The translations under genes and the position numbers were made by a program. Below, piece after piece: positions 1 through 64,000 of a DNA stretch of 64,000 bases. The stretch's first letter is position 1, and each line of letters begins with the position of its first letter. A model generated the notes under the pieces. It ran no database searches and had not been told where the DNA came from. It saw only the letters and a list, made by a program, of their open reading frames with translations. The DNA comes from an uncultured Gemmatimonadales bacterium. Lineage in GTDB: Bacteria > Gemmatimonadota > Gemmatimonadetes > Gemmatimonadales > GWC2-71-9. The stretch spans positions 256,001 to 320,000 of the forward strand of contig CAWJMT010000004.1 in NCBI GenBank assembly GCA_963844035.1. Reading direction: 5' to 3'.

Positions 1-510
1 GAGGGCTACGTCCGCGGCGTGGCCGGCGAGCGGTTCTGCGTGCGCAACAGCGGCGCGACCGTGGTCGTCGAGGGCATCGGCGATCACGGCTGCGAGTACA
101 TGACCGGGGGTCGCGTGGTCGTGCTGGGGCGGACCGGGCGCAACTTTGCCGCAGGCATGAGCGGCGGCATCGGCTACGTGCTCGACGCCGATGGCGGCTT
201 CGAGGGACGCTGCAATCGCGAGATGGTCGATCTGGAGCCGCTGATCGAGAGCGACGACGTCGATTTCCTCCGGGCCGCGATCAAGACGCACGTCAACCTC
301 ACCGGCAGCCCGCTTGCCGAGCGCGTGCTCGCCGAATGGGAGACGATGCACCGGCGGTTCGTGAAGGTGATGCCGCGCGATTACAAGCGCGCGCTCGCCG
401 AGCTGGCGACGCGGGAGCTGAACGCGCAGGTATTGGATGTCGCGGCGTCTCGCGTCACGCCGGCGGGCAGTCGGCTGGAGCCCGTGGGCGCGGAGCCAAC
501 GCGTGGGTAA
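1..510 (+). CDS. gltB: Glutamate synthase large subunit, C-terminal GXGXG domain (5' partial)
   Basis: [51 protein letters not shown] motifs; overlaps gltD start. Confidence 0.96.
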
Positions 511-1957
511 GGCTACCGGTTTCATCGAAATCCGGCGCAAGAAGCACCCCACCCGACCGGTGGAGGAACGCGTGCAGGACTGGCAGGAGGTGTATCTGCC
601 GGTTGCGCAGGCCGATCTTGAGGCCCAGGGCGCCCGCTGCATGGACTGCGGCGTGCCCTTCTGTCATCAGGGTTGCCCGCTCGGCAACCTGATCCCCGAC
701 TGGAACGATCTCGTCTACCGCGATCGCTGGCGCGCGGCGATCGACCGCCTGCACGCCACGAACAACTTCCCGGAGTTCACCGGGAGGCTGTGCCCGGCTC
801 CGTGTGAGGGGTCGTGCGTCCTCGCGATCAACGACGACCCAGTGACGATCAAGTCCATCGAGGTCTCCATCATCGACCGGGCGTTCGCCGAGGGGTGGGT
901 GACGGCCAGCGCGCCGACGAACCGCACGTGGAAGAACGTGGCGATTGTGGGATCGGGCCCGGCGGGTCTTGCCGCGGCCGAACAGCTGAACCGCGCCGGG
1001 CATACGGTGACGGTGTTCGAGAAGTCCGACCGCATCGGGGGACTGCTCCGCTACGGCATCCCCGAATTCAAGATGGAGAAGCGGATCCTCGATCGGCGGC
1101 TCGCCCTGCTCGAGGCCGACGGAGTGGCGTTTCGTCCGGGCGTGAATGTCGGCGTCGACGTCACGGCCGACTGGCTGCGTGCGAATCACGACGCCGTTCT
1201 CCTGGCGGGAGGAGCGGGCCAGCCCCGGGACCTGCAGGTGCCCGGGCGCGATCTGCAGGGCATCCATTTCGCGATGGAGTACCTGACGCTGCAGAATCGC
1301 CGCTGCGAGGGCGACACGATCCCCGACGCCGATTTCATCACCGCGGCGGGCAAGCACGTCATCATCATCGGCGGCGGCGACACGGGCGCCGATTGCCTCG
1401 GCACCGCGCATCGGCAGGGTGCGCGCTCCGTGCACCAGCTCGAGTTGCTGCCCAAGCCGCCTCAGACGCGCGCACCGAACAACCCGTGGCCGGAATGGCC
1501 GAACGTCTTCCGCGTGTCGACGGCGCACGAGGAGGGGGGCGAGCGCCTCTATGCCATCTCCACCGAGCGCTTCAGCGGCGACGCGAGCGGGCGCGTGACG
1601 ACGCTCCACGGCATGAAGGTGGAGATGGTTCGCGAGGGCGGACAGACGCGCTTCGTGGCGCAGCCGGGGAGCGACTTCGAGCTGAAGGCCGACCTCGTGC
1701 TGCTCGCGATGGGCTTCGTCGGCCCGGAGCCGGGACCGCTCCTGAGCGAGCTCGGCGTGCGCAAGAGCGACCGCGGCAACGTCGCGCGCGACGCCCGCTG
1801 GATGACGAACGTGCCCGGCGTATTCACCGCCGGCGACATGCAACGCGGCCAGTCACTCGTCGTGTGGGCGATTGCCGAAGGCCGCAGCGCGGCCCGCGCC
1901 ATCGACGAGCACTTGATGGGCGCGTCGCAATTGGCGGCGCCACTCGGCACACGCTAG
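503..1957 (+). CDS. gltD: Glutamate synthase small subunit
   Basis: GTG start [59 protein letters not shown]. Confidence 0.96.
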
Positions 1958-1988
1958 AATCCTGCACCCCCTGAGCGAGGCGCGCACC

Positions 1989-2402
1989 ATGTCCGAAATG
2001 ATTCGCAAGGTCGACTACTACTACGCCACCACGTCGGACAAGCCGGGCGAGGGAACTCGTCTGCTCACAATCCTGAAGCAGGCCGGCGTCGGCCTGCTGG
2101 CGCTGCACGGGTTCCCGAGCGCCCGCAAGGCCCAGATCGATTTCGTACCGACCGACCCCGCCGCGTTCGTCGCGGCCGCCAAGGGCGCCAAGATCAAGCT
2201 GAGCAAGGCGAAGACGGCGTTCCTGGTCGAGGGAGACGACCGGGTGGGAGCGGTGGAGGGCGTGATGTCCCGGCTCAGCTCGGCCAAGATCAACATCACG
2301 GCGATCACCGGCGTGTGCGCCGGCATGGGGCGGTATGGCGCGATTCTCTGGGTGCAGCCGAAGGACGTGAAGAAAGCCGCCGCAGCGCTCGGCGCGATGT
2401 AG
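1989..2402 (+). CDS. Small tandem ACT-domain protein
   Basis: Two repeats with ACT-like starts (DKPGEG..L; DRVGAV..S.L..AKINI); SD GAGG before ATG. Confidence 0.65.
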   Translation: MSEMIRKVDYYYATTSDKPGEGTRLLTILKQAGVGLLALHGFPSARKAQIDFVPTDPAAFVAAAKGAKIKLSKAKTAFLVEGDDRVGAVEGVMSRLSSAKINITAITGVCAGMGRYGAILWVQPKDVKKAAAALGAM

Positions 2403-2403
2403 T

Positions 2404-3768
2404 CTAGGCGATCGAGACCGCCTTGATGTTCACGAACTCTCGGAGACCGTACTCCGAGAGCTCGCGACCGTAACCCGACCGCTTCACGCCGCCGAACGGC
2501 AGCCGCGGATCGGACTTCACGACGGCGTTGACGAACACGCACCCCGAATCGATCTCTCCGGCCAGTCGCTCCGCTCGTTCCCGGTCCCGCGTCCACAGAG
2601 AAGCACCCAGCCCGTACACGGAGGCGTTCGCCACCCGCACCGCGTCGCTCTCGTCGCGTACGCGAATCACCGCCGCCACGGGGCCGAACGTCTCCTCGTC
2701 GAACGCCGGCATCCCTGGGTTGACCGCGGCGAGCAGTGTGGGCGGATAGAACGCGCCCGGACCCTCGGGTACCCGGCCGCCGAACACGAGGCGCGCCCCG
2801 CGCGCCACCGACTGCTCCACCTGACGGTGCAGCGAGGCCCGCAAATCGATCCTGGCCTGGGGCCCGACATCGGTGCCCGGCTGCAGCGGATCACCCACCG
2901 TCCGCTGCCTGAGCGCGGCGCCAAACGCATCGAGAAACTGGTCTGCCACCGCTTCGACCACGATGAACCGCTTGGCGGCGATGCAGCTTTGGCCGCTGTT
3001 TATCAGGCGCGCTTCGGCGGCCGCGCGAGCGGCAGCGTGGACGTCGGCGTCCGCCAGCACGATGAACGGATCGCTCCCGCCCAGCTCGAGGACGCTCTTC
3101 TTGAGGTGACGCCCCGCCTGCTCCGCCACGCTGGCGCCGGCGCGCGGGCTGCCGGTCAGGGTGACAGCGCGAACGCGATCGTCCGCAATCACCCGTGCGA
3201 CGACGTCGGGCTCGACGAGGATCGTCTGGAACACGCCTGCGGGATAGCCCGCGTCGCGGAACAGCGCCTCGATCTCGAGGGCGCAGCGTGACACATTGGG
3301 CGCGTGCTTGAGAATTCCGACATTCCCCGCCATGAGCGCCGGGGCCGCGAACCGGAAGACCTGCCAGAAGGGATAGTTCCAGGGCATCACGGCCAGAACG
3401 GGGCCCAGCGGATCGAACCGGACATAGCTCCGCGACGCGTCGGTGCGACGCTCCTCGGGCGCCAGCATCGCGTCGGCGTGCTCGGCATAGTACTCGCAGG
3501 CGAGTGCACACTTTTCGGACTCCGCCTCCCCCTGCGGCAGCGGCTTCCCCATTTCGAGCGCCATGGTCTTCGCGTACCGGCTCTTGCGCTCGCGCAGCAG
3601 GCGGCCGGCCTCCCGCAGCAGCGCCGCGCGTATCGCGTAGGGCTGCCGCCGCCAGGCTCGCGACGCTGCATCGGCGCGCGCCAGCACTCCCTCGAGGGCG
3701 GCCGGTGTGGTTGGCTCGAACGTCTCCAGCACGGCGCCGGTGGTGGGATTGATCGACTGGAAAGCCAT
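2404..3768 (-). CDS. NAD(P)-dependent succinate-semialdehyde dehydrogenase (ALDH family)
   Basis: MPWNYPFWQ, TGS, LELGGSDP, NSGQSCIAAKR, EETFGP, PFGGVKRSGYGRELS. Confidence 0.92.
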   Translation of the reverse strand: MAFQSINPTTGAVLETFEPTTPAALEGVLARADAASRAWRRQPYAIRAALLREAGRLLRERKSRYAKTMALEMGKPLPQGEAESEKCALACEYYAEHADAMLAPEERRTDASRSYVRFDPLGPVLAVMPWNYPFWQVFRFAAPALMAGNVGILKHAPNVSRCALEIEALFRDAGYPAGVFQTILVEPDVVARVIADDRVRAVTLTGSPRAGASVAEQAGRHLKKSVLELGGSDPFIVLADADVHAAARAAAEARLINSGQSCIAAKRFIVVEAVADQFLDAFGAALRQRTVGDPLQPGTDVGPQARIDLRASLHRQVEQSVARGARLVFGGRVPEGPGAFYPPTLLAAVNPGMPAFDEETFGPVAAVIRVRDESDAVRVANASVYGLGASLWTRDRERAERLAGEIDSGCVFVNAVVKSDPRLPFGGVKRSGYGRELSEYGLREFVNIKAVSIA

Positions 3769-3772
3769 CGCG

Positions 3773-4999
3773 TCAGTCGCGCCGGACGCGGCCGCGTGCC
3801 ACTGCGTCTGGCCCGAACCGCCCCCGGACGTCGTCCATCACGCGCGCGATCGTGCGATCGCGGTCGGTCTCGACGCTCGCGCTCGCCTCGGTCTCGAACA
3901 GGCTCAGCTGGGTCTTGGCGTCCGCGGGAACGAGCCGTGAGAGCGATACACCAAGCAGACGCGCAGGTACGCGCCGTGCCGCTCGTAGCTTGGCAAGCAG
4001 CTCGCAGGCCACGGCGTACACCGCCCGGTCTGACTGCACCGGGGCGCCGACCGTATGGCTCGCCTGGCGGGTGGTGAAATCCCAGTCGCGCAACTTGACC
4101 GTCACCGTACGGGCAACCAGGCCTCCGTCCCGCAGGTCGGCAGTTGCGCGGTCTGCCAGGCGCAGCAGGTGCGCAGTGAGATCTGCGTCGTCTACGATGT
4201 CCTTGGGGAACGTTTCGTCCCGGCTGAGCGATTGCGGGACTTCCCGCGACTGCACCGGCGACGCATCGAGACCTCGGACCCTGGAGTAAAGCCACGCGCC
4301 TTCGCGCTCCCCCAACCACTTCATGAGCGAGTGTTGCTCGTGAGCGAGGACGTCCTCCACCGAGTGCAGGCCAAGCAGGGCAAGGCGCTCTTGAAACTTG
4401 GGGCCGACGAGCGGCAGGTCGGCGAGCGTGAACCGTCGCATGAAGGCCAGTTCCGCGCCCGGCTGGACCACAAAGACGCCGTCGCCCTGGGTCCCCGGCC
4501 GGGGCTTCGCGACCCCGGCAGCGAGTTTCGCGACGAGCTTCGACGTGCCGCCGCCGATCGAAACGGACAGCTTCGTCGCCGCATGGACGGCCTCGCGGAT
4601 GCGGCGCGCCGTGACGGCGAGCGGCTCCTCGTGGTACAAACGCTCCGTGCCCGACAGGTCGAGGTAGAACTCATCGCTCGAGGCGCGCTCGACGGCGGGC
4701 GTGAAGGCCGCGAGCGCGGCGCCGATCTGCGCACTCTTCTCCGCACACGCCTCCCAGGGAACGGGCACCACGGTGGCGTCGGGGCAGAGGCGCATCGCGC
4801 GGGCCATGGGCATCGCGGACGTGACGCCGTAGGCGCGGGCTTCGTACGACGCGGACGTCACGACGCCGCGATGGTCCGCGGCGCCGCCGACGATCAGGAG
4901 GGTGGCGCGGCCGGCACCTTCGGGGTCCGCGAGGCGCGCCACGGCGACGTAGAACGCGTCCGCGTCCGCGAGCAGAATGCGACGGTCCAACGAGGTCAT
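3773..4999 (-). CDS. dinB: DNA polymerase IV (Y family)
   Basis: LADADAFY, SYEARAYGV, SSDEFYLD, KLVAKLAA, TVTVKLR, C-terminal QLSLF clamp motif; ATG at 4999. Confidence 0.93.
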   Translation of the reverse strand: MTSLDRRILLADADAFYVAVARLADPEGAGRATLLIVGGAADHRGVVTSASYEARAYGVTSAMPMARAMRLCPDATVVPVPWEACAEKSAQIGAALAAFTPAVERASSDEFYLDLSGTERLYHEEPLAVTARRIREAVHAATKLSVSIGGGTSKLVAKLAAGVAKPRPGTQGDGVFVVQPGAELAFMRRFTLADLPLVGPKFQERLALLGLHSVEDVLAHEQHSLMKWLGEREGAWLYSRVRGLDASPVQSREVPQSLSRDETFPKDIVDDADLTAHLLRLADRATADLRDGGLVARTVTVKLRDWDFTTRQASHTVGAPVQSDRAVYAVACELLAKLRAARRVPARLLGVSLSRLVPADAKTQLSLFETEASASVETDRDRTIARVMDDVRGRFGPDAVARGRVRRD

Positions 5000-5142
5000 C
5001 AATGTTGAAAGGTAGGCGGCGGCGAAACGACCGGCATGAAGGACCCCACAGACTGAGTTCCATCTCCCCTCATGGACGCCGTGCTTACTTCCAATTGCCG
5101 GTTCCAGGGGCGAGTCAAGGTCATTGCAGGAAGGAGGACACC

Positions 5143-5848
5143 ATGGGCGGGGGCATGAGCATTGAGATGTGGCTGCGCGGAAGACGACAACGCTCTCTTC
5201 CGGAGCGAGTTGCAGCAGAAGTGTGTTCGACGAGTTCGAATGGGAGGCCACGCTCGACGTCGCCGATATCGGCGTTTCGGTTGACGATCACATCGTGACG
5301 CTCTCGGGCGCCGTGAAGAGCTATCCGGACAAGCTCAAAGCGGAGCGCGCGGCCAGGCGGGTTCGGGGCGTGCAGGCGGTGCGGAACCACCTGGCGGTGG
5401 TGCCCCCGGCCTGCGACCAGCGGAGCGACAGGGAGATCGCCAAGGCTGCCGGCCAGGTCCTCGGATTCGAACGTTCTGGTTCCTCGCGACGCGGTCCGTG
5501 CGACAGTCGGCGGCGGATGGGTCCACCTCGTCGGTGAGGTGAGCTTGGATGCCGAGCGCCGGGCGGCGGTTGCGGCCGTGGCGCGGCTGCTCGGCGTGAA
5601 GGGGGTCGCGGACGACATCACGGTCAGCGCCGACTCCAGCGCCCAGGGACCTGAAGGCAAGCCTCGCGACGGCGCTCCAGCGCTGCGCCAGTCTGCACGG
5701 CGACAACATTGAGGTCACGACGGACGGCGGCGCCGTGGTGCTGCGGGGTAGTGTGCGCACCCTGGCAGAACGGGACGAAGCCGAGTCAGCGGCGTGGGCA
5801 CTGCCGGGAGTGGCGAGCGTGCGGGTCGAGCTGCAGGTCGAGCGCTAG
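5143..5848 (+). CDS. OsmY-like multi-BON-domain protein (frameshifted in this sequence)
   Basis: SD AGGAGG then ATG 5143; IGVSVDDHIVTLSGAV...RVRGVQAVRNHL; later frames give GWVHLVGEV and VVLRGSVRTLAERDEAESAAWALPGV. Confidence 0.8.
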
Positions 5849-6273
5849 AGCAGTTCAGCGCGCCGGCTTGCCGCCAAGCTGGAGCAGGCGTTTCCACTGC
5901 TCCGCGGTCGCCGGCGCGACCGACAGGCGGCCCATCTTCACCAGGGCCATGTCGGCAAACGCCCGTCGGACTTGATTGCCGCGAGCGGTACGGGGTTGGG
6001 GAGCCGCCCGGCGGCCTTGAGATCGACGACGACAAGCTTCGGGTCATTCTTCTTCGGGTCGGGATACGGCACCGACACGACGTCCGCCATACCCACGACG
6101 GCCTTCTCGTCGCCGGTATGGTAGATCAGGACCCGATCGCCCGGCGTCATCTGGCGAATGTGCTTGAGCGCGAGGTTGTTCTTGACACCGTCCCAGACGG
6201 CGGTCTTTTCCCGCTCGAGCTGGTCGAAGCTGTAGGTGGACGGCTCGGTCTTCAGAATCCAGTAGTTCGGCAC
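5845..6273 (-). CDS. EVE domain protein (frameshift near 5960)
   Basis: YWILKTEPSTYS, WDGVKN, GDRVLIYHTG, YPDP; RLSV-type tail in another frame. Confidence 0.88.
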
Positions 6274-6286
6274 CGGTTCCCCTTGT

Positions 6287-6359
6287 GAACTGAGTCGTCG
6301 GGGGCTCCCGAAGCGACTGCGTATGTTCTGTCGCGCAGGGAGTCCCCGGCGACTCATTC
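6287..6359 (+). other. Long intergenic hairpin (candidate structured RNA or REP-like element)
   Basis: Arms 6291-6309 and 6338-6356 pair over 19 bp on + strand with two G-U pairs; inner stem GCGAC/GTCGC. Confidence 0.5.
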
Positions 6360-6471
6360 GTAGCTTGCGCGACTCGCCCCGTCCCGGCAAGTCCGACTGC
6401 ACAGGTGGGGTTCAAATGGACCCTTGAGGGTCGTACACTTGGAGCCGGGCACATCCCCTTGAGGAGGACGC

Positions 6472-7512
6472 TTGAAGATCGGACTGGTGGGCTTTGCAGG
6501 CTCGGGGAAGACAACGGTCTTCAATACTCTGACGGGGCTCCACGTGCCGGTCGGGTTCGGTGGCGAGGTCCGTCTCGGGACGGTGAAGGTCCCGGACGAG
6601 CGGATCGCCGCGCTCAGCAAGATCTTTTCGCCCAAGAAGACCACGTACGCCGAGATCGTGTTCTGCGACATTCCCGGCGAGCACGGTGCCGAGAAGAAGG
6701 GGTTGTCGAACAAAGCGCTGGTGCAGATTCGCGACCAGGAAGTCGTTTGCCTCGTGCTCCGGGCGTTTGCCAATCCGGCCCTCGAAGCAGACCCGGACCC
6801 CGGCGCCGACCTCGAAGCATTCCACGCCGAATGCATTCTCGCCGATCTCGATCTCGTCGAGCGGCGGCTCAATCGCGCCAAGAAGGACAAGCCCGATCCG
6901 CTCGAGTTGGCCGCCTTCGAGCGGATGAAAGCGACCCTGGAGCACGAATGGCCGCTCCGGTCCCTGGCGCCCGAGGTGCTGAACCGCAACTACCTCAAGG
7001 GCTATGAATTTCTCACCGACCGGCCGTTGCTGGTCGTGCTGAATCGCAGCGAGGAGGAGGCCGCCGCGCCCATGCCCGAGCAGTTGACGGCGCGCATCAC
7101 GGAGCTGCACGGCGCGGGGCTGGTGCTATCGGCGAGCGTGGAGGCAGAGATAGCGGGAATGGACGTGGCCGATCAGGCGGCGTTCCTCGCGGATCTGGGA
7201 CTCACCGAATCGGCCGTGGCGCGGTTCATCCGCACCGCCTACGGCTTGCTCGACTTGATCTCGTTCTTCACGGTGGGTGAGGACGAGGTACGAGCCTGGA
7301 CGATCCGGCGGGGCACCACGGCACGCCAGGCCGCGGGACGGATCCACTCGGATCTGGAGCGAGGGTTCATCCGCGCCGAGGTGACCCCTTACGCGGTGTT
7401 CAAGCAGTTCGGATCGGAGCAGGCCGTCCGCGATGCGGGCCGCTTACAAGTCGAGGGAAAGGACTACGTGGTTTCGGACGGCGACATCCTGCACATACGA
7501 TTCAACGTCTAG
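6472..7512 (+). CDS. ychF: YchF/Obg-like ATPase (DUF933/TGS), divergent paralog
   Basis: GFAGSGKTT, VKVPDER, ISFFTVGEDEVRAW, AAGRIHSDLERGFIRAEV, EGKDYVV.DGD; TTG start with GAGGAGG. Confidence 0.85.
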   Translation: MKIGLVGFAGSGKTTVFNTLTGLHVPVGFGGEVRLGTVKVPDERIAALSKIFSPKKTTYAEIVFCDIPGEHGAEKKGLSNKALVQIRDQEVVCLVLRAFANPALEADPDPGADLEAFHAECILADLDLVERRLNRAKKDKPDPLELAAFERMKATLEHEWPLRSLAPEVLNRNYLKGYEFLTDRPLLVVLNRSEEEAAAPMPEQLTARITELHGAGLVLSASVEAEIAGMDVADQAAFLADLGLTESAVARFIRTAYGLLDLISFFTVGEDEVRAWTIRRGTTARQAAGRIHSDLERGFIRAEVTPYAVFKQFGSEQAVRDAGRLQVEGKDYVVSDGDILHIRFNV

Positions 7513-8052
7513 CAGCCGCCAGGGCTCCGAGTTTCAGGACGGTATTCCAGTTGCGGCCGGTGGCGCGGGTACGGAGCTTCTTCTCGATCAGCGCATTCGT
7601 CAGGCGCGAGCGGCCGACTCCGTTCGGATAGACGATGTAGGCGTATCTGCCATCGGCACGCAGCACCTCCGGGCCCGTGATCGCGCTCTCGAAGGGCGGA
7701 GAGGTCCTTCGCCTCGGGTGCGGCTTTCAGCACCATCACCAGCAGGCGCCCGGGATCGCGCGCGGCTTCCTTGGAAAAGGGATTGCGCGCGATCACCGCC
7801 TCCCAGTCCCGCGCCGTGCATACGAAGAAGTCCGTGTCCAAACCGAGATGGGCAGTGGCCTTCGCCTCGAACGCGCGCTCGAGCCGCGCCACGGATCGCG
7901 TGGGTCCGCGAAATACCAGGTTGCCGCTTTGGAGCAGTGATTGGGGTTCTTCGAAACCCATCTCGCGAGAGCATCGCGCGCAGGTCGGCCATCGCGACCG
8001 GCTGATGGCCGGCGACGTTGATCGCCCGGAGGAACGCGAGGTAGGTGGTCAT
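7509..8052 (-). CDS. DUF1697 domain protein (frameshifted)
   Basis: YLAFLRAINVAG, then LLQSGNLVF, NPF and terminal GTGRNWNTV-type motif across frames. Confidence 0.8.
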
Positions 8053-8720
8053 CCCCTCGGTGGGCGGACCCGCCGCCCGGTTTTAGCCGACGGAGACTCC
8101 GTCGCGCCGACAAGGAAGCCGCATTGCGGCCGTGCGCTGTGCTCGCACTGCTCCGTCACCGGTTGCTCGGTGATCCCTTCGAAGAGCGCCTTGCCAAGAG
8201 CGCAGACTTCCGGATGCTTGGTGGTCACCGCCGAGAGCGGGCATCCATACGCCTGGACGCGCCACCCCTGGCCCGTGCTGGTGACCTCGACATCGCTTCC
8301 AAGGCTGCGCATCGCGGCCGCGGCCACGGCCACTCGGCCTCCAACGTCCGAAGGGACCGCGAAGCCCTTTGACATCTCTTCCCCGACGGCGCGGAGCAGA
8401 TCGACCACGCGGCCCCGGCCGTACCGCCGGTCGATTTCCTCGATCAGGCCGCCGAGTACGCTCCCGTAAGCTTTCGGGAACAGCTCCTCAGCCCCTTCCG
8501 TCAGGGCGTACAGACGCGCCGGCTTCCCCCCGGTGTCACGCTCGACCCCCACCTGCTCCACCATCCCGTCGCGTCCCAGGGCGGCGATATGCGTGCGCAC
8601 CGCGGTATCGGTCAAGCCGAGGGCGTCGGCGAGGCCGGCCATGGTGCGCTGCGATCGGCGCAGCAGGTGCAGCATTTTCGACTGTGTTTCGCCCAACAGC
8701 CGTTCCAACCATGGCGTCAT
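8049..8720 (-). CDS. SufR-like (COG2345) winged-HTH regulator with Cys-rich sensor domain
   Basis: LADALGLTDTAVRTHIAAL..GGKPARLYALT; C-X12-C (CPLSAVTTKHPEVC) plus two further Cys. Confidence 0.8.
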   Translation of the reverse strand: MTPWLERLLGETQSKMLHLLRRSQRTMAGLADALGLTDTAVRTHIAALGRDGMVEQVGVERDTGGKPARLYALTEGAEELFPKAYGSVLGGLIEEIDRRYGRGRVVDLLRAVGEEMSKGFAVPSDVGGRVAVAAAAMRSLGSDVEVTSTGQGWRVQAYGCPLSAVTTKHPEVCALGKALFEGITEQPVTEQCEHSARPQCGFLVGATESPSAKTGRRVRPPRG

Positions 8721-8745
8721 GCGTTCGTCCCGTGGGGGCGGAAGT

Positions 8746-8761
8746 CCAACATACTCGTTGG
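8746..8761. promoter_or_regulatory. Palindromic operator CCAAC-N6-GTTGG
   Basis: ccaac atactc gttgg between regulator and DUF4142; matches the cyanobacterial SufR-type site CAAC-N6-GTTG. Confidence 0.6.
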
Positions 8762-8868
8762 GATACCTGTTTAGCTAGTATTCACATAAATAGCTTGACA
8801 AAGTGTTAAAAGCGACCCACCTTCCCGTGCCTGGACGTTCGAGACCAACCCCCCTCTCGGAGGCACCG

Positions 8869-9414
8869 ATGCAGCATCCCGCGATCCGTTCCCTGCCGTC
8901 CCTGTTCTTCATGCTGGCGGCGGCCACAGGCCTCACCGCTCAGGCACCCGCGCCTGACCTGTCCGACCCCGAGGTGGCGCACGTGGCGGTGACCGCCAAC
9001 AGTATCGACATCGACCTCGCCCGGTTTGCCCAATCCCAGACCAAGACGCCCGAGGTGCGTCAGTTCGCGGCGACGATGATCACCGACCACACGGCGGTCA
9101 ACGAGCAGGCGGCGGCTCTGGCGGGCCGGCTGGGCGTCACCCCCAAGGACAACGCCGTGAGCCAGTCGTTGCTCGCCGGGGCCGCGGATGCGCGCAAGGC
9201 CCTCGAGCACCTGCAGGGCGCCGCGTTCGACCGTGCGTATATCGAACGCGAGGTCGGGTACCACCAGGCCGTGCTCGACGCACTGGACGGCTTGCTCATT
9301 CCCACCACGACGAACGCCGATCTCAAGAAACTCCTGGTGAGTGTGCGTCCCGCCATCGCGGCCCACCTGGACCACGCGAAGATTCTCAAGGGTTCGCTCG
9401 TCACGACGAAGTAA
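8869..9414 (+). CDS. Secreted DUF4142 (ferritin-like) protein
   Basis: Signal peptide; VRQFAATMITDHT, GAAFDRAYIEREVGYH, IAAHLDHAK. Confidence 0.88.
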   Translation: MQHPAIRSLPSLFFMLAAATGLTAQAPAPDLSDPEVAHVAVTANSIDIDLARFAQSQTKTPEVRQFAATMITDHTAVNEQAAALAGRLGVTPKDNAVSQSLLAGAADARKALEHLQGAAFDRAYIEREVGYHQAVLDALDGLLIPTTTNADLKKLLVSVRPAIAAHLDHAKILKGSLVTTK

Positions 9415-9420
9415 CGCGGG

Positions 9421-9714
9421 TTAGCGTCGCAGCGCCCGAATTCCTACGATCAGCGCCGTCAGCGAGACGATCCAGAGTACGGGATACAGCAAGAGGAGGT
9501 CGACGCGAATGTTGCACTCGCCGGTGCACAACCACCGGCGGTGCATCGCGTACTCGTAGGGCGTGTACAGGATCCACAGAACGGCGGCGGCCGCGACCAC
9601 CCGGCGGCCCGATGCGCGATACAGCACCGCGAACGCGGCCGCGGGTAACAGCGCCAGCAGCGGCTGGGCGATAAACACGCTCAGGGGCTGAAACACCAGC
9701 GCGACCAGGTTCAT
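9421..9714 (-). CDS. Small membrane protein
   Basis: Three hydrophobic segments; CTGECNIRVDLLL loop. Confidence 0.6.
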   Translation of the reverse strand: MNLVALVFQPLSVFIAQPLLALLPAAAFAVLYRASGRRVVAAAAVLWILYTPYEYAMHRRWLCTGECNIRVDLLLLYPVLWIVSLTALIVGIRALRR

Positions 9715-9729
9715 CGCACCGTCAGCCCC

Positions 9730-10869
9730 TCAGGGGCATCGGGCCCCGAACGGGCCAGTCGGGACCTCGATCGCCGGCGCGCCGGTCCGTGGGTGCGCAA
9801 AGTCGAGCGCGTCAGCGAGGTTGTTCGCCTGTGCGTCCCGGACGGTGAGCGGTGACAGGCCCCAGCGCCATTCGATCAGGCGGAGAATCGAGGCGTGATC
9901 GTAGACCGCGCTGGAGACGTGGCCTCGGCGCGCGAAGGGAGAGATGAGCAGCGTGGGAACGCGAAACCCCCGCAGCCCGTCGACATTACCCACTGCGTAC
10001 TCCCCCGGCGGAATCGGCGCCGGCGGCGGTGGCACGTGATCGAAGAACCCCCCCCACTCGTCGAACGTGATGATCAACAGGGTCGACGGCCACGCCTCAC
10101 TCGTGGTCACCGCCTGGTAGATGCTGCTAAGAAACGCCTCGCCGTCCCGCATGTCATTGTGCGGGTGATCGTCGGCGGTGTGGCTCGGGTCGATGAAGGT
10201 GACGTGAGGCAGCGTGCCAGCCGCCGCCGAGGGGAAGAAGGTGTCAACTGTCTGGATCCACGACTGGTACCGGGTCCCAAAGATCGTTGCGAAGGGGCGC
10301 GGAGAGCCATAGTTCCGTCCAGTCAGTCCCTTGTCCGCGAGCCGATCCCAGATGGTGGGGAGTGTGCTGACCGTGGAGAGGTTCGAGAGCCTGTCGGTTT
10401 GCGCCGCGTGTATGATCAACCGGTTCGGATACGTGGGCCCGAGCACTGGCGAGAAATATCGATCCAGCACCGTCCATTCCCGTGCTGCCTGCCCGAGGAA
10501 CGCGAGGTCCTCGGCCTCGTAGTATCCGATCGCGTACAGGTCATTGGCTCCAGTCCGCAGCCATCCGTCGCACGCTCCTGCGTTGTATTCCGCCCGCCCA
10601 CCATCGAAGGAGTGATCGGGGTCCGCGAACCCACACCCCTGGAAATCCGTGAGATGATGCGTTTGGTGGGGAGTCCCGGCGCGATCGGTATAGGTGAGAC
10701 CCACCTGCCTGCCATCGGCTCCCGGAAGCCAGCCAAGCAGATGGTCGTAGGAGCGGTTCTCCATCATCACGACGATCACGTGCTCCAGACCGCTCTCCTC
10801 CGGAAGCGGGAGCCCCGACGATCCATAGTCGAGGCATCCCAGCGCACCGGCGCCGGCACCGATCGCCAC
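9730..10869 (-). CDS. Phosphoesterase / phospholipase C family (copy 2); 5' end probably extends further
   Basis: HVIVVMMENRSYDH, GPTYPNR, ITFDEWGGFFDHV, GFRVP, YDHASIL; in-frame SRREFV Tat motif just upstream of the GTG. Confidence 0.9.
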   Translation of the reverse strand: MAIGAGAGALGCLDYGSSGLPLPEESGLEHVIVVMMENRSYDHLLGWLPGADGRQVGLTYTDRAGTPHQTHHLTDFQGCGFADPDHSFDGGRAEYNAGACDGWLRTGANDLYAIGYYEAEDLAFLGQAAREWTVLDRYFSPVLGPTYPNRLIIHAAQTDRLSNLSTVSTLPTIWDRLADKGLTGRNYGSPRPFATIFGTRYQSWIQTVDTFFPSAAAGTLPHVTFIDPSHTADDHPHNDMRDGEAFLSSIYQAVTTSEAWPSTLLIITFDEWGGFFDHVPPPPAPIPPGEYAVGNVDGLRGFRVPTLLISPFARRGHVSSAVYDHASILRLIEWRWGLSPLTVRDAQANNLADALDFAHPRTGAPAIEVPTGPFGARCP

Positions 10870-10927
10870 GCGGGCGACGAATTCCCGCCGTGAGAGCGTG
10901 TTTCGCGCAGTCGCGGGAACTAGCGCC

Positions 10928-12167
10928 TCAGGGGCAGCGACCGAGGAACGGGCCCGTGGGAACGTCGATCATCGGCGGCGCGCTGGTCTTCGGGTGCGCA
11001 AAGTCGAGAACGTCGGCGAGGTTGTTGGCCTGTTCGTCCCGGACCGTGAGCGGGGTCAGACCCCAGCGCCACTCGATAAGGCGGAGGATCGAGGCGTGGT
11101 CGAAGACGGCGCTCGAGACGTAACGCCGGCGCGCGAACGGAGAGATGAGCAGGGTGGGAATGCGAAATCCGCGCAGTCCATCGACGTTGCCCGCAGCGTA
11201 CTCCATCGGCGGGATCGGGGCAGTCGGGGGGGCCACGTGATCGAAGAATCCTCCCCACTCATCGAACGTGATGATCAACAGCGTCGACCCCCATGCCGGA
11301 CTCGTGGTGACAGCGTGGTAAATGCTCGCGAGAAAGGCCTCCCCGCGCCGGATGTCGGCCAGGGGGTGATACGAATCGGTGTACGACCGGCCGAAATCGG
11401 GATCGACGTAGGCGACGTGCGGCAATTGACCGGTCGCCGCGTCCGTGAAGAACGACGTGAGAGGTTGGATCAGGGAGACGTATCGATTGCCGAACATCGA
11501 GGCGGAGACAATCGGGTAGCCGTAGTTCTTGGTGGTGAGACCCGCCTCAAGGAGACGATCCCAAATTGTGGGCATCGTGCTGGCCGCTGGTCCGTTGGCA
11601 ATCCGGTCGGTCTGCCCTGAGACCAGGATCAGACGATTGGGATTCGTGGGACCCATGAACGGCGTGAAGTAGCGATCGAGTACGGTCCATTCCGGTGCGG
11701 CACGCCCGAGGAATGCGAGGTCTGCCGCCTCGTAGTAACCAATCGAGAACATGTCGTTGTACTGGGTCCGGAGCCATCCGTCAGCAGCGCCGGCGTTGTG
11801 TTCCGTCCGCCCGCCCTCGAACGAGTGGTTGGGATCCGTGATGGCCGCACCCTTGAGGGTCGGTCAGGTGATGGGTGGCGTGCGGGGTTCCGGTACTGTC
11901 GAAATACGTCAGTCCGGCCTGCTTCCCGTCGGCGCCCGGAAGCCAGCCGAGCAGATGGTCGAATGAGCGGTTTTCCATCGTGACGATAATGACGTGCTCC
12001 AGGCCGCTGCTCTCTGGAAGCACGGAACCCGACGACCCGGAGTCGAGACAGCCCAGAGCCCCGGCGCCCACGCAAAGCGCTAACCCCGCGAGCACGCCTC
12101 GTCGCGAAGGACGCACTACTACTGTTCCGGCGTTTGCGGCCGGACGGACGTTTGCATCGACTCGCAT
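10928..12167 (-). CDS. Phosphoesterase / phospholipase C family (copy 1), Tat signal; frameshift near 11840
   Basis: SRRGVL..GALGC; MENRSFDH; GPTNPNR; ITFDEWGGFFDHV; GFRIP. Confidence 0.88.
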
Positions 12168-12263
12168 AGGTATTGTCCCCAGACAGTGGATGTTACCGCT
12201 CATCCCTGTGGAGCGCCACGGGTCACCACGAACGTCCCATGAAGCGACCGTGACCACCGACAC

Positions 12264-13141
12264 TCACGCCTGCCAGCGATGCACGCGCTCGAGGATCTCC
12301 GCGCCGCCGATCTCGCCGCACAGCGCAGCCAGCTGGGGACGTGAGGCGCCGCGCCACTCGAGGTCCTCGACTCCTTCCCGCAACGGCACGTCGGTCCTCA
12401 GCGTAGCCAGCCGGCGGTACAAGAGGGCGGCGTCCCGGTGTTCCCGCAGGCTCGTCGCGAGGGCAGCGGCACCACGCACCGCGACCTTCCACCCTCGCGC
12501 GTCGTCAGGAATCGCCTCGAGGTGCTCATAGTGAGCAAGCACCGTCGCGGCGGATCGTTCGCCCCAGCGGGGCACACCAGGGAAGCCATCCGCATTGTCC
12601 CCGACCAGGGCCAGCCAATCAGGGATCGACCCGGGCCCGACGCCGAACGTCGTCGCGCACGGCCGCTTCGTCGCGCGTGCGGCGCCGCATCCGGTCGAGG
12701 CATACAACGCGGTACCGCGCACGCATTGGGTCAGATCCTTGTCGGGCGAGCAGATGACGACCTGCTCGACCTTGGGGCTTAGCGGCCGCTTGGGCCGCCG
12801 CGCTGGCCAATGCGTCGTCAGCCTCGAACTCGACCATCGGCCACACTACCACACCCAGGGCTCCCGACGGCGCGCTCGGCGAGGGCGAATTGCGCGAGCA
12901 GCTCCGGCGGCACGCCCTCGCTGGTCTTGTATCCCTCGAATAGCTCGTTGCGAAACGACTCGATGACGTGGTCGAATGCGCAGGCGACGTGGGTTACGCC
13001 GTCCTCGCGCAACAGGGAGAGCAACGACCGCATCAACCCGAGGGTCGCCCCGACCGGAGTGCCGTCGGGAGCCTCCGTCGCGGGGGCGCCGAAATGGGCG
13101 CGGAACAGCTCGTACGTCCCGTCCACCAGGTGCACACGCAT
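12264..13141 (-). CDS. Standalone 5'-3' exonuclease (flap endonuclease, PolA N-terminal-like); frameshifted
   Basis: HLVDGTYELFRA, FD..SFRN..YK, EFEADDALA, SPDKDL, LALVGD.ADGFPGVP.WG H3TH motif across three frames. Confidence 0.85.
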
Positions 13142-13153
13142 CGATCGAGTCCG

Positions 13154-14696
13154 CTACACCTCCGCCGGCTCGACATTGTTTACCCGCCGCGTCCGCATCA
13201 CCGTGACGACGGCGAGGATCAAGACGACGATCGGCGCAGATGCATGCGACGAGGCGAAACGCGTCGAGAAACGCAAGTTTGGCCGGGTTCAGCAGCTCCA
13301 CCCCAAGGTGTCCAGGGAGACGCTCGGCCACGGCGACGGCGCCGCCGAGCGTGGCCCGCGCCGCCTCCGCCGCTTCCGGGGGAACGCCGGCGGGAATACC
13401 GGCCGCCATGCGGCCGCGATAGAGCGCGGTGCCGATGCTTCCGAGCACCGCGATGCCGAGCGCGCCTCCCAGCTCCGAACTAGTCTCCGAGATGGCTGAC
13501 GCCGCGCCGGCCCGCTCGACGGGAGCGCTCCCGACGATCAGGTCGGTCGCGAGAATGACAACGGGAGAAATGCCCAGAGAGTAGATGATGGACCCGACGA
13601 TGAGCACCGCGAGTCCGGCTTCATCCACCTGTGTGAGTATTCCGAACCCTGCGGCCGCGACCACCAATCCCCCCGCGATGGCGTGCCCCGGTCCCACGCG
13701 GCGCGCAAGCACCGGAACCACGAAGGAGCCCGCGACGAACGCCAGCATCGAAGGCACCGTCGCGAGCCCCGCTTGGAACGGCGTCAGACCGAGCACGAGC
13801 TGGAGGTATTGTGCGATGAAGATGTAGATCCCAAACGCCACGAGCGTCCCAACCAAAAACACCGCCAATGCCCCGCTGAAGCCGGGAGCCCGAAACAGCC
13901 TCAGGTCGATCAGCGGGTCGGCCAGCCGTTGCTGGCGCCGTGCGAAGGCGGCCCCCGTGGCGACACCGGCCACGATCGACAGCGCCGGCATCCATGCCAA
14001 CCCGTCTTCGGCAATTCGCTTGAGCCCGTAGATCACCAACAGCACGGCGGCGAGGGACATGGCTGCGCTCGCCAGATCCGGCCGGCCTGCTTCGGGGTCG
14101 CGAAACTCCGGTAGCAGTACGGGCCCCACCACCAGCAGCAGCAGCATCACCGGCACCCCCAACAGGAACACCGCGCCCCACCAGAAGTACTGCAGCACGA
14201 TCCCGCCCAGTAGCGGCCCGATCGCGCCACCGATCGAGTAGCTCGTGACCCACACACCAATCGCGAACGTCCGCTGCCGCGGGTCGAGAAACATGTTGCG
14301 AATCAGGGATAGCGTGGATGGTGCGAGCGTGGCGCCGGCGAGGCCGAGCACGGCGCGGGTCGCGATCAGCATCGCGGCGCTGGTCGAGAATGCGGCGACG
14401 ACCGAGGCGACACCGAACGCGGCGGCGCCGATCAACAGGAGCCGCCGCCGGCCGATCCGGTCCCCCAACGTTCCCATGGTGATGAGCGAACCGGCCACGA
14501 GGAAGCCGTAGATATCGATGATCCAGAGCAGCTGGGCGCTGCTCGGCTGGAGATCGGCGCTGAGCCGGGGGACAGCGAGGTTCAGCACCGTGAGGTCCAT
14601 GGAATAGAGGACGCACGGCAGCGCGATAACGGCGAGGCCGATCCACTCCCGCTGCCCGGCCCGGGGCGGGGTGTCGGGCGGTGCGTCGACCTGCAC
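13154..14696 (-). CDS. MFS drug:H+ antiporter, 14-TMS DHA2 (SmvA/QacA-like); frameshift near C-terminus
   Basis: SMDLTVLNLA, GTLGDRIGRRRLL, GPLLGG, PLIDLRLF, ELGGALG; GTG overlaps sigma-factor TAG (TAGTG). Confidence 0.9.
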
Positions 14697-15967
14697 TAGG
14701 CGCCGGGCTCCACGCAGGCTGCCGCGCGCTCGAGCAGCAGTGCGCGCTCGCGGGTGTTGCGGGTCAGGGCCGCCGCGCGCTCGAACTCGACCCGCGCCTC
14801 AGCCGCACGGCCCACCTTCAGCAGCAGATCGGCGCGCACGCTCGGCAGCAGGTGGTAGCCCGCAAGCTGCGGCTCGGCTGTCAACGCGTCGACCAGCTCG
14901 AGACCCGCCGCGGGGCCGAACGCCATGCCAACCGCAACCGCACGATTGAGCTCCACCACGGGCGACGGTGCCAGCTGTGCAAGCACCGCGTACAGGGCAG
15001 CGATACGCACCCAATCAGTTTCCGCCGCCGTGCGCGCCCGGGCGTGGCAGGCGGCGATGGCGGCCTGCATCGTGTAAGGCCCAGCGGCCCCGCCGAGGGC
15101 CTCGGCGCGCTCGAGCGCCGCAAGCCCGCGATGCATGAGGACGCGATCCCAGCGCGCGCGATCCTGGTCGAGCAGCAGCACCGGCTCCCCCGACGCGCCG
15201 ACCCGGGCTCGCAGTCGCGACGCCTGAATCTCCATCAGGGCCACCAAGCCATGCACCTCCCCCTCCTCGGGAGCGAGCTCGGCGAGAATGCGGCCGAGGC
15301 GGAGTGCCTCCTCGCACAGCTGGGGCCGTATCCAGTCGTCACCGGCCGTCGCCGAGTAGCCCTCGTTGAAAATCAGATAAATCACCTGGAGTACGGACGC
15401 GAGGCGGGTGGCGAGCTCCGGCCCGCGCGGAACCTCGAACGGGACACCAGCCGCCGCGAGCGTCCGCTTGGCCCGGACGATCCGTTGGGCGACCGTCGGC
15501 TCGGAGGCGAGGAACGCACGCGCGATCTCATCGGTGGTGAGGCCACCGAGCAGGCGGAGGGTGAGCGCGACCCGCGCCTCGGTCGGGAGCACCGGATGGC
15601 AGGCCGTGAAGATGAGCCGCAGGAGGTCGTCGCCGACGGTGTCGTCGATTGCGGCGGCGAGGTCTTGCTCGGGGCTCGCCTGCCGGCTCTCGAGCTCCCG
15701 GCCGAGCTCTTCGTGCTTGCGGTCGAGGAGCTTGCCGCGGCGCAGGACGTCCAGGGCCCGGTGTTTCGCCGTGGCCATGAGCCAGGCGCCCGGATTGTCC
15801 GGGATTCCCGAGGTGGGCCAGCGCTCCAGCGCCGCGAGCAGCGCATCCTGTGCGAGATCCTCGGCCAAACCGACATCACGCACCATCCGCGCGAGACCCG
15901 CAATCAACTTCGCCGACTCGATCCGCCAGACGGCGTCGATCGTGCGATGGGTGTCGGTAGCCGTCAC
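14696..15967 (-). CDS. ECF42-type sigma factor with C-terminal TPR extension
   Basis: AEDLAQDA, DDLLRLIFTACHP, AQRIVRAKR, IYLIFNEGY, DQDRARWD, QAAIAACH, SPVVELNRAVA. Confidence 0.92.
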   Translation of the reverse strand: MTATDTHRTIDAVWRIESAKLIAGLARMVRDVGLAEDLAQDALLAALERWPTSGIPDNPGAWLMATAKHRALDVLRRGKLLDRKHEELGRELESRQASPEQDLAAAIDDTVGDDLLRLIFTACHPVLPTEARVALTLRLLGGLTTDEIARAFLASEPTVAQRIVRAKRTLAAAGVPFEVPRGPELATRLASVLQVIYLIFNEGYSATAGDDWIRPQLCEEALRLGRILAELAPEEGEVHGLVALMEIQASRLRARVGASGEPVLLLDQDRARWDRVLMHRGLAALERAEALGGAAGPYTMQAAIAACHARARTAAETDWVRIAALYAVLAQLAPSPVVELNRAVAVGMAFGPAAGLELVDALTAEPQLAGYHLLPSVRADLLLKVGRAAEARVEFERAAALTRNTRERALLLERAAACVEPGA

Positions 15968-16023
15968 GGCTACCAATCACATCATCTTCCCCCGCTCCTG
16001 CAAGAGGACTTCGTTCGCGACGC

Positions 16024-16443
16024 TTACCGCTTACCCTCCGACTGTTGGCGAAGGCGCTCCTCCTGTGCCTTGAGCTCCGGCGTCAAGTTGGCGCCGAAGT
16101 CGTCCGCCTCGAACACCTGGCGTATCTCGATCTCGGCACCGGGTCCGAACGGCGCCCGCTTGAGCCATTCGACCGCTTCTTCCTTCGACTTCACCTGCCA
16201 CAGCCAGAAGCCGGCGACCAGTTCCTTCGTCTCCGCGAACGGCCCATCGATCACCGTCGGCTTCCCGGTCGTGAAACGCACCCGCGCCCCTTTCACGCTC
16301 GGATGGAGCCCCTCTCCCGCCAGCATCACCCCGGCCTTCACCAGCTGTTCATTGAACCGGGTCATCTCGGTCAACTCCTTCGTGCTGGGCAGGACGCCCG
16401 CCTCGGTGTCCTTGTTGGCCTTCACCAGGACCATGAATCGCAT
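16024..16443 (-). CDS. YciI/DGPF family protein
   Basis: MRFMVLVKA, GEGLHPS, DGPFAETKELVAGFW, EIEIRQ. Confidence 0.92.
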   Translation of the reverse strand: MRFMVLVKANKDTEAGVLPSTKELTEMTRFNEQLVKAGVMLAGEGLHPSVKGARVRFTTGKPTVIDGPFAETKELVAGFWLWQVKSKEEAVEWLKRAPFGPGAEIEIRQVFEADDFGANLTPELKAQEERLRQQSEGKR

Positions 16444-16505
16444 TGTCGCATCTCCCAGGAGTTTGGTTAGCCGAAGCCCGGGCTGATCCCTGGCTCCACA
16501 TCTAC

Positions 16506-16532
16506 GACGAACGAGCGCACCCAGAATCGACA
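16506..16532 (-). promoter_or_regulatory. ECF42-dependent promoter (TGTCGA-N17-CGTC)
   Basis: Minus strand TGTCGA ttctgggtgcgctcgtt CGTC directly upstream of the DGPF gene. Confidence 0.75.
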
Positions 16533-16630
16533 TGGCGGGATGGCGCCCCTTGACATGCTTGCCGAGCCGGGCATAGCCTCAAGGGCCAAATTCACCTCTT
16601 TCGCAGCGTCGCGTCGCCAGGAGACTGCAA

Positions 16631-16981
16631 ATGCGGCAGGTCAGAGCCCGTCACGCTTTCCTTTTACCCGTCGCGACAGTGTTACTCGCGGTCTTCTCAA
16701 CGCAGGGGTGCACCAGGTGGAATGAAGTCAACGGGACGAAGAGTCTGGCCGCCGAGCCCCACGGGACGGTCCGCCTCACGCTGACGGGGGACGCCAAGAA
16801 GGTGGTCGTGAAGCACCCGACCGTCGTCGGCGACAGCGTCGTTTGGAAGTCCCCCGAGCCGGGCAGTGTACACGTGAGTCAGGTGGCGTGGATCGAGGCA
16901 CGCGGATTGGATCCGATTGCGACGGGCTTCTTCGCCCTGGCGGGCGTCACGTTCATCCTGGTTAAGACCCTCCGCGACTAG
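16631..16981 (+). CDS. Hypothetical lipoprotein with C-terminal hydrophobic segment
   Basis: SD AGGAG; signal peptide ending TQGC. Confidence 0.6.
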   Translation: MRQVRARHAFLLPVATVLLAVFSTQGCTRWNEVNGTKSLAAEPHGTVRLTLTGDAKKVVVKHPTVVGDSVVWKSPEPGSVHVSQVAWIEARGLDPIATGFFALAGVTFILVKTLRD

Positions 16982-17664
16982 CGGGGTTCTACCACCCGCG
17001 CCCCCCAGCTGACGATCGCCTCGACGATCGTCTGCACCACGTCGGCGTCGGTCGTTCCCGATCGTTTCAGCACCTTGAACGAGTGATCCCCGCCTTCTAT
17101 TAGATAGAGCGTCGCGCGCGCGCCGAGGCGTTGCACCACCGGCCGCAGCAGCTCCAACCCAGCGAACTCATCCCGCGTACCCTGTAGAAAGAGCATCGGC
17201 ACGGCGACGCGCTCGAGGTGGTCGGCCCGCGTGGTCCCCGGCCGGCCGGGCGGATGGAGTGGGAAGCCGAGGAATGCGAGCCCGCCGACGCCGGGCAACG
17301 GAGCTTCCGCCTGCGCCGACGACGTCATGCGTCCGCCGAACGATTTCCCTCCGGCCAGGAGCGGCAGCCCGGGCGCCACGCGCGCCGCTTCGGCCACCGC
17401 GGCTCGCACGGCGGCCGTCGCTACAGCGGGGGTGTCGGGTCGTCTGGAGCGCCGCTCCATGTAGGGAAACTGATACCGCAGCGTCGCAACTCCACGCTCC
17501 GCCAGGCGGTACGCGAGCACCTCCAGAAACGCATGCCGCATGCCGGCGCCCGCGCCGTGCGCGAGCACGTACAGCAGCCGCGCATCACTGGGCCGGACGA
17601 GCAATCCCGAAACTGCGCCGGCCTCGCCCACCGTGAAGGTCAACTCTTGCACCGATGTACTCAT
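16978..17664 (-). CDS. Alpha/beta hydrolase (KANL3/Tex30-like)
   Basis: LAHGAGAGM, GGKSFGGR, GFPLHPPG, QGTRD, GDHS. Confidence 0.88.
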   Translation of the reverse strand: MSTSVQELTFTVGEAGAVSGLLVRPSDARLLYVLAHGAGAGMRHAFLEVLAYRLAERGVATLRYQFPYMERRSRRPDTPAVATAAVRAAVAEAARVAPGLPLLAGGKSFGGRMTSSAQAEAPLPGVGGLAFLGFPLHPPGRPGTTRADHLERVAVPMLFLQGTRDEFAGLELLRPVVQRLGARATLYLIEGGDHSFKVLKRSGTTDADVVQTIVEAIVSWGARVVEPR

Positions 17665-20218
17665 TACTCCACGCGGGCTTGGAGCCGCTCGAGTGCGCTC
17701 ACGAGATCGGGCTTCACCTGGAGCACCGGGAGGAGCGGGTCATCCTTGACCTTCTTCATCCGAGCGGGCGCGTTCGCGATCGTGAACTTGCGGATGTCGA
17801 GCTTCGGGGTGATTTCGCTCCATTGCAGCGGCATGGATACCGGCGCGCCGGGGAGCGGGCGCACGCTGAATGGCGCTACCAACAACCGGCCGTGACCGTT
17901 CTGGATCCAGTCGAGATACACGCGCGGGCCGCGTTTGCCGACCTGGCGCGTAATCGTGGCGATGTCCGGGAGCTGCGCGGCGATGACGCGGGCCAGCAGG
18001 CCGCCGAGCGCGCGGGTTTGCTCGTAGGTGCACTGCCGCCCGAGGGGCAGCAGGACGTGCAGGCCGGTGGAGCCACTGCTCTTGATGAAGCAGGGGAGCT
18101 CGATTTCGTCGCACAGCGCGTGAATCGCCCGGGCGACGGTGACGACGTGGCTGAACGGCGCCTCTTTCGGATCGAGGTCGAGAATACACCAGTCGGGGAG
18201 CTCGAGCGTCGCGACCCGGCTCCCCCACACATGCAGCGGGATCGTGCCCAGGTTCGCCAGATAGAGCAGCGACGCTTCGTCGTCGCATACGAAGTAGTCG
18301 ATGTCGCGCTTGGTCTCCTCGCTCCACATCCGCTCGGTGCGCAGCCATTCCGGCGCGAACGGCGGCGCATCCTTCTGAAAGAATGACTTTCCCTGAATGC
18401 CGTCGGGGAACCGGGTGAGCACCACCGGCCGGTCTTTGAGATAGGGGAGCAGCCAGGGTGAGATCGCGCGGTAGTACGCGACGAGATCGCCCTTGGTGTA
18501 CTTGTCCTCGGGCCAGAAGACCTTGTCGAGATTCGAGAACTTCACCTCTCGGGGAAGTGGGGAGTGGGACGAGGGACGGGTGGGTACCTCGGGCTCCGTC
18601 CGTCCCGTTCCCCTTCCCCCGTCCCCCTTCCCGGCATTTCACACTCCGCCACCGGCTTGTCATCCCGAAACCTGAGGAACACCGGCTGGCGGAGCAGCCC
18701 TTCGTCGGTCCACTCCTTGTAGCGCACCTCGACGACGAGCTCGGGCTCGACCCAGGAGTGCGCGTCGTCCTTGGGCGCGGGCCCGGCGAACGCCGGTGTC
18801 GTCGCGGCGCGCGCCTCGAGCTTCGCCGCCACCTCTTTGAGCTGGGCCGCATTGAAGCCGCTCCCCACACGGCCCGCGTACATCAGTTTCCCGTCCGCGA
18901 ACCCGCCGAGGTGGAGCGCACCGAAACCGCCGCGCGATCCCTTGGGGCGCGTGAAGCCGACCACCACGAAGTCGCCGGTGCGGTCCGCGCGGATCTTGAG
19001 CCAGTCGGCCGAGCGGCCGGCGCGGTAGGTCGAGTCGGCGCGCTTCGCGACGATCCCCTCGAGGCCGAGCTGGACCACCTGCTCGTAGAGCGCTTCGCCT
19101 TTCGTCTCGAAGTGTTCGAGGTAGCGGAGCGCGCCTGTGGGCGGGATGATTTTTTCGAGGATGCCCTTGCGCTTGACGAGCGGCAGCGGCCGGAGGTCCC
19201 AGCCGTCGAACGCCAGGAGATCGAAGAGGTACAGGGTGGCCGGGTTCTCCACGGCGGCGCGGCGGATCTCGGGCACACGGCTCAACCGGGCGCGATTCTG
19301 GAGGCGCTGAAAGCTCGGATGGCCCGCGTCGTCCAACACGACCACTTCCCCGTCCAGGACTAGCCGCTCGTACGGGAGCGCCGCCAGCGCGCGGGTGATT
19401 TCCGGGAACGCTGCCGAGAGGTCGTGACCGTTGCGGGAAATAAGGAGTGCGCCGTCGTTCGCACGCGCAGCACGCAGCCGATACCCATCGAGCTTGAGCT
19501 CGAAGATCCATCCCGCCTTGCTAAATGGCTGTTCGCGCGTCTCCGCCAGCATCAGCTCGGCTTCACGCACCGGCAGCGCGCGGCGCGGCGCTTTGAGCCG
19601 GGTGAGCTCCTGCTTGATCTTGGGAACGAGCGTCTGACCGTCGCGCAGGGCCTCGACGGTGAGCCCTGACAGGACGGATTCCTCTGGAAACGTTGCCCCG
19701 GTCGCGACGTAGCCGTCGCGCTCCTTGATGAGGAGCCACTCCTTGTCACCCTTCTTGAGCTTCACCAGGGTCCACTTCCCGTGGAGCTTGTAGCCCTTGA
19801 GGTCGAAGAGGAGCTTCCCCTTCTTCATCCCCTCATGCGGGTCCTCGAGGGGCACCCAGGCGCCGCGGTCCCACACGATCACGCCGCCGGCCCCGTAGTT
19901 GCCTTCCGGGATGATGCCTTCGAAGTCGCCGTATTCGATGGGGTGGTCCTCGACTTTGACGGCGAGGCGCTTGTCCTTGGGGTCGGCGGAAGGTCCCCTG
20001 GGGACGGCCCACGACTTGAGCACGCCGTCCATTTCCAGGCGCAGATCGAAATGCAGGTTGCGGGCGGCGTGCTTGTGGACCACGAACAGGCCGCCCTCGA
20101 GCGCGCCCGTGGTCGCGGCCGCCGCTACCTTCGCGCCGGGCTCCGGTGTACGATCAAGGGAACGCTTGGCGCGGTAGGCGCTTAGCGCATCCGGCGCGGA
20201 CTTCTTGTTTGCGCCCAT
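17664..20218 (-). CDS. ligD: NHEJ DNA ligase D (phosphoesterase-ligase-polymerase); split by a frameshift in the linker near 18600
   Basis: HAARNLHFDLRLE/KSWAVPRGPS (PE); ELKLDGYR, EGIVAKR, WLKI (ligase); SNLDKVFWP, RFPDG, LDLDP, KSSGSTGLH, APFSVR (Pol). Confidence 0.92.
18550..18632. repeat. Purine-rich then pyrimidine-rich short tandem repeat palindrome inside the ligD linker
   Basis: ggggaagtggggagtgggacgagggacggg ... cccgtcccgttccccttcccccgtcccccttccc. Confidence 0.55.
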
Positions 20219-20249
20219 GGAACGGGAATCTTATCATAGGCGCCCTATG
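20219..20249. promoter_or_regulatory. Compact bidirectional ligD/ku promoter region
   Basis: Overlapping -10 hexamers TATCAT (+, 20232-37) and TAAGAT (-, 20228-33), each 9 nt from its ATG; inverted repeat CATAGG-cgc-CCTATG. Confidence 0.5.
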
Positions 20250-21113
20250 CCTGCACACTCGATCGGATCCGCCACGCTCTCGTTCGGCCTCGTCTCGGTG
20301 CCGGTCAAGATGTTCTCCACCGGCGAGTCCTCCGCCGCCGTCTCCTTCAACTGGCTCCACAAGAAGGACGGCGCACGCCTGAAGCAGCAGTACGTCTGCT
20401 CGAAGGACGGGGAGAAGGTCGAGAAAGACGAGATGATCAAGGGCTACGAGTTTGAGAAGGGGCGGTACGTCCAATTCACCACGGACGAGCTCAAGACGTT
20501 GGACGAAAAGGGCACGGGAGCGATCGACGTCCAGGAGTTCGTTCCGGCCAAAGAGGTGGACCGCCTATACCTCGAGAAGTGCTACTTCCTGGGACCTGAG
20601 AAGGGCGGTGAGCGAGCCTACCGGCTGCTCTCCGAGGCCTTGAAGCAGACCGGTCGCGTGGCCGTCGGGCAGTACGCCGCGCGCGGCAAGCAGTACGTCA
20701 TTTCAATTCGCCCGCACGAAGGCGGCCTCGTGATGGAGCAGCTGCGCTACGCCGATGAAGTCCGTTCGATGGCCGAATTGCAGATTCCAAAGATCGATGT
20801 GAAGAAGCCCGAGCTCCAGCTCGCGGTGCAGCTGCTCGACCAGGCGGCGTCGGAGACGTTTCACCCCGAGAAGTACGAGGACAATCAGCGGAAGCGGGTG
20901 CTCGAACAAATCCAGCGCAAGGTCGATGGACAGGAGATCACGGAGGAGCCGACCGAGGCTCCCAAGACCCAGATCCTCGACTTGATGGAGGCGCTCAAGG
21001 CAAGCCTGGGGAAGGGAAAAGGGGCCGCCGGCGATCGCAAGCCCGCCAAACGGGTCGAAGACAAAGCTGCCGCGAAGACGATCCCGCTGAAGCGCAAGGC
21101 GGCTTCGCGCTGA
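20247..21113 (+). CDS. ku: NHEJ DNA end-binding protein Ku
   Basis: LSFGLVSVPVK, IKGYE, FVP, LRYADEVR, FHPEKYED, LDLMEALKASL, basic tail. Confidence 0.95.
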   Translation: MPAHSIGSATLSFGLVSVPVKMFSTGESSAAVSFNWLHKKDGARLKQQYVCSKDGEKVEKDEMIKGYEFEKGRYVQFTTDELKTLDEKGTGAIDVQEFVPAKEVDRLYLEKCYFLGPEKGGERAYRLLSEALKQTGRVAVGQYAARGKQYVISIRPHEGGLVMEQLRYADEVRSMAELQIPKIDVKKPELQLAVQLLDQAASETFHPEKYEDNQRKRVLEQIQRKVDGQEITEEPTEAPKTQILDLMEALKASLGKGKGAAGDRKPAKRVEDKAAAKTIPLKRKAASR

Positions 21114-21123
21114 CGGCAGTCGT

Positions 21124-21957
21124 TTGAAAGGCTACTCATCCAAAGACGTCGCTAAGCTGTTGGGACTGACCGTCGCGCAGGTGCGGGCCTTCGCGCGCGA
21201 CGGTTTTTTGACGCCGCGACGCGGGACACGCGGCGATGTGCGGTTTTCCTTCCAGGACCTGGTCATCCTGCGCGCGGCGAAGGGACTCGTGGCCGCGCGC
21301 ATCCCCACCGGCCGCATCCATCGCGCTCTGAAAAAGCTGCGGCACGAGCTGCCGCGCGGCCGCTCGCTCGCCGAGCTGCGCATCGTGGCCGAGGGCGACC
21401 GCATCGTGGTGAGCGACGGGCTTGCCGCGTGGAACCCGGAATCGGGGCAGCTCAGTCTCGACTTCGCGGTCTCGGACCTGGCGACCAAGGCCGCACCCAT
21501 CGCGCGGCGGACGGCGCAGGCGGCGCGGCGCGCCGAGGGTGATTTCGACGCCGCCGGCTGGTACGAGCTGGGGTACGAGCTCGAGGCGGTGGCCCCGGTG
21601 GAGGCGCGCGACGCCTATCGGCGCGCGCTCGAGCTCGACGCGCATCACGCCGACGCGCACGTCAACCTGGGCCGGCTACTGCACGAGCAGGGGTTGGTAG
21701 AGGAAGCGGAGCGGCACTACCGGGAGGCGCTGCGCGAAAGTCCCGATCACACCACCGCCGCCTTCAACCTCGCGATCGCCCTCGAGGACCTACACCGCCC
21801 GGCGGATGCGATCGAGGCGTACCGGGCGGCACTCGCAACGGACCCGCGGCTCGCCGACGCGCACTACAACGTGGCGCGGCTGTACGACAAGGTGGGCAAG
21901 AAGGCGGCGGCGCTCCGGCACCTGTCGATCTATCGACGGCTCACCGCAGACCCGTAG
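21124..21957 (+). CDS. MerR-type HTH plus TPR-repeat protein
   Basis: YSSKDVAKLLGL..FSFQDLVILR; internal GQLSLDF; TPRs (DAHVNLGRLL, AAFNLAIAL, DAHYNVARL). Confidence 0.85.
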   Translation: MKGYSSKDVAKLLGLTVAQVRAFARDGFLTPRRGTRGDVRFSFQDLVILRAAKGLVAARIPTGRIHRALKKLRHELPRGRSLAELRIVAEGDRIVVSDGLAAWNPESGQLSLDFAVSDLATKAAPIARRTAQAARRAEGDFDAAGWYELGYELEAVAPVEARDAYRRALELDAHHADAHVNLGRLLHEQGLVEEAERHYREALRESPDHTTAAFNLAIALEDLHRPADAIEAYRAALATDPRLADAHYNVARLYDKVGKKAAALRHLSIYRRLTADP

Positions 21958-21967
21958 CCGCGCTGCG

Positions 21968-22631
21968 TTACTCCGTGTACCAGGTCGGCCGCATGTCGCG
22001 GGTCACGTAGTCGACCAGGTCGTAGACGAGGCCCGCGTACTCCTTGTTGGGGTCCTTCGCGGAGAAGGACGGCTCACCGCCCACGATCTTCAGCCCACCG
22101 ATCTTCCGGCTCGCCGTCCCGCTCGACCGCCACAGCGTGCCTCCCGTCTCGGTGCGCATACAATGCGACGGTCAGCTCGGCGGATACCGTGGCCTGCACG
22201 CTGCGGCAGCGACAGACCGTGCAGGCCGCCACTCGGCGTCACGTTGGACATCTTGAGGTGCCCGACAAACACCACCGGCGCGCGGCGTGACGCGCCCAGC
22301 GCCTGCGCCGTCGCTGCACCCATTTCCTTCTCGCCCAGGCGTTTCCGTACCGAGTCGGCCGAGCCGAACTCAATCACTTCAACACCAGGTTGCGCATCGA
22401 GCAGGTTTTCCGAGAAGCGCATGGTGGCGGCCTGGTCCAGGTCCCCCTTGGCATTCCGGATGGTGAAGCGGATGAGACCAACCCGGCCGTATTGCTTGAG
22501 GTCGAGCCGCGGCGGCACCTGGACCTGGCGCGGCGGGGGGGTGTGACCGCCGCCGCAGGCCATGGCCAAGAGCAGGGCACACAAGCGACAGGCGCACCGG
22601 TACGGGGCGACACGCGGATGTGCTTGCTCAT
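21968..22631 (-). CDS. Hypothetical lipoprotein (frameshifted)
   Basis: LAMACGG lipobox, VQVPPRLDLKQYGRVGL, ETGGTLWRSS spread over several frames. Confidence 0.55.
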
Positions 22632-22714
22632 AGCGGCGGACCTCGCGAAAAGGTTGTGGGACGCCGCACAACTTAATGCTTTCGCGCCGGGAAATCGTCG
22701 GGAATCCGCTCCTC

Positions 22715-22742
22715 TTGACATATCAAATGTCGTTGATATATT
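22715..22742 (+). promoter_or_regulatory. ars promoter with ArsR operator 1
   Basis: TTGACA (22715-20), TGnTATATT (-10 at 22737-42); palindrome ATATCAA-N6-TTGATAT. Confidence 0.8.
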
Positions 22743-22752
22743 GTTTCGCACT

Positions 22753-23080
22753 GTGACCTCCAGCACACTTCCGACCACCAGACCGCGCCGCGCGCTGGTT
22801 CCATGCGCTCTCGGACGAAACGCGCCTCGAGATCGTCGAGATGCTGTCGCATGGGGAGCGCTGCGTCTGCGAGCTGCAGAACTCGCTCGACGCGGCCCAG
22901 TCCCGGCTCTCCTTCCACCTCAGGACGCTCAAAGACGCCGGCCTGGTCACCGATCGCCGCGAGGGACGGTGGGTCTACTACACGCTCAACCGCGACGCGT
23001 TGGACGAGGTCGCGGCGTTCGCTCAGGCGGTTAAGCCGGGAAAACACGCGGGGAGCTGCGCCCGGGCATGTTGCCCCTGA
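22753..23080 (+). CDS. arsR: ArsR repressor (frameshift near N-terminus)
   Basis: FHALSDETRLEI, ERCVCEL, SRLSFHL..LKDAGLV..RREGRW.YY, C-terminal CARACCP. Confidence 0.9.
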
Positions 23081-23097
23081 TTTCTTGTCGCATACAC

Positions 23098-23113
23098 ATC
23101 AACATTTGTTGAT
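23098..23113. promoter_or_regulatory. Second ArsR-like operator upstream of arsM
   Basis: ATCAAC-attt-GTTGAT, same ATCAA-N6-TTGAT core as operator 1. Confidence 0.7.
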
Positions 23114-23125
23114 TAAGGAGGGCAC

Positions 23126-23944
23126 ATGAGCGATGCGCAGATCAGAGATACGGTGAGGGAGCGGTACGCGCAGGCAGCGTTACGGGTGGTTGCTGGTGAG
23201 CGCGGCAGCTGTTGCGGCACCGGCACGGGGACCTGCGGGTGCGATCCCGTCAGCTCGGATCTCTACGATGCCGGTGAGACCGTCACGCTTCCCGAGGGTG
23301 CGGTCCTCGCCTCCCTCGGCTGCGGCAATCCGACGGCTCTGGCGGAGCTCCACGAAGGCGAAACGGTGCTCGACCTGGGGTCGGGGGGTGGGATCGACGT
23401 ACTGCTCTCCGCCCAGCGCGTGGGCCCAACCGGGAAGGCCTACGGCCTGGACATGACCGATGAAATGCTGGCGCTCGCCCGCGAGCACCAGCGTCAGGCG
23501 GGCGCCACGAACGTCGAGTTCCTGAAGGGAGAGATCGAGCGCATCCCGCTGCCCGATGCCTCGGTGGACGTCATTATCTCCAACTGCGTCATCAACCTCT
23601 CGGCCGACAAGAGCCAAGTGCTGCGGGAAGCGTTTCGCGTTCTCAAACCGGGCGGCCGGTTCGCCGTGTCGGACGTCGTGGTACGCGGTGAGGTTCCGGC
23701 CAGCGTGCGGAGCAGCATGGAGCTATGGGTCGGGTGCATCGCGGGCGCCCTGCCTGAGGAGGAATATGTACGCCTGCTCAGAGCGGCCGGCTTCGAGGAC
23801 GTCGGGATCGAGCCGACGCGCGTCTACGCATTCGAAGATGCGCGCGCCTTCCTGGCCGGGGCCGGCCTTGACGCCGAGGTGCTGGCGCGGGAGGTCAGCG
23901 GCCGGATCATGGGCGCGTTCATCCGCGCTCGGAGGCCGGCATGA
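23126..23944 (+). CDS. arsM: Arsenite S-adenosylmethionine methyltransferase
   Basis: N-terminal [35 protein letters not shown]. Confidence 0.94.
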
Positions 23945-24615
23945 GAGGGCCGCGGGTAGCCGCCGAGGTGGTCGGCACGTTCATGCTGGTATTCATAGGA
24001 GGCGGGGCGGCAGCCGTCGACAACTGGTCGCACGGCTCTGTGACCTCGGTCGGGATCAGTTTGGCGTTTGGGTTCGTCATCGTCGCGGGGGTGTACGGGT
24101 TGGGCCACATCTCCGGAGCGCATTTCAACCCGGCCGTGACAGCAGGCTTTTGGCTCAGTGGCAAGTTTCCGCGCGCCGAAGTGCTCCCCTACGTGTCCGC
24201 CCAGATTGTTGGATCGCTGAGCGCCTCCTTGCTGCTGCGGGCGCTGCTCGGCGCGTCCGCCCAGGCCGCCTCCACGATCCCCGCAATCGGTGTAGGGCGA
24301 GGGTTGGTGGTCGAGGTTGTCCTCAGTTTCTTTTTGATGCTCGTGATCATGGCGGTCGCCACGGACGCACGTGTTGCTGGAACGGTGGCGGGCCTGGCCG
24401 TGGGCCTCACTGTGGCGTTCGAGGCGCTGATGGGTGGGCCGTTGAGCGGCGCGAGCATGAACCCCGCGCGGTCGTTCGGCCCCGCGCTCGCGACCGGGAC
24501 GTGGATGGGGCACTGGATCTATTGGATTGGGCCACTGGTTGGCGCAGCCCTCGCCGTGGGCGCATACGACTATTTGCGAAAAGGCACGTCCCATGACTAC
24601 CGCGCCGGATCGTAG
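23941..24615 (+). CDS. MIP family aquaglyceroporin (AqpS-like arsenite channel)
   Basis: HISGAHFNPAVT and SMNPARSFGPA; located inside ars operon. Confidence 0.9.
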   Translation: MRGPRVAAEVVGTFMLVFIGGGAAAVDNWSHGSVTSVGISLAFGFVIVAGVYGLGHISGAHFNPAVTAGFWLSGKFPRAEVLPYVSAQIVGSLSASLLLRALLGASAQAASTIPAIGVGRGLVVEVVLSFFLMLVIMAVATDARVAGTVAGLAVGLTVAFEALMGGPLSGASMNPARSFGPALATGTWMGHWIYWIGPLVGAALAVGAYDYLRKGTSHDYRAGS

Positions 24616-25102
24616 GTTCCGCCTGCTGTTCCTGTGCACCGGCAATTCCGCCCGGAGCCAGATGGCGGAGGCTCTACTGAATATGAAAGGGAAAGGACGG
24701 TTTGAGGCGGCGAGCGCCGGGTCGCGTCCGGCCGCCCGGGTGAATCCTTACGCGATCGACACGTTGCGCGACTACGGCATCCCGTGGGCCGGCCATCCGC
24801 CGCGCAGCGTCGACGGGCTCGAACGCGAGCCGTGGGACTTTGTGATCACGGTGTGCGATCGGGCGAAGGAGTCATGCCCGATCTTCCCCGGCCAGCCGGT
24901 CCTGGCGCACTGGGGTATGCCCGACCCCGCGGAAGTGGAGGGGGACGACGCGGCAAAACGGGCCGCGTTCCGAGACGCGTTCGTGCTCATCAGCCGCCGG
25001 ATCGACCTGCTCCTGGAGCTCCCCCTCAGCAAGCTCAGTCGCCTGGCGCTCGAAGCGCGGCTACGCGCCATCGGAGGCACGGTCACCCAATCAGCTCCTT
25101 GA
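24593..25102 (+). CDS. arsC: Arsenate reductase, LMW-PTP / thioredoxin type
   Basis: CTGNSARSQMAE, VITVCD..ESCP.FPG, HWGMPDPA. Confidence 0.92.
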   Translation: MTTAPDRRFRLLFLCTGNSARSQMAEALLNMKGKGRFEAASAGSRPAARVNPYAIDTLRDYGIPWAGHPPRSVDGLEREPWDFVITVCDRAKESCPIFPGQPVLAHWGMPDPAEVEGDDAAKRAAFRDAFVLISRRIDLLLELPLSKLSRLALEARLRAIGGTVTQSAP

Positions 25103-25784
25103 ACTGTAGCGCCAGCTTCGCGCCGATTCCCGATTCCTCGTGTTTAAAGAACACGAACGCATCGGTCCATCCCTGCCCCAGCTCCCGCACCTTCGCTACC
25201 CAGCGCTCCACGTCCTTCTTCTTATAGCCTTCGTCCCGCAGCCGGAAATACCCGAAGTCCGCGGTCACCACGAGGGCGGTGGTGGCCTCCTCAGTGTCGG
25301 CGATGCATAAGGCGGCATTGTGAGCGCGCAGTAGCTCGTACACGTCGGCCGAGAACCACGACGGGTGGCGGAACTCGAACGCGCAGCGCACCCCGGCCGG
25401 GATGAGCGGCAGGAAGTAGCGTAGCCGGTCGATGTCCTTCTTGAAGTTGGGTGGCAGCTGGAACAGCAGCGGTCCGAGCTTCGGGCCCAGGCTGGCCGCC
25501 GTTTCGCAGAAGAACGCCAGCGGCTTGTCCACGAACTTGAGCCGGGAGTCGTGCGTGATGCGTTTTGGTGCCTTCAGCACGAACATGAATTCGGGAGGCG
25601 TGGACTCCGCCCACACTGCGACCGTCTTGGCGCTCGGCGTCCGGTAGAAGGTGTAGTTAATTTCCACCACGGGTAGCTGCGTCGCGTAGTACGCCAGCAT
25701 TTTCCCAGCGGGCAGCTTGTCGGGGTAGAACGTACCTTTCCACTCGGGATAGTTGTAGCCGGACGTACCGACCAGAGTGCGCAT
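25083..25784 (-). CDS. DUF72 domain protein
   Basis: VGTSGYNY..WKG.FYP, VEINYTFY, KAPKRITH, QLPP, EFRHPSW. Confidence 0.92.
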   Translation of the reverse strand: MRTLVGTSGYNYPEWKGTFYPDKLPAGKMLAYYATQLPVVEINYTFYRTPSAKTVAVWAESTPPEFMFVLKAPKRITHDSRLKFVDKPLAFFCETAASLGPKLGPLLFQLPPNFKKDIDRLRYFLPLIPAGVRCAFEFRHPSWFSADVYELLRAHNAALCIADTEEATTALVVTADFGYFRLRDEGYKKKDVERWVAKVRELGQGWTDAFVFFKHEESGIGAKLALQFKELIG

Positions 25785-25845
25785 CGACACAATGTGCAGG
25801 CTACTGACCGGCGGCGGCAAGCAACCTTCGAGACAGGGGGAGCCC

Positions 25846-26265
25846 ATGCGGGTAAAGCATCTTGTGATCGTCGCGGCAGTGGCCCTCGCTGCAGCCTGCG
25901 AAGACGGGGGGATTGGGACGACGGGCATCAGCGCCTTCGGCGGAACGGGAGGCGCCACCCATCTCGTGTTTACGGTCCAGCCGAGCACCACTGTCGCGGG
26001 CGTGGGGATTGTGCCGGCCGTCAAGGTGACCGCCGCCACGAGCAGCGGGAGCGCCGATCCGACGTTCGTCAGCGCCATCGTTGTGACGCTCGGGACAAAT
26101 CCCGGCGGGGGGAGCCTCTCGGGAACAAGAACGGTCACGGCGAACGCCGGCGTCGCGACTTTCAGCAACCTGAGTATCAGCGCCCCGGGGAATGGCTACA
26201 CGCTCACAGCCAACGCTACGAATCTCGGCTCCGTGACCAGCGTCGCTTTCAGCGTCACTCCTTAA
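25846..26265 (+). CDS. Lipoprotein with Ig-like beta-sandwich domain
   Basis: LAAAC lipobox; HLVFTVQPS, GVATFSNLSI..GNGYTL.A. Confidence 0.75.
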   Translation: MRVKHLVIVAAVALAAACEDGGIGTTGISAFGGTGGATHLVFTVQPSTTVAGVGIVPAVKVTAATSSGSADPTFVSAIVVTLGTNPGGGSLSGTRTVTANAGVATFSNLSISAPGNGYTLTANATNLGSVTSVAFSVTP

Positions 26266-26302
26266 CAACACGGCGGTGGAGGGGCATGTTACTGTTAGAC
26301 CA

Positions 26303-27853
26303 ATGCCGGCCGACCAGAGTGGTCCCCGCCTCTCGAAATCCCGTTTCATGGCCGGCCTCCAGTGTCACAAGCTGCTGTGGTGGAAGGTGCGCGAGCCCTG
26401 GGCTCCCGAGCTCGAGCAGACCCCCGACCACGAGGCCCGGTCAGAGGCGGGAAAACGCGTCGGTGAGGTAGCGCGCGAGTACGTGCCCGGCGGTGAGTTG
26501 GTCCCCTTCAAGCCCTACGAAATCGAGAACAAACTCGCCGCCACGCAGCGGCGCTCGGGACCCGCCACGCCGGGTGCTCTACGAGCCGGGTGTGGCCGCG
26601 AGCGACGCGTACGCCGTGGTGGACATTCTCGAGCGGCGTGAGCGGGGCTTCGGGCTGATCGAGGTGAAATCGAGCATCGACGTGAAGGCCGAGCACATCC
26701 CCGACGTCGCGATGCAGACCTACACCCTGCGTCAGAGCGGCATGACGGTCGAGCGGGTCGAAGTGATGCACTTGAACCGCGAGTGCCGCTATCCCGACCT
26801 GTCGAACCTGTTCGTGCGGCGGGACGTCACCCCGGAGGTCGAGGCGTACCTCCCCGACGGTGCCCGACGCGATCGCCGCGCAGGTCGCGGCCCTCGAGGG
26901 TCCCCTCCCCCAGGTACCGATCGGCGACCACTGCTTCGAGCCGCACGAATGTCCGTTCATGAAGCGCTGCTGGCCCGAGTGGCCGGCCGACCACGTCAGC
27001 ACGTTGTACGTGATGCGGCGCCGTGCGCTCGACCTCGAGGCCAAGGGTTATCGCACGCTGCACGATCTCCCCGGCGACCTGAAACTCAACGCCATCCAGG
27101 TGCGGCAGGTGCGCGCCGTGCAAGCCGGCACGCTCGTCGTGGAAGAGTCGCTCGCCGAAGCACTCGTCCCGTTTCAGGGGCCGCTGGCGTTTCTCGATTT
27201 CGAGACGGTCAGTCCCGCGATCCCGGTGTGGAACGGGTGCCGCCCGTGGGACCAGGTGCCGGTCCAGTTCAGCGTGCACGTGCAGCAGCGCGGCGGCGGC
27301 TACGCGCATCATGAGTGGCTGGCCGAGGGCGGGGCGGACCCGCGCCCGGCGCAGGCCGAGCGGCTGGTGGCGGCTTGCGCGGAAGCGCACGCCATCGTGG
27401 CGTACAACTCCTCGTTCGAGCGCAGCTGCGTCCGGCTACTCGCGGCGGCAGCTCCCGGGCTGGCGCGGGAGCTCGGCCTGATCGAGCTCAAGCTCGTGGA
27501 TCTGCTTCCGGTGGTCCGGAACCACGTGTACCACCCGCAGTTCGCCGGGAGCTTCTCCCTCAAGAGCGTCATCCCGGCGCTGGTGCCGGAGGTGACCTAC
27601 GACGATTTGGAGATCAGGGATGGCGCCGCTGCCACGCTGGCCCTGTGGCGGCTGGTGTTCGAACCCGAGGGTCAGAGCCCGCGAGAGCGCGTCGCTAAGC
27701 GGAGGGCGCTGCTCGCCTACTGCGAGCGGGACAGCTGGGCCACCGTGAAGTTGTTGGAGCGGCTACGCGTGCTGGCCGGCGGCCTGCCGGTCGCCGCTCC
27801 GCGCCCCACTGCGACGCCGCCGGGGCGGGCGGCAGCTGGATCTGGGATTGTAG
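26303..27853 (+). CDS. DUF2779 protein (PD-(D/E)XK RecB-like nuclease plus RNase H-like domain); frameshifted
   Basis: LSKSRFMAGLQC; DILER..IEVKSS; C..P..CPF..C; FLDFET..P..QVP.QFS.H; YNSSFE; GSFSLK.V; YCERD; probable end QLDLGL*. Confidence 0.82.
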
Positions 27854-27858
27854 GGAGG

Positions 27859-28416
27859 CTATTTCGCCCGTTCCAGGTACACACCCTGCCGCGGGTCAAC
27901 CCGCACCCGGTCACCTTCGGCGACGAAATCCGGAACCTGCACGGTGACGCCATTGGACAGCTTGGCGGGCTTGGTGCTCGCGGTTTTCGTGGCACTGCGC
28001 ATGACGGGCGACGTTTCGACCACATCGAGCTCGACCACCGAGGGCAGCTCGATCGCGATCGGGCGACCATCGAGCCATTCGACCTTCACGACCATCTCCG
28101 GCTGGAGCCAGGGGCCCGCGTCCAGCACCGTGTCGTCGTCGAGCGTATGCTGGTCGTAGTTCTCCCGGTCCATCACATGGACGCCGCCGGCGTCGCGGTA
28201 CAGGACCTGGAACTCCTTGGTGTCGAGCCGGGCTTCCTCCATAAAGTCGGAGGCGTTGAGGCGCGTGTCGAAGGTGTTCCCGTTGAGCAGATTGCGGAAC
28301 CGCACCTGGACGAACGCGCGCAGATTGCCGGGGGTGCGGTGGGTGAAGTCCATCACCCGGCAAGGCTGGCCGTCGATGATGAGGACGTGCCCCTTGCGGA
28401 CATCGGTTGCCTTCAT
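27859..28416 (-). CDS. efp: Elongation factor P (PGN loop type)
   Basis: HRTPGNLRAFVQ, KPAKLSNG.TVQVP.FV.EGD.V.VD, YLER. Confidence 0.93.
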   Translation of the reverse strand: MKATDVRKGHVLIIDGQPCRVMDFTHRTPGNLRAFVQVRFRNLLNGNTFDTRLNASDFMEEARLDTKEFQVLYRDAGGVHVMDRENYDQHTLDDDTVLDAGPWLQPEMVVKVEWLDGRPIAIELPSVVELDVVETSPVMRSATKTASTKPAKLSNGVTVQVPDFVAEGDRVRVDPRQGVYLERAK

Positions 28417-28631
28417 GGGCGCTGACCGTTCCACTGGGTGAACATCGAGTGTCGTCTCGGCGAATTGGAACGCAGAGAAACAACGGCGCGGGCCCAACCG
28501 AAGCGTCGGGCTCGCGCGGACGAAGAAGATAACCGCACCCGAACCGGGGTAACAGGGGGATGCTTGACGCCGCCGCCGGTCCCGTACATGGTACGCGCCG
28601 CCCGTCTCGACCTGCACGCCGAGGATCCCTG

Positions 28632-30029
28632 ATGACCCAGATCGCCGGTCTCACATGCGCCGCCCTCGTCGCCTGCGCGGCGGTGCTTGCCGGCCAGACC
28701 CGAAGCACGCCCACCGACTCGGCGCGACGAGCTCGGACGGCGGCGGTTACCGATACCAGAAACTCCATCATCGTGGACGCGGCCGCGCGGGTCGCCCCCG
28801 CGGTGGTGAGCGTCAACGTGCTGCGGCGCCAGCGACAGGTCCCGGAAGACCCTTTCGCCATGTTCTTCATGCCGCGCGGGGTTGATAGGCAGGTCGAAGG
28901 GTATGGCTCGGGGGTCATCATCTCGGCGGATGGTGTGGTGATCACCAATCAACATGTGACCAACGGCGCCACCCAGATCGTCGTCACCACGCGCGAGGGC
29001 ACCGACTACCCGGCGAAGCTGCTCGGCGAGGACCCACTGACCGACATCGCGGTCCTCAAGATCGAGGCCACCGGCCTGCCCACCGCAACGCTCGGCCGCA
29101 GCACGGACCTGGCCGTGGGCGAGTGGGTCGTCGCCATCGGGAATCCGTTCGCCTACATGCTGGGGAACTCCGAGCCGAGCGTCACGGCCGGCGTCGTCAG
29201 CGCAGTCGGGCGAAACCTCTTGCCCTCGGGCGACCAGGCCGGCGTGTACGTCGGGATGATCCAGACGGACGCCGCCATCAATCCGGGCAACTCCGGCGGT
29301 CCACTGGTGGACGTGCAGGGTGAAGTGGTGGGCGTGAATAGCTCGATTTTTTCTCCCTCGGGCGGGTCGGTGGGAATCGGCTTCGCGATCCCGATCGAGC
29401 GGGCGCAGCGGGTCGCGACGGAGCTGCGGCGGTTCGGCCACGTACGGCGCCCATGGGTCGGATTGGACGTCGTGGGGGGCGGGGACCTGCGCGAGTGGAA
29501 GCGCACCGGCGGCTTGCGCGTCACCGCGGTCGCCGGCGGCGGCCCGGCGGTACGGGCGGGCCTCGCCGCCGGCGACATCCTGCTCAACGTGCGCGGCCGG
29601 CGGCTCCGCACCTTCCTCGACTGGGAGGCCGTGCTGCTCGACACCGGTCCGGGCGACACGCTCACGGTGGCGTACCGGCGCGAGGGACGCACCCAGACCG
29701 CGCGGCTGGGCGTGACCGATCTGCCGAGCACCGTGGCCGAGAAGGTGCCGATCCTGGGAGACCTGCAGGCGGTGACCCTCACCCCGGCGATCCGCCAGGA
29801 GCGCAGCATCCAGACCGAACGCGGCGCGCTGATCTACAACATGGGCGTCGCTGCGCAGCGCTCCACCGGGCTCCAGGTGGGGGACGTGATCTTCCAGGTC
29901 AACCGGCAGGGGGTGGGGAGCGCGGAGGATCTCAAACGGGTGCTCTCCGCCGCGGCCAATTCGGGACCGGTGACGGTTTGGTTCGAGCGCGGCGGCCAGG
30001 TGGGCCGCACCACGTTTTACGTCCAATGA
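28632..30029 (+). CDS. HtrA/DegP-like serine protease with two PDZ domains
   Basis: GSGVII, TNQHV, DIAVLK, IQTDAAINPGNSGGPL. Confidence 0.93.
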   Translation: MTQIAGLTCAALVACAAVLAGQTRSTPTDSARRARTAAVTDTRNSIIVDAAARVAPAVVSVNVLRRQRQVPEDPFAMFFMPRGVDRQVEGYGSGVIISADGVVITNQHVTNGATQIVVTTREGTDYPAKLLGEDPLTDIAVLKIEATGLPTATLGRSTDLAVGEWVVAIGNPFAYMLGNSEPSVTAGVVSAVGRNLLPSGDQAGVYVGMIQTDAAINPGNSGGPLVDVQGEVVGVNSSIFSPSGGSVGIGFAIPIERAQRVATELRRFGHVRRPWVGLDVVGGGDLREWKRTGGLRVTAVAGGGPAVRAGLAAGDILLNVRGRRLRTFLDWEAVLLDTGPGDTLTVAYRREGRTQTARLGVTDLPSTVAEKVPILGDLQAVTLTPAIRQERSIQTERGALIYNMGVAAQRSTGLQVGDVIFQVNRQGVGSAEDLKRVLSAAANSGPVTVWFERGGQVGRTTFYVQ

Positions 30030-30598
30030 CGGTCACCCGCTGCGCCTGGGCCGAGTCCGGGCCGCTGATGACCGCCTACCACGACACCGAGTGGGGTGTT
30101 CCGGTCCACGACGACCGCAAGCACTTCGAATTCCTCATTCTCGATGCGTTTCAAGCCGGCCTGTCGTGGGCGATCGTACTCGCCAAACGGGAGAACTTCC
30201 GGCGCGCCTTTGACGGCTTCGATGCGGAGAAGATCGCGCGCTATCGCGCCCCCAAGCTCCGGAAGCTCGCGGCCGACGCCAGCATCATCCGCAACCGCCA
30301 GAAGATCGCCGGGACGGTGCAGAACGCTCGCGCGTTCCTCGCGTTACAGGAGGAGCGCGGGTCGTTCGACGCGTTCGTCTGGGAAGTCGTCGGCGGCGCA
30401 ACCCGCCACAATGCCTGGAAGACGATGCGCCAGGTCCCCGCGACGACCAAGGAATCGGACCGGCTGAGCAAGGCGCTCAAGGAGCGTGGGTTCACGTTCG
30501 TCGGCTCGACAATCTGCTACGCCTACATGCAGGCCGCCGGTTTGGTCAATGATCACCTCGTGTCCTGCTTCCGTCGCGTATCATTGCCGCGGGGTTGA
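30026..30598 (+). CDS. tag: DNA-3-methyladenine glycosylase I
   Basis: RCAWA, YHDTEWG, QAGLSW, IIRNRQKI, FVGSTICYAYMQA.G.VNDH..C. Confidence 0.94.
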   Translation: MTVTRCAWAESGPLMTAYHDTEWGVPVHDDRKHFEFLILDAFQAGLSWAIVLAKRENFRRAFDGFDAEKIARYRAPKLRKLAADASIIRNRQKIAGTVQNARAFLALQEERGSFDAFVWEVVGGATRHNAWKTMRQVPATTKESDRLSKALKERGFTFVGSTICYAYMQAAGLVNDHLVSCFRRVSLPRG

Positions 30599-30738
30599 AC
30601 CGGACGCGCGCCACGGTGTAGGAACGCGCGTATGGATGCTGCGCCCCGAGAAGTCGAAATGAACGGACAACCCGAACCCGCGTGACGCAGGTCACGCCCT
30701 TCCTGGCACGAGGGCCTTCAGGCCCAGGAGTCATGCAC

Positions 30739-31590
30739 ATGGTCAGTCAGAGTCGTATCGTCGCAACCCGCGCGGGCCTGGTGCTCGCGCTTCTCGCCGG
30801 GGCCGCATGCCAGCAGAAGCCCTCGGCGGAAACCCAGGGCAAGCTCTCCGAGCTGAGCAAGGTGTCGGCCGAACGGGACAAGCTGCTCGCGGAAATGGCC
30901 GAGAACGCGAGGATGATGAGCCAGATCAGTGCCGACCTGGCCCGGGTCCGGATTCCGTCCAAGCAGCTCAAGGTCTCGAGCGAGTCGCCCCTCGGGGCGC
31001 AGCGCGACAGCACCGTGCGGAAGATCCGCTACATCACGGCGCGCGTGAAGGAGACCGAGCAGAAGCTGGATCAGAGCCAGGAGCGGATCAAAGAGCTCTC
31101 GACGCTGTCGGACAGCCTGCGCGGCACCCTCCAGGTGACGATGGACAACTATCGCGTCGTCGTCGAGGAGCAGAAGGCGACGATCGTCGCCTTGACGGAC
31201 CAGGTCTCCCAGCTGACCGACACCGTGAACCTGCTCAAGGAGCAGAACAACACGGTGTACTACATCATCGGCACCAAGGACGAGCTGTTGCAGAAGGGCA
31301 TCGTGATTCAAAGCGGTGGCAGCCGATTCCCGCTGCTGTTCGCCAAGGTGGGGCAGACGATCGTCCCGGCCCGCGAGCTCGACCCGTCGGTGTTCACCAA
31401 GATCAACAAGCGCGAAGTGACCGAGATCGCCTTGCCGGGCTCGGATTCGTACCGCATCGCGTCACGGCAGGACCTCCAAGGACTGGCCGAACCTCCGACC
31501 AACGGAGGCCACGTCGCCGGCTCGCTGAAGATCGCGAACCCCGACAGGTTCTGGCTCGGTTCGCGGTTCCTGATCCTCATTCAAGGCTAA
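30739..31590 (+). CDS. Coiled-coil lipoprotein
   Basis: GAAC lipobox, long heptad region, NTVYYIIGTKDELL..G, FW..SRFL. Confidence 0.75.
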   Translation: MVSQSRIVATRAGLVLALLAGAACQQKPSAETQGKLSELSKVSAERDKLLAEMAENARMMSQISADLARVRIPSKQLKVSSESPLGAQRDSTVRKIRYITARVKETEQKLDQSQERIKELSTLSDSLRGTLQVTMDNYRVVVEEQKATIVALTDQVSQLTDTVNLLKEQNNTVYYIIGTKDELLQKGIVIQSGGSRFPLLFAKVGQTIVPARELDPSVFTKINKREVTEIALPGSDSYRIASRQDLQGLAEPPTNGGHVAGSLKIANPDRFWLGSRFLILIQG

Positions 31591-31599
31591 GGGCTGTCC

Positions 31600-31635
31600 G
31601 AGGGCCCGCGCCAAACGGCGCGGGCCCTCTTGTTT
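31600..31635 (+). terminator. Rho-independent terminator
   Basis: GAGGGCCCGCGCC-aaac-GGCGCGGGCCCTC followed by TTGTTT. Confidence 0.85.
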
Positions 31636-31723
31636 CAGTCCCACGCATCGTTCGCAACCCTTGACCGAACCAGCCTCGAGCGCGAAGTTCGCCCCCCTGA
31701 CCCATGACCCGCGAGGTGTTGCT

Positions 31724-32932
31724 ATGAAAGCGAAGTTCGCCGTACTACTGGCCATGTTGCCGTTGTCGGCCGCCGCGGTGCATTGGCGCGCACCGGGGGA
31801 GGCATCGGATGAATCGGTGTTCGTACGTAACCTTCAGCCCGGCCAGCACGAGTCCCTGCTCTACGTGTGGACGAGCGACGCCGACGGGAAGAACCCCGAC
31901 TTCGTGACCGTGATCGACGCTGAGCCCGCCTCGTCGACCTACGCGACGGTGGTCGCCACCGCGCCGACCGACTCTCTGGCCAACGAGGCGCACCACTTCG
32001 GCTACACCGCCGACGCCGATCGCATCTTTGCCGGCGGATTGTTCACCAATCGGTTGTTCATTTACGACGTCAAGACCGATCCCCGGCAACCGAAGCTGAT
32101 CCGCACCGTGCCGGACCTCGCGAAGACAACCGGCTACTCGGGTCCGCACACCTTCTACGCGGTCCCAAGCGGCGTCATGATCGCGATGCTCGGCGGCAAG
32201 AACGGGGGCGCACCCGGCGGCCTGGTCACGCTCGACAACGATGGCAAGTTCCTGCGGGCGCTGGCCGCGCCCAAGTACATGTACGACGTAGGCGTGAAAC
32301 CGGGCCTCAATCTCATGATCACGTCGAGCTGGGCGCACCCGCACGACATCACGCACGGCATGGCGCCGATGGATTCGGTCGGCGATGCCGTCGTCGTCTG
32401 GAATTTCGCCACCGGAGAGGTGCTCCAGGAGGAGCATCTCGACAAGGCGCCGCTCGAGATCCGCTGGTTGCACGCCCCCCGCGCGCGCGGCGGATTCGTC
32501 AACTGCACCTTCGGCAACAGCGTGTGGTACTGGGAGGTTGGCAAGGATGGCAAGGTCGCCTTCACGAAGGCGATCCAGCTCGCCGACGGCTCGCTCCCGG
32601 CCGACATGCGGATTTCCTACGACGACAAGTTCCTGTTCGTCTCGCTGTTCGGCGGTAACGCCGTGCACCAGTACGACATCTCGAAACCGCTCACGCCCAC
32701 GCTGGTGAGCAAGATCGACGTACCGCAGGCACAGATGATGAAGCTGACCCCCGACAACCAGCGGCTCTACATCAGCAACTCGCTGTTGTCCAACCTCGAT
32801 GGCAAGGTGCCGTATCGGGTCCGCTTGATCAACGTTGGACCGACCGGCATGTCGCTCGATCCCAAGTTCGACGTGGATTTCGAAAGCCTGCCGACGGGTC
32901 AGGGCCGCCCGCACGACATGTTGTTGAAGTAG
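31724..32932 (+). CDS. Secreted SBP56 (selenium-binding / methanethiol oxidase-like) beta-propeller
   Basis: Signal peptide; DFVTVID, NEAHHFG, GPHT, YMYD, PLEIR, DMRISYDDKFL, QMMKLTPD..RLY..NSL. Confidence 0.85.
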   Translation: MKAKFAVLLAMLPLSAAAVHWRAPGEASDESVFVRNLQPGQHESLLYVWTSDADGKNPDFVTVIDAEPASSTYATVVATAPTDSLANEAHHFGYTADADRIFAGGLFTNRLFIYDVKTDPRQPKLIRTVPDLAKTTGYSGPHTFYAVPSGVMIAMLGGKNGGAPGGLVTLDNDGKFLRALAAPKYMYDVGVKPGLNLMITSSWAHPHDITHGMAPMDSVGDAVVVWNFATGEVLQEEHLDKAPLEIRWLHAPRARGGFVNCTFGNSVWYWEVGKDGKVAFTKAIQLADGSLPADMRISYDDKFLFVSLFGGNAVHQYDISKPLTPTLVSKIDVPQAQMMKLTPDNQRLYISNSLLSNLDGKVPYRVRLINVGPTGMSLDPKFDVDFESLPTGQGRPHDMLLK

Positions 32933-32972
32933 CGCTTATCAACGGTGGCGGGGGCCCTCGGGCCCCCGCCGC

Positions 32973-33773
32973 TCATCCGAACGCCCGCCGCTCGAAGGCC
33001 CGCAGCCCCCACAGCCAGAACGCGATGGTCATCACCGCCAGCGCCAGGAACACGAACGCCAGCGGCATGTGCGGCAGTCCCGGCGTCAGGGCCCCGCGCA
33101 TCCCCTCCGACACATAGACCAGTGGATTGATCAACACCGCGTACTTGAACGCCGGGACCGCGCTCAACCCCTGCCAGGGATAGTAGGCGCACCCGAAGAA
33201 GATCATCGGCGCAACGATGACGGAAAACATGAGCCCGATCTGCTGCGGTTGAATGGCGGTGCCCATCAACAGGCCCAGCGCCGAAAAGGCGCTTGCCCCG
33301 AGCAACGTGACGGCGATGACCGCGCCGACATCCGTCACCGTCAACCCGGCGATCGGGCCCATGATGAGCCGTGCGATCGGCAAAACGAACACCGCCGCGA
33401 CCAGGCCCTGCAGCACACCGGCCACCATTTTCTCGAACGCGATCAGGCGTGCCGACGCGGGTGCCAGCAGCCGGTCTTCGATCTCCCTCGTCCATCCAAA
33501 GTCCTGCACCATGGGCAGGGCCACCGATTGGATACTCGAGAACGCGAGACTGATCGCCAGGATCCCCGGCAACAGCGCGGTACCGTAGTCGCGCTGCACG
33601 AAGTGCATCTGGGGCAGCAGGTAGCCGAAGACGACGACGAACAGGATCGGCTGGAGGGTGGTGCGCACGAGAAAGTACGGCAGCTCCCGCTGCGCCACGC
33701 GAAGGTCGCGGCGGAGCAGCGCCCAGAATACGCGTGCGACGGGTACCGGCGGACGGTGGGTCACGGCGGTCAA
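32973..33773 (-). CDS. ABC-2 type exporter permease
   Basis: Six TM helices; LLPGIL, EDRLLAP, INPLVYVSEGMR. Confidence 0.9.
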   Translation of the reverse strand: MTAVTHRPPVPVARVFWALLRRDLRVAQRELPYFLVRTTLQPILFVVVFGYLLPQMHFVQRDYGTALLPGILAISLAFSSIQSVALPMVQDFGWTREIEDRLLAPASARLIAFEKMVAGVLQGLVAAVFVLPIARLIMGPIAGLTVTDVGAVIAVTLLGASAFSALGLLMGTAIQPQQIGLMFSVIVAPMIFFGCAYYPWQGLSAVPAFKYAVLINPLVYVSEGMRGALTPGLPHMPLAFVFLALAVMTIAFWLWGLRAFERRAFG

Positions 33774-34732
33774 TCGAGTCTCCTCCCGGTGAGCGAAATG
33801 AACAACGTCTCGAGCGACGGCGGAGACAGCGCGACGTTGGTCACAGCCCGCCCCGCCTGCTCGGCCACTCTGATCAGGCCCGCGACCGCCTCCCCGGGGC
33901 GCTCCACATAGGCGCGCAGCACTGCTCCCTCGACGTCCGCGCGGAGCACGCCCGGCACACTACGGGCGGGCGCCGACACCGGCCCCGGGTCGCCGTCGAG
34001 CGTGAGCTCGATGAGCGTCCCTCCGGGCGCGCGGGCCTTGAGCGCGGCGGGGCGGTCCAGCGCCAGCAGCCGACCGTGGTCCACGATCGCGACGCGCTGG
34101 CAGAGCCGGTCGGCTTCCTCCATGTAGTGGGTGGTCATCACGATCGTGCGACCCTCCGCGTGCAACCCCAGGAGGATCTCCCACAACGCGAGCCGTGCCT
34201 GCGGATCGAGACCCACAGTGGGCTCATCGAGGAACAGTACGTGCGGCTCGTGGATCAGCGCGCGGGCGATCATGAGGCGCTGCTGCTGGCCCCCCGAGAT
34301 CTCATCCACTTTGGCCGCACCACGGTCGCCCAGTCCGAGCGATGCCAGCAGCTCGTTCGCGCGGGCGGCGGCGGCGCGGCGCGGAATTCCGAAGTACGCC
34401 GCATGGTAGACGAGATTCTCGAGCACCGTGAGACTGCGGTCGGGGTTGGGCCGTTGCGGGACCACGCCAATCCGCTGCTTGACCGCCACCGGCTCCCGCA
34501 CCACATCCGCCCCCGCCACGGAGGCGGTGCCGGACGTCGGCCGCACGCGGGTCGTGAGAATCCCGATAGTCGTCGTCTTCCCGGCACCGTTGGGTCCGAG
34601 CAGCCCGAAGAACTCGCCGGTCTGAACCTCGAGGTCGAGACCTTCGAGCGCGATGACGCCCGGCCCCTTGCCACCGGGTCCGGGATACACTTTGCGGAGC
34701 GTGCGCGTGTGGATAGCAGCTTCAGCGGTCAC
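33770..34732 (-). CDS. ABC exporter ATP-binding protein (DrrA/NodI-like)
   Basis: [37 protein letters not shown]. Confidence 0.93.
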
Positions 34733-34773
34733 GAACGAGTCCTTGGCGTGTTCGAGTGATTAACTTTAACAGC

Positions 34774-36442
34774 ATGTCAGAGCTGCGCAGCCGCACAATC
34801 ACCCAGGGCGTTCAACGCGCTCCCAACCGGGCCATGCTGCGGGCGGTGGGATTCGGCGACCGTGATTTCGACAAGCCGATCGTCGGCATCGCCAACGCCT
34901 ACAGCACGATCACTCCGTGCAACCTTGGGCTCGATGGTCTCACCCGGCGCGCCGAGGCGGCGATCAGGGCCGCCGGCGCCATGCCGCAGACATTCGGTAC
35001 GATCACCGTCAGCGACGGCATCTCCATGGGCACGGAAGGGATGAAGTACTCCCTCGTGTCGCGCGAGGTGATCGCCGACTCGATAGAGACCGCCTGCAGC
35101 GCGCAGTCCATGGACGGCGTCCTCACGATTGGTGGATGCGACAAGAACATGCCCGGTGCGATGATCGCGATCGCCCGCATGAACATCCCCGCCCTGTTCG
35201 TCTACGGCGGAACGATCAAGCCCGGTCACTTCGATGGGCGCGATCTCACCATCGTGAGCGTGTTCGAGGCGGTGGGAGAGTTCAGCGCCAAGAAGATCGA
35301 TGCCGCCGAGCTGCTGGAAGTCGAGCGCCGCGCTTGCCCGGGCGCCGGCTCGTGCGGTGGGATGTACACCGCGAATACGATGTCCTCGGTGTTCGAAGCG
35401 ATGGGGATGAGCCTCCCCTACTCGTCCACGATGGCCGCCGAAGACGACGAAAAGGGGGCCAGCGCCGTACGCTCGGCCCAGGTGTTGGTCGACGCGATCC
35501 GCCGCGACCTGCGCCCGCGCCAGATGCTGACCCGCCAGGCGTTCGAGAACGCCATCGCGGTGGCCCTGGCGATCGGCGGCTCGACCAACGCCGTACTGCA
35601 CCTGCTCGCCATCGCGCATGCGGCGCAGGTACCGCTCACACTCGATGACTTCGAAGCGATGCGGTCGCGAGTGCCGGTGCTGTGTGACCTGAAGCCCTCG
35701 GGGCGCTTCGTCGCAACCGACCTGCACCGGGCGGGGGGCATCCCGCAGGTGATGAAGATCCTGCTGGTGCATGGCGTGCTACACGGCGACGCGTTGTCCG
35801 TCACCGGGCAGACGATCGCTGAGGTGCTGCGCGACGTCCCAGTGGAGCCTCGCAAGGATCAAGAGGTGATTCGCCCCTGGGATCGGCCGCTCTACGCGCA
35901 GGGCCACCTCGCCATCCTGCGCGGCAATCTGGCCACGGAAGGGGCAGTAGCGAAGATCAGCGGGGTGAAGAAGCCCCGCGTGACAGGCCCCGCGCGCGTG
36001 TTCGACACCGAGGAGGCGTGTCTCGACGGGATCCTGGCCGGCCGCATCAAGGCGGGCGATGTGATCGTGATCCGCTACGAGGGACCCAAAGGCGGCCCCG
36101 GGATGCGGGAGATGCTGTCTCCCACGGCCGCGCTCATCGGCGCAGGCCTCGGCGACTCGGTCGGGCTGATTACGGACGGGCGGTTTTCAGGCGGGACATA
36201 CGGAATGGTGGTGGGCCACGTAGCGCCGGAAGCCGCGGTCGGGGGGACGCTGGCGCTGGTGGAAGAGGGCGACCCGATCACGATTGATGCCGAGCGCCGG
36301 CTGCTGCAGCTCGATGTACCGGAGGCGGAGATCCAGCGGCGTCGCGCCAAGTGGCGCCCGCCTGCTCCACGCTACACGACGGGAGTGTTGGCCAAGTACG
36401 CGAAGCTCGTGTCCAGCGCGAGCGTGGGTGCGGTAACCGACC

Positions 36443-36453
<11 letters not shown>
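34774..36453 (+). CDS. ilvD: Dihydroxy-acid dehydratase
   Basis: [47 protein letters not shown]. Confidence 0.96.
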
Positions 36454-37529
<1,076 letters not shown>

Positions 37530-37533
<4 letters not shown>

Positions 37534-38119
37534 CGGCGACGCTCGAACGCCGCGATCAGCGGCTCGTCGAGCAGCGTCCGTCCGATCTCGTCGATCCCCC
37601 GGAGCAGCATCTCGCGGCGATAGGGCTCCAGCTCGAACCGCGTGCGGAATCCGTTCCCGTCCTCCACCTGCTGCTCCTGCAGGTCGATCGTGAGCGAGTA
37701 CCCGTTACTCGCGGCCTCACTGCGCCGCTGCAGGTCGTCGACTTCCTGCGGCTCCAGGCGGACCGGCAGGATGCCGTTCTGGCAACAGTTGGCGAAGAAG
37801 ATGTCGGCGAACGACGGCGCGACGACCGCGCGGAACCCGTAGTCGGCGAGCGCCCACGCGGCGTGCTCGCGCGACGAGCCACACCCGAAGTTGGCTCCCG
37901 CCACCAGGATGCTGGCCCCCTGGGCCGCCGGCCGGTTGAGCTCGAACTTCGGGTCGGGCGTCTTGCCGTCGCCCAAATAGCGCCAATCGTAGAACAGCGC
38001 CGGCCCCAGGCCGGTGCGCGAGAGCCCCTTCAGAAACTGCTTCGGGATGATCTGATCGGTGTCGACGTTGGCGCGGGGGAGTACCACTGCACGCCCAGTG
38101 TGACGGACAAACGGCTCCA

Positions 38120-38120
<1 letters not shown>
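37530..38120 (-). CDS. leuD: 3-isopropylmalate dehydratase small subunit
   Basis: [31 protein letters not shown]. Confidence 0.94.
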
Positions 38121-39574
<1,454 letters not shown>

Positions 39575-39578
<4 letters not shown>

Positions 39579-40654
39579 CGCGCCGCGGCGGCCTTCCCTG
39601 TGGAGGGACGGTCGGCAGCACCAGCGGGCTTCGCGGCGGCCCGTGCCTTGCCTTCTTCCGACCAGGGCATCATTGCGCGCAGCTTCGCGCCCACGCGCTC
39701 GATCGGGTGATCGTTCTCGCTCTTGCGCAGTGCGTTGAACCGCTTCCCCCCGGCGCGCGTCTCGGCGATCCACTCCCGGGCGAAGCTGCCGTCCTGAATT
39801 TCCTTGAGGATCTGCGCCATCTCTTTGCGCACCGCGTCGGTGATGATGCGGGGCCCGCGGGTGTAGTCACCGTACTCGGCGGTGTCGCTGATGGAGTAGC
39901 GCATGAACTTCATGCCGCCGCGGTACATCAGGTCCACGATGAGCTTCAGCTCGTGCATGCACTCGAAATACGCGAGCTCGGGGGAGTAGCCGGCATTCAC
40001 GAGCGTGTCGAACCCGCCCTTGATGAGCGCGGTCACGCCGCCGCACAGCACCGACTGCTCGCCGAACAGGTCAGTCTCGGTCTCTTCGCGGAACGTCGTC
40101 TCGAGCACGCCGGCCCTGATACAGCCGATGCCGAGCGCGTAGGCCAGCGCGTCCGCCAGCGCGTTGCCGCTTGCGTCCTGGTGCACCGCCACCAGCGCGG
40201 GCACGCCGCGGCCGGCCTGAAACTCGCTCCGGACCAGATGGCCCGGCGACTTGGGCGCAATCATCGACACGTCCACTGCGGCCGGGGGAGCGATCTCCTT
40301 GAAGTGGATGTTGAAACCGTGGGCGAACATCAGCGTCTTCCCCTTGCGCATCGCGGGCGCGATCCCGGACTCGTACACCGCGCGGGCATCCTGGTCGGGC
40401 ACGAGCACCATGATGACGTCCGCCGCCGCCGCTGCGTCCGCCACCGGGCGGACATCCAGGCCCTCCGCCAGCGCCCGTTCCCACGAGGCGCCCTTGGGCC
40501 GCAGACCAACGATCACGGTGCCGCCTGAGTCGCGCAGGTTGAGTGCATGGGCGTGGCCCTGGCTCCCGTATCCGATGATCGCGACCGTGCGCCCGTTGAA
40601 CCGGCGGGGATCCACATCGGCGTCGTAGAAAGCGCGGACTTCCTTGGCGGTCAT
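39575..40654 (-). CDS. ilvC: Ketol-acid reductoisomerase
   Basis: [42 protein letters not shown]. Confidence 0.96.
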
Positions 40655-41182
40655 AACACAGCCTCCGATGGATTGTGTGGAGCGGGAGACGGAGACGATC
40701 CGTCGGCACTGCGCATGGCGACGGCGCCGCTGCGCGCGATCTCCAGGATCCCGAATGGCTCGAGGGCCCGAATACACGCCTCGGTGCGCTCCGCGGCCCC
40801 GGCGATTTCGACGATGCTCGCACGCGGCGCCTTCGTCCACCACGGCGGCACCGAACTTCGCAACGACTGCCAGGAACGCGGCGCGGCCGACGGGGGAGGG
40901 TCGCACCTTGATCAGCGCGATCTCCCGGGTGACGGCGTCCTCGGCCGGGAACATCACGGCGTGGCGCACGCCGAAGGATTTCTGGAGCTGCCGCACGAGG
41001 CGGTCGGCGCTCGCGTCGTCGGCCTGCATGACGAACGTGAGTCGTGAAACGCCGGGGGTCTGGCTGGCGCTCGCCGCGAGTGCCGCGATCGGGACGTTCC
41101 GCCGGCGCACCACCCCGATCACGCGATTGAACGTAAGCAAGTCATCGTCGAGCAGAACCGAGATGGCGTGGGACCGCGCCAT
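40651..41182 (-). CDS. ilvN: Acetolactate synthase regulatory subunit (divergent; frameshift near 40825)
   Basis: [30 protein letters not shown]; located between ilvB and ilvC. Confidence 0.8.
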
Positions 41183-41188
41183 CGAGCG

Positions 41189-42892
41189 TTACACCGCCGG
41201 CGCGGCCGCCGGCTCCGCCTCGATGGGCTCGGACAGCGACCCGCCGGGCGGGATCATCGGGTACACGTTGGCTTCCTGCGCGATGACGAATTCTACGAGC
41301 GCGGGGCCGGCGTGCGCGTTGGCCTTCTGGACCACGTCCGCCAGCTGCCCCCGGTTCTCCACCCGCCACCCGGCGATCCCGTAGGCGTCGGCCAGCTTCA
41401 CGTAGTCCGGGCTCCAGATCGGCGTGCTGGAGTAGCGCTTCTCATGGAAGAACTGCTGCCACTGGCGCACCATGCCGAGGTAGCCGTTGTTGAAGATCGC
41501 CATCTTCACGGACAGGCCTTCCTGCACCATGGTGGCGATCTCCGCCATGTTCATCTGGAATCCGCCGTCGCCCGAGATCGACCACACCGACTCGTCGGGC
41601 CGCGCCACGTGCACCCCGATCGCGGCGGGCACGGCAAACCCCATCGTCCCGAGCCCGCCGGAGGTGATGTGGGTGTTGGGCCGCTCGTAGGGGTAGTGCT
41701 TGGCCACCCACATCTGGTGCTGCCCCACGTCGGTCACGATCGTGCAGTGACCGCCGGTGACTTCATAGATGGAGGCCAGGATCGACTCGGGCGACAGGTC
41801 GCCCGAGAACGCTTCGGCGCGGGGCCGCACGAAGCTCCGGATTTCCGCGCGCCACGGCTCGCAATTGCGGGGCTGCACCGCCTGAACCAGGCGGCGCGTC
41901 ACATCGCCGGCATCGCCGACGATGCCCACGGCCACGGGAATGTTTTTGCCGATCTCCGCGCGATCGAGATCGATGTGCACGATCTTGGCACGGGGCGCGA
42001 ACGCCGCCACGTTGCCGGTGACCCGGTCGTCGAACCGCAGGCCGATCCCGACGATCACATCGGCGTGCTGGATCGCGCGATTCACATGCACCTCGCCATG
42101 CATCCCCGGCATGCCGAGGTGCAGCGGATGCGATTCCGGGAGGGCGCTGATCCCGAGCAACGTCGTGATCACGGGTATGCCGGTCTTCTCCGCCAGCGCC
42201 CGGACTTCGGCGTAGGCGTTGCCGAGGATCACACCGTGCCCGATCATCATCAGCGGACGCTCGGCCGCGCCGATCAGGTCGGCAGCCGCGCGAATCGCGT
42301 CGTCGAGGGATCCCAGGCTCACGCCCGCGGCTTCACCTCTGGCGCCAGCCCGGGGTGATGCCTGCGACGGCTCGTACGCGAACTTCTGGTTTTGCACGTC
42401 CTTCGGGATGTCGAGCAGCACAGGCCCGGGCCGCCCGCTCAGCGCGATCGCGATGGCTTCGCGCACGGAGCTGGCAAGCTCGGACACATCCTGCACCAGA
42501 TGGCTGTACTTGGTGATGGGCAGGGTGATGCCCATGATATCAGTTTCCTGGAACGCATCCCGTCCGATCATCGGGCGCGACACCTGGCCGGTAATGGCCA
42601 ACACCGGTGAGCTGTCCATGTGCGCGGTGGCGAGCCCGGTCACGAGGTTCGTGGCGCCGGGACCCGATGTAGCGACGCACACACCCACCCGGCCGCAGGC
42701 CCGCGCGTAGCCGTCCGCCGCATGCGCCGCTGCCTGTTCGTGCCGCACCAGGATGTGGCGCAGGCCCGGATACTCCGGCAGAGCGTGATAGAACGGCATG
42801 ATCGCCCCGCCCGGGTAGCCGAAGATCACGTCCACCCCTGCCGCCAGCAGCTCGCGGCAGAGGATTTGAGCGCCTGTAAGGGTTTCGCTCAT
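41189..42892 (-). CDS. ilvB: Acetolactate synthase large subunit
   Basis: FGYPGG, RHEQ, TSGPGATN, MPGMHG, DVGQHQMW, GDGGFQMN, LGMVRQWQ. Confidence 0.96.
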   Translation of the reverse strand: MSETLTGAQILCRELLAAGVDVIFGYPGGAIMPFYHALPEYPGLRHILVRHEQAAAHAADGYARACGRVGVCVATSGPGATNLVTGLATAHMDSSPVLAITGQVSRPMIGRDAFQETDIMGITLPITKYSHLVQDVSELASSVREAIAIALSGRPGPVLLDIPKDVQNQKFAYEPSQASPRAGARGEAAGVSLGSLDDAIRAAADLIGAAERPLMMIGHGVILGNAYAEVRALAEKTGIPVITTLLGISALPESHPLHLGMPGMHGEVHVNRAIQHADVIVGIGLRFDDRVTGNVAAFAPRAKIVHIDLDRAEIGKNIPVAVGIVGDAGDVTRRLVQAVQPRNCEPWRAEIRSFVRPRAEAFSGDLSPESILASIYEVTGGHCTIVTDVGQHQMWVAKHYPYERPNTHITSGGLGTMGFAVPAAIGVHVARPDESVWSISGDGGFQMNMAEIATMVQEGLSVKMAIFNNGYLGMVRQWQQFFHEKRYSSTPIWSPDYVKLADAYGIAGWRVENRGQLADVVQKANAHAGPALVEFVIAQEANVYPMIPPGGSLSEPIEAEPAAAPAV

Positions 42893-42929
42893 GACGGGCT
42901 CTCCGATCTCACACTCACCACGCGCAGCG

Positions 42930-44483
42930 TCAGACTCCCCAGAGGTACGAGTTGTTGAGCGACTTGTCTTCGAGCCGGTCGGCGAAGCTCGCCTTGTTGA
43001 GCGCGTGTACCAGCGCCCGGGCGCTCGCCTCGACGACGTCGGTGGATGCGCCGTGGCCCGTCAGGGTCTTCGAGTCGATCCGCGCCTGCAGGAACACGTG
43101 GCCCACACTGTCCCGTCCCGGCGTCACCGACTGCAGCGACAGGTTCAGGACTTCGATCGGGTGCTCCACGATGGCGCTGATCGCGGCGAACGCCGCGGCA
43201 ATCGGTCCGTTGCCGCTGCCGGTCGCGCTGCGCTCCCGCATCCACGGGCCGGTCAGGCTGACTTCCGCGGTGGCCGCGACGGTCCCGCACGACGCCTTCA
43301 GGAACGTGAGCTGGTACGACTCCGGGGCGTCATGGAAGCTCTCGTGCAACAGCGCGAGCAGGTCCTCGTCCAGGATCTCCTCTTTGCGGTCGGCGAGGGT
43401 GGTGAACTCGCGATACAGCCACTCGAGCGTCGGCTCGTCGAGCTCGTACCCCAGCTCCTTGTAGCGGCGCTCGAGCGCATGCCGGCCCGAATGCTTGCCC
43501 AGCACCAGCGTCGAGCGGGGCACGCCAACCGTCTCGGGACGGATGATCTCGTAGGTCAGGCCGTTCTGCATCACGCCGTGCTGGTGGATCCCCGCCTCGT
43601 GCGCGAACGCGTTGCGCCCGACGATCGCCTTGTTGGGCTGCGGGAACGTGCCGATGACGTGGGACAGGAGCTGGCTGGTCCGGAAGATCTCGCGCGTATT
43701 CACCGCGCATTCGAACTTCACCGCCTGCGGACGCACGAATGCGGCCATCACGATCTCTTCGAGCGCCGCGTTGCCGGCGCGCTCGCCGATCCCGTTGACG
43801 GTGCACTCGATCTGGCGCGCACCCCCTTCGATCGCGGCCAGCGAGTTCGCCACCGCCAGGCCGAGGTCGTCATGGCAATGCGCGCTGAACACGACCTTAT
43901 CGCTGTTCGGCACGCGCTCGCGCACCGTGCGGAACATGTGGGTGTACTCGGACGGTATCGCGTACCCGACGGTGTCGGGGAGGTTGATCGTGGTGGCGCC
44001 TTCCTCGATCGCCGCCTCGACCACCTTGCACAGGAAGTCCATGTCGCTGCGGCTCGCGTCTTCCGCCGAAAACTCGACGTCGTCGGTAAAGCCGCGTGCA
44101 CGCTTCACCGCGGCGCGCGCCCGCTCCAGGCACTCCTCACGGCTGATCCGCAGCTTGTGCTGGAGGTGGATGTCGGAGGTCGCGATGAACACGTGGATGC
44201 GCCCGCGCTCCGCCGGCCGGAGCGCGTCGCCCGCCAGATCGATGTCGCGGTCGGTGCACCGGGCCAGCGCCGCGATGATCGGCCGCCGCACCTCGAGCGC
44301 GACGTCCCGCACGCCGCGGAAGTCGCCGTCGGACGCGGCCGGGAACCCAGTCTCCAGCACATCGACGCCCAGCACGTCGAGCTGCCGCGCCAGGCGCAGC
44401 TTCTCTTCGGGGGTCATCGAGTTGCCGGGGGCCTGCTCTCCATCGCGCAGGGTCGTGTCGAAGATGACGACATGTCGGTCCAT
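42930..44483 (-). CDS. leuA: 2-isopropylmalate synthase
   Basis: DTTLRDGEQ, HCHDDLG, GIGERAGN, HEAGIHQ, LGKHSGR, GNGPI regulatory domain. Confidence 0.94.
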   Translation of the reverse strand: MDRHVVIFDTTLRDGEQAPGNSMTPEEKLRLARQLDVLGVDVLETGFPAASDGDFRGVRDVALEVRRPIIAALARCTDRDIDLAGDALRPAERGRIHVFIATSDIHLQHKLRISREECLERARAAVKRARGFTDDVEFSAEDASRSDMDFLCKVVEAAIEEGATTINLPDTVGYAIPSEYTHMFRTVRERVPNSDKVVFSAHCHDDLGLAVANSLAAIEGGARQIECTVNGIGERAGNAALEEIVMAAFVRPQAVKFECAVNTREIFRTSQLLSHVIGTFPQPNKAIVGRNAFAHEAGIHQHGVMQNGLTYEIIRPETVGVPRSTLVLGKHSGRHALERRYKELGYELDEPTLEWLYREFTTLADRKEEILDEDLLALLHESFHDAPESYQLTFLKASCGTVAATAEVSLTGPWMRERSATGSGNGPIAAAFAAISAIVEHPIEVLNLSLQSVTPGRDSVGHVFLQARIDSKTLTGHGASTDVVEASARALVHALNKASFADRLEDKSLNNSYLWGV

Positions 44484-44522
44484 TCGTGCTCTCCCTCAAT
44501 ATCCCGGTGATGCGGCGACTAC

Positions 44523-44558
44523 GAAAAAACGCCGCGGGCTGTCCTGGTCCGCGGCGTC
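44523..44558 (-). terminator. Attenuator terminator of the leu/ilv operon
   Basis: Minus strand GACGCCGCGG-accaggacagc-CCGCGGCGT plus U-run, 40 nt before the leuA ATG. Confidence 0.85.
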
Positions 44559-44583
44559 GGGGGTGTTGCGTTGCTCTAGGTCT

Positions 44584-44688
44584 TCAGCGACTCATGGTAG
44601 CGTCGCGCGCGCCGCGGATCTCTTGCCAGGGGATTAGCCCCAGCAGTAGAAGGCCCAGCAGCAGGTTGACGACGAAAAGCGGCGTCAT
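44584..44688 (-). CDS. leu/ilv leader peptide MTPLFVVNLLLGLLLLGLIPWQEIRGARDATMSR
   Basis: 34 aa, dense in Leu/Val/Ile including CTT/CTA codons; contains the antiterminator segment TCCGCGGCG. Confidence 0.82.
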   Translation of the reverse strand: MTPLFVVNLLLGLLLLGLIPWQEIRGARDATMSR

Positions 44689-44749
44689 GCGCGGTTAGTC
44701 CACTCCAGATGAGTCGCAACACAGCAATTCTAATCGTGTTAACGCTCCG

Positions 44750-44778
44750 AGGTTAATCTTCCGGCGGGACCGGGTCAA
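44750..44778 (-). promoter_or_regulatory. Sigma70 promoter for the leu/ilv leader
   Basis: TTGACC-N17-TAACCT on minus strand. Confidence 0.55.
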
Positions 44779-44891
44779 CCAATCATTTCAGGTTGAAACG
44801 CAGCCACCCAACCGGGTGGGAACCATGGAAGCTCCGATGCTGCTTGACGATGCGTTCTGGGGTGCTGTACGTTAGCGTCACACAAGGGTCC

Positions 44892-44921
44892 GCCCCAGGG
44901 CGCCGTTGCCCGGGGCTTTTT
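44892..44921 (+). terminator. Terminator hairpin in the thr operon leader
   Basis: GCCCCaGGGC-gccgtt-GCCCGGGGC-TTTTT, 17 nt before the thrB ATG. Confidence 0.7.
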
Positions 44922-44938
44922 CATTATGGGGAACGCGC

Positions 44939-45856
44939 ATGCCTGCCAGCGTCACCGTACGGGTCCCGGGGTCGACGGCCAATCTGGGCTCCGGATTCGA
45001 TTGCGTCGGGATCGCGGTCGAGCGGTCGGTCCAGGTTGTCGCGCGCCTCGAGGCATCGGACACGCTGGTTCGGACCACGCGCCGCGGCTCGCTCGAAGGG
45101 CTCAGCGTGCCTGCGGATAGAGATCTGCTGTATCTTGGCTTCGTCGGCGCCTGCCGGGCCGCCGGCCGGGAAGCGCCGAAGGGACTCGTCTTTGAGGTCA
45201 GTTCGGACATTCCCGTCGCCCGTGGACTGGGCTCGTCCGCAGCCGCCGTCGTCGCCGGTGCCGTGGCGGCGCGCGCCCTGTGCGAGCTCAATCTCGACGA
45301 TGCAGCACTCGCCGCCGCCTGCGCCGATATTGAAGGACATGCGGACAACGTCGCACCGTCGGTGTGGGGCGGCGCCATGCTCGTGCTGAAAACCGCCGGC
45401 GGAGATCTGCTCTTTGCCCCCCTCGAGGTGCACGAGTCTCTGGTGCTGATCTTCGCGATTCCCGACTTCACCTTGTCCACCGAGCGGGCGCGGTCCGTGC
45501 TTCCCGCCACGGTGCCGCACCGCACCGCCGTGACGGCGGCGGCGCGCTCCGCCGCGCTCGTCCAGGGGCTGGCGAATGCGAACCCGGGCTTGCTCGCGTT
45601 GGGGCTCGACGACGTGCTCCACGTGCCGCACCGACGCGTGCTGATGCGCGGGTACGACGACGTGACCAAAGCCGCCCGGTCCGCCGGCGCCTACGGCGCC
45701 ACACTCTCGGGGTCGGGCTCGACAATCGTGGCGCTTGGGTCCGCGGCAACCGCCGCCGCGGTCGAAACCGCCATGGCCACCGCCTGGCGCGCGCACCGCG
45801 TGAGCGCCACGACGTTTCACATGGCCCGCCCGGCCTCAGGATACAAGGTCGCCTGA
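44939..45856 (+). CDS. thrB: Homoserine kinase (GHMP)
   Basis: VPGSTANLGSGFD, PVARGLGSS, EGHADNV, SGSGST. Confidence 0.93.
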   Translation: MPASVTVRVPGSTANLGSGFDCVGIAVERSVQVVARLEASDTLVRTTRRGSLEGLSVPADRDLLYLGFVGACRAAGREAPKGLVFEVSSDIPVARGLGSSAAAVVAGAVAARALCELNLDDAALAAACADIEGHADNVAPSVWGGAMLVLKTAGGDLLFAPLEVHESLVLIFAIPDFTLSTERARSVLPATVPHRTAVTAAARSAALVQGLANANPGLLALGLDDVLHVPHRRVLMRGYDDVTKAARSAGAYGATLSGSGSTIVALGSAATAAAVETAMATAWRAHRVSATTFHMARPASGYKVA

Positions 45857-48371
45857 TGGTCCGACCGGCCGGCCCTCCCCAGGTTCACAAGTTCGGCGGC
45901 GCATCACTCGCCGACAGCGCCGGCATCGCGCGCGTCGTCGCCATCATCGAGGCGCAACGGCCGGCGCCGCTGGTTATCGTCGTCTCGGCGCTGGCCGGGG
46001 TCACCGATGCGCTGCTCGAGATCGCATCCAACGCAGTGCGTGGCGAGGCCGACGCGGTTCGGACGAGCGCGGCCGCTCTGCACAAGCGCCATGCGACCGT
46101 GGCCCGGGGGTTGCTCCCGGACGGGAACCGCCGGCGTGACACATTGCGTGCGATCGACGAATCGTTCGCCGAGCTGGAACAGATCGCCGCCGGCCTGGCC
46201 ATCGTGCGGGAGCTGACGCCGCGCACCAACGACTATCTCGTCGCGCGCGGGGAGCGGTTGAGCGCCCGGCTCGTGTCGGCAGCGCTCGATGAGGCCGGGT
46301 GTCCGGTGGCCCTGGTCGATGCCCTGGAGGTCATCCGTTGCGACAGCAACTTCGGCAGCGCGTCGCCCGATCTGGCGCTGACCGACCGCAGCGCGCGGCG
46401 GGTGCTCGGCCCGCTGCTCAAGCGCGGCGTCGTGGCCGTCATACCGGGGTTCATCGCCGGTACTCCAGATGGACAGCTCGCGACCCTGGGACGCGGCGGG
46501 TCGGACCTGACGGCGACCCTGCTCGGGCGCGCGCTCGGGGCGCGTGAAGTGTCGCTGTGGAAGGACGTCCCCGGGATGCTCACCGCCGATCCTCGCATGG
46601 TGCCCGACGCCCGGGTCATCCCGCAGCTTCACCTGCGGGAGGCCGCCGAGCTGGCGTACTACGGCGCGAAGGTGCTGCACCCCCGCGCCCTGATTCCGCT
46701 GGCGCGCCGGAACCTCGCGATCCGCATCCGGCCGTTCGCCGACCCTGGAGCCCGTGGGACGGAGATCTCGCGCCGGCGCACGCTGCGCTCCCACCCGGTG
46801 AAGGCCATCTCGGCGGTGAGCGGCCAGGCCCTGCTCATGGTGACCGGCAACGGCATGTTGGGCGTGCCCGGAATCGCCGCCCGGACCTTCGCCGCGGTGC
46901 ACGAAGAGGGCATTTCGGTCTCGCTCATCAGTCAGGCGTCGTCGGAGCACTCGATCTGCTTCAGCGTCCCGGAGGCGAGCGCCGAGCGGGCGCGCAAGAG
47001 TCTGGAGCGGGCGCTCCGGGAAGAGATCGCACGCCGCCAGATCGACGGCGTGGAGGTCCGCCGCAAGATCGCCACCGTCGCGGTGGTCGGGCTGGGGATG
47101 GCGGGGACACCGGGGATCGCGGCCAAGACGTTCGCCGCGCTGTCGAGCGGCAAGATCAACGTCATCGCGATCGCCCAGGGGTCCTCGGAGCTGAACCTGT
47201 CCGTCGTGGTGGACGCCGGGGAAGTCGTGCGCGCGCAGCGGCTGGTCCACACGGCATTTCAGCTCGACAAGCTCGGCGGCGGCGGAGTGGCCGGAGCGGA
47301 GCGGACCGGACGTCGTGCTGCTCGGCTTCGGGCAAATCGGGCGCATCCTCGGCGCGATGATTGCCAAGCCGCGCCGGGGCCCGCGCCAGCTCAGGGTGGT
47401 CGCCGTCATCGATCGTTCGGGATTCGTGTTCGACGCGGAGGGACTCACGCCGCGCCGGCTCGCAGGGTTGGCCGCCGCCAAGGTCAAAGGGGCCACCATC
47501 GCGAAGGCCGCCGGCGCGCGGCGCGGTACGGCGACCGAGGCGGTGGATTTTGTGGCGCGCCACGCACTCTCGAACCCGGTGCTGGTGGACGTCACCGCCG
47601 ATGACACCAGCGCCACCTTGAAGCACGCGCTCGGCGCGGGGATGCATGTCGTCCTGGCCAACAAGCGCCCACTGACCACGCACCGCAAGCTGTACGACGA
47701 GCTGCGCGCGCTTGCGGACGAGCGCGGGCGCCGGCTGCTGCACGAGACCACCGTGGGCGCCGGCCTGCCGATCATCGACACGTTCTACAAGCTCGCCGAG
47801 TCGGGCGATCGCGTCAGCAAGATCGAGGGCTGTCCCTCCGGCACGCTCGGCTTCCTGTTCGGCGAGATGGGACGGGGGCGGCCGTTCTCCGACGCGCTGC
47901 GCCGCGCGATCGCGAAGGGCTACCCCGAGCCCGACCCGCGCGAAGATCTGTCGGGCACGGACGTCGCCCGCAAAGCCCTGATCCTCGGCCGGTTGCTCGG
48001 ATTTCCGGGCGAGATGGGCGACATCGAGGTCGAGTCGCTCGTGCCGCCGAAGGGGAAACGCCTGCCGCTGAAGGAGTTCCTGGCACGGCTCGAGGAGTAC
48101 GATGCCGAGTGGCAGACAGCGCGTGCAGCAGGCCCGCGAGCGCGGCGGCGTGCTGCGCTACCGCTGCACCGTGACCCCACGGCGCATTCGCGTAGGCCTC
48201 GTGGCGGTAGCTGCCACCAGCCCGCTCGCCTCGCTCAACGGCACCGACAACCAGTTCATTTTCACGACGGAGCGCTACAAGGCGAATCCGCTGGTGATCA
48301 CCGGACCGGGCGCCGGCCCTGCCGTCACGGCGGGCGGGATTTTGAACGACGTCCTGAAGCTCGCCGGCTGA
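45856..48371 (+). CDS. thrA: Bifunctional aspartokinase / homoserine dehydrogenase (frameshifts near 47300 and 48115)
   Basis: HKFGGASL, TLGRGGSD, two ACT domains, GFGQIG, ANKRP, ETTVGAGLP, EPDPREDLSG, GPGAGPAVTA. Confidence 0.9.
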
Positions 48372-49679
48372 TGAGCGCCCCTCCCTCAGAACTCCGGCAC
48401 GCCAGCCTGCAGATCTGCGCGGCGTGCGGAGCGCAGCTGGCCGAGACCGATCGCCGGTCGCAGTGCCCGGAGTGCGGTGGACTGCTCGAGATCCGGCACG
48501 AACCGCCCAGTGTGACCGGGGCCGCGCTGCGCGCGCTGCTCGACACCCGTTCCGGCATCCGGCGGGGCGCGTTTGCGTCCGGCGTGTGGCGCTATCGCGA
48601 CCTCGTCCTGCCGAGCGTCACCGACGAGCAAGTCGTGACGTATCCCGAAGGAAACACACCGCTGCTCGATCGCCCGACGGTATCGGCGTGGGCCGGCGCG
48701 GGGAGCTTGCTGCTCAAGCACGAGGGACTCAATCCCACCGGTTCATTCAAGGACCGCGGGATGACGGTCGGCGTGACGCACGCGAGGCGCCTCGGCGTCA
48801 CCGCGGTCGCCTGCGCCTCGACGGGGAACACCGGCGCGTCGCTCGCCGCGTACGCCGCGCTCGCGGGGATCACGGCTCTCACGATCGTGCCGAAGGGCAA
48901 GGTCGCCCGCGGCAAGCTCACGCAGCTCTTGGCGTATGGCGCGCGCACGCTGGTGGTGCGGGGCGATTTCGATACCTGCCTGGAGCTGGCCTGGGAGGCG
49001 AACAAGGAGCTGGGAGTCTATCTCCTCAACTCGGTGAATCCATTTCGCCTCGAGGGGCAGAAGACCATCGTCCTGGAGCTGCTCCAGCAACTTGGGTGGG
49101 ACCCGCCCGACTGGATCCTCGTACCGGCGGGCAACCTCGGCAACACCGCCGCGTTCGGGAAGGCGCTGCGGGAAGCGCATGGCCTGGGGCTGATCGCGCG
49201 GATGCCGCGCATCGCGGCCGTGCAGGCCGCCGGCGCGGCGCCGTTCGCGCGCAGCTTTGAGGAGGGGTTCGCCCGGCAGGCACCGCGTGGAAGCGCACAC
49301 CGTCGCCACGGCCATCAGCATCGGCAACCCGGCGTCGTACGACCGGGCGGTCACGGCCATCCGCGAGACCAACGGCGTGGTCACCGCCGTGGGCGACGAC
49401 GAAATCCTGGAGGCGAAGGCGGTGGTGGATGCATCGGGGGCGGGCTGCGAGCCCGCGAGCGCGGCGAGCGTCGCCGGCGCGCGGCAGCTGATTCGCAAAG
49501 GGGTGATCCGGCCCTCCGACCGGCTGGTCGCGGTCCTCACCGGGCACATCCTCAAGGACCCCGACGCGGTCACCCGCTACCACGAGGAGACCACGCCACC
49601 GCTGCCGTACGCGAATCACACGATCGAAATCGATCCCAAGCTTTCGGAAATCGAACGCGTGCTGGCGCGCGGGCGCTGA
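48371..49679 (+). CDS. thrC: Threonine synthase with N-terminal Zn ribbon (frameshift near 49275)
   Basis: CAAC..CPEC, EGNTP, NPTGSFKDRG, CASTGNT, EGQKT, CEPASA, LTGHILKDP. Confidence 0.92.
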
Positions 49680-49688
49680 CGGCCGCCG

Positions 49689-50543
49689 TCAGCGCTCGAG
49701 AATCAACTCCTTGGCGCGCTGGCTCGCTTTCGCCACGGCCTTGATCAACGTCACCCGCAGCTTCCCCTCTTCCAGCTCCATGATCCCGTCGATGGTGCAG
49801 CCGGCCGGTGTGGTGACGGCGTCCCGCAGCAACGCGGGGTGATCACCGGTTTCGAGCGCCACGGTCGCGGCGCCGAGCAGCGTCTGCGCGGCAAGCAGCA
49901 TGGCGGTGTCGCGCGCGAGCCCGGCTTTGACCCCGCCTTCCGCCAGGGACTCGAGAATGATGTACACGAACGCGGGCCCGCTTGCCGACAGACCTGTCAC
50001 GGCATCCATGTCCTTCTCTTCCACGAGGACGGTCCTGCCCACGGTGTCGAAGAACAGCTGGGCCGTCTCGAGGTGGTTCTGCGTGGCGTATTTCCCTTTG
50101 CACAGCCCCGTCATCCCGGCGCCGACCACGCAGGGCGTGTTGGGCATCGCCCGCACCACGGGGATCGGCGCCTTGAGGATCTCTTCCATGTACGCGGTCG
50201 GCACGGAGGCGGCCACCGAGACGATCAGCTTCTCGGGCGTCACCTCGGGCCGGATCTCCTCGAGCACCGCGCGGACCGCCTGCGGCTTGACGCACAGCAG
50301 GATCACGTCCGCCTGGGCCGCCGCCGCGCGGTTGTCGGTACCGACCGGGATCGCCAGCTGAGTGCTGAGCGCGCGCACGCGCTCCGGACGCCGCACGGTG
50401 GGGAACGCGCGCTCCGGAGAGAGGCCGGCTTTCAGCAGCCCCTGAAGGAGAATGCCGCCGATCTTCCCGGTGCCGAGCACGGCGATGCGGCGCTCGAGCA
50501 GTCGTTGTGGTGCGGCGGATGGCTTGGGCGATGGCTTGGGCAT
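49689..50543 (-). CDS. proC: Pyrroline-5-carboxylate reductase
   Basis: GTGKIG, CVKPQ, RAMPNTP, SASGPAF, VTTPAGCT. Confidence 0.94.
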   Translation of the reverse strand: MPKPSPKPSAAPQRLLERRIAVLGTGKIGGILLQGLLKAGLSPERAFPTVRRPERVRALSTQLAIPVGTDNRAAAAQADVILLCVKPQAVRAVLEEIRPEVTPEKLIVSVAASVPTAYMEEILKAPIPVVRAMPNTPCVVGAGMTGLCKGKYATQNHLETAQLFFDTVGRTVLVEEKDMDAVTGLSASGPAFVYIILESLAEGGVKAGLARDTAMLLAAQTLLGAATVALETGDHPALLRDAVTTPAGCTIDGIMELEEGKLRVTLIKAVAKASQRAKELILER

Positions 50544-50597
50544 AGCGGGCCTTTCGAGTAGCCTGTAATGTCACCGGCCACTGGTGAGGAGGGAAGT

Positions 50598-51230
50598 GTG
50601 AGCATCGCACGACCGGGGAAGATCGTCTGCGTCGGCCGAAACTACGTCGAGCATGCGGCGGAGCTCGGGAACACCGTGCCCAAGCAACCGCTGCTGTTTT
50701 TCAAGCCGCCGTCCGCCGTCATCGGGAACGGCGACGCCATCGTCCTTCCTCCCGAATCGGTGCAGGTCGAGTACGAGGGGGAAATCGGCCTGGTGATCGG
50801 CCGCCCCCTGCGCCGGGCCACGGAAGCCCAGGCCCGGGCTGCCATCGCCGGGATCACCTGCGTGAACGACGTCACCGCCCGCGACCTGCAGCGCAGCGAC
50901 GAGCAGTGGACGCGCGCCAAGGGGTTCGACACGTTCTGCCCGATCGGCCCGCGGGTCGTGCCGGTGAACACCGCGCAGCTCACGCAGCTAGAAGTGCGGT
51001 GCCTGGTGAACGGGGTCGAGCGCCAGCATGGACGGGCACGGGACATGGTGTTCGGGTTTCTGGCCCTTGTAGCCTACATCTCCCAGGTCATGACTCTCGA
51101 ACCGGGAGATTTGATCGCGACCGGGACGCCGTCAGGGGTCGGTCCGCTGCACGCCGGGGACGTTGTGGAGGTGGAAATTCCCGGCGTTGGTGTGCTCCGC
51201 AATCCGGTGGTGGCGGCCAAAGGCGCGTGA
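50598..51230 (+). CDS. Fumarylacetoacetate hydrolase family protein
   Basis: GRNYVEH, FKP, YEGE, NDVTARDLQ, KGFDTFCP, TGTP.GVG. Confidence 0.92.
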   Translation: MSIARPGKIVCVGRNYVEHAAELGNTVPKQPLLFFKPPSAVIGNGDAIVLPPESVQVEYEGEIGLVIGRPLRRATEAQARAAIAGITCVNDVTARDLQRSDEQWTRAKGFDTFCPIGPRVVPVNTAQLTQLEVRCLVNGVERQHGRARDMVFGFLALVAYISQVMTLEPGDLIATGTPSGVGPLHAGDVVEVEIPGVGVLRNPVVAAKGA

Positions 51231-51318
51231 CCCCTCCCTAAAGGCCAATCGCGATCGCGGTGCGCGAGGCGACAATTCGAGGTACGTTTTTTCGACCATC
51301 CTGGGAAGAGAGGGGCAT

Positions 51319-51774
51319 ATGCACGTCGTGATCCAACGGTACCGGGTTCGACTGGGGGTAGTCGCGGATGCGGCGCGCTACGCTGACAAGTGGTTCGTGC
51401 CGCTACTCCGGGAGATCCCCGGGTTTGGGGCCTGCTTCCTCATGGACGCCGGGAGCGGCGTCCTAGGATCAATCGGCGTGTTCGAGACTCCGGAAGGAGC
51501 CGAGGCTGCGTCCCGGCTGGCTCATGAATGGTTCAGCAAGGAATGGGGGTCGTTCCGCCCCCTCCCGCCCGAGGTGATCACCGGGGAAGTGCTGGCCCCC
51601 GTGGCTGCCACCGGCCAGGGACGGCGGTGGATCGCTGACCGGCGTCACACCACGTTGCGCCTCGGCGCCGGGGCACCCAACGTTGTCGAGCGTCGCGTCG
51701 GTGGCGATCGGCGGCAGGGCTTCGATCGCCGCGCGGACCTCGTACGTCTGTTCGAACATCAAGCGGTAGGGTAG
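51319..51774 (+). CDS. Hypothetical: ABM-like domain plus DRR/ERR repeat tail
   Basis: VPLLREIPGF; tail ADRR..ERRVGGDRRQGFDRR. Confidence 0.6.
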   Translation: MHVVIQRYRVRLGVVADAARYADKWFVPLLREIPGFGACFLMDAGSGVLGSIGVFETPEGAEAASRLAHEWFSKEWGSFRPLPPEVITGEVLAPVAATGQGRRWIADRRHTTLRLGAGAPNVVERRVGGDRRQGFDRRADLVRLFEHQAVG

Positions 51775-51818
51775 AGCGCTCCAAGAGGCAGTCTGACAGG
51801 CAGTGTGTTCGGGGGCCC

Positions 51819-52316
51819 TCAGGTTCCGGTCGCGCCCCCGATCACGGCACGCATCGAATCCACCACGGCGTGCACACTCCCAATGTGCCGCCACAGCAGG
51901 CGTCCGTCCTGCCCGACCACGAACGTCTCCGGTACGCCGATCAACTGAAACGCGTCTTCGACGCGCGCTTCCGGATCGTGCGCGACCGTGAACGTGAGCT
52001 TCTCCTCGTCGGCAAACCGCTGCACCCGCGAGCGGTCACCCGCATCCACACTCACAGCCACCACCTGGACGCCGCGCGACGCGAACTCCTTCTGAAGAGC
52101 GTTGAGGTCGGCCATCTCCTCGCGACAGGACGTACACCAGGTCGCCCACACGCTCAGCACCGTCACCCGGCCGGGGCCGCCCAGCCGCACGGTGTCACCC
52201 GCCAGGGTCGCGACGGCATACGCGCGAATCGGCTGGCCGACGGCCAGCGGACGGAATTCCCCACCACCGCCGCATGCCGTGGCGGCCAAAACCAACAGCG
52301 CGGTCCTCCGCGTCAC
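51819..52316 (-). CDS. TlpA-like thiol-disulfide reductase lipoprotein
   Basis: ATAC lipobox; WATWCTSCREE; GVPETF. Confidence 0.9.
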   Translation of the reverse strand: MTRRTALLVLAATACGGGGEFRPLAVGQPIRAYAVATLAGDTVRLGGPGRVTVLSVWATWCTSCREEMADLNALQKEFASRGVQVVAVSVDAGDRSRVQRFADEEKLTFTVAHDPEARVEDAFQLIGVPETFVVGQDGRLLWRHIGSVHAVVDSMRAVIGGATGT

Positions 52317-53593
52317 AGAATGCGCCCGCGGCGCACTACCACTTGGGCAGTGCCGACCGCCTTGAGACCCATGGGCATGCCTTTGGGCATCGTGGCTTTC
52401 ATCTCGTGCTTAGGCTTCGCGGTCGAGGCGCTCTGCTCCGACCACGCGAGCGTGATCGTGGAATCGGTCAGGGCCAGGACCGGGAACTGCGCGGCCCGGC
52501 CGGGCCCGCTCGCCGGCTCGCTCGGTCCGAAGGTCGTGCCGCCGTCGCGCGAGATGCGCACGACGACCCGCGGCACCTCCCTCGTGCCATCGTCCCAGGC
52601 CACCACAACTTCTCCGCGCGATCCGAGAGCCATTTGCACGTGGGCCGGCTGCGAGTACTTGGCGACGCCGAGCGCAACCGGCGGCGTGAAGGTGCTCCCG
52701 CCATCCGGCGAGCGAGCATAATAGACACCGGCGGCCCCCTCCTTACCGACCCACCAGGCAACGTGGAGCTGGTTCGAACGATCGATTTGGATGGACGGGC
52801 CGGCGTGCGGGCATCCGGGATACACCCAGTCATCGGCGTGGACCCGAGTGGGCGCCGTCCACGTCACCCCGCCGTCGCTCGAGCGCGCCACGACGATATC
52901 GCGCACGTCACCCGGGAGAACGGCGCGCCATGCGACAAACAGCGCCCCCTCCGGCGTGGTCGCGATCGCGGTGCGGCAGCAGGGACACGCCTCGCCTGTC
53001 CCGACCCGCCGGTTCGGCTCCCAGGTCTTGCCGCCGTCCCTCGAGCGGGTCAGAAACGGCGCGGCTTTGCCCTCGCGATCGTCCAGCCAGGAGATGTAGA
53101 GCGAGCCATCCGCCGCCGCATGCAGCGCGTGGAAGTTGTGCCTCCTGCCGAACGCTTCATCATCCGTGACGGTCACGGGCCTGCTCCACGTGCTCCCCCC
53201 ATCGATGGAGCGGACGTAGCGGAGGGCGGCGACGCCGTAGCGCTTCCCGGCGGCCAACCTGGGGACAGCGTAGATCGCGTTGAGCGCGCCGTCCGGGCCG
53301 TACGCCAGTTTGGGCGGCGACTCGCCGTGCGGCTCGACGGGACCCAGCGGATCGCGCAGCTCCACCGGGTCGGCCCCACCGACGGAGACGTACAGCCGAC
53401 CGTCGGTCCCGCTATCCGGGGCGGATACCCACGCTAAGGCCTGAGTCCCCGTGGCCGACACCGCAAACATCGGAGCGGTGCCGACCGGGGTAGCCGTGCC
53501 GACCTGCCCTTCCGCCGTGAAATGGACGGCGGGTCCACGGTTGCACCCGCCGACCACGACGATCACTGCGAGCACTGTCGCTCTGCGGCTCAT
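52313..53593 (-). CDS. BNR/Asp-box (sialidase-fold) lipoprotein with Cys motifs
   Basis: VGGC lipobox; SxDGGxTW repeats; ACPCCR; GCPHAGP; Met-rich tail. Confidence 0.85.
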   Translation of the reverse strand: MSRRATVLAVIVVVGGCNRGPAVHFTAEGQVGTATPVGTAPMFAVSATGTQALAWVSAPDSGTDGRLYVSVGGADPVELRDPLGPVEPHGESPPKLAYGPDGALNAIYAVPRLAAGKRYGVAALRYVRSIDGGSTWSRPVTVTDDEAFGRRHNFHALHAAADGSLYISWLDDREGKAAPFLTRSRDGGKTWEPNRRVGTGEACPCCRTAIATTPEGALFVAWRAVLPGDVRDIVVARSSDGGVTWTAPTRVHADDWVYPGCPHAGPSIQIDRSNQLHVAWWVGKEGAAGVYYARSPDGGSTFTPPVALGVAKYSQPAHVQMALGSRGEVVVAWDDGTREVPRVVVRISRDGGTTFGPSEPASGPGRAAQFPVLALTDSTITLAWSEQSASTAKPKHEMKATMPKGMPMGLKAVGTAQVVVRRGRIL

Positions 53594-53606
53594 GCGTCCC
53601 CGCTTC

Positions 53607-56049
53607 CTAGAATTGCCACCGGAGACCTGCCGTAAATGCACGCCCCATTCCCAGCGTCTGGGACGCGGCGTTGGTCGTCGCATTGTCCGAATATTGGACG
53701 TCGGTCAGGTTCACGCCCGCGGCATACACATTGAGCTGCCTGCCGAGCTGATACGATGTACTGAAATTGATCAACGTGAAGGCCGGCTGTGGAATGGTGT
53801 GGTTCACGTCGAGATACATCGAGCCGGAGTGGCGCAGTCCGGCGTAGGTGCTCCACCGCGACGTGACGTTCCAGGTCACGCCGGCCGTGACAAGGTCCTG
53901 CGGTATGGCGCCGAGCTGCGCGTCGATCGGGATCGCCCGTGGTGGTGGCCGTGTAGTGACTGTCGGTGTAGGTGTAGGCCCCGTCGACGGTCAGGAACCG
54001 CGTCAGGTGGAAGGCGCCGACCAGCTCGACTCCGACAGCCTTCGCGTCCTGCCCGTTGGTGTTGAAATTCACGGTGGCCGGGCAGTTCGAGAGTGTCGGG
54101 CCGCAGATCGCGATCACCGCGGGCGGTGCCGCCGCCGCATTCGGTACCCGGTATGACGTGATCAGCGCCTTCGTGTTGCCCTGAAACACCGTGGCGCCGA
54201 AGCCGGACGGCCCGCGTTGTGAAATCCACTCCAAATTCGCCACCGGTCAGGGTCGAGGGCGACAGCTCCGGATTGGCGATGGTGATGGAGGTCGCCGACG
54301 AGAACGACCGGTACAGGTTATTGAGACCCGGCGCGCGGAACGACTTGTACACCGCGCCCCGCGCCGAGAAATGCTGGTTGAAGTCGTAGCGCACCGACAG
54401 GTTGGGATCGAACGTCCCCAGGTGTGAGTCGGCAACCGGTCCCCCGGTGGTCGGGTCGGGCGCGCCGTTCGAGTACCTGGTCATCTCGGCGACTCCATGC
54501 TGGTTCACCCAATAGTCGTACCGGACGCTCATGGTGACTGACGAGCGGTCTGACCGGAACGACCCTGACCTGGCTGAACACCCCGACGAACTGCTGTTGC
54601 CCCTTGCCGAAGTTGATGCGGTTGATCGTTGTCGACGAGCCATCGGTGGTGGTTGGCCTGATTGTAGGTCCAGGCCGAGTCCTGGCCGCCGACCATCCGG
54701 TAGTCGACGCCCCCCTGAACGCTCGCCAGAAAGCCCTTGAAATCCGCGGACGAGATGATCGCCGAGCCTCCCAGCTCGTGGTACGGGCTCTCGTCGTGCG
54801 AGTTCGCGTATTGGACCAGCGGCGCCGTGACCGACGTCGTGTTGCAGTTGGTCGCGGATTCGAGGTAACACGCTGCTCCGTTGCTCTTGTCGAAGTTCAG
54901 GTACTGCGTCCACAGCCTGAGGTCCACGCGGGAACCCCCGCCGAAGACCTTACTCAGCCCGGCTGCCGCATCCGGGCTCTTCTGCAAGTTTGTCCCGTAC
55001 TCATACCCACCGATGAGCTCGTTCTGCTGATGGTACCCCGCGCGCAGGAAGGCGTTGACGTCCGGGGTTGGCGCGTAGTACGCCGCGACCTGCACGTTCC
55101 CGTTGGTGGCCGACGACGCCGACTTGCCGGGCACCGTGTTGAGATACGCTGAAGGAGTCGTCTGGTAGCCGTCGGTGCTGAGCACGTCACCGGAGACCCG
55201 AAGCGACAAACTCTTGCTCGCCACGAAGTTCTTCGACAGCGCCGGGGTGGTCGTGCTCAGCGAGCCGTAGTTCACGTTGACCTCGCCGCCGTTGTCAATC
55301 GGTTTCTTGGTGATGATGTTGATGACGCCTCCCATGGCGAGGTTGCCCCAGAGGCTCGAATTGCCACCGCGAACCACTTCGACACGCTCGATCGCCGAGA
55401 GCGGCACCTTGAACCACTGCGTCGTGCCAAAGAAGGGATCGTGGACGGGAATCCCGTCCACGAGAACGAGCACCGAGCTATTGCTGGTCAGCCCGCGCAG
55501 CTTCGTCTGGTGGCCGGTGGGATCGGTCGTGTAGAACGGCGCCCCGGACATGTTCATGCCCGACACCCCGCGCAGCAGCTGGTCGAGCGTCTGTGCCGGG
55601 GACTTTTGCAGATCCTCATGGTCGATTACGGTCGCGTGCAACGGCATGCGCTCGAGCGTCGTCGTGGTGCGTGTGGCCGACACGACGACCGTCCCCAGCT
55701 GCACCGCCCCCAACGCAAAGTCGGCCCGGACGCTCCCGCCGGCTGGGACGGTCACGGTGAGCCGCACCGGCTCACGGCCGACATAGCGAGCGACGACGAC
55801 CGCCGGGCCCGCCGGCACCTCGGTGATCCGGAAGGCGCCGTGCGCATCGGTCACCGCGGAGCGGCTGGTCCCTTCAACCAGCACCCTCACCCCGGCCAGC
55901 GGCTCACCGGTACCGTCGATGACCTTCCCCTCGACCGAGCCGACGGTCTGCGTGGGCACGGTCACGCTGTCCTGGGCGCGCGCGTTGCCGGCCAGCATCG
56001 CGCATGCCAAGAGCGCGAGTGACACATGATCCTCGACCCACTGCCGCAT
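53607..56049 (-). CDS. TonB-dependent receptor with N-terminal CarboxypepD-like domain (multiple frameshifts)
   Basis: VVVSATR, LVLVDGIP, IERVEVVRG..SSLWG..AMGGVINIIT, SFRAPGLNNLYR, ends GLRWQF. Confidence 0.88.
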
Positions 56050-56165
56050 GCAAGCATCCCCCACCGAGAGTGTTGGTGACTGATGGATCGTGAATTGCCG
56101 GGTGACAGCCGCGACGAGGCGGCGGTCGAGAATCCCCGACTACTCAGGAACGACTGTTGGGAGGG

Positions 56166-56526
56166 CTAGGCTCGAGGAGGCGGAGTTGCGAACTCGGGTG
56201 TGGCGGACAACAGCGGCACTGAGGACATCGACATGCACGTCTACGACAACGAAATCAATGGCAGGAGTCGCCGGCAATTGCGGCAGCACGCAGGCGGCCA
56301 CCAGGAGATCCGGCATCCCGCAATGCTCCGGGGCCGAGATCTTGGCTCCGGGTGTGTGATGCCCTGTCTGGCGATGCTCGGCTCCCATGGCGTGGTGCTC
56401 ATGGGTCGGCATCTCGGTCCCCATCAGGCAGTATGCCGCGCATGACACCGCGTTCGCGGTGGCTACGGGCATCCAAGCCAGAAGGAGGAACAGGCCGCCA
56501 GCGCGGCGCAGCAGGGGGCGAGTCAT
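56166..56526 (-). CDS. DUF2946-like (CruR/CutF-like) Cys/His-rich leader protein ending TPPPRA* after one-base correction
   Basis: Signal-like N-terminus, CAAYC, His/Met-rich segment; shifted frame gives SATPEFATPPPRA* (TAG 56166-68). Confidence 0.7.
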
Positions 56527-56594
56527 TGGATTAGTCAGCGTCCGATATTACCCCAAGCGCACGTCGAAGGGCAAGCCGGAGCGCTCGCATGACG

Positions 56595-58663
56595 CTACAG
56601 GCCCCAGCCCAGCCCGATTCGCACCTGGCGGGGCTCGACCGGGTGAAAATGGATATCGTCAACGCCGGCCGCCGGTTCACCGTCGAGGCGGGACGTATAG
56701 TAGTAGGCGATGTCGTTCGCGACCTGGTCGAAGATGTTCAATACCGATACGTGGATTCGCAGCCCGCGCACCGCATATCCCACCTCGCCGTTGACGAGGT
56801 TCGTCGGTGTCGCGCGGACGCTGTTGTCCTCGATCAGCGGATACGTTCCGAAGTGTCGCAGCCGAAGCGACGCGAACATGCCGCGCGGCGCCGAACTCCA
56901 GGTGATTCCCGATGCCACGACATTCTCGAGGCGCCCGGGAATGTGATCCTCGTTCGCCGGACACACCGCTAAACCGCGCCTGGGCAAACGACACGTCCGC
57001 GTCGAGCGCCAGCTGCGGAATCGGGCGGTAGAAGTTCGCCCACGTCACCCCACGGCGCCGGCTGGCGGACGCGGGCTCCGTCGTCCCACCGTCCCCGATG
57101 AACAGCAACTCGCTGTCGAGATTCAGAGCCCAAACCGAAAGCGTGGAATGCCAGCCCCGGCGAGGCGTAGCCCGGATGCCGATCTCGGCACCATGCGAGC
57201 GCACCAGCGGATCAACCCGCGGCGCCGGCATGCCCGTGCTGGGATCGATCGTGATAGTCGTCCCGCGGGCGTCGTTGCTGTGAAACCCGAGTCCACCGCT
57301 CACGATACACCTCGGCCGCGGGGGACGGGGTGAAGATCAACGAGGCCTTGGGGCTCACGATGCCGGCGTTGCGATGCCCGGAGTTGACGGCGAGGTCGCT
57401 CGCTACGTCGAAGGAGTACCCGTCACCACGAACTCCCAAGCACGGTGCGGAACCACGGCCGCCATCGCGACGTCGCCTGGACAAACAGGCCGACGGCCGA
57501 CTCCCGGACCTCGTCCTCCCGCACGGTGCCCGACCGCACTCTGGCTACCGTGCGGTACAGGCCGACCGGGCTGAGGATGTCGTAACGAGTTTGCAGCCCA
57601 ACAGTCAGACACATGTGACGCACCGAGCGCGTCCACCTGCTGCGTCTGCGTGGCTTTCCCGCCGAGTACCAGGCGACTCTCGCGCTGATTGAACTGGTCG
57701 CCGCTCGTCGTGTCGCTCAGCCGGTACTCGAAGTTCGAGAAGAGGCTGAGGTCGGATCGAATGCCGAACAGCTGGACCTGCTGCAGCGACCGCGCGCCAC
57801 GTGTGGCTCCACGAGCCCGAGAGACTGTAGCGCCCCGTACTACCGCCGTCCGTGGGGTCGACGTGCCCGAACCGGCTGATCAAGCCGCCTTCGACCGCCC
57901 GCAAGGGGATCTGATCGGTCGCATTCCATTGGTTGTGGTACGCCATGCCAAGGATCGAGAACTGCGACGATCCCCGTTCCCACGAGTAGCGGGTGACCCC
58001 ACTCAGCTTGCGCAGCTGCTCGGGGATCTCCCAAGGACCGTTGTAGCCCTTCACCTCGCCGGCAACCAGCAGATCGCCGCCTCCCGCCCGCGCCGACGCG
58101 CCCGCCGCAAGGCGCGCCATCCCGTTCTCCCCGACTGTCGTGGTGGCGAAGGGCCGGCTCAGCAAACGGGCCAGGTGGTACTCGGCGGCGCCGGCGCTTC
58201 CGAAATCTCCAACCTCGGCGTGATACACACCGAGCCGATAGTCGAGATAGTCCACCAACTCGGGGATGAGAAAGTTCAGATCGGTGTAGCCCTGGCCATG
58301 GGCGTGCGTCGGCATGTTCAGGGGCATGCCGTCGAGCGTCGTCTGGAAGTCGGTGCCGTGATCGAGATTGAACCCGCGCACGAAGTACTGGTTGGCTTTG
58401 CCGTCCCCGGAGTGCTGCGTGACGATCACGCCGGGCACGGTCTCCTGCAGCTCTCCCTCGCGAGCGATCGGTCGCAGCCGGAGGTCGGCGGCTCCCACTC
58501 GTCCTTCCGACGCGGTCGCGGCGGTGCCGATGAGGTTGTCGGAGCGCCCCGTCACGACAACCGCTGGAAGCACGACCGTCTTGGCGGAGTCCTCCTGGGA
58601 GCGCGCCGGGACGGCCGCGAGGGTGCTGGCGGCAGCGGCGATGAGACAGCAGCGGCGGATCAT
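56595..58663 (-). CDS. TonB-dependent receptor, HSGDGKANQYF family (multiple frameshifts)
   Basis: TQHSGDGKANQYFVRGFNLDHGTDF, HAHGQGY.D, GFHSNDARG, DIHFHPVEPR. Confidence 0.88.
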
Positions 58664-58722
58664 GACACGCAAATTGCCTCATGAGGCGTCAATGTGGAAC
58701 GGGACCGAACCGGCGGCCTCCG

Positions 58723-58731
58723 TGCTATAAT
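58723..58731 (+). promoter_or_regulatory. Extended -10 promoter (TGcTATAAT) for the SCO operon
   Basis: 9 nt upstream of the GTG at 58741; no SD. Confidence 0.6.
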
Positions 58732-58740
58732 TCCGAACCT

Positions 58741-59382
58741 GTGTTCCATCATCGAGCGATTCTCTCCCTGTGCGCAATGGCCGTTCTCGGGTCGGCCTGC
58801 CGAGGCACGACCACCAAGGTCGTGCGGGCGGGTGAATACAAGGGCGACGTCATCGTCCAACCGATCCCCGCACCCGATTTCACCCTCACTACCACCGACG
58901 GCCAGCCCTACCACTTCAGGCAGGAAACGAACGGCATGCTCGGCCTGCTGTTCTTCGGCTACACCCACTGCCCGGACATCTGCCCGGTGCACATGGCCAA
59001 CCTGGCGGCCGTGCTGCGGCGGCTACCCACCGAAGTTTCCCGCAAGGTGAAGGTGGTGTTCGTCACAGTGGACCCGGCGCGCGACACGCCGCAGGAGCTG
59101 CGCGCCTGGCTCGACAACTTCGATCGCTCGTTCGTAGGCCTGCGGGGCCCGCTCGACCAGGTGAACAAGATCCAGAACGACTTCAAAATGCCCGCCACCG
59201 TGTTCGAGAAGCTTCCCGACGGCGGCTACGCGGTCGGGCACGGGGCCCCGGTGATCGCGGTGATCGCCGACTCGGCGCGCGTTTTCTATCCCTTCGGCAT
59301 CCGGCAGGAGGATTGGCTGCACGACCTGCCGAAGCTCGTCGCGACCGTCCCCGTCCCCAGCGCGCGGGGGGGCGCCGACTGA
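58741..59382 (+). CDS. SCO1/SenC copper chaperone lipoprotein
   Basis: LGSAC lipobox; FFGYTHCPDICP; TVDPARDT; YAVGH. Confidence 0.93.
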   Translation: MFHHRAILSLCAMAVLGSACRGTTTKVVRAGEYKGDVIVQPIPAPDFTLTTTDGQPYHFRQETNGMLGLLFFGYTHCPDICPVHMANLAAVLRRLPTEVSRKVKVVFVTVDPARDTPQELRAWLDNFDRSFVGLRGPLDQVNKIQNDFKMPATVFEKLPDGGYAVGHGAPVIAVIADSARVFYPFGIRQEDWLHDLPKLVATVPVPSARGGAD

Positions 59383-60224
59383 TGCAGTGGTGGTGTTCGG
59401 CGCAGGGAGTGCCGTGGACCTGGGAGTGGCGTCCCTACCTGGGCGTGTGGCTGCTGGTTGCGCTGATCGCCATGGCCTACCGGCGCACCTATCGGGCCAT
59501 CCCGGCCCCCGCCGATCCCGACGCCCGCAAACTGCGCCAATGGCGCGCGGCGGCGGCCGCGTCGGGGATCGCAGGGGTATGGCTGCTGCTCGACTGGCCG
59601 ATCGGCGCACTCGGGGCCGGTTACCTCGCGAGCGTGCACACCGTGCAATTCATCGGTCTCGGCCTGGCGTTGCCGCCGTTGCTGCTGTTCGGGCTTCCCG
59701 AAGGCTGGGAAGCGACGCGCGGGGCCCGATTGAGCTCGATCCTCTCGCAGGTGACGAACCCCCTCACCGCAATCGTCGGATTCACCGTCATCGTGTTCCT
59801 CACCCACCTGCCACCGATCGTGGACGCCTTGATGGTGACGCAGGTCGGCTCGTTTGTCCTCGATCTCGCGTGGCTGGTCGGCGGCCTCGCGTTTTGGTGG
59901 CCCGTCGTGCGGCGCTGGCCGCAGCCGGCGCTGGGGCCGGCAGCGCGGCTCGCGTATGTGCTCGCAGGCACCGCGGCGCGGATGGGGATCGGCATGTTCA
60001 TGGGCCTGGCACCGTTCCCGCTCAATCGCGTGTTCGAGCTTGCGCCGCCGATCAACGGGATCGATGCGTTCGAGGACCAGCAGCGCGCCGGCGGGCTGAT
60101 GATGTTCGGCGACGTCCTCGTGGGCCTCGCCGGCGTCGCGATCCTCATCTACATCTGGCAACGCGACGAGCATGAGCGGCTGGCGAAGGCAGCGAGGGAT
60201 ACGGTCGGTCGTGAGGTAGTCTGA
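59382..60224 (+). CDS. Cytochrome caa3 oxidase assembly factor (Caa3_CtaG family)
   Basis: LDWPIG..YLASVH, PPLLL.G, THLP, FWWPV, DQQRAG.LM. Confidence 0.85.
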   Translation: MQWWCSAQGVPWTWEWRPYLGVWLLVALIAMAYRRTYRAIPAPADPDARKLRQWRAAAAASGIAGVWLLLDWPIGALGAGYLASVHTVQFIGLGLALPPLLLFGLPEGWEATRGARLSSILSQVTNPLTAIVGFTVIVFLTHLPPIVDALMVTQVGSFVLDLAWLVGGLAFWWPVVRRWPQPALGPAARLAYVLAGTAARMGIGMFMGLAPFPLNRVFELAPPINGIDAFEDQQRAGGLMMFGDVLVGLAGVAILIYIWQRDEHERLAKAARDTVGREVV

Positions 60225-60559
60225 GCGCTGCGCGGACCGTTGGCGCGGTCGCGCTGTTCCTGACGGCAGCTCTTGGGACGGCGTGTCGCGCAAAGCCGGA
60301 GCAAATCACCCGCCGTTACGACCTGCACGGCACGGTCGTCGCCGTCAACCGGGCCAGCGGCAATCTCGTCGTGAAGCACGACGACATACCCGGGTACATG
60401 TCGTCGATGACCATGCCCTACCGCGCGGCCAATCCCCAGGACCTCACCTTCCTCGAGAACGGCGACGAGATCCGCGCCGAGCTCCTCGTGACCATCGAGG
60501 GCGCAGCGCGTCTCGAGCACATCAGGGTCGTGCAGCACGCGAAGACCGCACCGCGATAG
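60225..60559 (+). CDS. CusF-like copper-binding protein (5' end uncertain, probable indel)
   Basis: YDLHGTVVAV..VVKHDDIPGYMSSMTMPY..GDEI. Confidence 0.75.
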
Positions 60560-62000
60560 CCGTTCGCACCACCGCCCACATCAGCGCGAACCAGCCGCTC
60601 AGCGTGATCGCCCACCCGATCCCCGGCTGGAAAAGCCGCATGATCCGCAAGTAAGACTGGAACGCCAGCGGAAGGCCCACCAGCAGAAGTACTCCCAGGA
60701 CCAGACCGCCGAGCGCCGGCAACACAATGCGCAGTGTGCGGGCGCGCCCGGTGCCCGGCCGCGTGGCCGGCAGCGCGCTCCAGCGCCGGAAGCGACGCAG
60801 CGAGAAGACCGCGGACGCGACCTGAAGAAACGGCAGCGACAGGAACACCGCGAGCATACCTGCAAAGATCAGCGGAAACGTGATCGGGACCGGCGGCCGG
60901 CCCATGACCATGCGCGCGACATTCACCGCGGCGTCCTGAACGTGACCCTCCGCCGCGACGCCGTTGGCGTTGGCGAGCAGCGCCACGCCCCATCCGCTGT
61001 CGGGCAACAAGATGAAGCGGGAGAGGAACGCCGGCACCGAGCCGGCGATCTCGAGCGTCTTGACCCCGTCGATGTCCTGGATGACGAACCCCAGCGCCAG
61101 GTCGGTGCCAGGCACGATGTTCCCCCGCGGCGTGTGCATCTCCGCGACAACGCGGGGCGAGAGCGCGGGCCGCCCCGCATACCGCCCCTGACCGAGCTGC
61201 GCCGCGAGGTAGTGTCCCACGTCTTCGGCGCTGGAGATCAGGTATCCGGCGGCCAGGTCGCCGCGGTTCGCCGGCTGCACCGTCGCGATCGGCACGCCAA
61301 ACATCACCCGGTAGCCGGTCGACAGCCCGTCCCGCTCCGCGTCGGCACGCTCGGTGTGCGTGTGGTGCATCTCCAGCGGCTCGAACACCCGCGTGCGCAT
61401 GTACGCCGCGTACGGCATCCCGCTCGCGGCCTCGATCACGAGCCCCAGGGTCGTGTAGTTCGCATTGCTGTACTGGAAGCCGCGCACCGGCTTCACACTC
61501 CCGAGCCGTCGAACGTGCCGCACGGCGGCTGCGGCACTCGTATCGGGGTCGTCCAGCCAGTACTCGCCCGCGCGCCCAGGAATCCCGCCGGAATGCATCA
61601 TCACCTGGCGGACGGTGATGCCGCGCGAGAACGCCGTGTCGGCCAGGGTGAACCAGGGGAGATAGCGCTGGACCGGGGCGTCAAGATCGATGCGCCCTTC
61701 CTCCGCCAGCTGGAGAATCGCGAGCGCGGTGAAGCTCTTGGTGGTGGAGCCGAGATAGAACGGCGTGGCCGCCGTCACCTTGCGGCCGGTGCGATCGGCG
61801 ACGCCGAATCCGCGCGCGTGCACCACCCGGTCTCCCTTCACGATCACGAGCGCCCCGCCCGGCACCCCGCCCTGCCTGAACTGGTCCTCGATCATACTGT
61901 CGATTGCAGCAAACTCGGATTGCGCGCGGAGCGGGCCGGCGAACGCCAGCACCGCTATACATGCGCGGAAGCAACTCGAGACTGCGTGACGCCTGTTCAT
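60522..62000 (-). CDS. Serine hydrolase (beta-lactamase class C / PBP fold) with C-terminal TM helices
   Basis: Signal peptide; GSTTKSFT (SxxK), YSNANY; three C-terminal hydrophobic helices. Confidence 0.88.
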   Translation of the reverse strand: MNRRHAVSSCFRACIAVLAFAGPLRAQSEFAAIDSMIEDQFRQGGVPGGALVIVKGDRVVHARGFGVADRTGRKVTAATPFYLGSTTKSFTALAILQLAEEGRIDLDAPVQRYLPWFTLADTAFSRGITVRQVMMHSGGIPGRAGEYWLDDPDTSAAAAVRHVRRLGSVKPVRGFQYSNANYTTLGLVIEAASGMPYAAYMRTRVFEPLEMHHTHTERADAERDGLSTGYRVMFGVPIATVQPANRGDLAAGYLISSAEDVGHYLAAQLGQGRYAGRPALSPRVVAEMHTPRGNIVPGTDLALGFVIQDIDGVKTLEIAGSVPAFLSRFILLPDSGWGVALLANANGVAAEGHVQDAAVNVARMVMGRPPVPITFPLIFAGMLAVFLSLPFLQVASAVFSLRRFRRWSALPATRPGTGRARTLRIVLPALGGLVLGVLLLVGLPLAFQSYLRIMRLFQPGIGWAITLSGWFALMWAVVRTAIAVRSSRAARP

Positions 62001-62062
62001 GGATTCGCCCCGTATGAGTGTGAAGTGCATGGAGCGAATCAAGCGCTGCGACATGAGATGGT

Positions 62063-62105
62063 GGTGAACGTTGTGGCGAAGCGGGCTGGTTCTGGGGTGA
62101 ACCGC
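62063..62105 (-). promoter_or_regulatory. LytTR-type direct repeats
   Basis: GCGGTTCACC, CCGCTTCGCC (21 bp period), AACGTTCACC upstream of the serine hydrolase. Confidence 0.55.
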
Positions 62106-62106
62106 G

Positions 62107-62796
62107 CTACCCTCGCGGCAGTCGGTCGCGGTACTTCTGGCCGATCGGCAGCTCAGTGCCGTCCTGCAGCACCACGGCGTGGTCGCCGAGCCCCAGGTTG
62201 CGAACCTCTTTGATGCGCTCGAAGCGCACCATGGCGGAGCGGTGGATGCGGACGAAGTGTTTGGGGTCGAGCGTCGCTTCCAGCGTGGTGAGGGTCTCGC
62301 GCACCAGGTGCTGCTGCTGGCCGACGTGCAGGCAGGCGTAGTTGTCGCGCGCTTCGATCCAGTCGATCGCACCGGTTTCAACGAACACGGTCCGTTTGCC
62401 CAACGTCACCGCGATGCGTTCGAGGTAGCCGCCGCGCTGCTGCAACGCCGCCCGCGCGCGGCCCACCGCCTTGGCCAGCCGGCCATCGTCATACGGCTTG
62501 AGAAGGTAGTCGCCGGCGGCGCGATCGAAGGCGCGCACCGCGTGCTCCGCCTGCCCCGTCACAAACACCACGAATGGCGCCGGCGTGACGTTCATCGTGT
62601 CGAGCACATGAAAGCCGTCGAGGCCCGGCATCTGCACATCGAGAAACACGAGGTCCGGCTTGAGGCCGCGGATGGCGCGGAGCGCCTCTTCGGCGGTCTC
62701 GCTCTCGCCCAGGATGTCGACGTCGGGGTGGTCGGCGAGCATGGTCCGCAGGCGCTGCCGCGCCAGCGGCTCGTCGTCAACGATCAGCGCGCGCAC
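62107..62796 (-). CDS. LytTR family response regulator
   Basis: IVDDEPLAR, FLDVQMP, DYLLKP, FVRIHRS. Confidence 0.93.
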   Translation of the reverse strand: MRALIVDDEPLARQRLRTMLADHPDVDILGESETAEEALRAIRGLKPDLVFLDVQMPGLDGFHVLDTMNVTPAPFVVFVTGQAEHAVRAFDRAAGDYLLKPYDDGRLAKAVGRARAALQQRGGYLERIAVTLGKRTVFVETGAIDWIEARDNYACLHVGQQQHLVRETLTTLEATLDPKHFVRIHRSAMVRFERIKEVRNLGLGDHAVVLQDGTELPIGQKYRDRLPRG

Positions 62797-63881
62797 GCGG
62801 CACAGCCTGTTGGAAGCGGAATGTCGATCGTGGCCCGCACCCCTCCTGACTCAACCGGAGCGAGCTCGAAGCGGTGGTCCCCGGGAAACAGCGTGGCAAG
62901 ACGAGCGCGCGTGTTGCCGACCCCGATGCGCTCGCGGGAGCGCGCGTCCGCAGGCAACCCCACGCCGTCGTCCAGGACCGACAGCACCAACCGGTCCCCG
63001 TTGCGGGCGCCGGTGATCGCGATGGCGCCCGGGCCAACCTTGGGGCCGATGCCGTGCGTCAACGCGTTTTCGACGAGCGGCTGCAGCAGCATGCTGGGCA
63101 CCCGGGCGCCACGGATGTCGTCCGGGATCGCCGTCGTCACGGTGAGCCGGGGCCCGAATCGCATCTGTTGCAGGGCGACGTACAGCTCGAGCCGCTCCAT
63201 TTCATCTCCCAGTGAAGACTCCCCACCGGCCGTCCCGTCGAGCGTCAGGCGCAAGAGGTCGCTCAGCTTCACGAGCATCGACTCGGCGGTCCGCGGATCG
63301 GCCCGGACCAGCGCCGCGATGGCGTTCAGCGTGTTGAAAAGAAAGTGCGGTTGCAGCTCGACCGACAGTGCGTGCAGCTGGGCCCGCGACAGTGATACTT
63401 CTGTCTCCTTCACCTGACGCTGCTGCAGGCGGCGGAGGTGCAAGCGATACAGCACAAAGTAGGGCACGAAGAGGAACACCAGGAACTGTCCCACGGCGCG
63501 GTCGATCTCGCTCCCCAGTGCCGCGGGACCAACCAGGTCCGCCGCCATCCCTGGGACCACGTACGCCGTGAGGCGCGCCAGCGTCGTCGCCAGCAGCCCG
63601 CGAACCACGCCTGCTAGGGCGGCGACTCCGACGGTGAGCGAAAGATTCCGGAGCAGTACCCCGCGCGTGAGCGGGAGGCGGTCCAGGGCGGCGAAGGTCG
63701 CGGGAAGGATCGCGATCCAACACAGGAACCGGATCACCTGGCCCACGACCAACGGGGTGGTGATGCCCTGCTGCAACCGGTCGGCCGGCTCGACGATCGT
63801 CACGAACAGGAGAAACAAGACGACGGCCGCCCATTCCGCTCGCGTCGCGAGGGCGACGACCCGCACCTGAGGCGAGGTCAT
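62784..63881 (-). CDS. LytS-type sensor histidine kinase
   Basis: TM N-terminus; LQPHFLFNTLN, LQPLVENA..HG, DDGVG. Confidence 0.93.
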   Translation of the reverse strand: MTSPQVRVVALATRAEWAAVVLFLLFVTIVEPADRLQQGITTPLVVGQVIRFLCWIAILPATFAALDRLPLTRGVLLRNLSLTVGVAALAGVVRGLLATTLARLTAYVVPGMAADLVGPAALGSEIDRAVGQFLVFLFVPYFVLYRLHLRRLQQRQVKETEVSLSRAQLHALSVELQPHFLFNTLNAIAALVRADPRTAESMLVKLSDLLRLTLDGTAGGESSLGDEMERLELYVALQQMRFGPRLTVTTAIPDDIRGARVPSMLLQPLVENALTHGIGPKVGPGAIAITGARNGDRLVLSVLDDGVGLPADARSRERIGVGNTRARLATLFPGDHRFELAPVESGGVRATIDIPLPTGCAACAR

Positions 63882-64000
63882 TTGTCCTTCCTCTTGAAGC
63901 CCACCGGCAAGTCGAAGTGCACCGAATCGGTCCGGGCCGGCGCCAGGTCGAGTGTTTCGATCGTCGTCACGGTCTCAGTGGGATCGTCGTCATCCCCGGT
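63878..64000 (-). CDS. C-terminus of hypothetical protein (possibly DUF4412-like), 5' partial
   Basis: Open frame ending ..SVHFDLPVGFKRKDK*; TGA overlaps kinase ATG (ATGA). Confidence 0.5.
   Translation of the reverse strand, partial: TGDDDDPTETVTTIETLDLAPARTDSVHFDLPVGFKRKDK

Follow-up and report, generated by a model that had tools for sequence, protein, structure and literature searches.

The locus described here raises the question of what a third protein does beside the two established components of bacterial end joining (NHEJ), Ku and LigD. In the 64,000-nt stretch of Gemmatimonadales DNA that was analysed (hereafter the window), the stop codon of ku at 21113 is followed, after a gap of 10 nt, by the TTG start at 21124 of what we call the partner gene. 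The first-pass annotation reported a MerR-like HTH, a GQLSLDF motif and several TPRs in its product and a divergent ligD; the PF13411 and TPR matches and the coordinates agree with this description, and ligD indeed lies on the opposite strand, with 28 nt between its start codon and that of ku (Table 1). We propose, with a probability of roughly 45%, that the partner protein assists bacterial end joining as an optional accessory factor, its TPR groove binding Ku while its winged HTH holds DNA. A literature search that covered few subscription papers found no paper on the partner gene, and a keyword look-up of TPR and MerR in PMC9226535, PMC11936186 and PMC7719229 returned nothing.

Table 1. Features of the ku-ligD locus and of the partner protein (positions in the window)
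Feature	Position	Strand	Basis and remarks
Alpha/beta hydrolase (PF20408), directly after ligD	16978..17664	-	Domain match, synteny; second conserved neighbour
ligD, polymerase (POL) part	17664..18545	-	Domain matches
ligD, phosphoesterase and ligase (PE+LIG) part	18542..20218	-	Domain matches; frame change in G-rich linker
Predicted leaderless ku promoter	20209..20246	+	TTGCGC (20209-20214), 17 nt, TATCAT (20232-20237), 9 nt, ATG
ku, 288 aa, lineage without N-terminal Trp, invariant Q47	20247..21113	+	TIGR02772, alignment, tree
RKPAKR in the basic C-terminal extension of Ku, aa 264-269	21036..21053	+	Candidate TPR ligand; correlation, not significant in independent pairs
Partner gene (MerR-type wHTH, beta-hairpin, TPR), 277 aa	21124..21957	+	TTG start; a single copy was found in this genome
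MerR-type winged HTH, partner protein aa 1-75	21124..21348	+	PF13411, structural matches, conservation
Hairpin and strand W-x-P-x-S-G-Q-x-x-[LF]-D-F, aa 103-114	21430..21465	+	Contains the clamp-like QLSLDF
About four TPR repeats, partner protein aa 143-275	21550..21948	+	Profile matches, model, conservation

Residues 4-71 of the partner protein match MerR_1 (PF13411) with 41.4 bits against a cut-off of 21.6. Classical MerR regulators carry a long coiled-coil helix and an effector domain right behind the HTH; the model of the partner protein departs from this layout and has predicted beta strands (residues 86-111), then a helix, then the TPRs. The TPR profile matches span residues about 160-270, and the repeats display conserved asparagines (N181, N215, N249), R184 and acidic residues (E154, E221, D222, D245, E255). 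GQLSLDF occupies residues 108-114 (nt 21445-21465). TPR proteins were the only hits among the matches listed by Foldseek for the full model, the N-domain alone gave no match reaching E 0.001, and an Atlas search with a homolog retrieved MerR_1 or unnamed clusters only. One further protein search for the family yielded short, mostly partial forms.

The ku product scores 274.8 bits with TIGR02772 (cut-off 150), and the three LigD domains exceed their NCBIfam cut-offs as well (TIGR02777, 215.9 against 144; TIGR02779, 313.6 against 227.75; TIGR02778, 235.3 against 214.7). The window Ku belongs to a lineage without Trp7, a residue present in 34/35 other Ku rows, and with Q47 in 69/69. In the window ligD is divided into two overlapping ORFs, the frame shifting amid G homopolymers near 18600-18640; since LigD is a single ORF in all 55 relatives with both parts in view, a real split is disfavoured and a frameshift of assembly origin is the probable cause. 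Public contigs gave no decision at the junction and no read run contained more than 0.20 of the words; other genes of the window look frameshifted too (e.g. 12264-12722 with 12818-13141). Contigs from RNA runs matched parts of ku at high identity and left most of the partner gene without depth; such contigs cannot show absence or level.

The association with ku extends over several phyla. A ku gene lies immediately upstream of the partner gene in 78 of 80 GTDB loci, in 26/26 carriers among the Gemmatimonadota, in 26 of 30 strong matches from the Acidobacteriota (one being the unpublished G348), in 22 of 47 matches from the Myxococcota (with 6 more within 3 kb) and, among the matches listed, in 29 of 30 from Burkholderiales plasmids; a weaker Acidobacteriota subfamily is mostly unlinked, 2 of its 14 full-length members standing behind a ku. 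Across 116 loci the gap between the two genes has a median of 13 nt, with a 4-nt overlap in six cases. Homologs are thus enriched next to ku beyond chance, and the earlier suggestion of an uncharacterised factor tied to NHEJ is borne out by this synteny. That suggestion also coupled the protein to both Ku and LigD; the link to Ku stands, while that to LigD is weaker, because in the five plasmid loci that were opened the position of ligD varies or ligD is out of view, and in Variovorax a ligD-linked Ku has no partner and a second Ku has one. The partner gene tracks Ku more than LigD, and mostly one Ku lineage: in a quick tree one branch of 77 rows (SH-aLRT 96) contains every one of the 53 Ku rows next to a partner gene, and in the Myxococcota the gene is present in 33 of the 35 genomes that have this Ku versus 3 of 23 that have other Ku types only, counts in which one genome was not placed and kin are not independent. 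The rule that only Trp-less Ku has a partner, true in the tree sample, was abandoned, as in two Acidobacteriota loci and in Sinorhizobium meliloti the partner stands behind a Trp-type Ku.

On the other hand, the partner gene is frequently lost while Ku and LigD are retained. Of 82 Gemmatimonadota genomes whose Ku is of this type, 26 carry it, and none was found in the other 56, so that an obligate component was rejected; of the "third component" first envisaged, the conserved place behind ku remains, as an optional one. Moreover, 9 of 46 Myxococcota carriers have neither a Ku match nor a LigD-POL match. Seven of the Ku-less carriers, with four that have ku elsewhere, form a clade of their own, usually with response-regulator and NAD-kinase genes as neighbours, and since its members retain the hairpin motif and the TPRs, the family can work without Ku. 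In three Myxococcota genomes the gene stands beside ligD, with no ku between.

A homolog also lies directly behind ku2 of S. meliloti. We refer to it as SMb20687, a tag assigned by gene order on the supplementary map of PMC6379672; in the accessible part of that paper it figures only as a label on this gene map, and the regulation of ku2 is stated to be unknown. Its homology with the window protein begins at the FSFxD helix and runs through to the C-terminus (HHalign probability 99.1, E 8e-19, 215 columns); SMb20687 occupies the same slot and has a PF20408 hydrolase in its locus as well. It differs in that it has an additional N-terminal segment, which weakly matches the C-terminus of LigA (BRCT, E about 0.002), and a shortened wing, and in that it follows a Trp-type Ku; the window protein, unlike SMb20687, begins at the HTH and has no BRCT-like domain. 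No partner-type neighbour accompanies ku1 of S. meliloti.

The first-pass annotation further linked GQLSLDF to the sliding clamp. The adaptor proposed there would tie Ku/LigD to the beta clamp through a hexameric motif of the Hda and Pol IV type. QLSLDF does match the consensus Q-aliphatic-x-[LM]-x-[FL] as written in PMC11139829, and all 138 homologs have Q109, with F or L at position 114. However, the full pattern is fitted by only 56 of the 138, with Leu at position 2 in 28, Leu or Val at position 3 in 77 and Phe at position 4 in 49; besides, the six-frame ORFs of this genome contain about 0.07 clamp-like pentamers or hexamers for every 277 residues, so that QLSLDF alone is weak evidence. 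The segment is modelled within a beta-hairpin, with residues 110-111 in a strand and 102-103 as the likely pairing strand. The TPR-less relatives have the GQ-x-x-hydrophobic strand too, as does the S. meliloti homolog, where its last residue is V. In the monomer models confidence falls at residues 111-120 (block pLDDT 65 and 52), and therefore the hydrophobic residues there probably bind something in trans, which would suit a clamp. Yet two solved domains align through the same segment with middling Z, Rv2018 (Z 7.5, rmsd 3.6, 104 aligned) and the C-terminal domain of Rv1828 (Z 6.8, rmsd 3.5, 90 aligned), and both are dimers. We would rather regard the GQxxLxF strand as structural, probably a dimer contact; a clamp-binding role of QLSLDF is doubtful, and a clamp adaptor seems very improbable. 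The dnaN gene of this genome was located.

In the scenario we prefer, ku and the partner gene would be on one transcript, the acidic, Asn-lined TPR groove would bind the RKPAKR segment in the basic C-terminal extension of Ku, and the HTH would bind DNA with little sequence specificity. Such a tether could hold Ku near broken ends or bridge the ends, and might alter the efficiency or fidelity of repair while not being required for it. According to PMC4889933, the basic extension controls threading and bridging in the Ku of Bacillus. Among Ku rows, RKPAKR occurs in 24 of the 36 that come from carriers and in 1 of the 48 from genomes without the gene, a difference that is not significant in independent pairs (5 on starred branches, 1-2 concordant, 0 opposite, p 0.5); neither is that in tail length, and the Ku of one Myxococcota subgroup of carriers has no such motif. 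A looser tail motif (21/26 versus 8/40), devised after the data had been seen, was set aside. A model of the Ku dimer with the partner protein scored 0.36, against 0.00 for the best of 3 controls, with runs agreeing in at least 30% of contacts and partner pLDDT of at least 74; however, one of the three runs scored 0.12, and no interface was reported for the complex. Of 157 solved pairs 116 attained this mark, against 2 of 215 mismatched ones. Because those that attained it with a score of 0.60 or less were just 18 solved pairs and the two mismatched ones, the proposed check by modelling a complex with Ku gives a weak pass.

That the partner keeps its place behind ku in several phyla makes an optional third helper likely, and the S. 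meliloti homolog remains behind ku2 despite its shortened wing. Against an accessory factor stand the Ku-less carriers, the unlinked Acidobacteriota subfamily and the three ligD-adjacent genes, together with the tail correlation and the poor run just described; against DNA binding of low specificity, the conservation of R21 and of the wing arginines resembles that of real regulators. A different role would be that of a dimeric MerR-type transcription factor. Its TPRs would sense a signal from a protein, which may be Ku bound to ends, and it would control either ku/ligD or a broader regulon of damage or stationary phase. The N-domain resembles TnrA (Z 9.6, rmsd 2.4, 78 aligned) and GlnR (Z 9.1, rmsd 1.7, 65 aligned), the TPR-less relatives of 153 aa align along its entire length (52-55 bits over profile positions 2-125), the Ku-less carriers would fit a wider role, and the gap in what is known of S. 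meliloti ku2 regulation leaves room for such a protein. A precedent may be seen in McdR, a MerR-family protein that, according to PMC9040748, binds a defined palindrome and links cell division with DNA repair in mycobacteria. However, positions 18 and 22 of the partner HTH, to which the base-reading Arg27 and Tyr31 of GlnR align, are variable and mostly small, and some of the members associated with Ku (L174, L175 and the S. meliloti homolog) have a degenerate HTH or wing. Nor did the spacer between ligD and ku yield an operator, which had been expected within 20219-20249: in the 70 nt upstream of ku no palindrome is shared by the 157 loci (the commonest palindromic word pair occurs in 12), inverted repeats with arms of at least 6 are found in 11% of them versus 14% of shuffles, and the CATAGG/CCTATG repeat at the ku start of the window is not conserved. 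The stretch looks instead like a leaderless-type promoter, predicted to overlap the ligD start, as TAnnnT stands 5-10 nt upstream of the ku ATG in 80 of 157 loci and an SD-like site in 15. We therefore regard a regulator as an unlikely, though not negligible, explanation.

A passenger, with a general part in DNA protection or stress, that uses the ku promoter but never touches Ku or LigD, would explain why the gene stays intact where neither Ku nor LigD is matched and is not found in most Gemmatimonadota with the same Ku type; the alpha/beta hydrolase travels with the locus too, so this operon does collect other genes. But a passenger would hardly stay with ku when ligD moves, choose one of two Ku paralogs, or keep so small a gap, and both the complex model, albeit weak, and the fusion to BRCT in S. 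meliloti point to the repair machinery; we find this explanation rather improbable. As for the accessory factor, a broader version of it is somewhat more tentative: the partner may represent an old and widespread family of dedicated Ku cofactors, non-enzymatic DNA-binding TPR adaptors that grip the Ku tail, co-evolve and co-transfer with it, and tune synapsis or threading.

If this is true, the partner would be a bacterial counterpart of the accessory NHEJ scaffolds of eukaryotes, and a conserved, non-enzymatic third protein would alter the two-protein picture of NHEJ for many soil bacteria, as it stands behind Ku in Gemmatimonadota, Myxococcota, Acidobacteriota, Planctomycetota and Pseudomonadota. 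It may be relevant, too, to genome editing by NHEJ in Cupriavidus and rhizobia. Since the S. meliloti homolog lies right behind ku2, whose Ku does most of the joining, a direct test is feasible in a laboratory model.

Among known proteins, the partner shares its winged HTH fold with the minimal MerR-type domains of TnrA/GlnR, RacA, BldC and CarH, with sequence matches to GlnR, RacA and CarH and a close superposition on the DNA-binding domain of RacA (Z 9.9, rmsd 2.0, 67 aligned). It differs from them in that the HTH is followed by a beta-hairpin and TPRs and no operator was found, and from GlnR in that two of three base-contacting residues are not kept. Similar in part are the McdR (Rv1830), FtsR and Rv1828 regulators of Actinomycetota, in which a MerR-type HTH is likewise followed by a short C-terminal extension: the FtsR model is matched weakly by 47 of 86 family members (best E 8e-5), the C-terminal domain of Rv1828 aligns over residues 2-115 of the partner model, and a likeness to McdR itself is presumed; unlike the partner, these regulators have no TPRs and are not linked to ku. 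With respect to two-component NHEJ, based on a Ku homodimer and a PE-LIG-POL LigD, the window conforms in its Ku and three LigD domains, the former having the minimal C-terminal helix and basic extension described in PMC4889933. However, its Ku belongs to a distinct lineage, and its ku operon holds a conserved third gene.

The association of the partner gene, which encodes a MerR-type winged-HTH/TPR protein, with ku is real and conserved, and the enrichment beside ku on which the first-pass annotation depended is borne out. A scan of GTDB species genomes gave 453 relatives, and in 78 of the best 80, a set skewed to close kin, the gene immediately upstream, on the same strand, is ku; one locus has ku about 2 kb off and one has it out of view. 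The position of ku is also direct in 18 of the 20 loci within these best 80 that are titled outside Gemmatimonadota (Acidobacteriota, Myxococcota, Planctomycetota and one Proteobacteria). Counts from phylum samples of 151 genomes are less biased. All 26 retained Gemmatimonadota matches are directly behind ku (one further match, weak and HTH-only, was discarded from the 27). The Myxococcota sample holds 46 carriers, 59 genomes with Ku and 37 with both; of its 47 matches, 22 are immediately behind ku and 6 lie no more than 3 kb away, another 10 are located elsewhere in a Ku-bearing genome and 9 belong to genomes where Ku was not matched, a count to be read with the possibility that the Ku search overlooks divergent copies in this phylum (LigD-POL was matched in 79 genomes vs 59 for Ku). 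Matches occur in 44 Acidobacteriota genomes, and the 30 strong ones include 26 direct, one divergent from ku, one elsewhere and two without Ku (one row is the unpublished genome G348). Ku is matched by 600 plasmid records and the partner by 41, all from Burkholderiales, with 29 of the 30 listed partner matches directly behind ku; in five plasmid loci that were opened ku is adjacent every time, and ligD is variously upstream, convergent or not in view. The median ku-partner gap is 13 nt (116 loci). In Cupriavidus and Caballeronia plasmids (L126 1-2157, L127 4131-4841) the cassette adjoins an SOS-response-associated peptidase gene, in one case together with an error-prone polymerase gene.

In the window, the layout read by the first-pass annotation, with ku, the MerR-HTH/TPR gene close behind and ligD divergent, is confirmed, and a single copy of each gene was found in the genome; the nearest homologs of the partner protein carry Gemmatimonadales labels. 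The ligD start lies 28 nt from that of ku, and the domain order PE-LIG-POL is spread over two ORFs. Since ligD is one ORF in 55/55 related loci where both parts are visible, an assembly error probably explains the split, which, together with other genes that appear broken, suggests indel errors in the assembly. The ligD and ku starts are back-to-back and apparently leaderless, an arrangement kept in many relatives; the ku -35 box falls within ligD coding sequence. TAnnnT occurs 5-10 nt ahead of the ku ATG in 80/157 loci and an SD-like site in only 15/157, so that the sequences suggest a leaderless ku transcript. Of the 52 related loci that extend far enough, 35 have the PF20408 hydrolase gene directly after ligD, and the ligD2-ku2 locus of Sinorhizobium meliloti closes with a homolog of 40% identity; the gene is a candidate fourth NHEJ-linked gene.

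Features of the ku locus and of other genes in the window
Feature	Position	Strand	Details
ku	20247-21113	+	passes TIGR02772
Partner gene	21124-21957	+	TTG start, 277 aa; 10 bases after ku; MerR_1 at residues 4-71; TPRs in C-terminal half
Predicted ku promoter	20209-20246	+	-35 TTGCGC, 17 nt, -10 TATCAT, 9 nt, ATG
ligD frame change	about 18595-18640		among G runs in linker
PF20408 alpha/beta hydrolase	16978-17664	-	
Other genes that appear split	12264-13141, 26508-27900		
YCII-domain gene, then ECF sigma factor	14696-16470	-	sigma factor with DUF6596 extension
Gene row	22803-25102	+	small ORF, methyltransferase, aquaporin-family (MIP), LMW phosphatase; resembles an ordinary arsenic-resistance operon

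The partner gene tracks Ku, chiefly one Ku lineage without Trp7 and with Q47 (69/69 rows), though with exceptions. A quick tree of 116 Ku rows (every row starting with locus L123, plus a subset of the earlier loci chosen by hand) places 53/53 partner-adjacent rows within one 77-row branch (SH-aLRT 96). Among Myxococcota the gene is present in 33/35 genomes with the Trp7-less lineage vs 3/23 with other Ku only, counts that leave one genome unplaced, take in 4 carriers (of the 33) of the unlinked subfamily and draw on kin that are not independent; among Acidobacteriota it is carried by 24/25 genomes with a full-length copy of this lineage. Two Acidobacteriota loci are exceptions: in these, a divergent homolog follows a Ku of the Trp type. 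In Variovorax, a second Ku that is linked to ligD lacks the partner gene. S. meliloti 1021 has the order ligD, ku, a 361-aa partner homolog (HHalign 99.1), whose N-terminal segment weakly matches the LigA C-terminus, and the PF20408 hydrolase; by gene order on the PMC6379672 supplementary map they correspond to ligD2, ku2, SMb20687 and SMb20688, and the tag SMb20687 appears there a single time, as a label.

The locus is a variant form of bacterial NHEJ with an optional partner gene, whose family can persist without Ku. The idea of a third NHEJ component survives in the conserved position behind ku but not as a general requirement: 82 Gemmatimonadota genomes have Ku of this type (at least 346 bits) and 26 have the partner, for which one protein served as query, and a profile search about 2 kb downstream of ku found no partner in 40/40 sampled non-carriers. 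In nine Myxococcota carriers neither Ku nor LigD-POL was matched by small searches run without a positive control; seven of these and four unlinked carriers form one clade (support 100). Its members lie for the most part next to response-regulator and NAD-kinase genes, which were identified by eye in the sequences; at L159, L161, L163 and L170-L173 a Myxococcota subfamily of the protein has this setting, mostly in genomes without a Ku or LigD match. Weaker full-length Acidobacteriota homologs are behind ku in 2/14 cases. In three close Myxococcota genomes (L167-L169) ligD and the partner gene point away from each other without an intervening ku, the only ku being of Trp type and located elsewhere, which looks like recent ku loss. 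Our literature searches found no paper on the partner gene, which supplements could still list among ku neighbours.

We propose, with a probability of roughly 0.45, that the partner is a Ku-binding accessory factor. A complex prediction for a Ku dimer and the partner (88-row alignments, output without an interface) scored 0.36 (runs 0.36, 0.12 and 0.38) vs 0.00 for the best of three controls, with at least 30% of contacts agreeing between runs and partner pLDDT at least 74. The mark it passes was reached by 116/157 solved and 2/215 mismatched pairs, but scores of 0.60 or under comprise just 18 solved pairs and both mismatches, and the counts are only roughly valid here; the model check suggested by the first-pass annotation weakly favours Ku contact, in a low score range and with one run at 0.12. 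An RKPAKR-type motif in the basic extension of Ku is present in 34/69 rows of this lineage vs 0/35 other Ku. With its pattern fixed before 40 new loci were examined, and one broken ku excluded, it occurs in 24/36 Gemmatimonadota carriers vs 1/48 non-carriers; Ku from one Myxococcota subgroup of carriers is without it, and independent pairs on starred branches gave no significant tail-partner correlation (n=5, 1-2 concordant, 0 opposite, p 0.5). In Bacillus, LigD is bound by the minimal C-terminus of Ku, and it is the basic extension that governs threading and bridging (PMC4889933), so that a partner attached to the tail would be placed to influence repair. That the gene is instead a co-regulated passenger of ku seems to us improbable.

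The clamp adaptor suggested by the first-pass annotation is more doubtful still. QLSLDF does fit the hexameric clamp-binding motif Q-aliphatic-x-[LM]-x-[FL] (PMC11139829), and Q109 and F/L114 are conserved in 138/138 homologs. However, only 56/138 match the whole consensus (90/138 with Phe permitted at position 4), Leu is a minority at position 2, Leu and Val predominate at position 3, and just before the segment comes a conserved W-x-P-x-S-G turn. The S. meliloti homolog and TPR-less relatives of 153 aa retain a comparable strand that ends differently. As confidence in the monomer models falls after residue 111, the strand probably packs in trans, and a dimer contact is the favoured reading of these models.

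The AlphaFold2 model of the partner (82 sequences, mean pLDDT 93.4, pTM 0.64) predicts a winged HTH (1-75), strands (86-90, 93-97, 102-103, 110-111), a helix (116-136) and TPR helices (143-275). F43, D45, L55, W103, G108 and Q109 are among the best-kept residues in 138 homologs; the TPR helices conserve N181, N215, N249, R184 and the acidic E154, E221, D222, D245 and E255, which presumably face the groove. Homologs P0070, P0078 and P0093 (406-456 aa) also have methyltransferase Pfam matches besides MerR and TPR, which may reflect fusion or an assembly artefact. TPR-less relatives of about 155 aa (L283 2774-3259, L284) share the HTH-strand layout, one directly ahead of a predicted diguanylate cyclase gene.

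A regulator of transcription is an unlikely though not negligible reading of the partner. The N-domain model resembles RacA (Z 9.9, rmsd 2.0, 67 aligned) and TnrA (Z 9.6, rmsd 2.4, 78 aligned), and middling matches to Rv2018 (Z 7.5, rmsd 3.6, 104 aligned) and the Rv1828 C-terminal domain (Z 6.8, rmsd 3.5, 90 aligned) also span the strand region. No conserved operator is found at 20219-20249, the EMSA target proposed by the first-pass annotation, and inverted repeats are not enriched in the ku spacer of 157 loci. In Listeria GlnR, operator bases are contacted by Arg27, Arg30 and Tyr31 (PMC9249791), which align, with an inferred 3-residue numbering offset, to partner positions 18, 21 and 22. R21 is conserved in 126/138 homologs, and positions 18 (Ala 53, Gly 14, Arg 13) and 22 (Ala 45, Ser 36, Arg 19) are variable, which is why the HTH would bind the DNA backbone rather than an operator; the partner thus appears to keep only one of the three base-contacting residues of GlnR.

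What the first reader, a model, noticed from the sequence alone, without database searches (positions are those of the whole stretch)
51819..56526. Hidden DUF2946/CruR-like stalling leader controlling a TonB receptor - BNR protein - TlpA operon
Seen: the small ORF at 56526 has an export-like N-terminus, CAAYC and a His/Met-rich stretch (THEHHAMGAEH..GHH). Removing one base near 56210-56230 replaces the ORF-track tail with SATPEFATPPPRA*. It precedes a co-oriented TonB receptor, an Asp-box lipoprotein with CPCC, CPH and Met-rich motifs, and a TlpA reductase. Known: DUF2946 leaders (Bordetella CruR, Rhodobacter CutF) use Cys motifs plus Pro/Arg-rich C-termini to sense copper and control downstream genes post-transcriptionally. 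Inference: a metal-responsive import and thiol-redox module in which the sialidase-fold protein acts as a metal or metallophore handler rather than a glycosidase. I am not aware of this cargo set being characterised.
Basis: partly seen in the sequence, partly recalled or inferred. Interest (0 to 1): 0.8.

Follow-up and report, generated by a model that had tools for sequence, protein, structure and literature searches.

The report
Hidden stalling leader heads metal importer
A small gene broken by what is most likely a sequencing error encodes a likely copper-sensing ribosome-stalling leader in front of an outer-membrane importer and a protein probably mislabelled as a sialidase; related bacteria keep this layout, which points to an untested metal-uptake system.

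Summary
Observation confirmed. The ORF at 56526 switches frame at about 56243-56217. Five intact relatives end in the same Pro-Pro-Pro-Arg tail, and relatives' substitutions are silent only in the tail frame. The adjacent receptor gene has four such shifts, so an assembly error is likely (no own reads available). The leader is CutF-like (CxxxC, PPPR), not CruR-like, and misses the PF11162 cut-off. All 26 receptor-propeller loci with upstream sequence carry a Cys/His, Pro-Pro-ending leader (background 14 of 423); TlpA follows in 11 of 26. Across 25 loci, stall-site codons pair better with their own receptor's ribosome-binding site than with others' (0 of 100,000 permutations), predicting that stalling switches translation on; the window itself is ambiguous. 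The 'sialidase' models as a seven-bladed propeller with four near-invariant cysteines and no RIP motif. Copper rests on neighbours (SCO/CtaG here, CopCD/YcnI, Ralstonia DUF2946 copy) and is untested; so is the direction of control. The scan noted sister operons on other DNA before. Verdict: new variant of a known regulator, uncharacterised cargo.

The parts
56545..56574 (-). Possible sigma-70-type promoter (two hexamers, 18-nt spacer) 18 nt before the leader start; very short 5' UTR
   Evidence: Read by eye; similar hexamers at the same place in L177 and L052. Below the scan tool's threshold (one search found 0 promoters), so weak.
56166..56526 (-). CutF-like leader uORF, about 119 aa once read through the frameshift: predicted export signal, CxxxC (29-33), His/Met-rich stretch, Cys70 46 residues before the final Pro-Pro, PPPR tail
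56217..56243 (-). Zone of the one-base frameshift (likely assembly error)
56172..56178 (-). Predicted anti-Shine-Dalgarno inside the Pro-Pro-Arg codons
   Evidence: 7-bp helix with 56036-56030 in the minimum-energy fold and duplex, -21.4 kcal/mol, rank 5 of 25
56026..56165 (-). Structured intergenic region (140 nt to GTG 56025; 116 nt to ATG 56049) holding the receptor's ribosome-binding site at 56036-56030
   Evidence: no Rfam family in 50000-61000
53607..56025 (-). TonB-dependent receptor with N-terminal carboxypeptidase-regulatory-like domain; split into five frames in this assembly
   Evidence: start inferred from the homologous SD-GTG in L031/L032
52313..53593 (-). Predicted lipoprotein, seven-bladed Asp-box beta-propeller with near-invariant CxCC and CP motifs; databases call it 'sialidase family protein'
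51819..52316 (-). TlpA/ResA-like thiol-disulfide oxidoreductase (WCxxC); start overlaps the propeller's stop codon
56595..58672 (-). Context: second, also frameshifted, TonB-dependent receptor ending 69 nt before the leader
58681..60224 (+). Context: divergent SCO1/SenC copper chaperone and CtaG-like cytochrome oxidase assembly factor
   Evidence: PF02630 112 bits; TIGR02737 41 bits, below its cut-off of 279

Best explanation
[quoted passage not shown] Steps: (1) the leader is exported while being translated (inferred from its N-terminus). (2) The ribosome would pause at the final prolines with Cys70 about 46 residues upstream, the spacing found in CruR (spacing shown, pausing inferred). (3) The paused ribosome would cover the anti-SD codons and free the receptor's start site, so the operon is on (predicted across the family, ambiguous in this window). 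(4) Copper binding to the Cys/His residues would release the pause, the helix would re-form and import would shut off (direction inferred from importer logic and CruR; about 60%). (5) The receptor would bring in copper or a copper chelate, and the propeller would hold it through its Cys/His top face, much as BtuG serves BtuB, with TlpA keeping those thiols reduced (inferred).
For: Frame evidence. Local indel load: receptor in five frames, thrC in two, and contigs of other organisms lack the extra bases at 54542, 54661, 57305 and 57438. Layout: 26 of 26 receptor-propeller loci with upstream room have such a leader (34 loci examined), against 14 of 423 long genes in the own genome. The same layout occurs in a Verrucomicrobia genome (L076) and in Ralstonia, where the leader passes PF11162 at 48.3 bits. 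Distance from the nearest conserved Cys to the final Pro-Pro is 46-49 in 30 of 32 leaders, with an extra nearer Cys in two of them; CruR has 45 residues between its motifs (PMC9426467). RNA: cognate duplex mean -19.5 vs -15.5 kcal/mol non-cognate, 0 of 100,000 permutations; the same after pruning to 18 loci; an upstream control window gives -15.8 vs -15.1. Removing the footprint eases opening of the start site by 4.0 vs 0.2 kcal/mol in shuffles, in 20 of 25 loci. The first Pro codon is CCT in 13 of 31 leaders vs 63 of 1031 receptor Pro codons. Propeller: pLDDT 93, seven blades read from the strand list; CxCC followed by CP in 77 of 79 distant full-length homologs, the four Cys at 96-99%; three propeller-TlpA fusions (L039, P0130, P0204). 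Copper context: SCO/CtaG beside this locus. The same leader subtype heads receptor-CopC/CopD-DUF1775(YcnI) in G091. MbnP or a multicopper oxidase lies beside 2 other loci. A sister propeller subfamily sits inside Roseobacter copper-resistance clusters.
Against: No own reads, so a real pseudogene is not excluded; rpoB on another contig is intact. In the window itself the footprint test gives -0.1 kcal/mol for the GTG start (56 of 100 shuffles as high) and +3.0 for the ATG start (14 of 100), because a second anti-SD lies in the intergenic region. Only 3 of 20 receptor-propeller loci had any copper-named Pfam neighbour (one is the uninformative Cu-oxidase_4), while 5 of 20 had MsrPQ-like genes (ORFs were pre-filtered). 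The Roseobacter propellers are a separate, long-branched subfamily without a receptor. The PPPR tail matches CutF, which copper switches ON. The receptor does not match the copper receptor model TIGR01778 at E 1e-8. Start codons were picked by eye, the stall site was assumed, and loci are related.
Confidence: 0.5

Rival explanations
1. Same switch, opposite logic: as in CutF, copper induces the stall and turns the operon on. The propeller and TlpA then sequester copper or repair copper damage in the envelope.
For: CxxxC plus PPPR match CutF, whose stall frees a hidden SD in copper. Sister propellers lie in copper-resistance operons headed by a CutF/CopL-like leader in Roseobacters.
Against: The first cargo gene is an energy-driven importer. 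The same leader subtype heads CopC/CopD/YcnI-type genes in G091, which I recall as uptake genes. CruR before a receptor is repressed by Cu (PMC9426467).
Confidence: 0.2
2. The leader senses envelope thiol-redox state (disulfide formation in its Cys residues), and the operon serves redox repair or the uptake of a redox or sulfur compound.
For: TlpA in 11 of 26 loci, CcdA/DsbD-TM in one, MsrPQ-like genes beside 5 of 20. The CutF model itself invokes disulfides. RAPP uORFs occur before DsbA and thioredoxin genes (PMC12992588).
Against: The His-rich linkers suggest a metal. The MsrPQ-adjacent loci are one clade, and TlpA does not follow the propeller in 14 of 26 loci.
Confidence: 0.12
3. A different cargo: the leader senses Ni, Co or Zn, or the receptor-propeller pair captures a cobamide or another organometallic cofactor in the BtuB-BtuG manner.
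For: His-rich CutF-like leaders head Ni/Co genes (bioRxiv 2022.11.11.516240). BtuG2 is a seven-bladed lipoprotein lid on its receptor (PMC10404256). Receptor scores 108-123 bits on TIGR01779, far below cut-off.
Against: The leaders carry conserved Cys as well as His. BtuG was not among the 50 fold-search rows shown, which does not exclude it. Ni, Co and B12 genes did not recur among neighbours (one nickel-insertion gene).
Confidence: 0.1
4. The propeller is a glycan hydrolase or lyase and the operon is a small sugar-uptake locus; the leader is incidental.
For: Asp-boxes (BNR_2 57 bits). Fold neighbours include lectins and GH145/PL42-type enzymes (Z 27-30). Conserved Arg and Asp residues (R224, R232, D233) could bind an acidic sugar.
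Against: No RIP motif. Four near-invariant Cys. Sialidases score lower (NanA Z 23.3 vs 34.2 for the top hit). No glycoside hydrolase among the 93 neighbour ORFs scanned. A Cys/His leader in 26 of 26 loci.
Confidence: 0.04
5. The locus is a real, decaying pseudogene cluster in this genome, although intact in relatives.
For: Five shifts within 3 kb; no own reads; a deleted remnant of the same leader next to TlpA exists in G002; rpoB intact.
Against: No in-frame stops in any matched piece, identity stays 65-77%, and a housekeeping thrC and the second receptor are broken in the same way.
Confidence: 0.08

Closest known systems
CutF of Rhodobacter capsulatus (cutFOG; PMC9973294, bioRxiv 10.1101/2025.02.05.636593)
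   Same: Small exported uORF, CxxxC motif, C-terminal PPPR; stalling frees a hidden Shine-Dalgarno site.
   Different: Cargo is an importer plus propeller, not a multicopper oxidase. The CxxxC is about 85 residues from the tail, with a single Cys at the CutF/CruR distance. The anti-SD is predicted in the stall codons, whereas the CutF stem-loop is described as intergenic. Direction untested.
CruR (Bp2923, DUF2946/PF11162) of Bordetella pertussis, cruR-crtA-crpH (PMC9426467, PMC12914433, PMC12992588)
   Same: First gene before a TonB receptor, long intergenic region, Cys-to-Pro-Pro spacing of about 46-48, AhpC/TSA genes listed among family neighbours.
   Different: No CXXC at that position, no RAPP, below the PF11162 cut-off. 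Partner is a propeller, not PepSY_TM. Evidence here points to SD masking, while CruR works through Rho.
SecM-type arrest peptides (described in the introduction of bioRxiv 2025.02.05.636593)
   Same: Stalling melts an mRNA helix that shields the next gene's ribosome-binding site.
   Different: They sense secretion force and control Sec genes; this leader carries metal-type ligands.
BtuG-BtuB of Bacteroides (PMC10404256)
   Same: Seven-bladed propeller lipoprotein encoded with a TonB receptor.
   Different: No sequence link shown. BtuG binds B12. Only 38 of 77 distant homologs here have a lipobox-like Cys, so many may be periplasmic rather than surface lids.
GH33 sialidases / BNR Asp-box proteins
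   Same: Asp-box repeats and a beta-propeller fold.
   Different: Seven blades predicted instead of six (six recalled), no RIP motif, near-invariant CxCC/CP.

Membership tests
DUF2946 / PF11162 (CruR) | Score at or above the Pfam gathering cut-off of 23.7 bits | tested here: not met
   Window ORF as assembled 15.9 bits, 15.1. 0 of 5 intact same-type homologs hit; 2 of 9 other leaders gave 13-15 bits. The frame-corrected window protein itself was not scanned.
DUF2946 / PF11162 (CruR) | CXXC motif followed by C-terminal RAPP | tested here: not met
   CxxxC near the N-terminus and PPPR; no Arg two residues before the Pro-Pro in any of the 31 Gemmatimonadota leaders listed
DUF2946 / PF11162 (CruR) | About 45 residues between the Cys motif and the arrest motif | tested here: inconclusive
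   Met by a single Cys (Cys70, 46 residues), not by a Cys pair; 4 of 5 same-type homologs keep it at 47
DUF2946 / PF11162 (CruR) | First gene of an operon with a long intergenic region before a receptor | tested here: met
   116-140 nt here; median 93 nt in 25 loci
CutF-like proteins (rule of PMC9973294) | Under 150 aa, Pro-Pro within the last 15 residues, same-strand gene within 1,000 nt | tested here: met
   119 aa after frame correction, homologs 118-122 aa; rule read
CutF-like proteins (rule of PMC9973294) | N-terminal Sec signal peptide | tested here: inconclusive
   Basic n-region, hydrophobic core and Ala-x-Ala seen by eye and conserved; no predictor was available
CutF-like proteins (rule of PMC9973294) | Metal-dependent ribosome stalling that controls the next gene | not testable with these tools
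   Only indirect RNA-pairing evidence
GH33 sialidase | Asp-box repeats | tested here: met
   BNR_2 57.3 bits, BNR 32 bits
GH33 sialidase | (F/Y)RIP motif (feature recalled) | tested here: not met
   No RIP in the sequence
GH33 sialidase | Six-bladed propeller (feature recalled) | tested here: not met
   Seven strand groups in the predicted model (my count); best structural matches CylK Z 34.2 and PLL lectins Z about 30, NanA Z 23.3; blade numbers of those hits are recalled
GH33 sialidase | Arg triad and catalytic Tyr/Glu/Asp | not tested
   No residue-level structural alignment was returned
OprC copper receptor (TIGR01778) | Score above the model cut-off of 472 bits | tested here: not met
   Intact orthologue L031: not listed at E 1e-8; Ralstonia receptor 54 bits
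CrtA copper receptor family (PMC12914433) | Membership of the CrtA sequence cluster | tested here: inconclusive
   No CrtA profile on hand; best solved-structure hits are generic (PhuR, Cir, 65 bits)
TlpA/ResA thioredoxin-like | Thioredoxin fold with WCxxC | tested here: met
   AhpC-TSA 79 bits, Redoxin 74 bits; motif invariant in 11 of 11; below the TlpA and ResA equivalog cut-offs

The most novel reading that the evidence does not exclude
The CxCC/CP seven-bladed propellers (at least 1,054 proteins, filed as sialidases) are an unrecognised class of copper-handling partner of TonB receptors. They are controlled in at least three phyla by interchangeable arrest leaders, mostly invisible to Pfam and mostly lacking the RAPP arginine, whose stall-site codons double as a co-evolving anti-Shine-Dalgarno switch.
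Probability: 0.35. Interest if true: 0.8.

Novelty: new variant of a known kind. Interest (0 to 1): 0.55.

Why it matters
Copper acquisition in bacteria is poorly mapped (stated in PMC12914433). This gives a testable candidate import module and a reason to re-annotate a large 'sialidase' family. It also extends CutF/CruR-type control to leaders that Pfam misses. The predicted anti-SD inside the stall codons can be tested with synonymous changes, and could show how one leader design drives importers and detoxifiers in opposite directions.

Tried and rejected
No run holds this genome (best share 0.12; no RNA holder listed). Laid contigs are relatives only: one contig spans the break with 6 gaps of net zero, and not all gap positions were shown, so it neither proves nor disproves the indel. 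A metagenome scan with the leader found nothing. A scan with the receptor alignment gave 4 loci, 3 of them near-copies of loci already held. The genome-contig scan with the propeller returned mostly generic Asp-box proteins; only 2 of the 76 loci L076-L151 had the CxCC..CP motif. The PPPR-type profile found 2 of 301 order-level genomes, the own one included, so this subtype is narrow. A profile of 28 leaders found no second leader in the own genome. Complex prediction of propeller with TlpA: no answer, score 0.02; no evidence either way. Long-ORF density per contig did not single out C4 as worse than other contigs. No Rfam family, no promoter above threshold and no credible terminator. Early C over G excess in the intergenic regions was slight, so a Rho mechanism was not assessed further. 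The tree is the quick version; the careful search did not finish, and L039 dropped out. ESM Atlas returned only automatic 'sialidase/BNR' names. A planned way of locating leader ends was dropped and replaced by a positional rule.
Full report
Setting. The window is G000:C4:256001-320000 of an 84%-complete genome. Close homologs of its propeller protein are named Gemmatimonadales or Gemmatimonadaceae by their sources. The region is rich in frameshifts. The receptor matches an intact orthologue in five successive frames at 65-77% identity with no stop inside a match, and thrC is in two frames. Contigs of related organisms lack the extra bases at 54542, 54661, 57305 and 57438. rpoB on another contig is intact, and no run holds this genome itself.

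The observation. The ORF at 56526 and the alternative tail are as described. A search of 301 family-level genomes gave 21 with a match at E 0.01. I read 11 of the 23 loci from other genomes: five are intact homologs of 118-122 aa in three genomes, all ending Pro-Pro-Pro-Arg-x-stop and heading TonB receptors. Substitutions in related contigs between 56181 and 56214 are silent in the tail frame in 6 of 6 cases and in the ORF frame in 0 of 6; between 56290 and 56359 most are silent in the ORF frame. A one-base correction in 56243-56208 gives 119 aa and raises the summed score against the five homologs from 666 to 938-969. So the tail frame is the evolved one and the break lies at about 56243-56217. 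That it is an assembly error rather than decay is inference (about 90%).

What kind of leader. It scores 15.9 bits on PF11162 (cut-off 23.7), and none of the five intact homologs hits the model. CruR has CXXC and RAPP separated by 45 residues (PMC9426467). CutF has CxxxC and ends in GPPPRL (bioRxiv 2025.02.05.636593). This leader has CxxxC at 29-33, a His-rich linker, Cys70 46 residues before the final Pro-Pro, and PPPR. It meets the sequence rule that PMC9973294 used for CutF-like proteins, the signal peptide being judged by eye. It therefore works like CutF/CruR but is not a formal DUF2946 member.

Synteny. The propeller profile matched 27 of 301 class-level genomes at E 1e-40 (five candidates scored per genome). 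Of 34 loci examined, 26 have a receptor directly upstream with room beyond it, and all 26 have a Cys/His-rich ORF ending in Pro-Pro there. Two more end at the contig edge and six had no receptor hit by the rule. Two of the 26 are near-copies. The same rule hits 14 of 423 long genes in the own genome. These 26 leaders are of another subtype, ending Leu-Pro...Ala/Gly-Pro-Pro without the RAPP arginine; the scan noted this subtype before on other DNA (e1-8419843, e1-7738522), after I had found it. TlpA follows directly in 11 of 26 (once fused), does not in 14, and one is cut off. The layout recurs in a Verrucomicrobia genome and in Ralstonia, where the leader is a true DUF2946 (48.3 bits) and the last gene is weakly AhpC/TSA-like; that receptor is only 23% identical over 341 residues.

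Mechanism from RNA. I took 25 loci: 18 of the 26 operons (two near-copies and six with unclear starts left out), the five same-type homologs, Ralstonia and the window. I assumed the first Pro of the last Pro-Pro in the P site, as toeprinted for CruR (PMC12992588). Removing the 32-nt footprint eases opening of the receptor start site by 4.0 kcal/mol on average against 0.2 in shuffles, in 20 of 25 loci (a first version gave 3.2 vs 0.4). Each footprint pairs better with its own start region than with others (-19.5 vs -15.5; 0 of 100,000 permutations; the same for 18 pruned loci), while a window 60 nt upstream does not (-15.8 vs -15.1). The first Pro codon is CCT in 13 of 31 leaders against 63 of 1031 receptor Pro codons and 30 of 281 other leader Pro codons. 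This predicts that stalling switches receptor translation on. In the window, the Pro-Pro-Arg codons (56178-56172) pair with the SD at 56036-56030. A second complementary stretch in the intergenic region cancels the gain for the GTG start (-0.1; 56 of 100 shuffles as high), and the ATG start gives +3.0 (14 of 100). The window alone is therefore inconclusive. Kinship inflates all these statistics, and starts were chosen by eye.

The propeller. There are 1,054 homologs at E 1e-20 among 7,996 candidates scored. Best structural matches are CylK (Z 34.2, rmsd 4.0, 343 aligned) and PLL lectins (Z about 30); NanA scores 23.3. Foldseek lists sialidases at TM about 0.5 and 13-17% identity. There is no RIP motif. 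C204, C206, C207, C262, P263, R224, R232 and W257 are kept in 96-99% of 79 distant full-length homologs (numbering with Met as residue 2). H90, H264 and H319 are not universal, and the Met-rich tail is clade-specific. Sialidase activity is unlikely. Metal binding is plausible but not shown: the Cys could be structural disulfides.

Which metal. For copper: SCO1/SenC and a CtaG-like gene lie 2.2 kb upstream. The same leader subtype heads receptor-unknown-CopC/CopD-DUF1775 in G091. Sister propellers lie in Roseobacter copper clusters, though these form a separate subfamily. Against over-reading: of 20 operon loci scanned (93 of 105 candidate ORFs from 23 loci; the 12 dropped were taken as operon genes), 3 had a copper-named family and 5 had MsrPQ-like genes, and the receptor fits no copper receptor model. 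My estimates: arrest-type control 0.85, copper 0.65, on in copper shortage 0.6, propeller handles the metal or its chelate 0.55.

Literature. Seen: PMC9426467 (first seventh of the text, sections 10 and 11, passages; three supplement files searched, no BNR or sialidase; Fig. 7 not visible); bioRxiv 2025.02.05.636593 (first sixth, passages); bioRxiv 2022.11.11.516240 and PMC9973294 (passages; only 8,054 characters of supplements held, so its neighbour table may list BNR genes unseen); PMC12914433 (passages, section 4); PMC12992588, bioRxiv 072470, PMC4176598 and PMC10404256 (passages). In the main texts of PMC9426467, bioRxiv 2022.11.11.516240, PMC12914433 and PMC12992588, BNR and sialidase occur 0 times. 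Searches for this cargo with copper and TonB terms gave no relevant paper; subscription journals are largely not covered.

Verdict. A real feature: a new variant of a known kind of regulator, with an uncharacterised cargo and a specific, testable RNA prediction. Interest 0.55.

Noticed in passing
G000:C4:410000-455565 (same contig, outside the window): G+C falls from about 68% to 25-29%, which suggests a chimeric join or contaminant in the assembly.
   Followed up: no
L177:7154-7806 (G002:C48): The first 44 codons of the same leader type sit directly before a TlpA 70% identical to the window's. This looks like a deletion remnant of this operon; another leader follows at the contig end.
   Followed up: partly
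window 56166-56526 against L031-L033: Leader swap: the receptor and propeller are 68-72% identical to same-genus operons that carry a different leader type, while this leader's closest relatives head unrelated receptors in another genus.
   Followed up: partly
L036, L038, L157, L159, L160: MsrPQ-like genes lie directly upstream of the leader in one clade of these operons, which lacks TlpA.
   Followed up: no
L039; P0130; P0204: Propeller-TlpA fusion proteins.
   Followed up: partly
L153, L154, L155: A sister propeller subfamily (CxCCQ, CPVN) lies in or beside copper-oxidase clusters on Roseobacter plasmids; in two of them a CutF/CopL-like leader heads the cluster.
   Followed up: partly
window 56595-58672 and 58681-60224: A second TonB receptor with no solved relative for its N-terminal part, divergent from SCO1/SenC and a CtaG-like gene.
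   Followed up: partly
window 45364-49744: The aspartokinase/homoserine dehydrogenase-thrC region is split over several frames (thrC confirmed).
   Followed up: partly
window 60522-63881: A serine-hydrolase/beta-lactamase-like ORF next to a LytTR-type two-component pair (read by eye).
   Followed up: no
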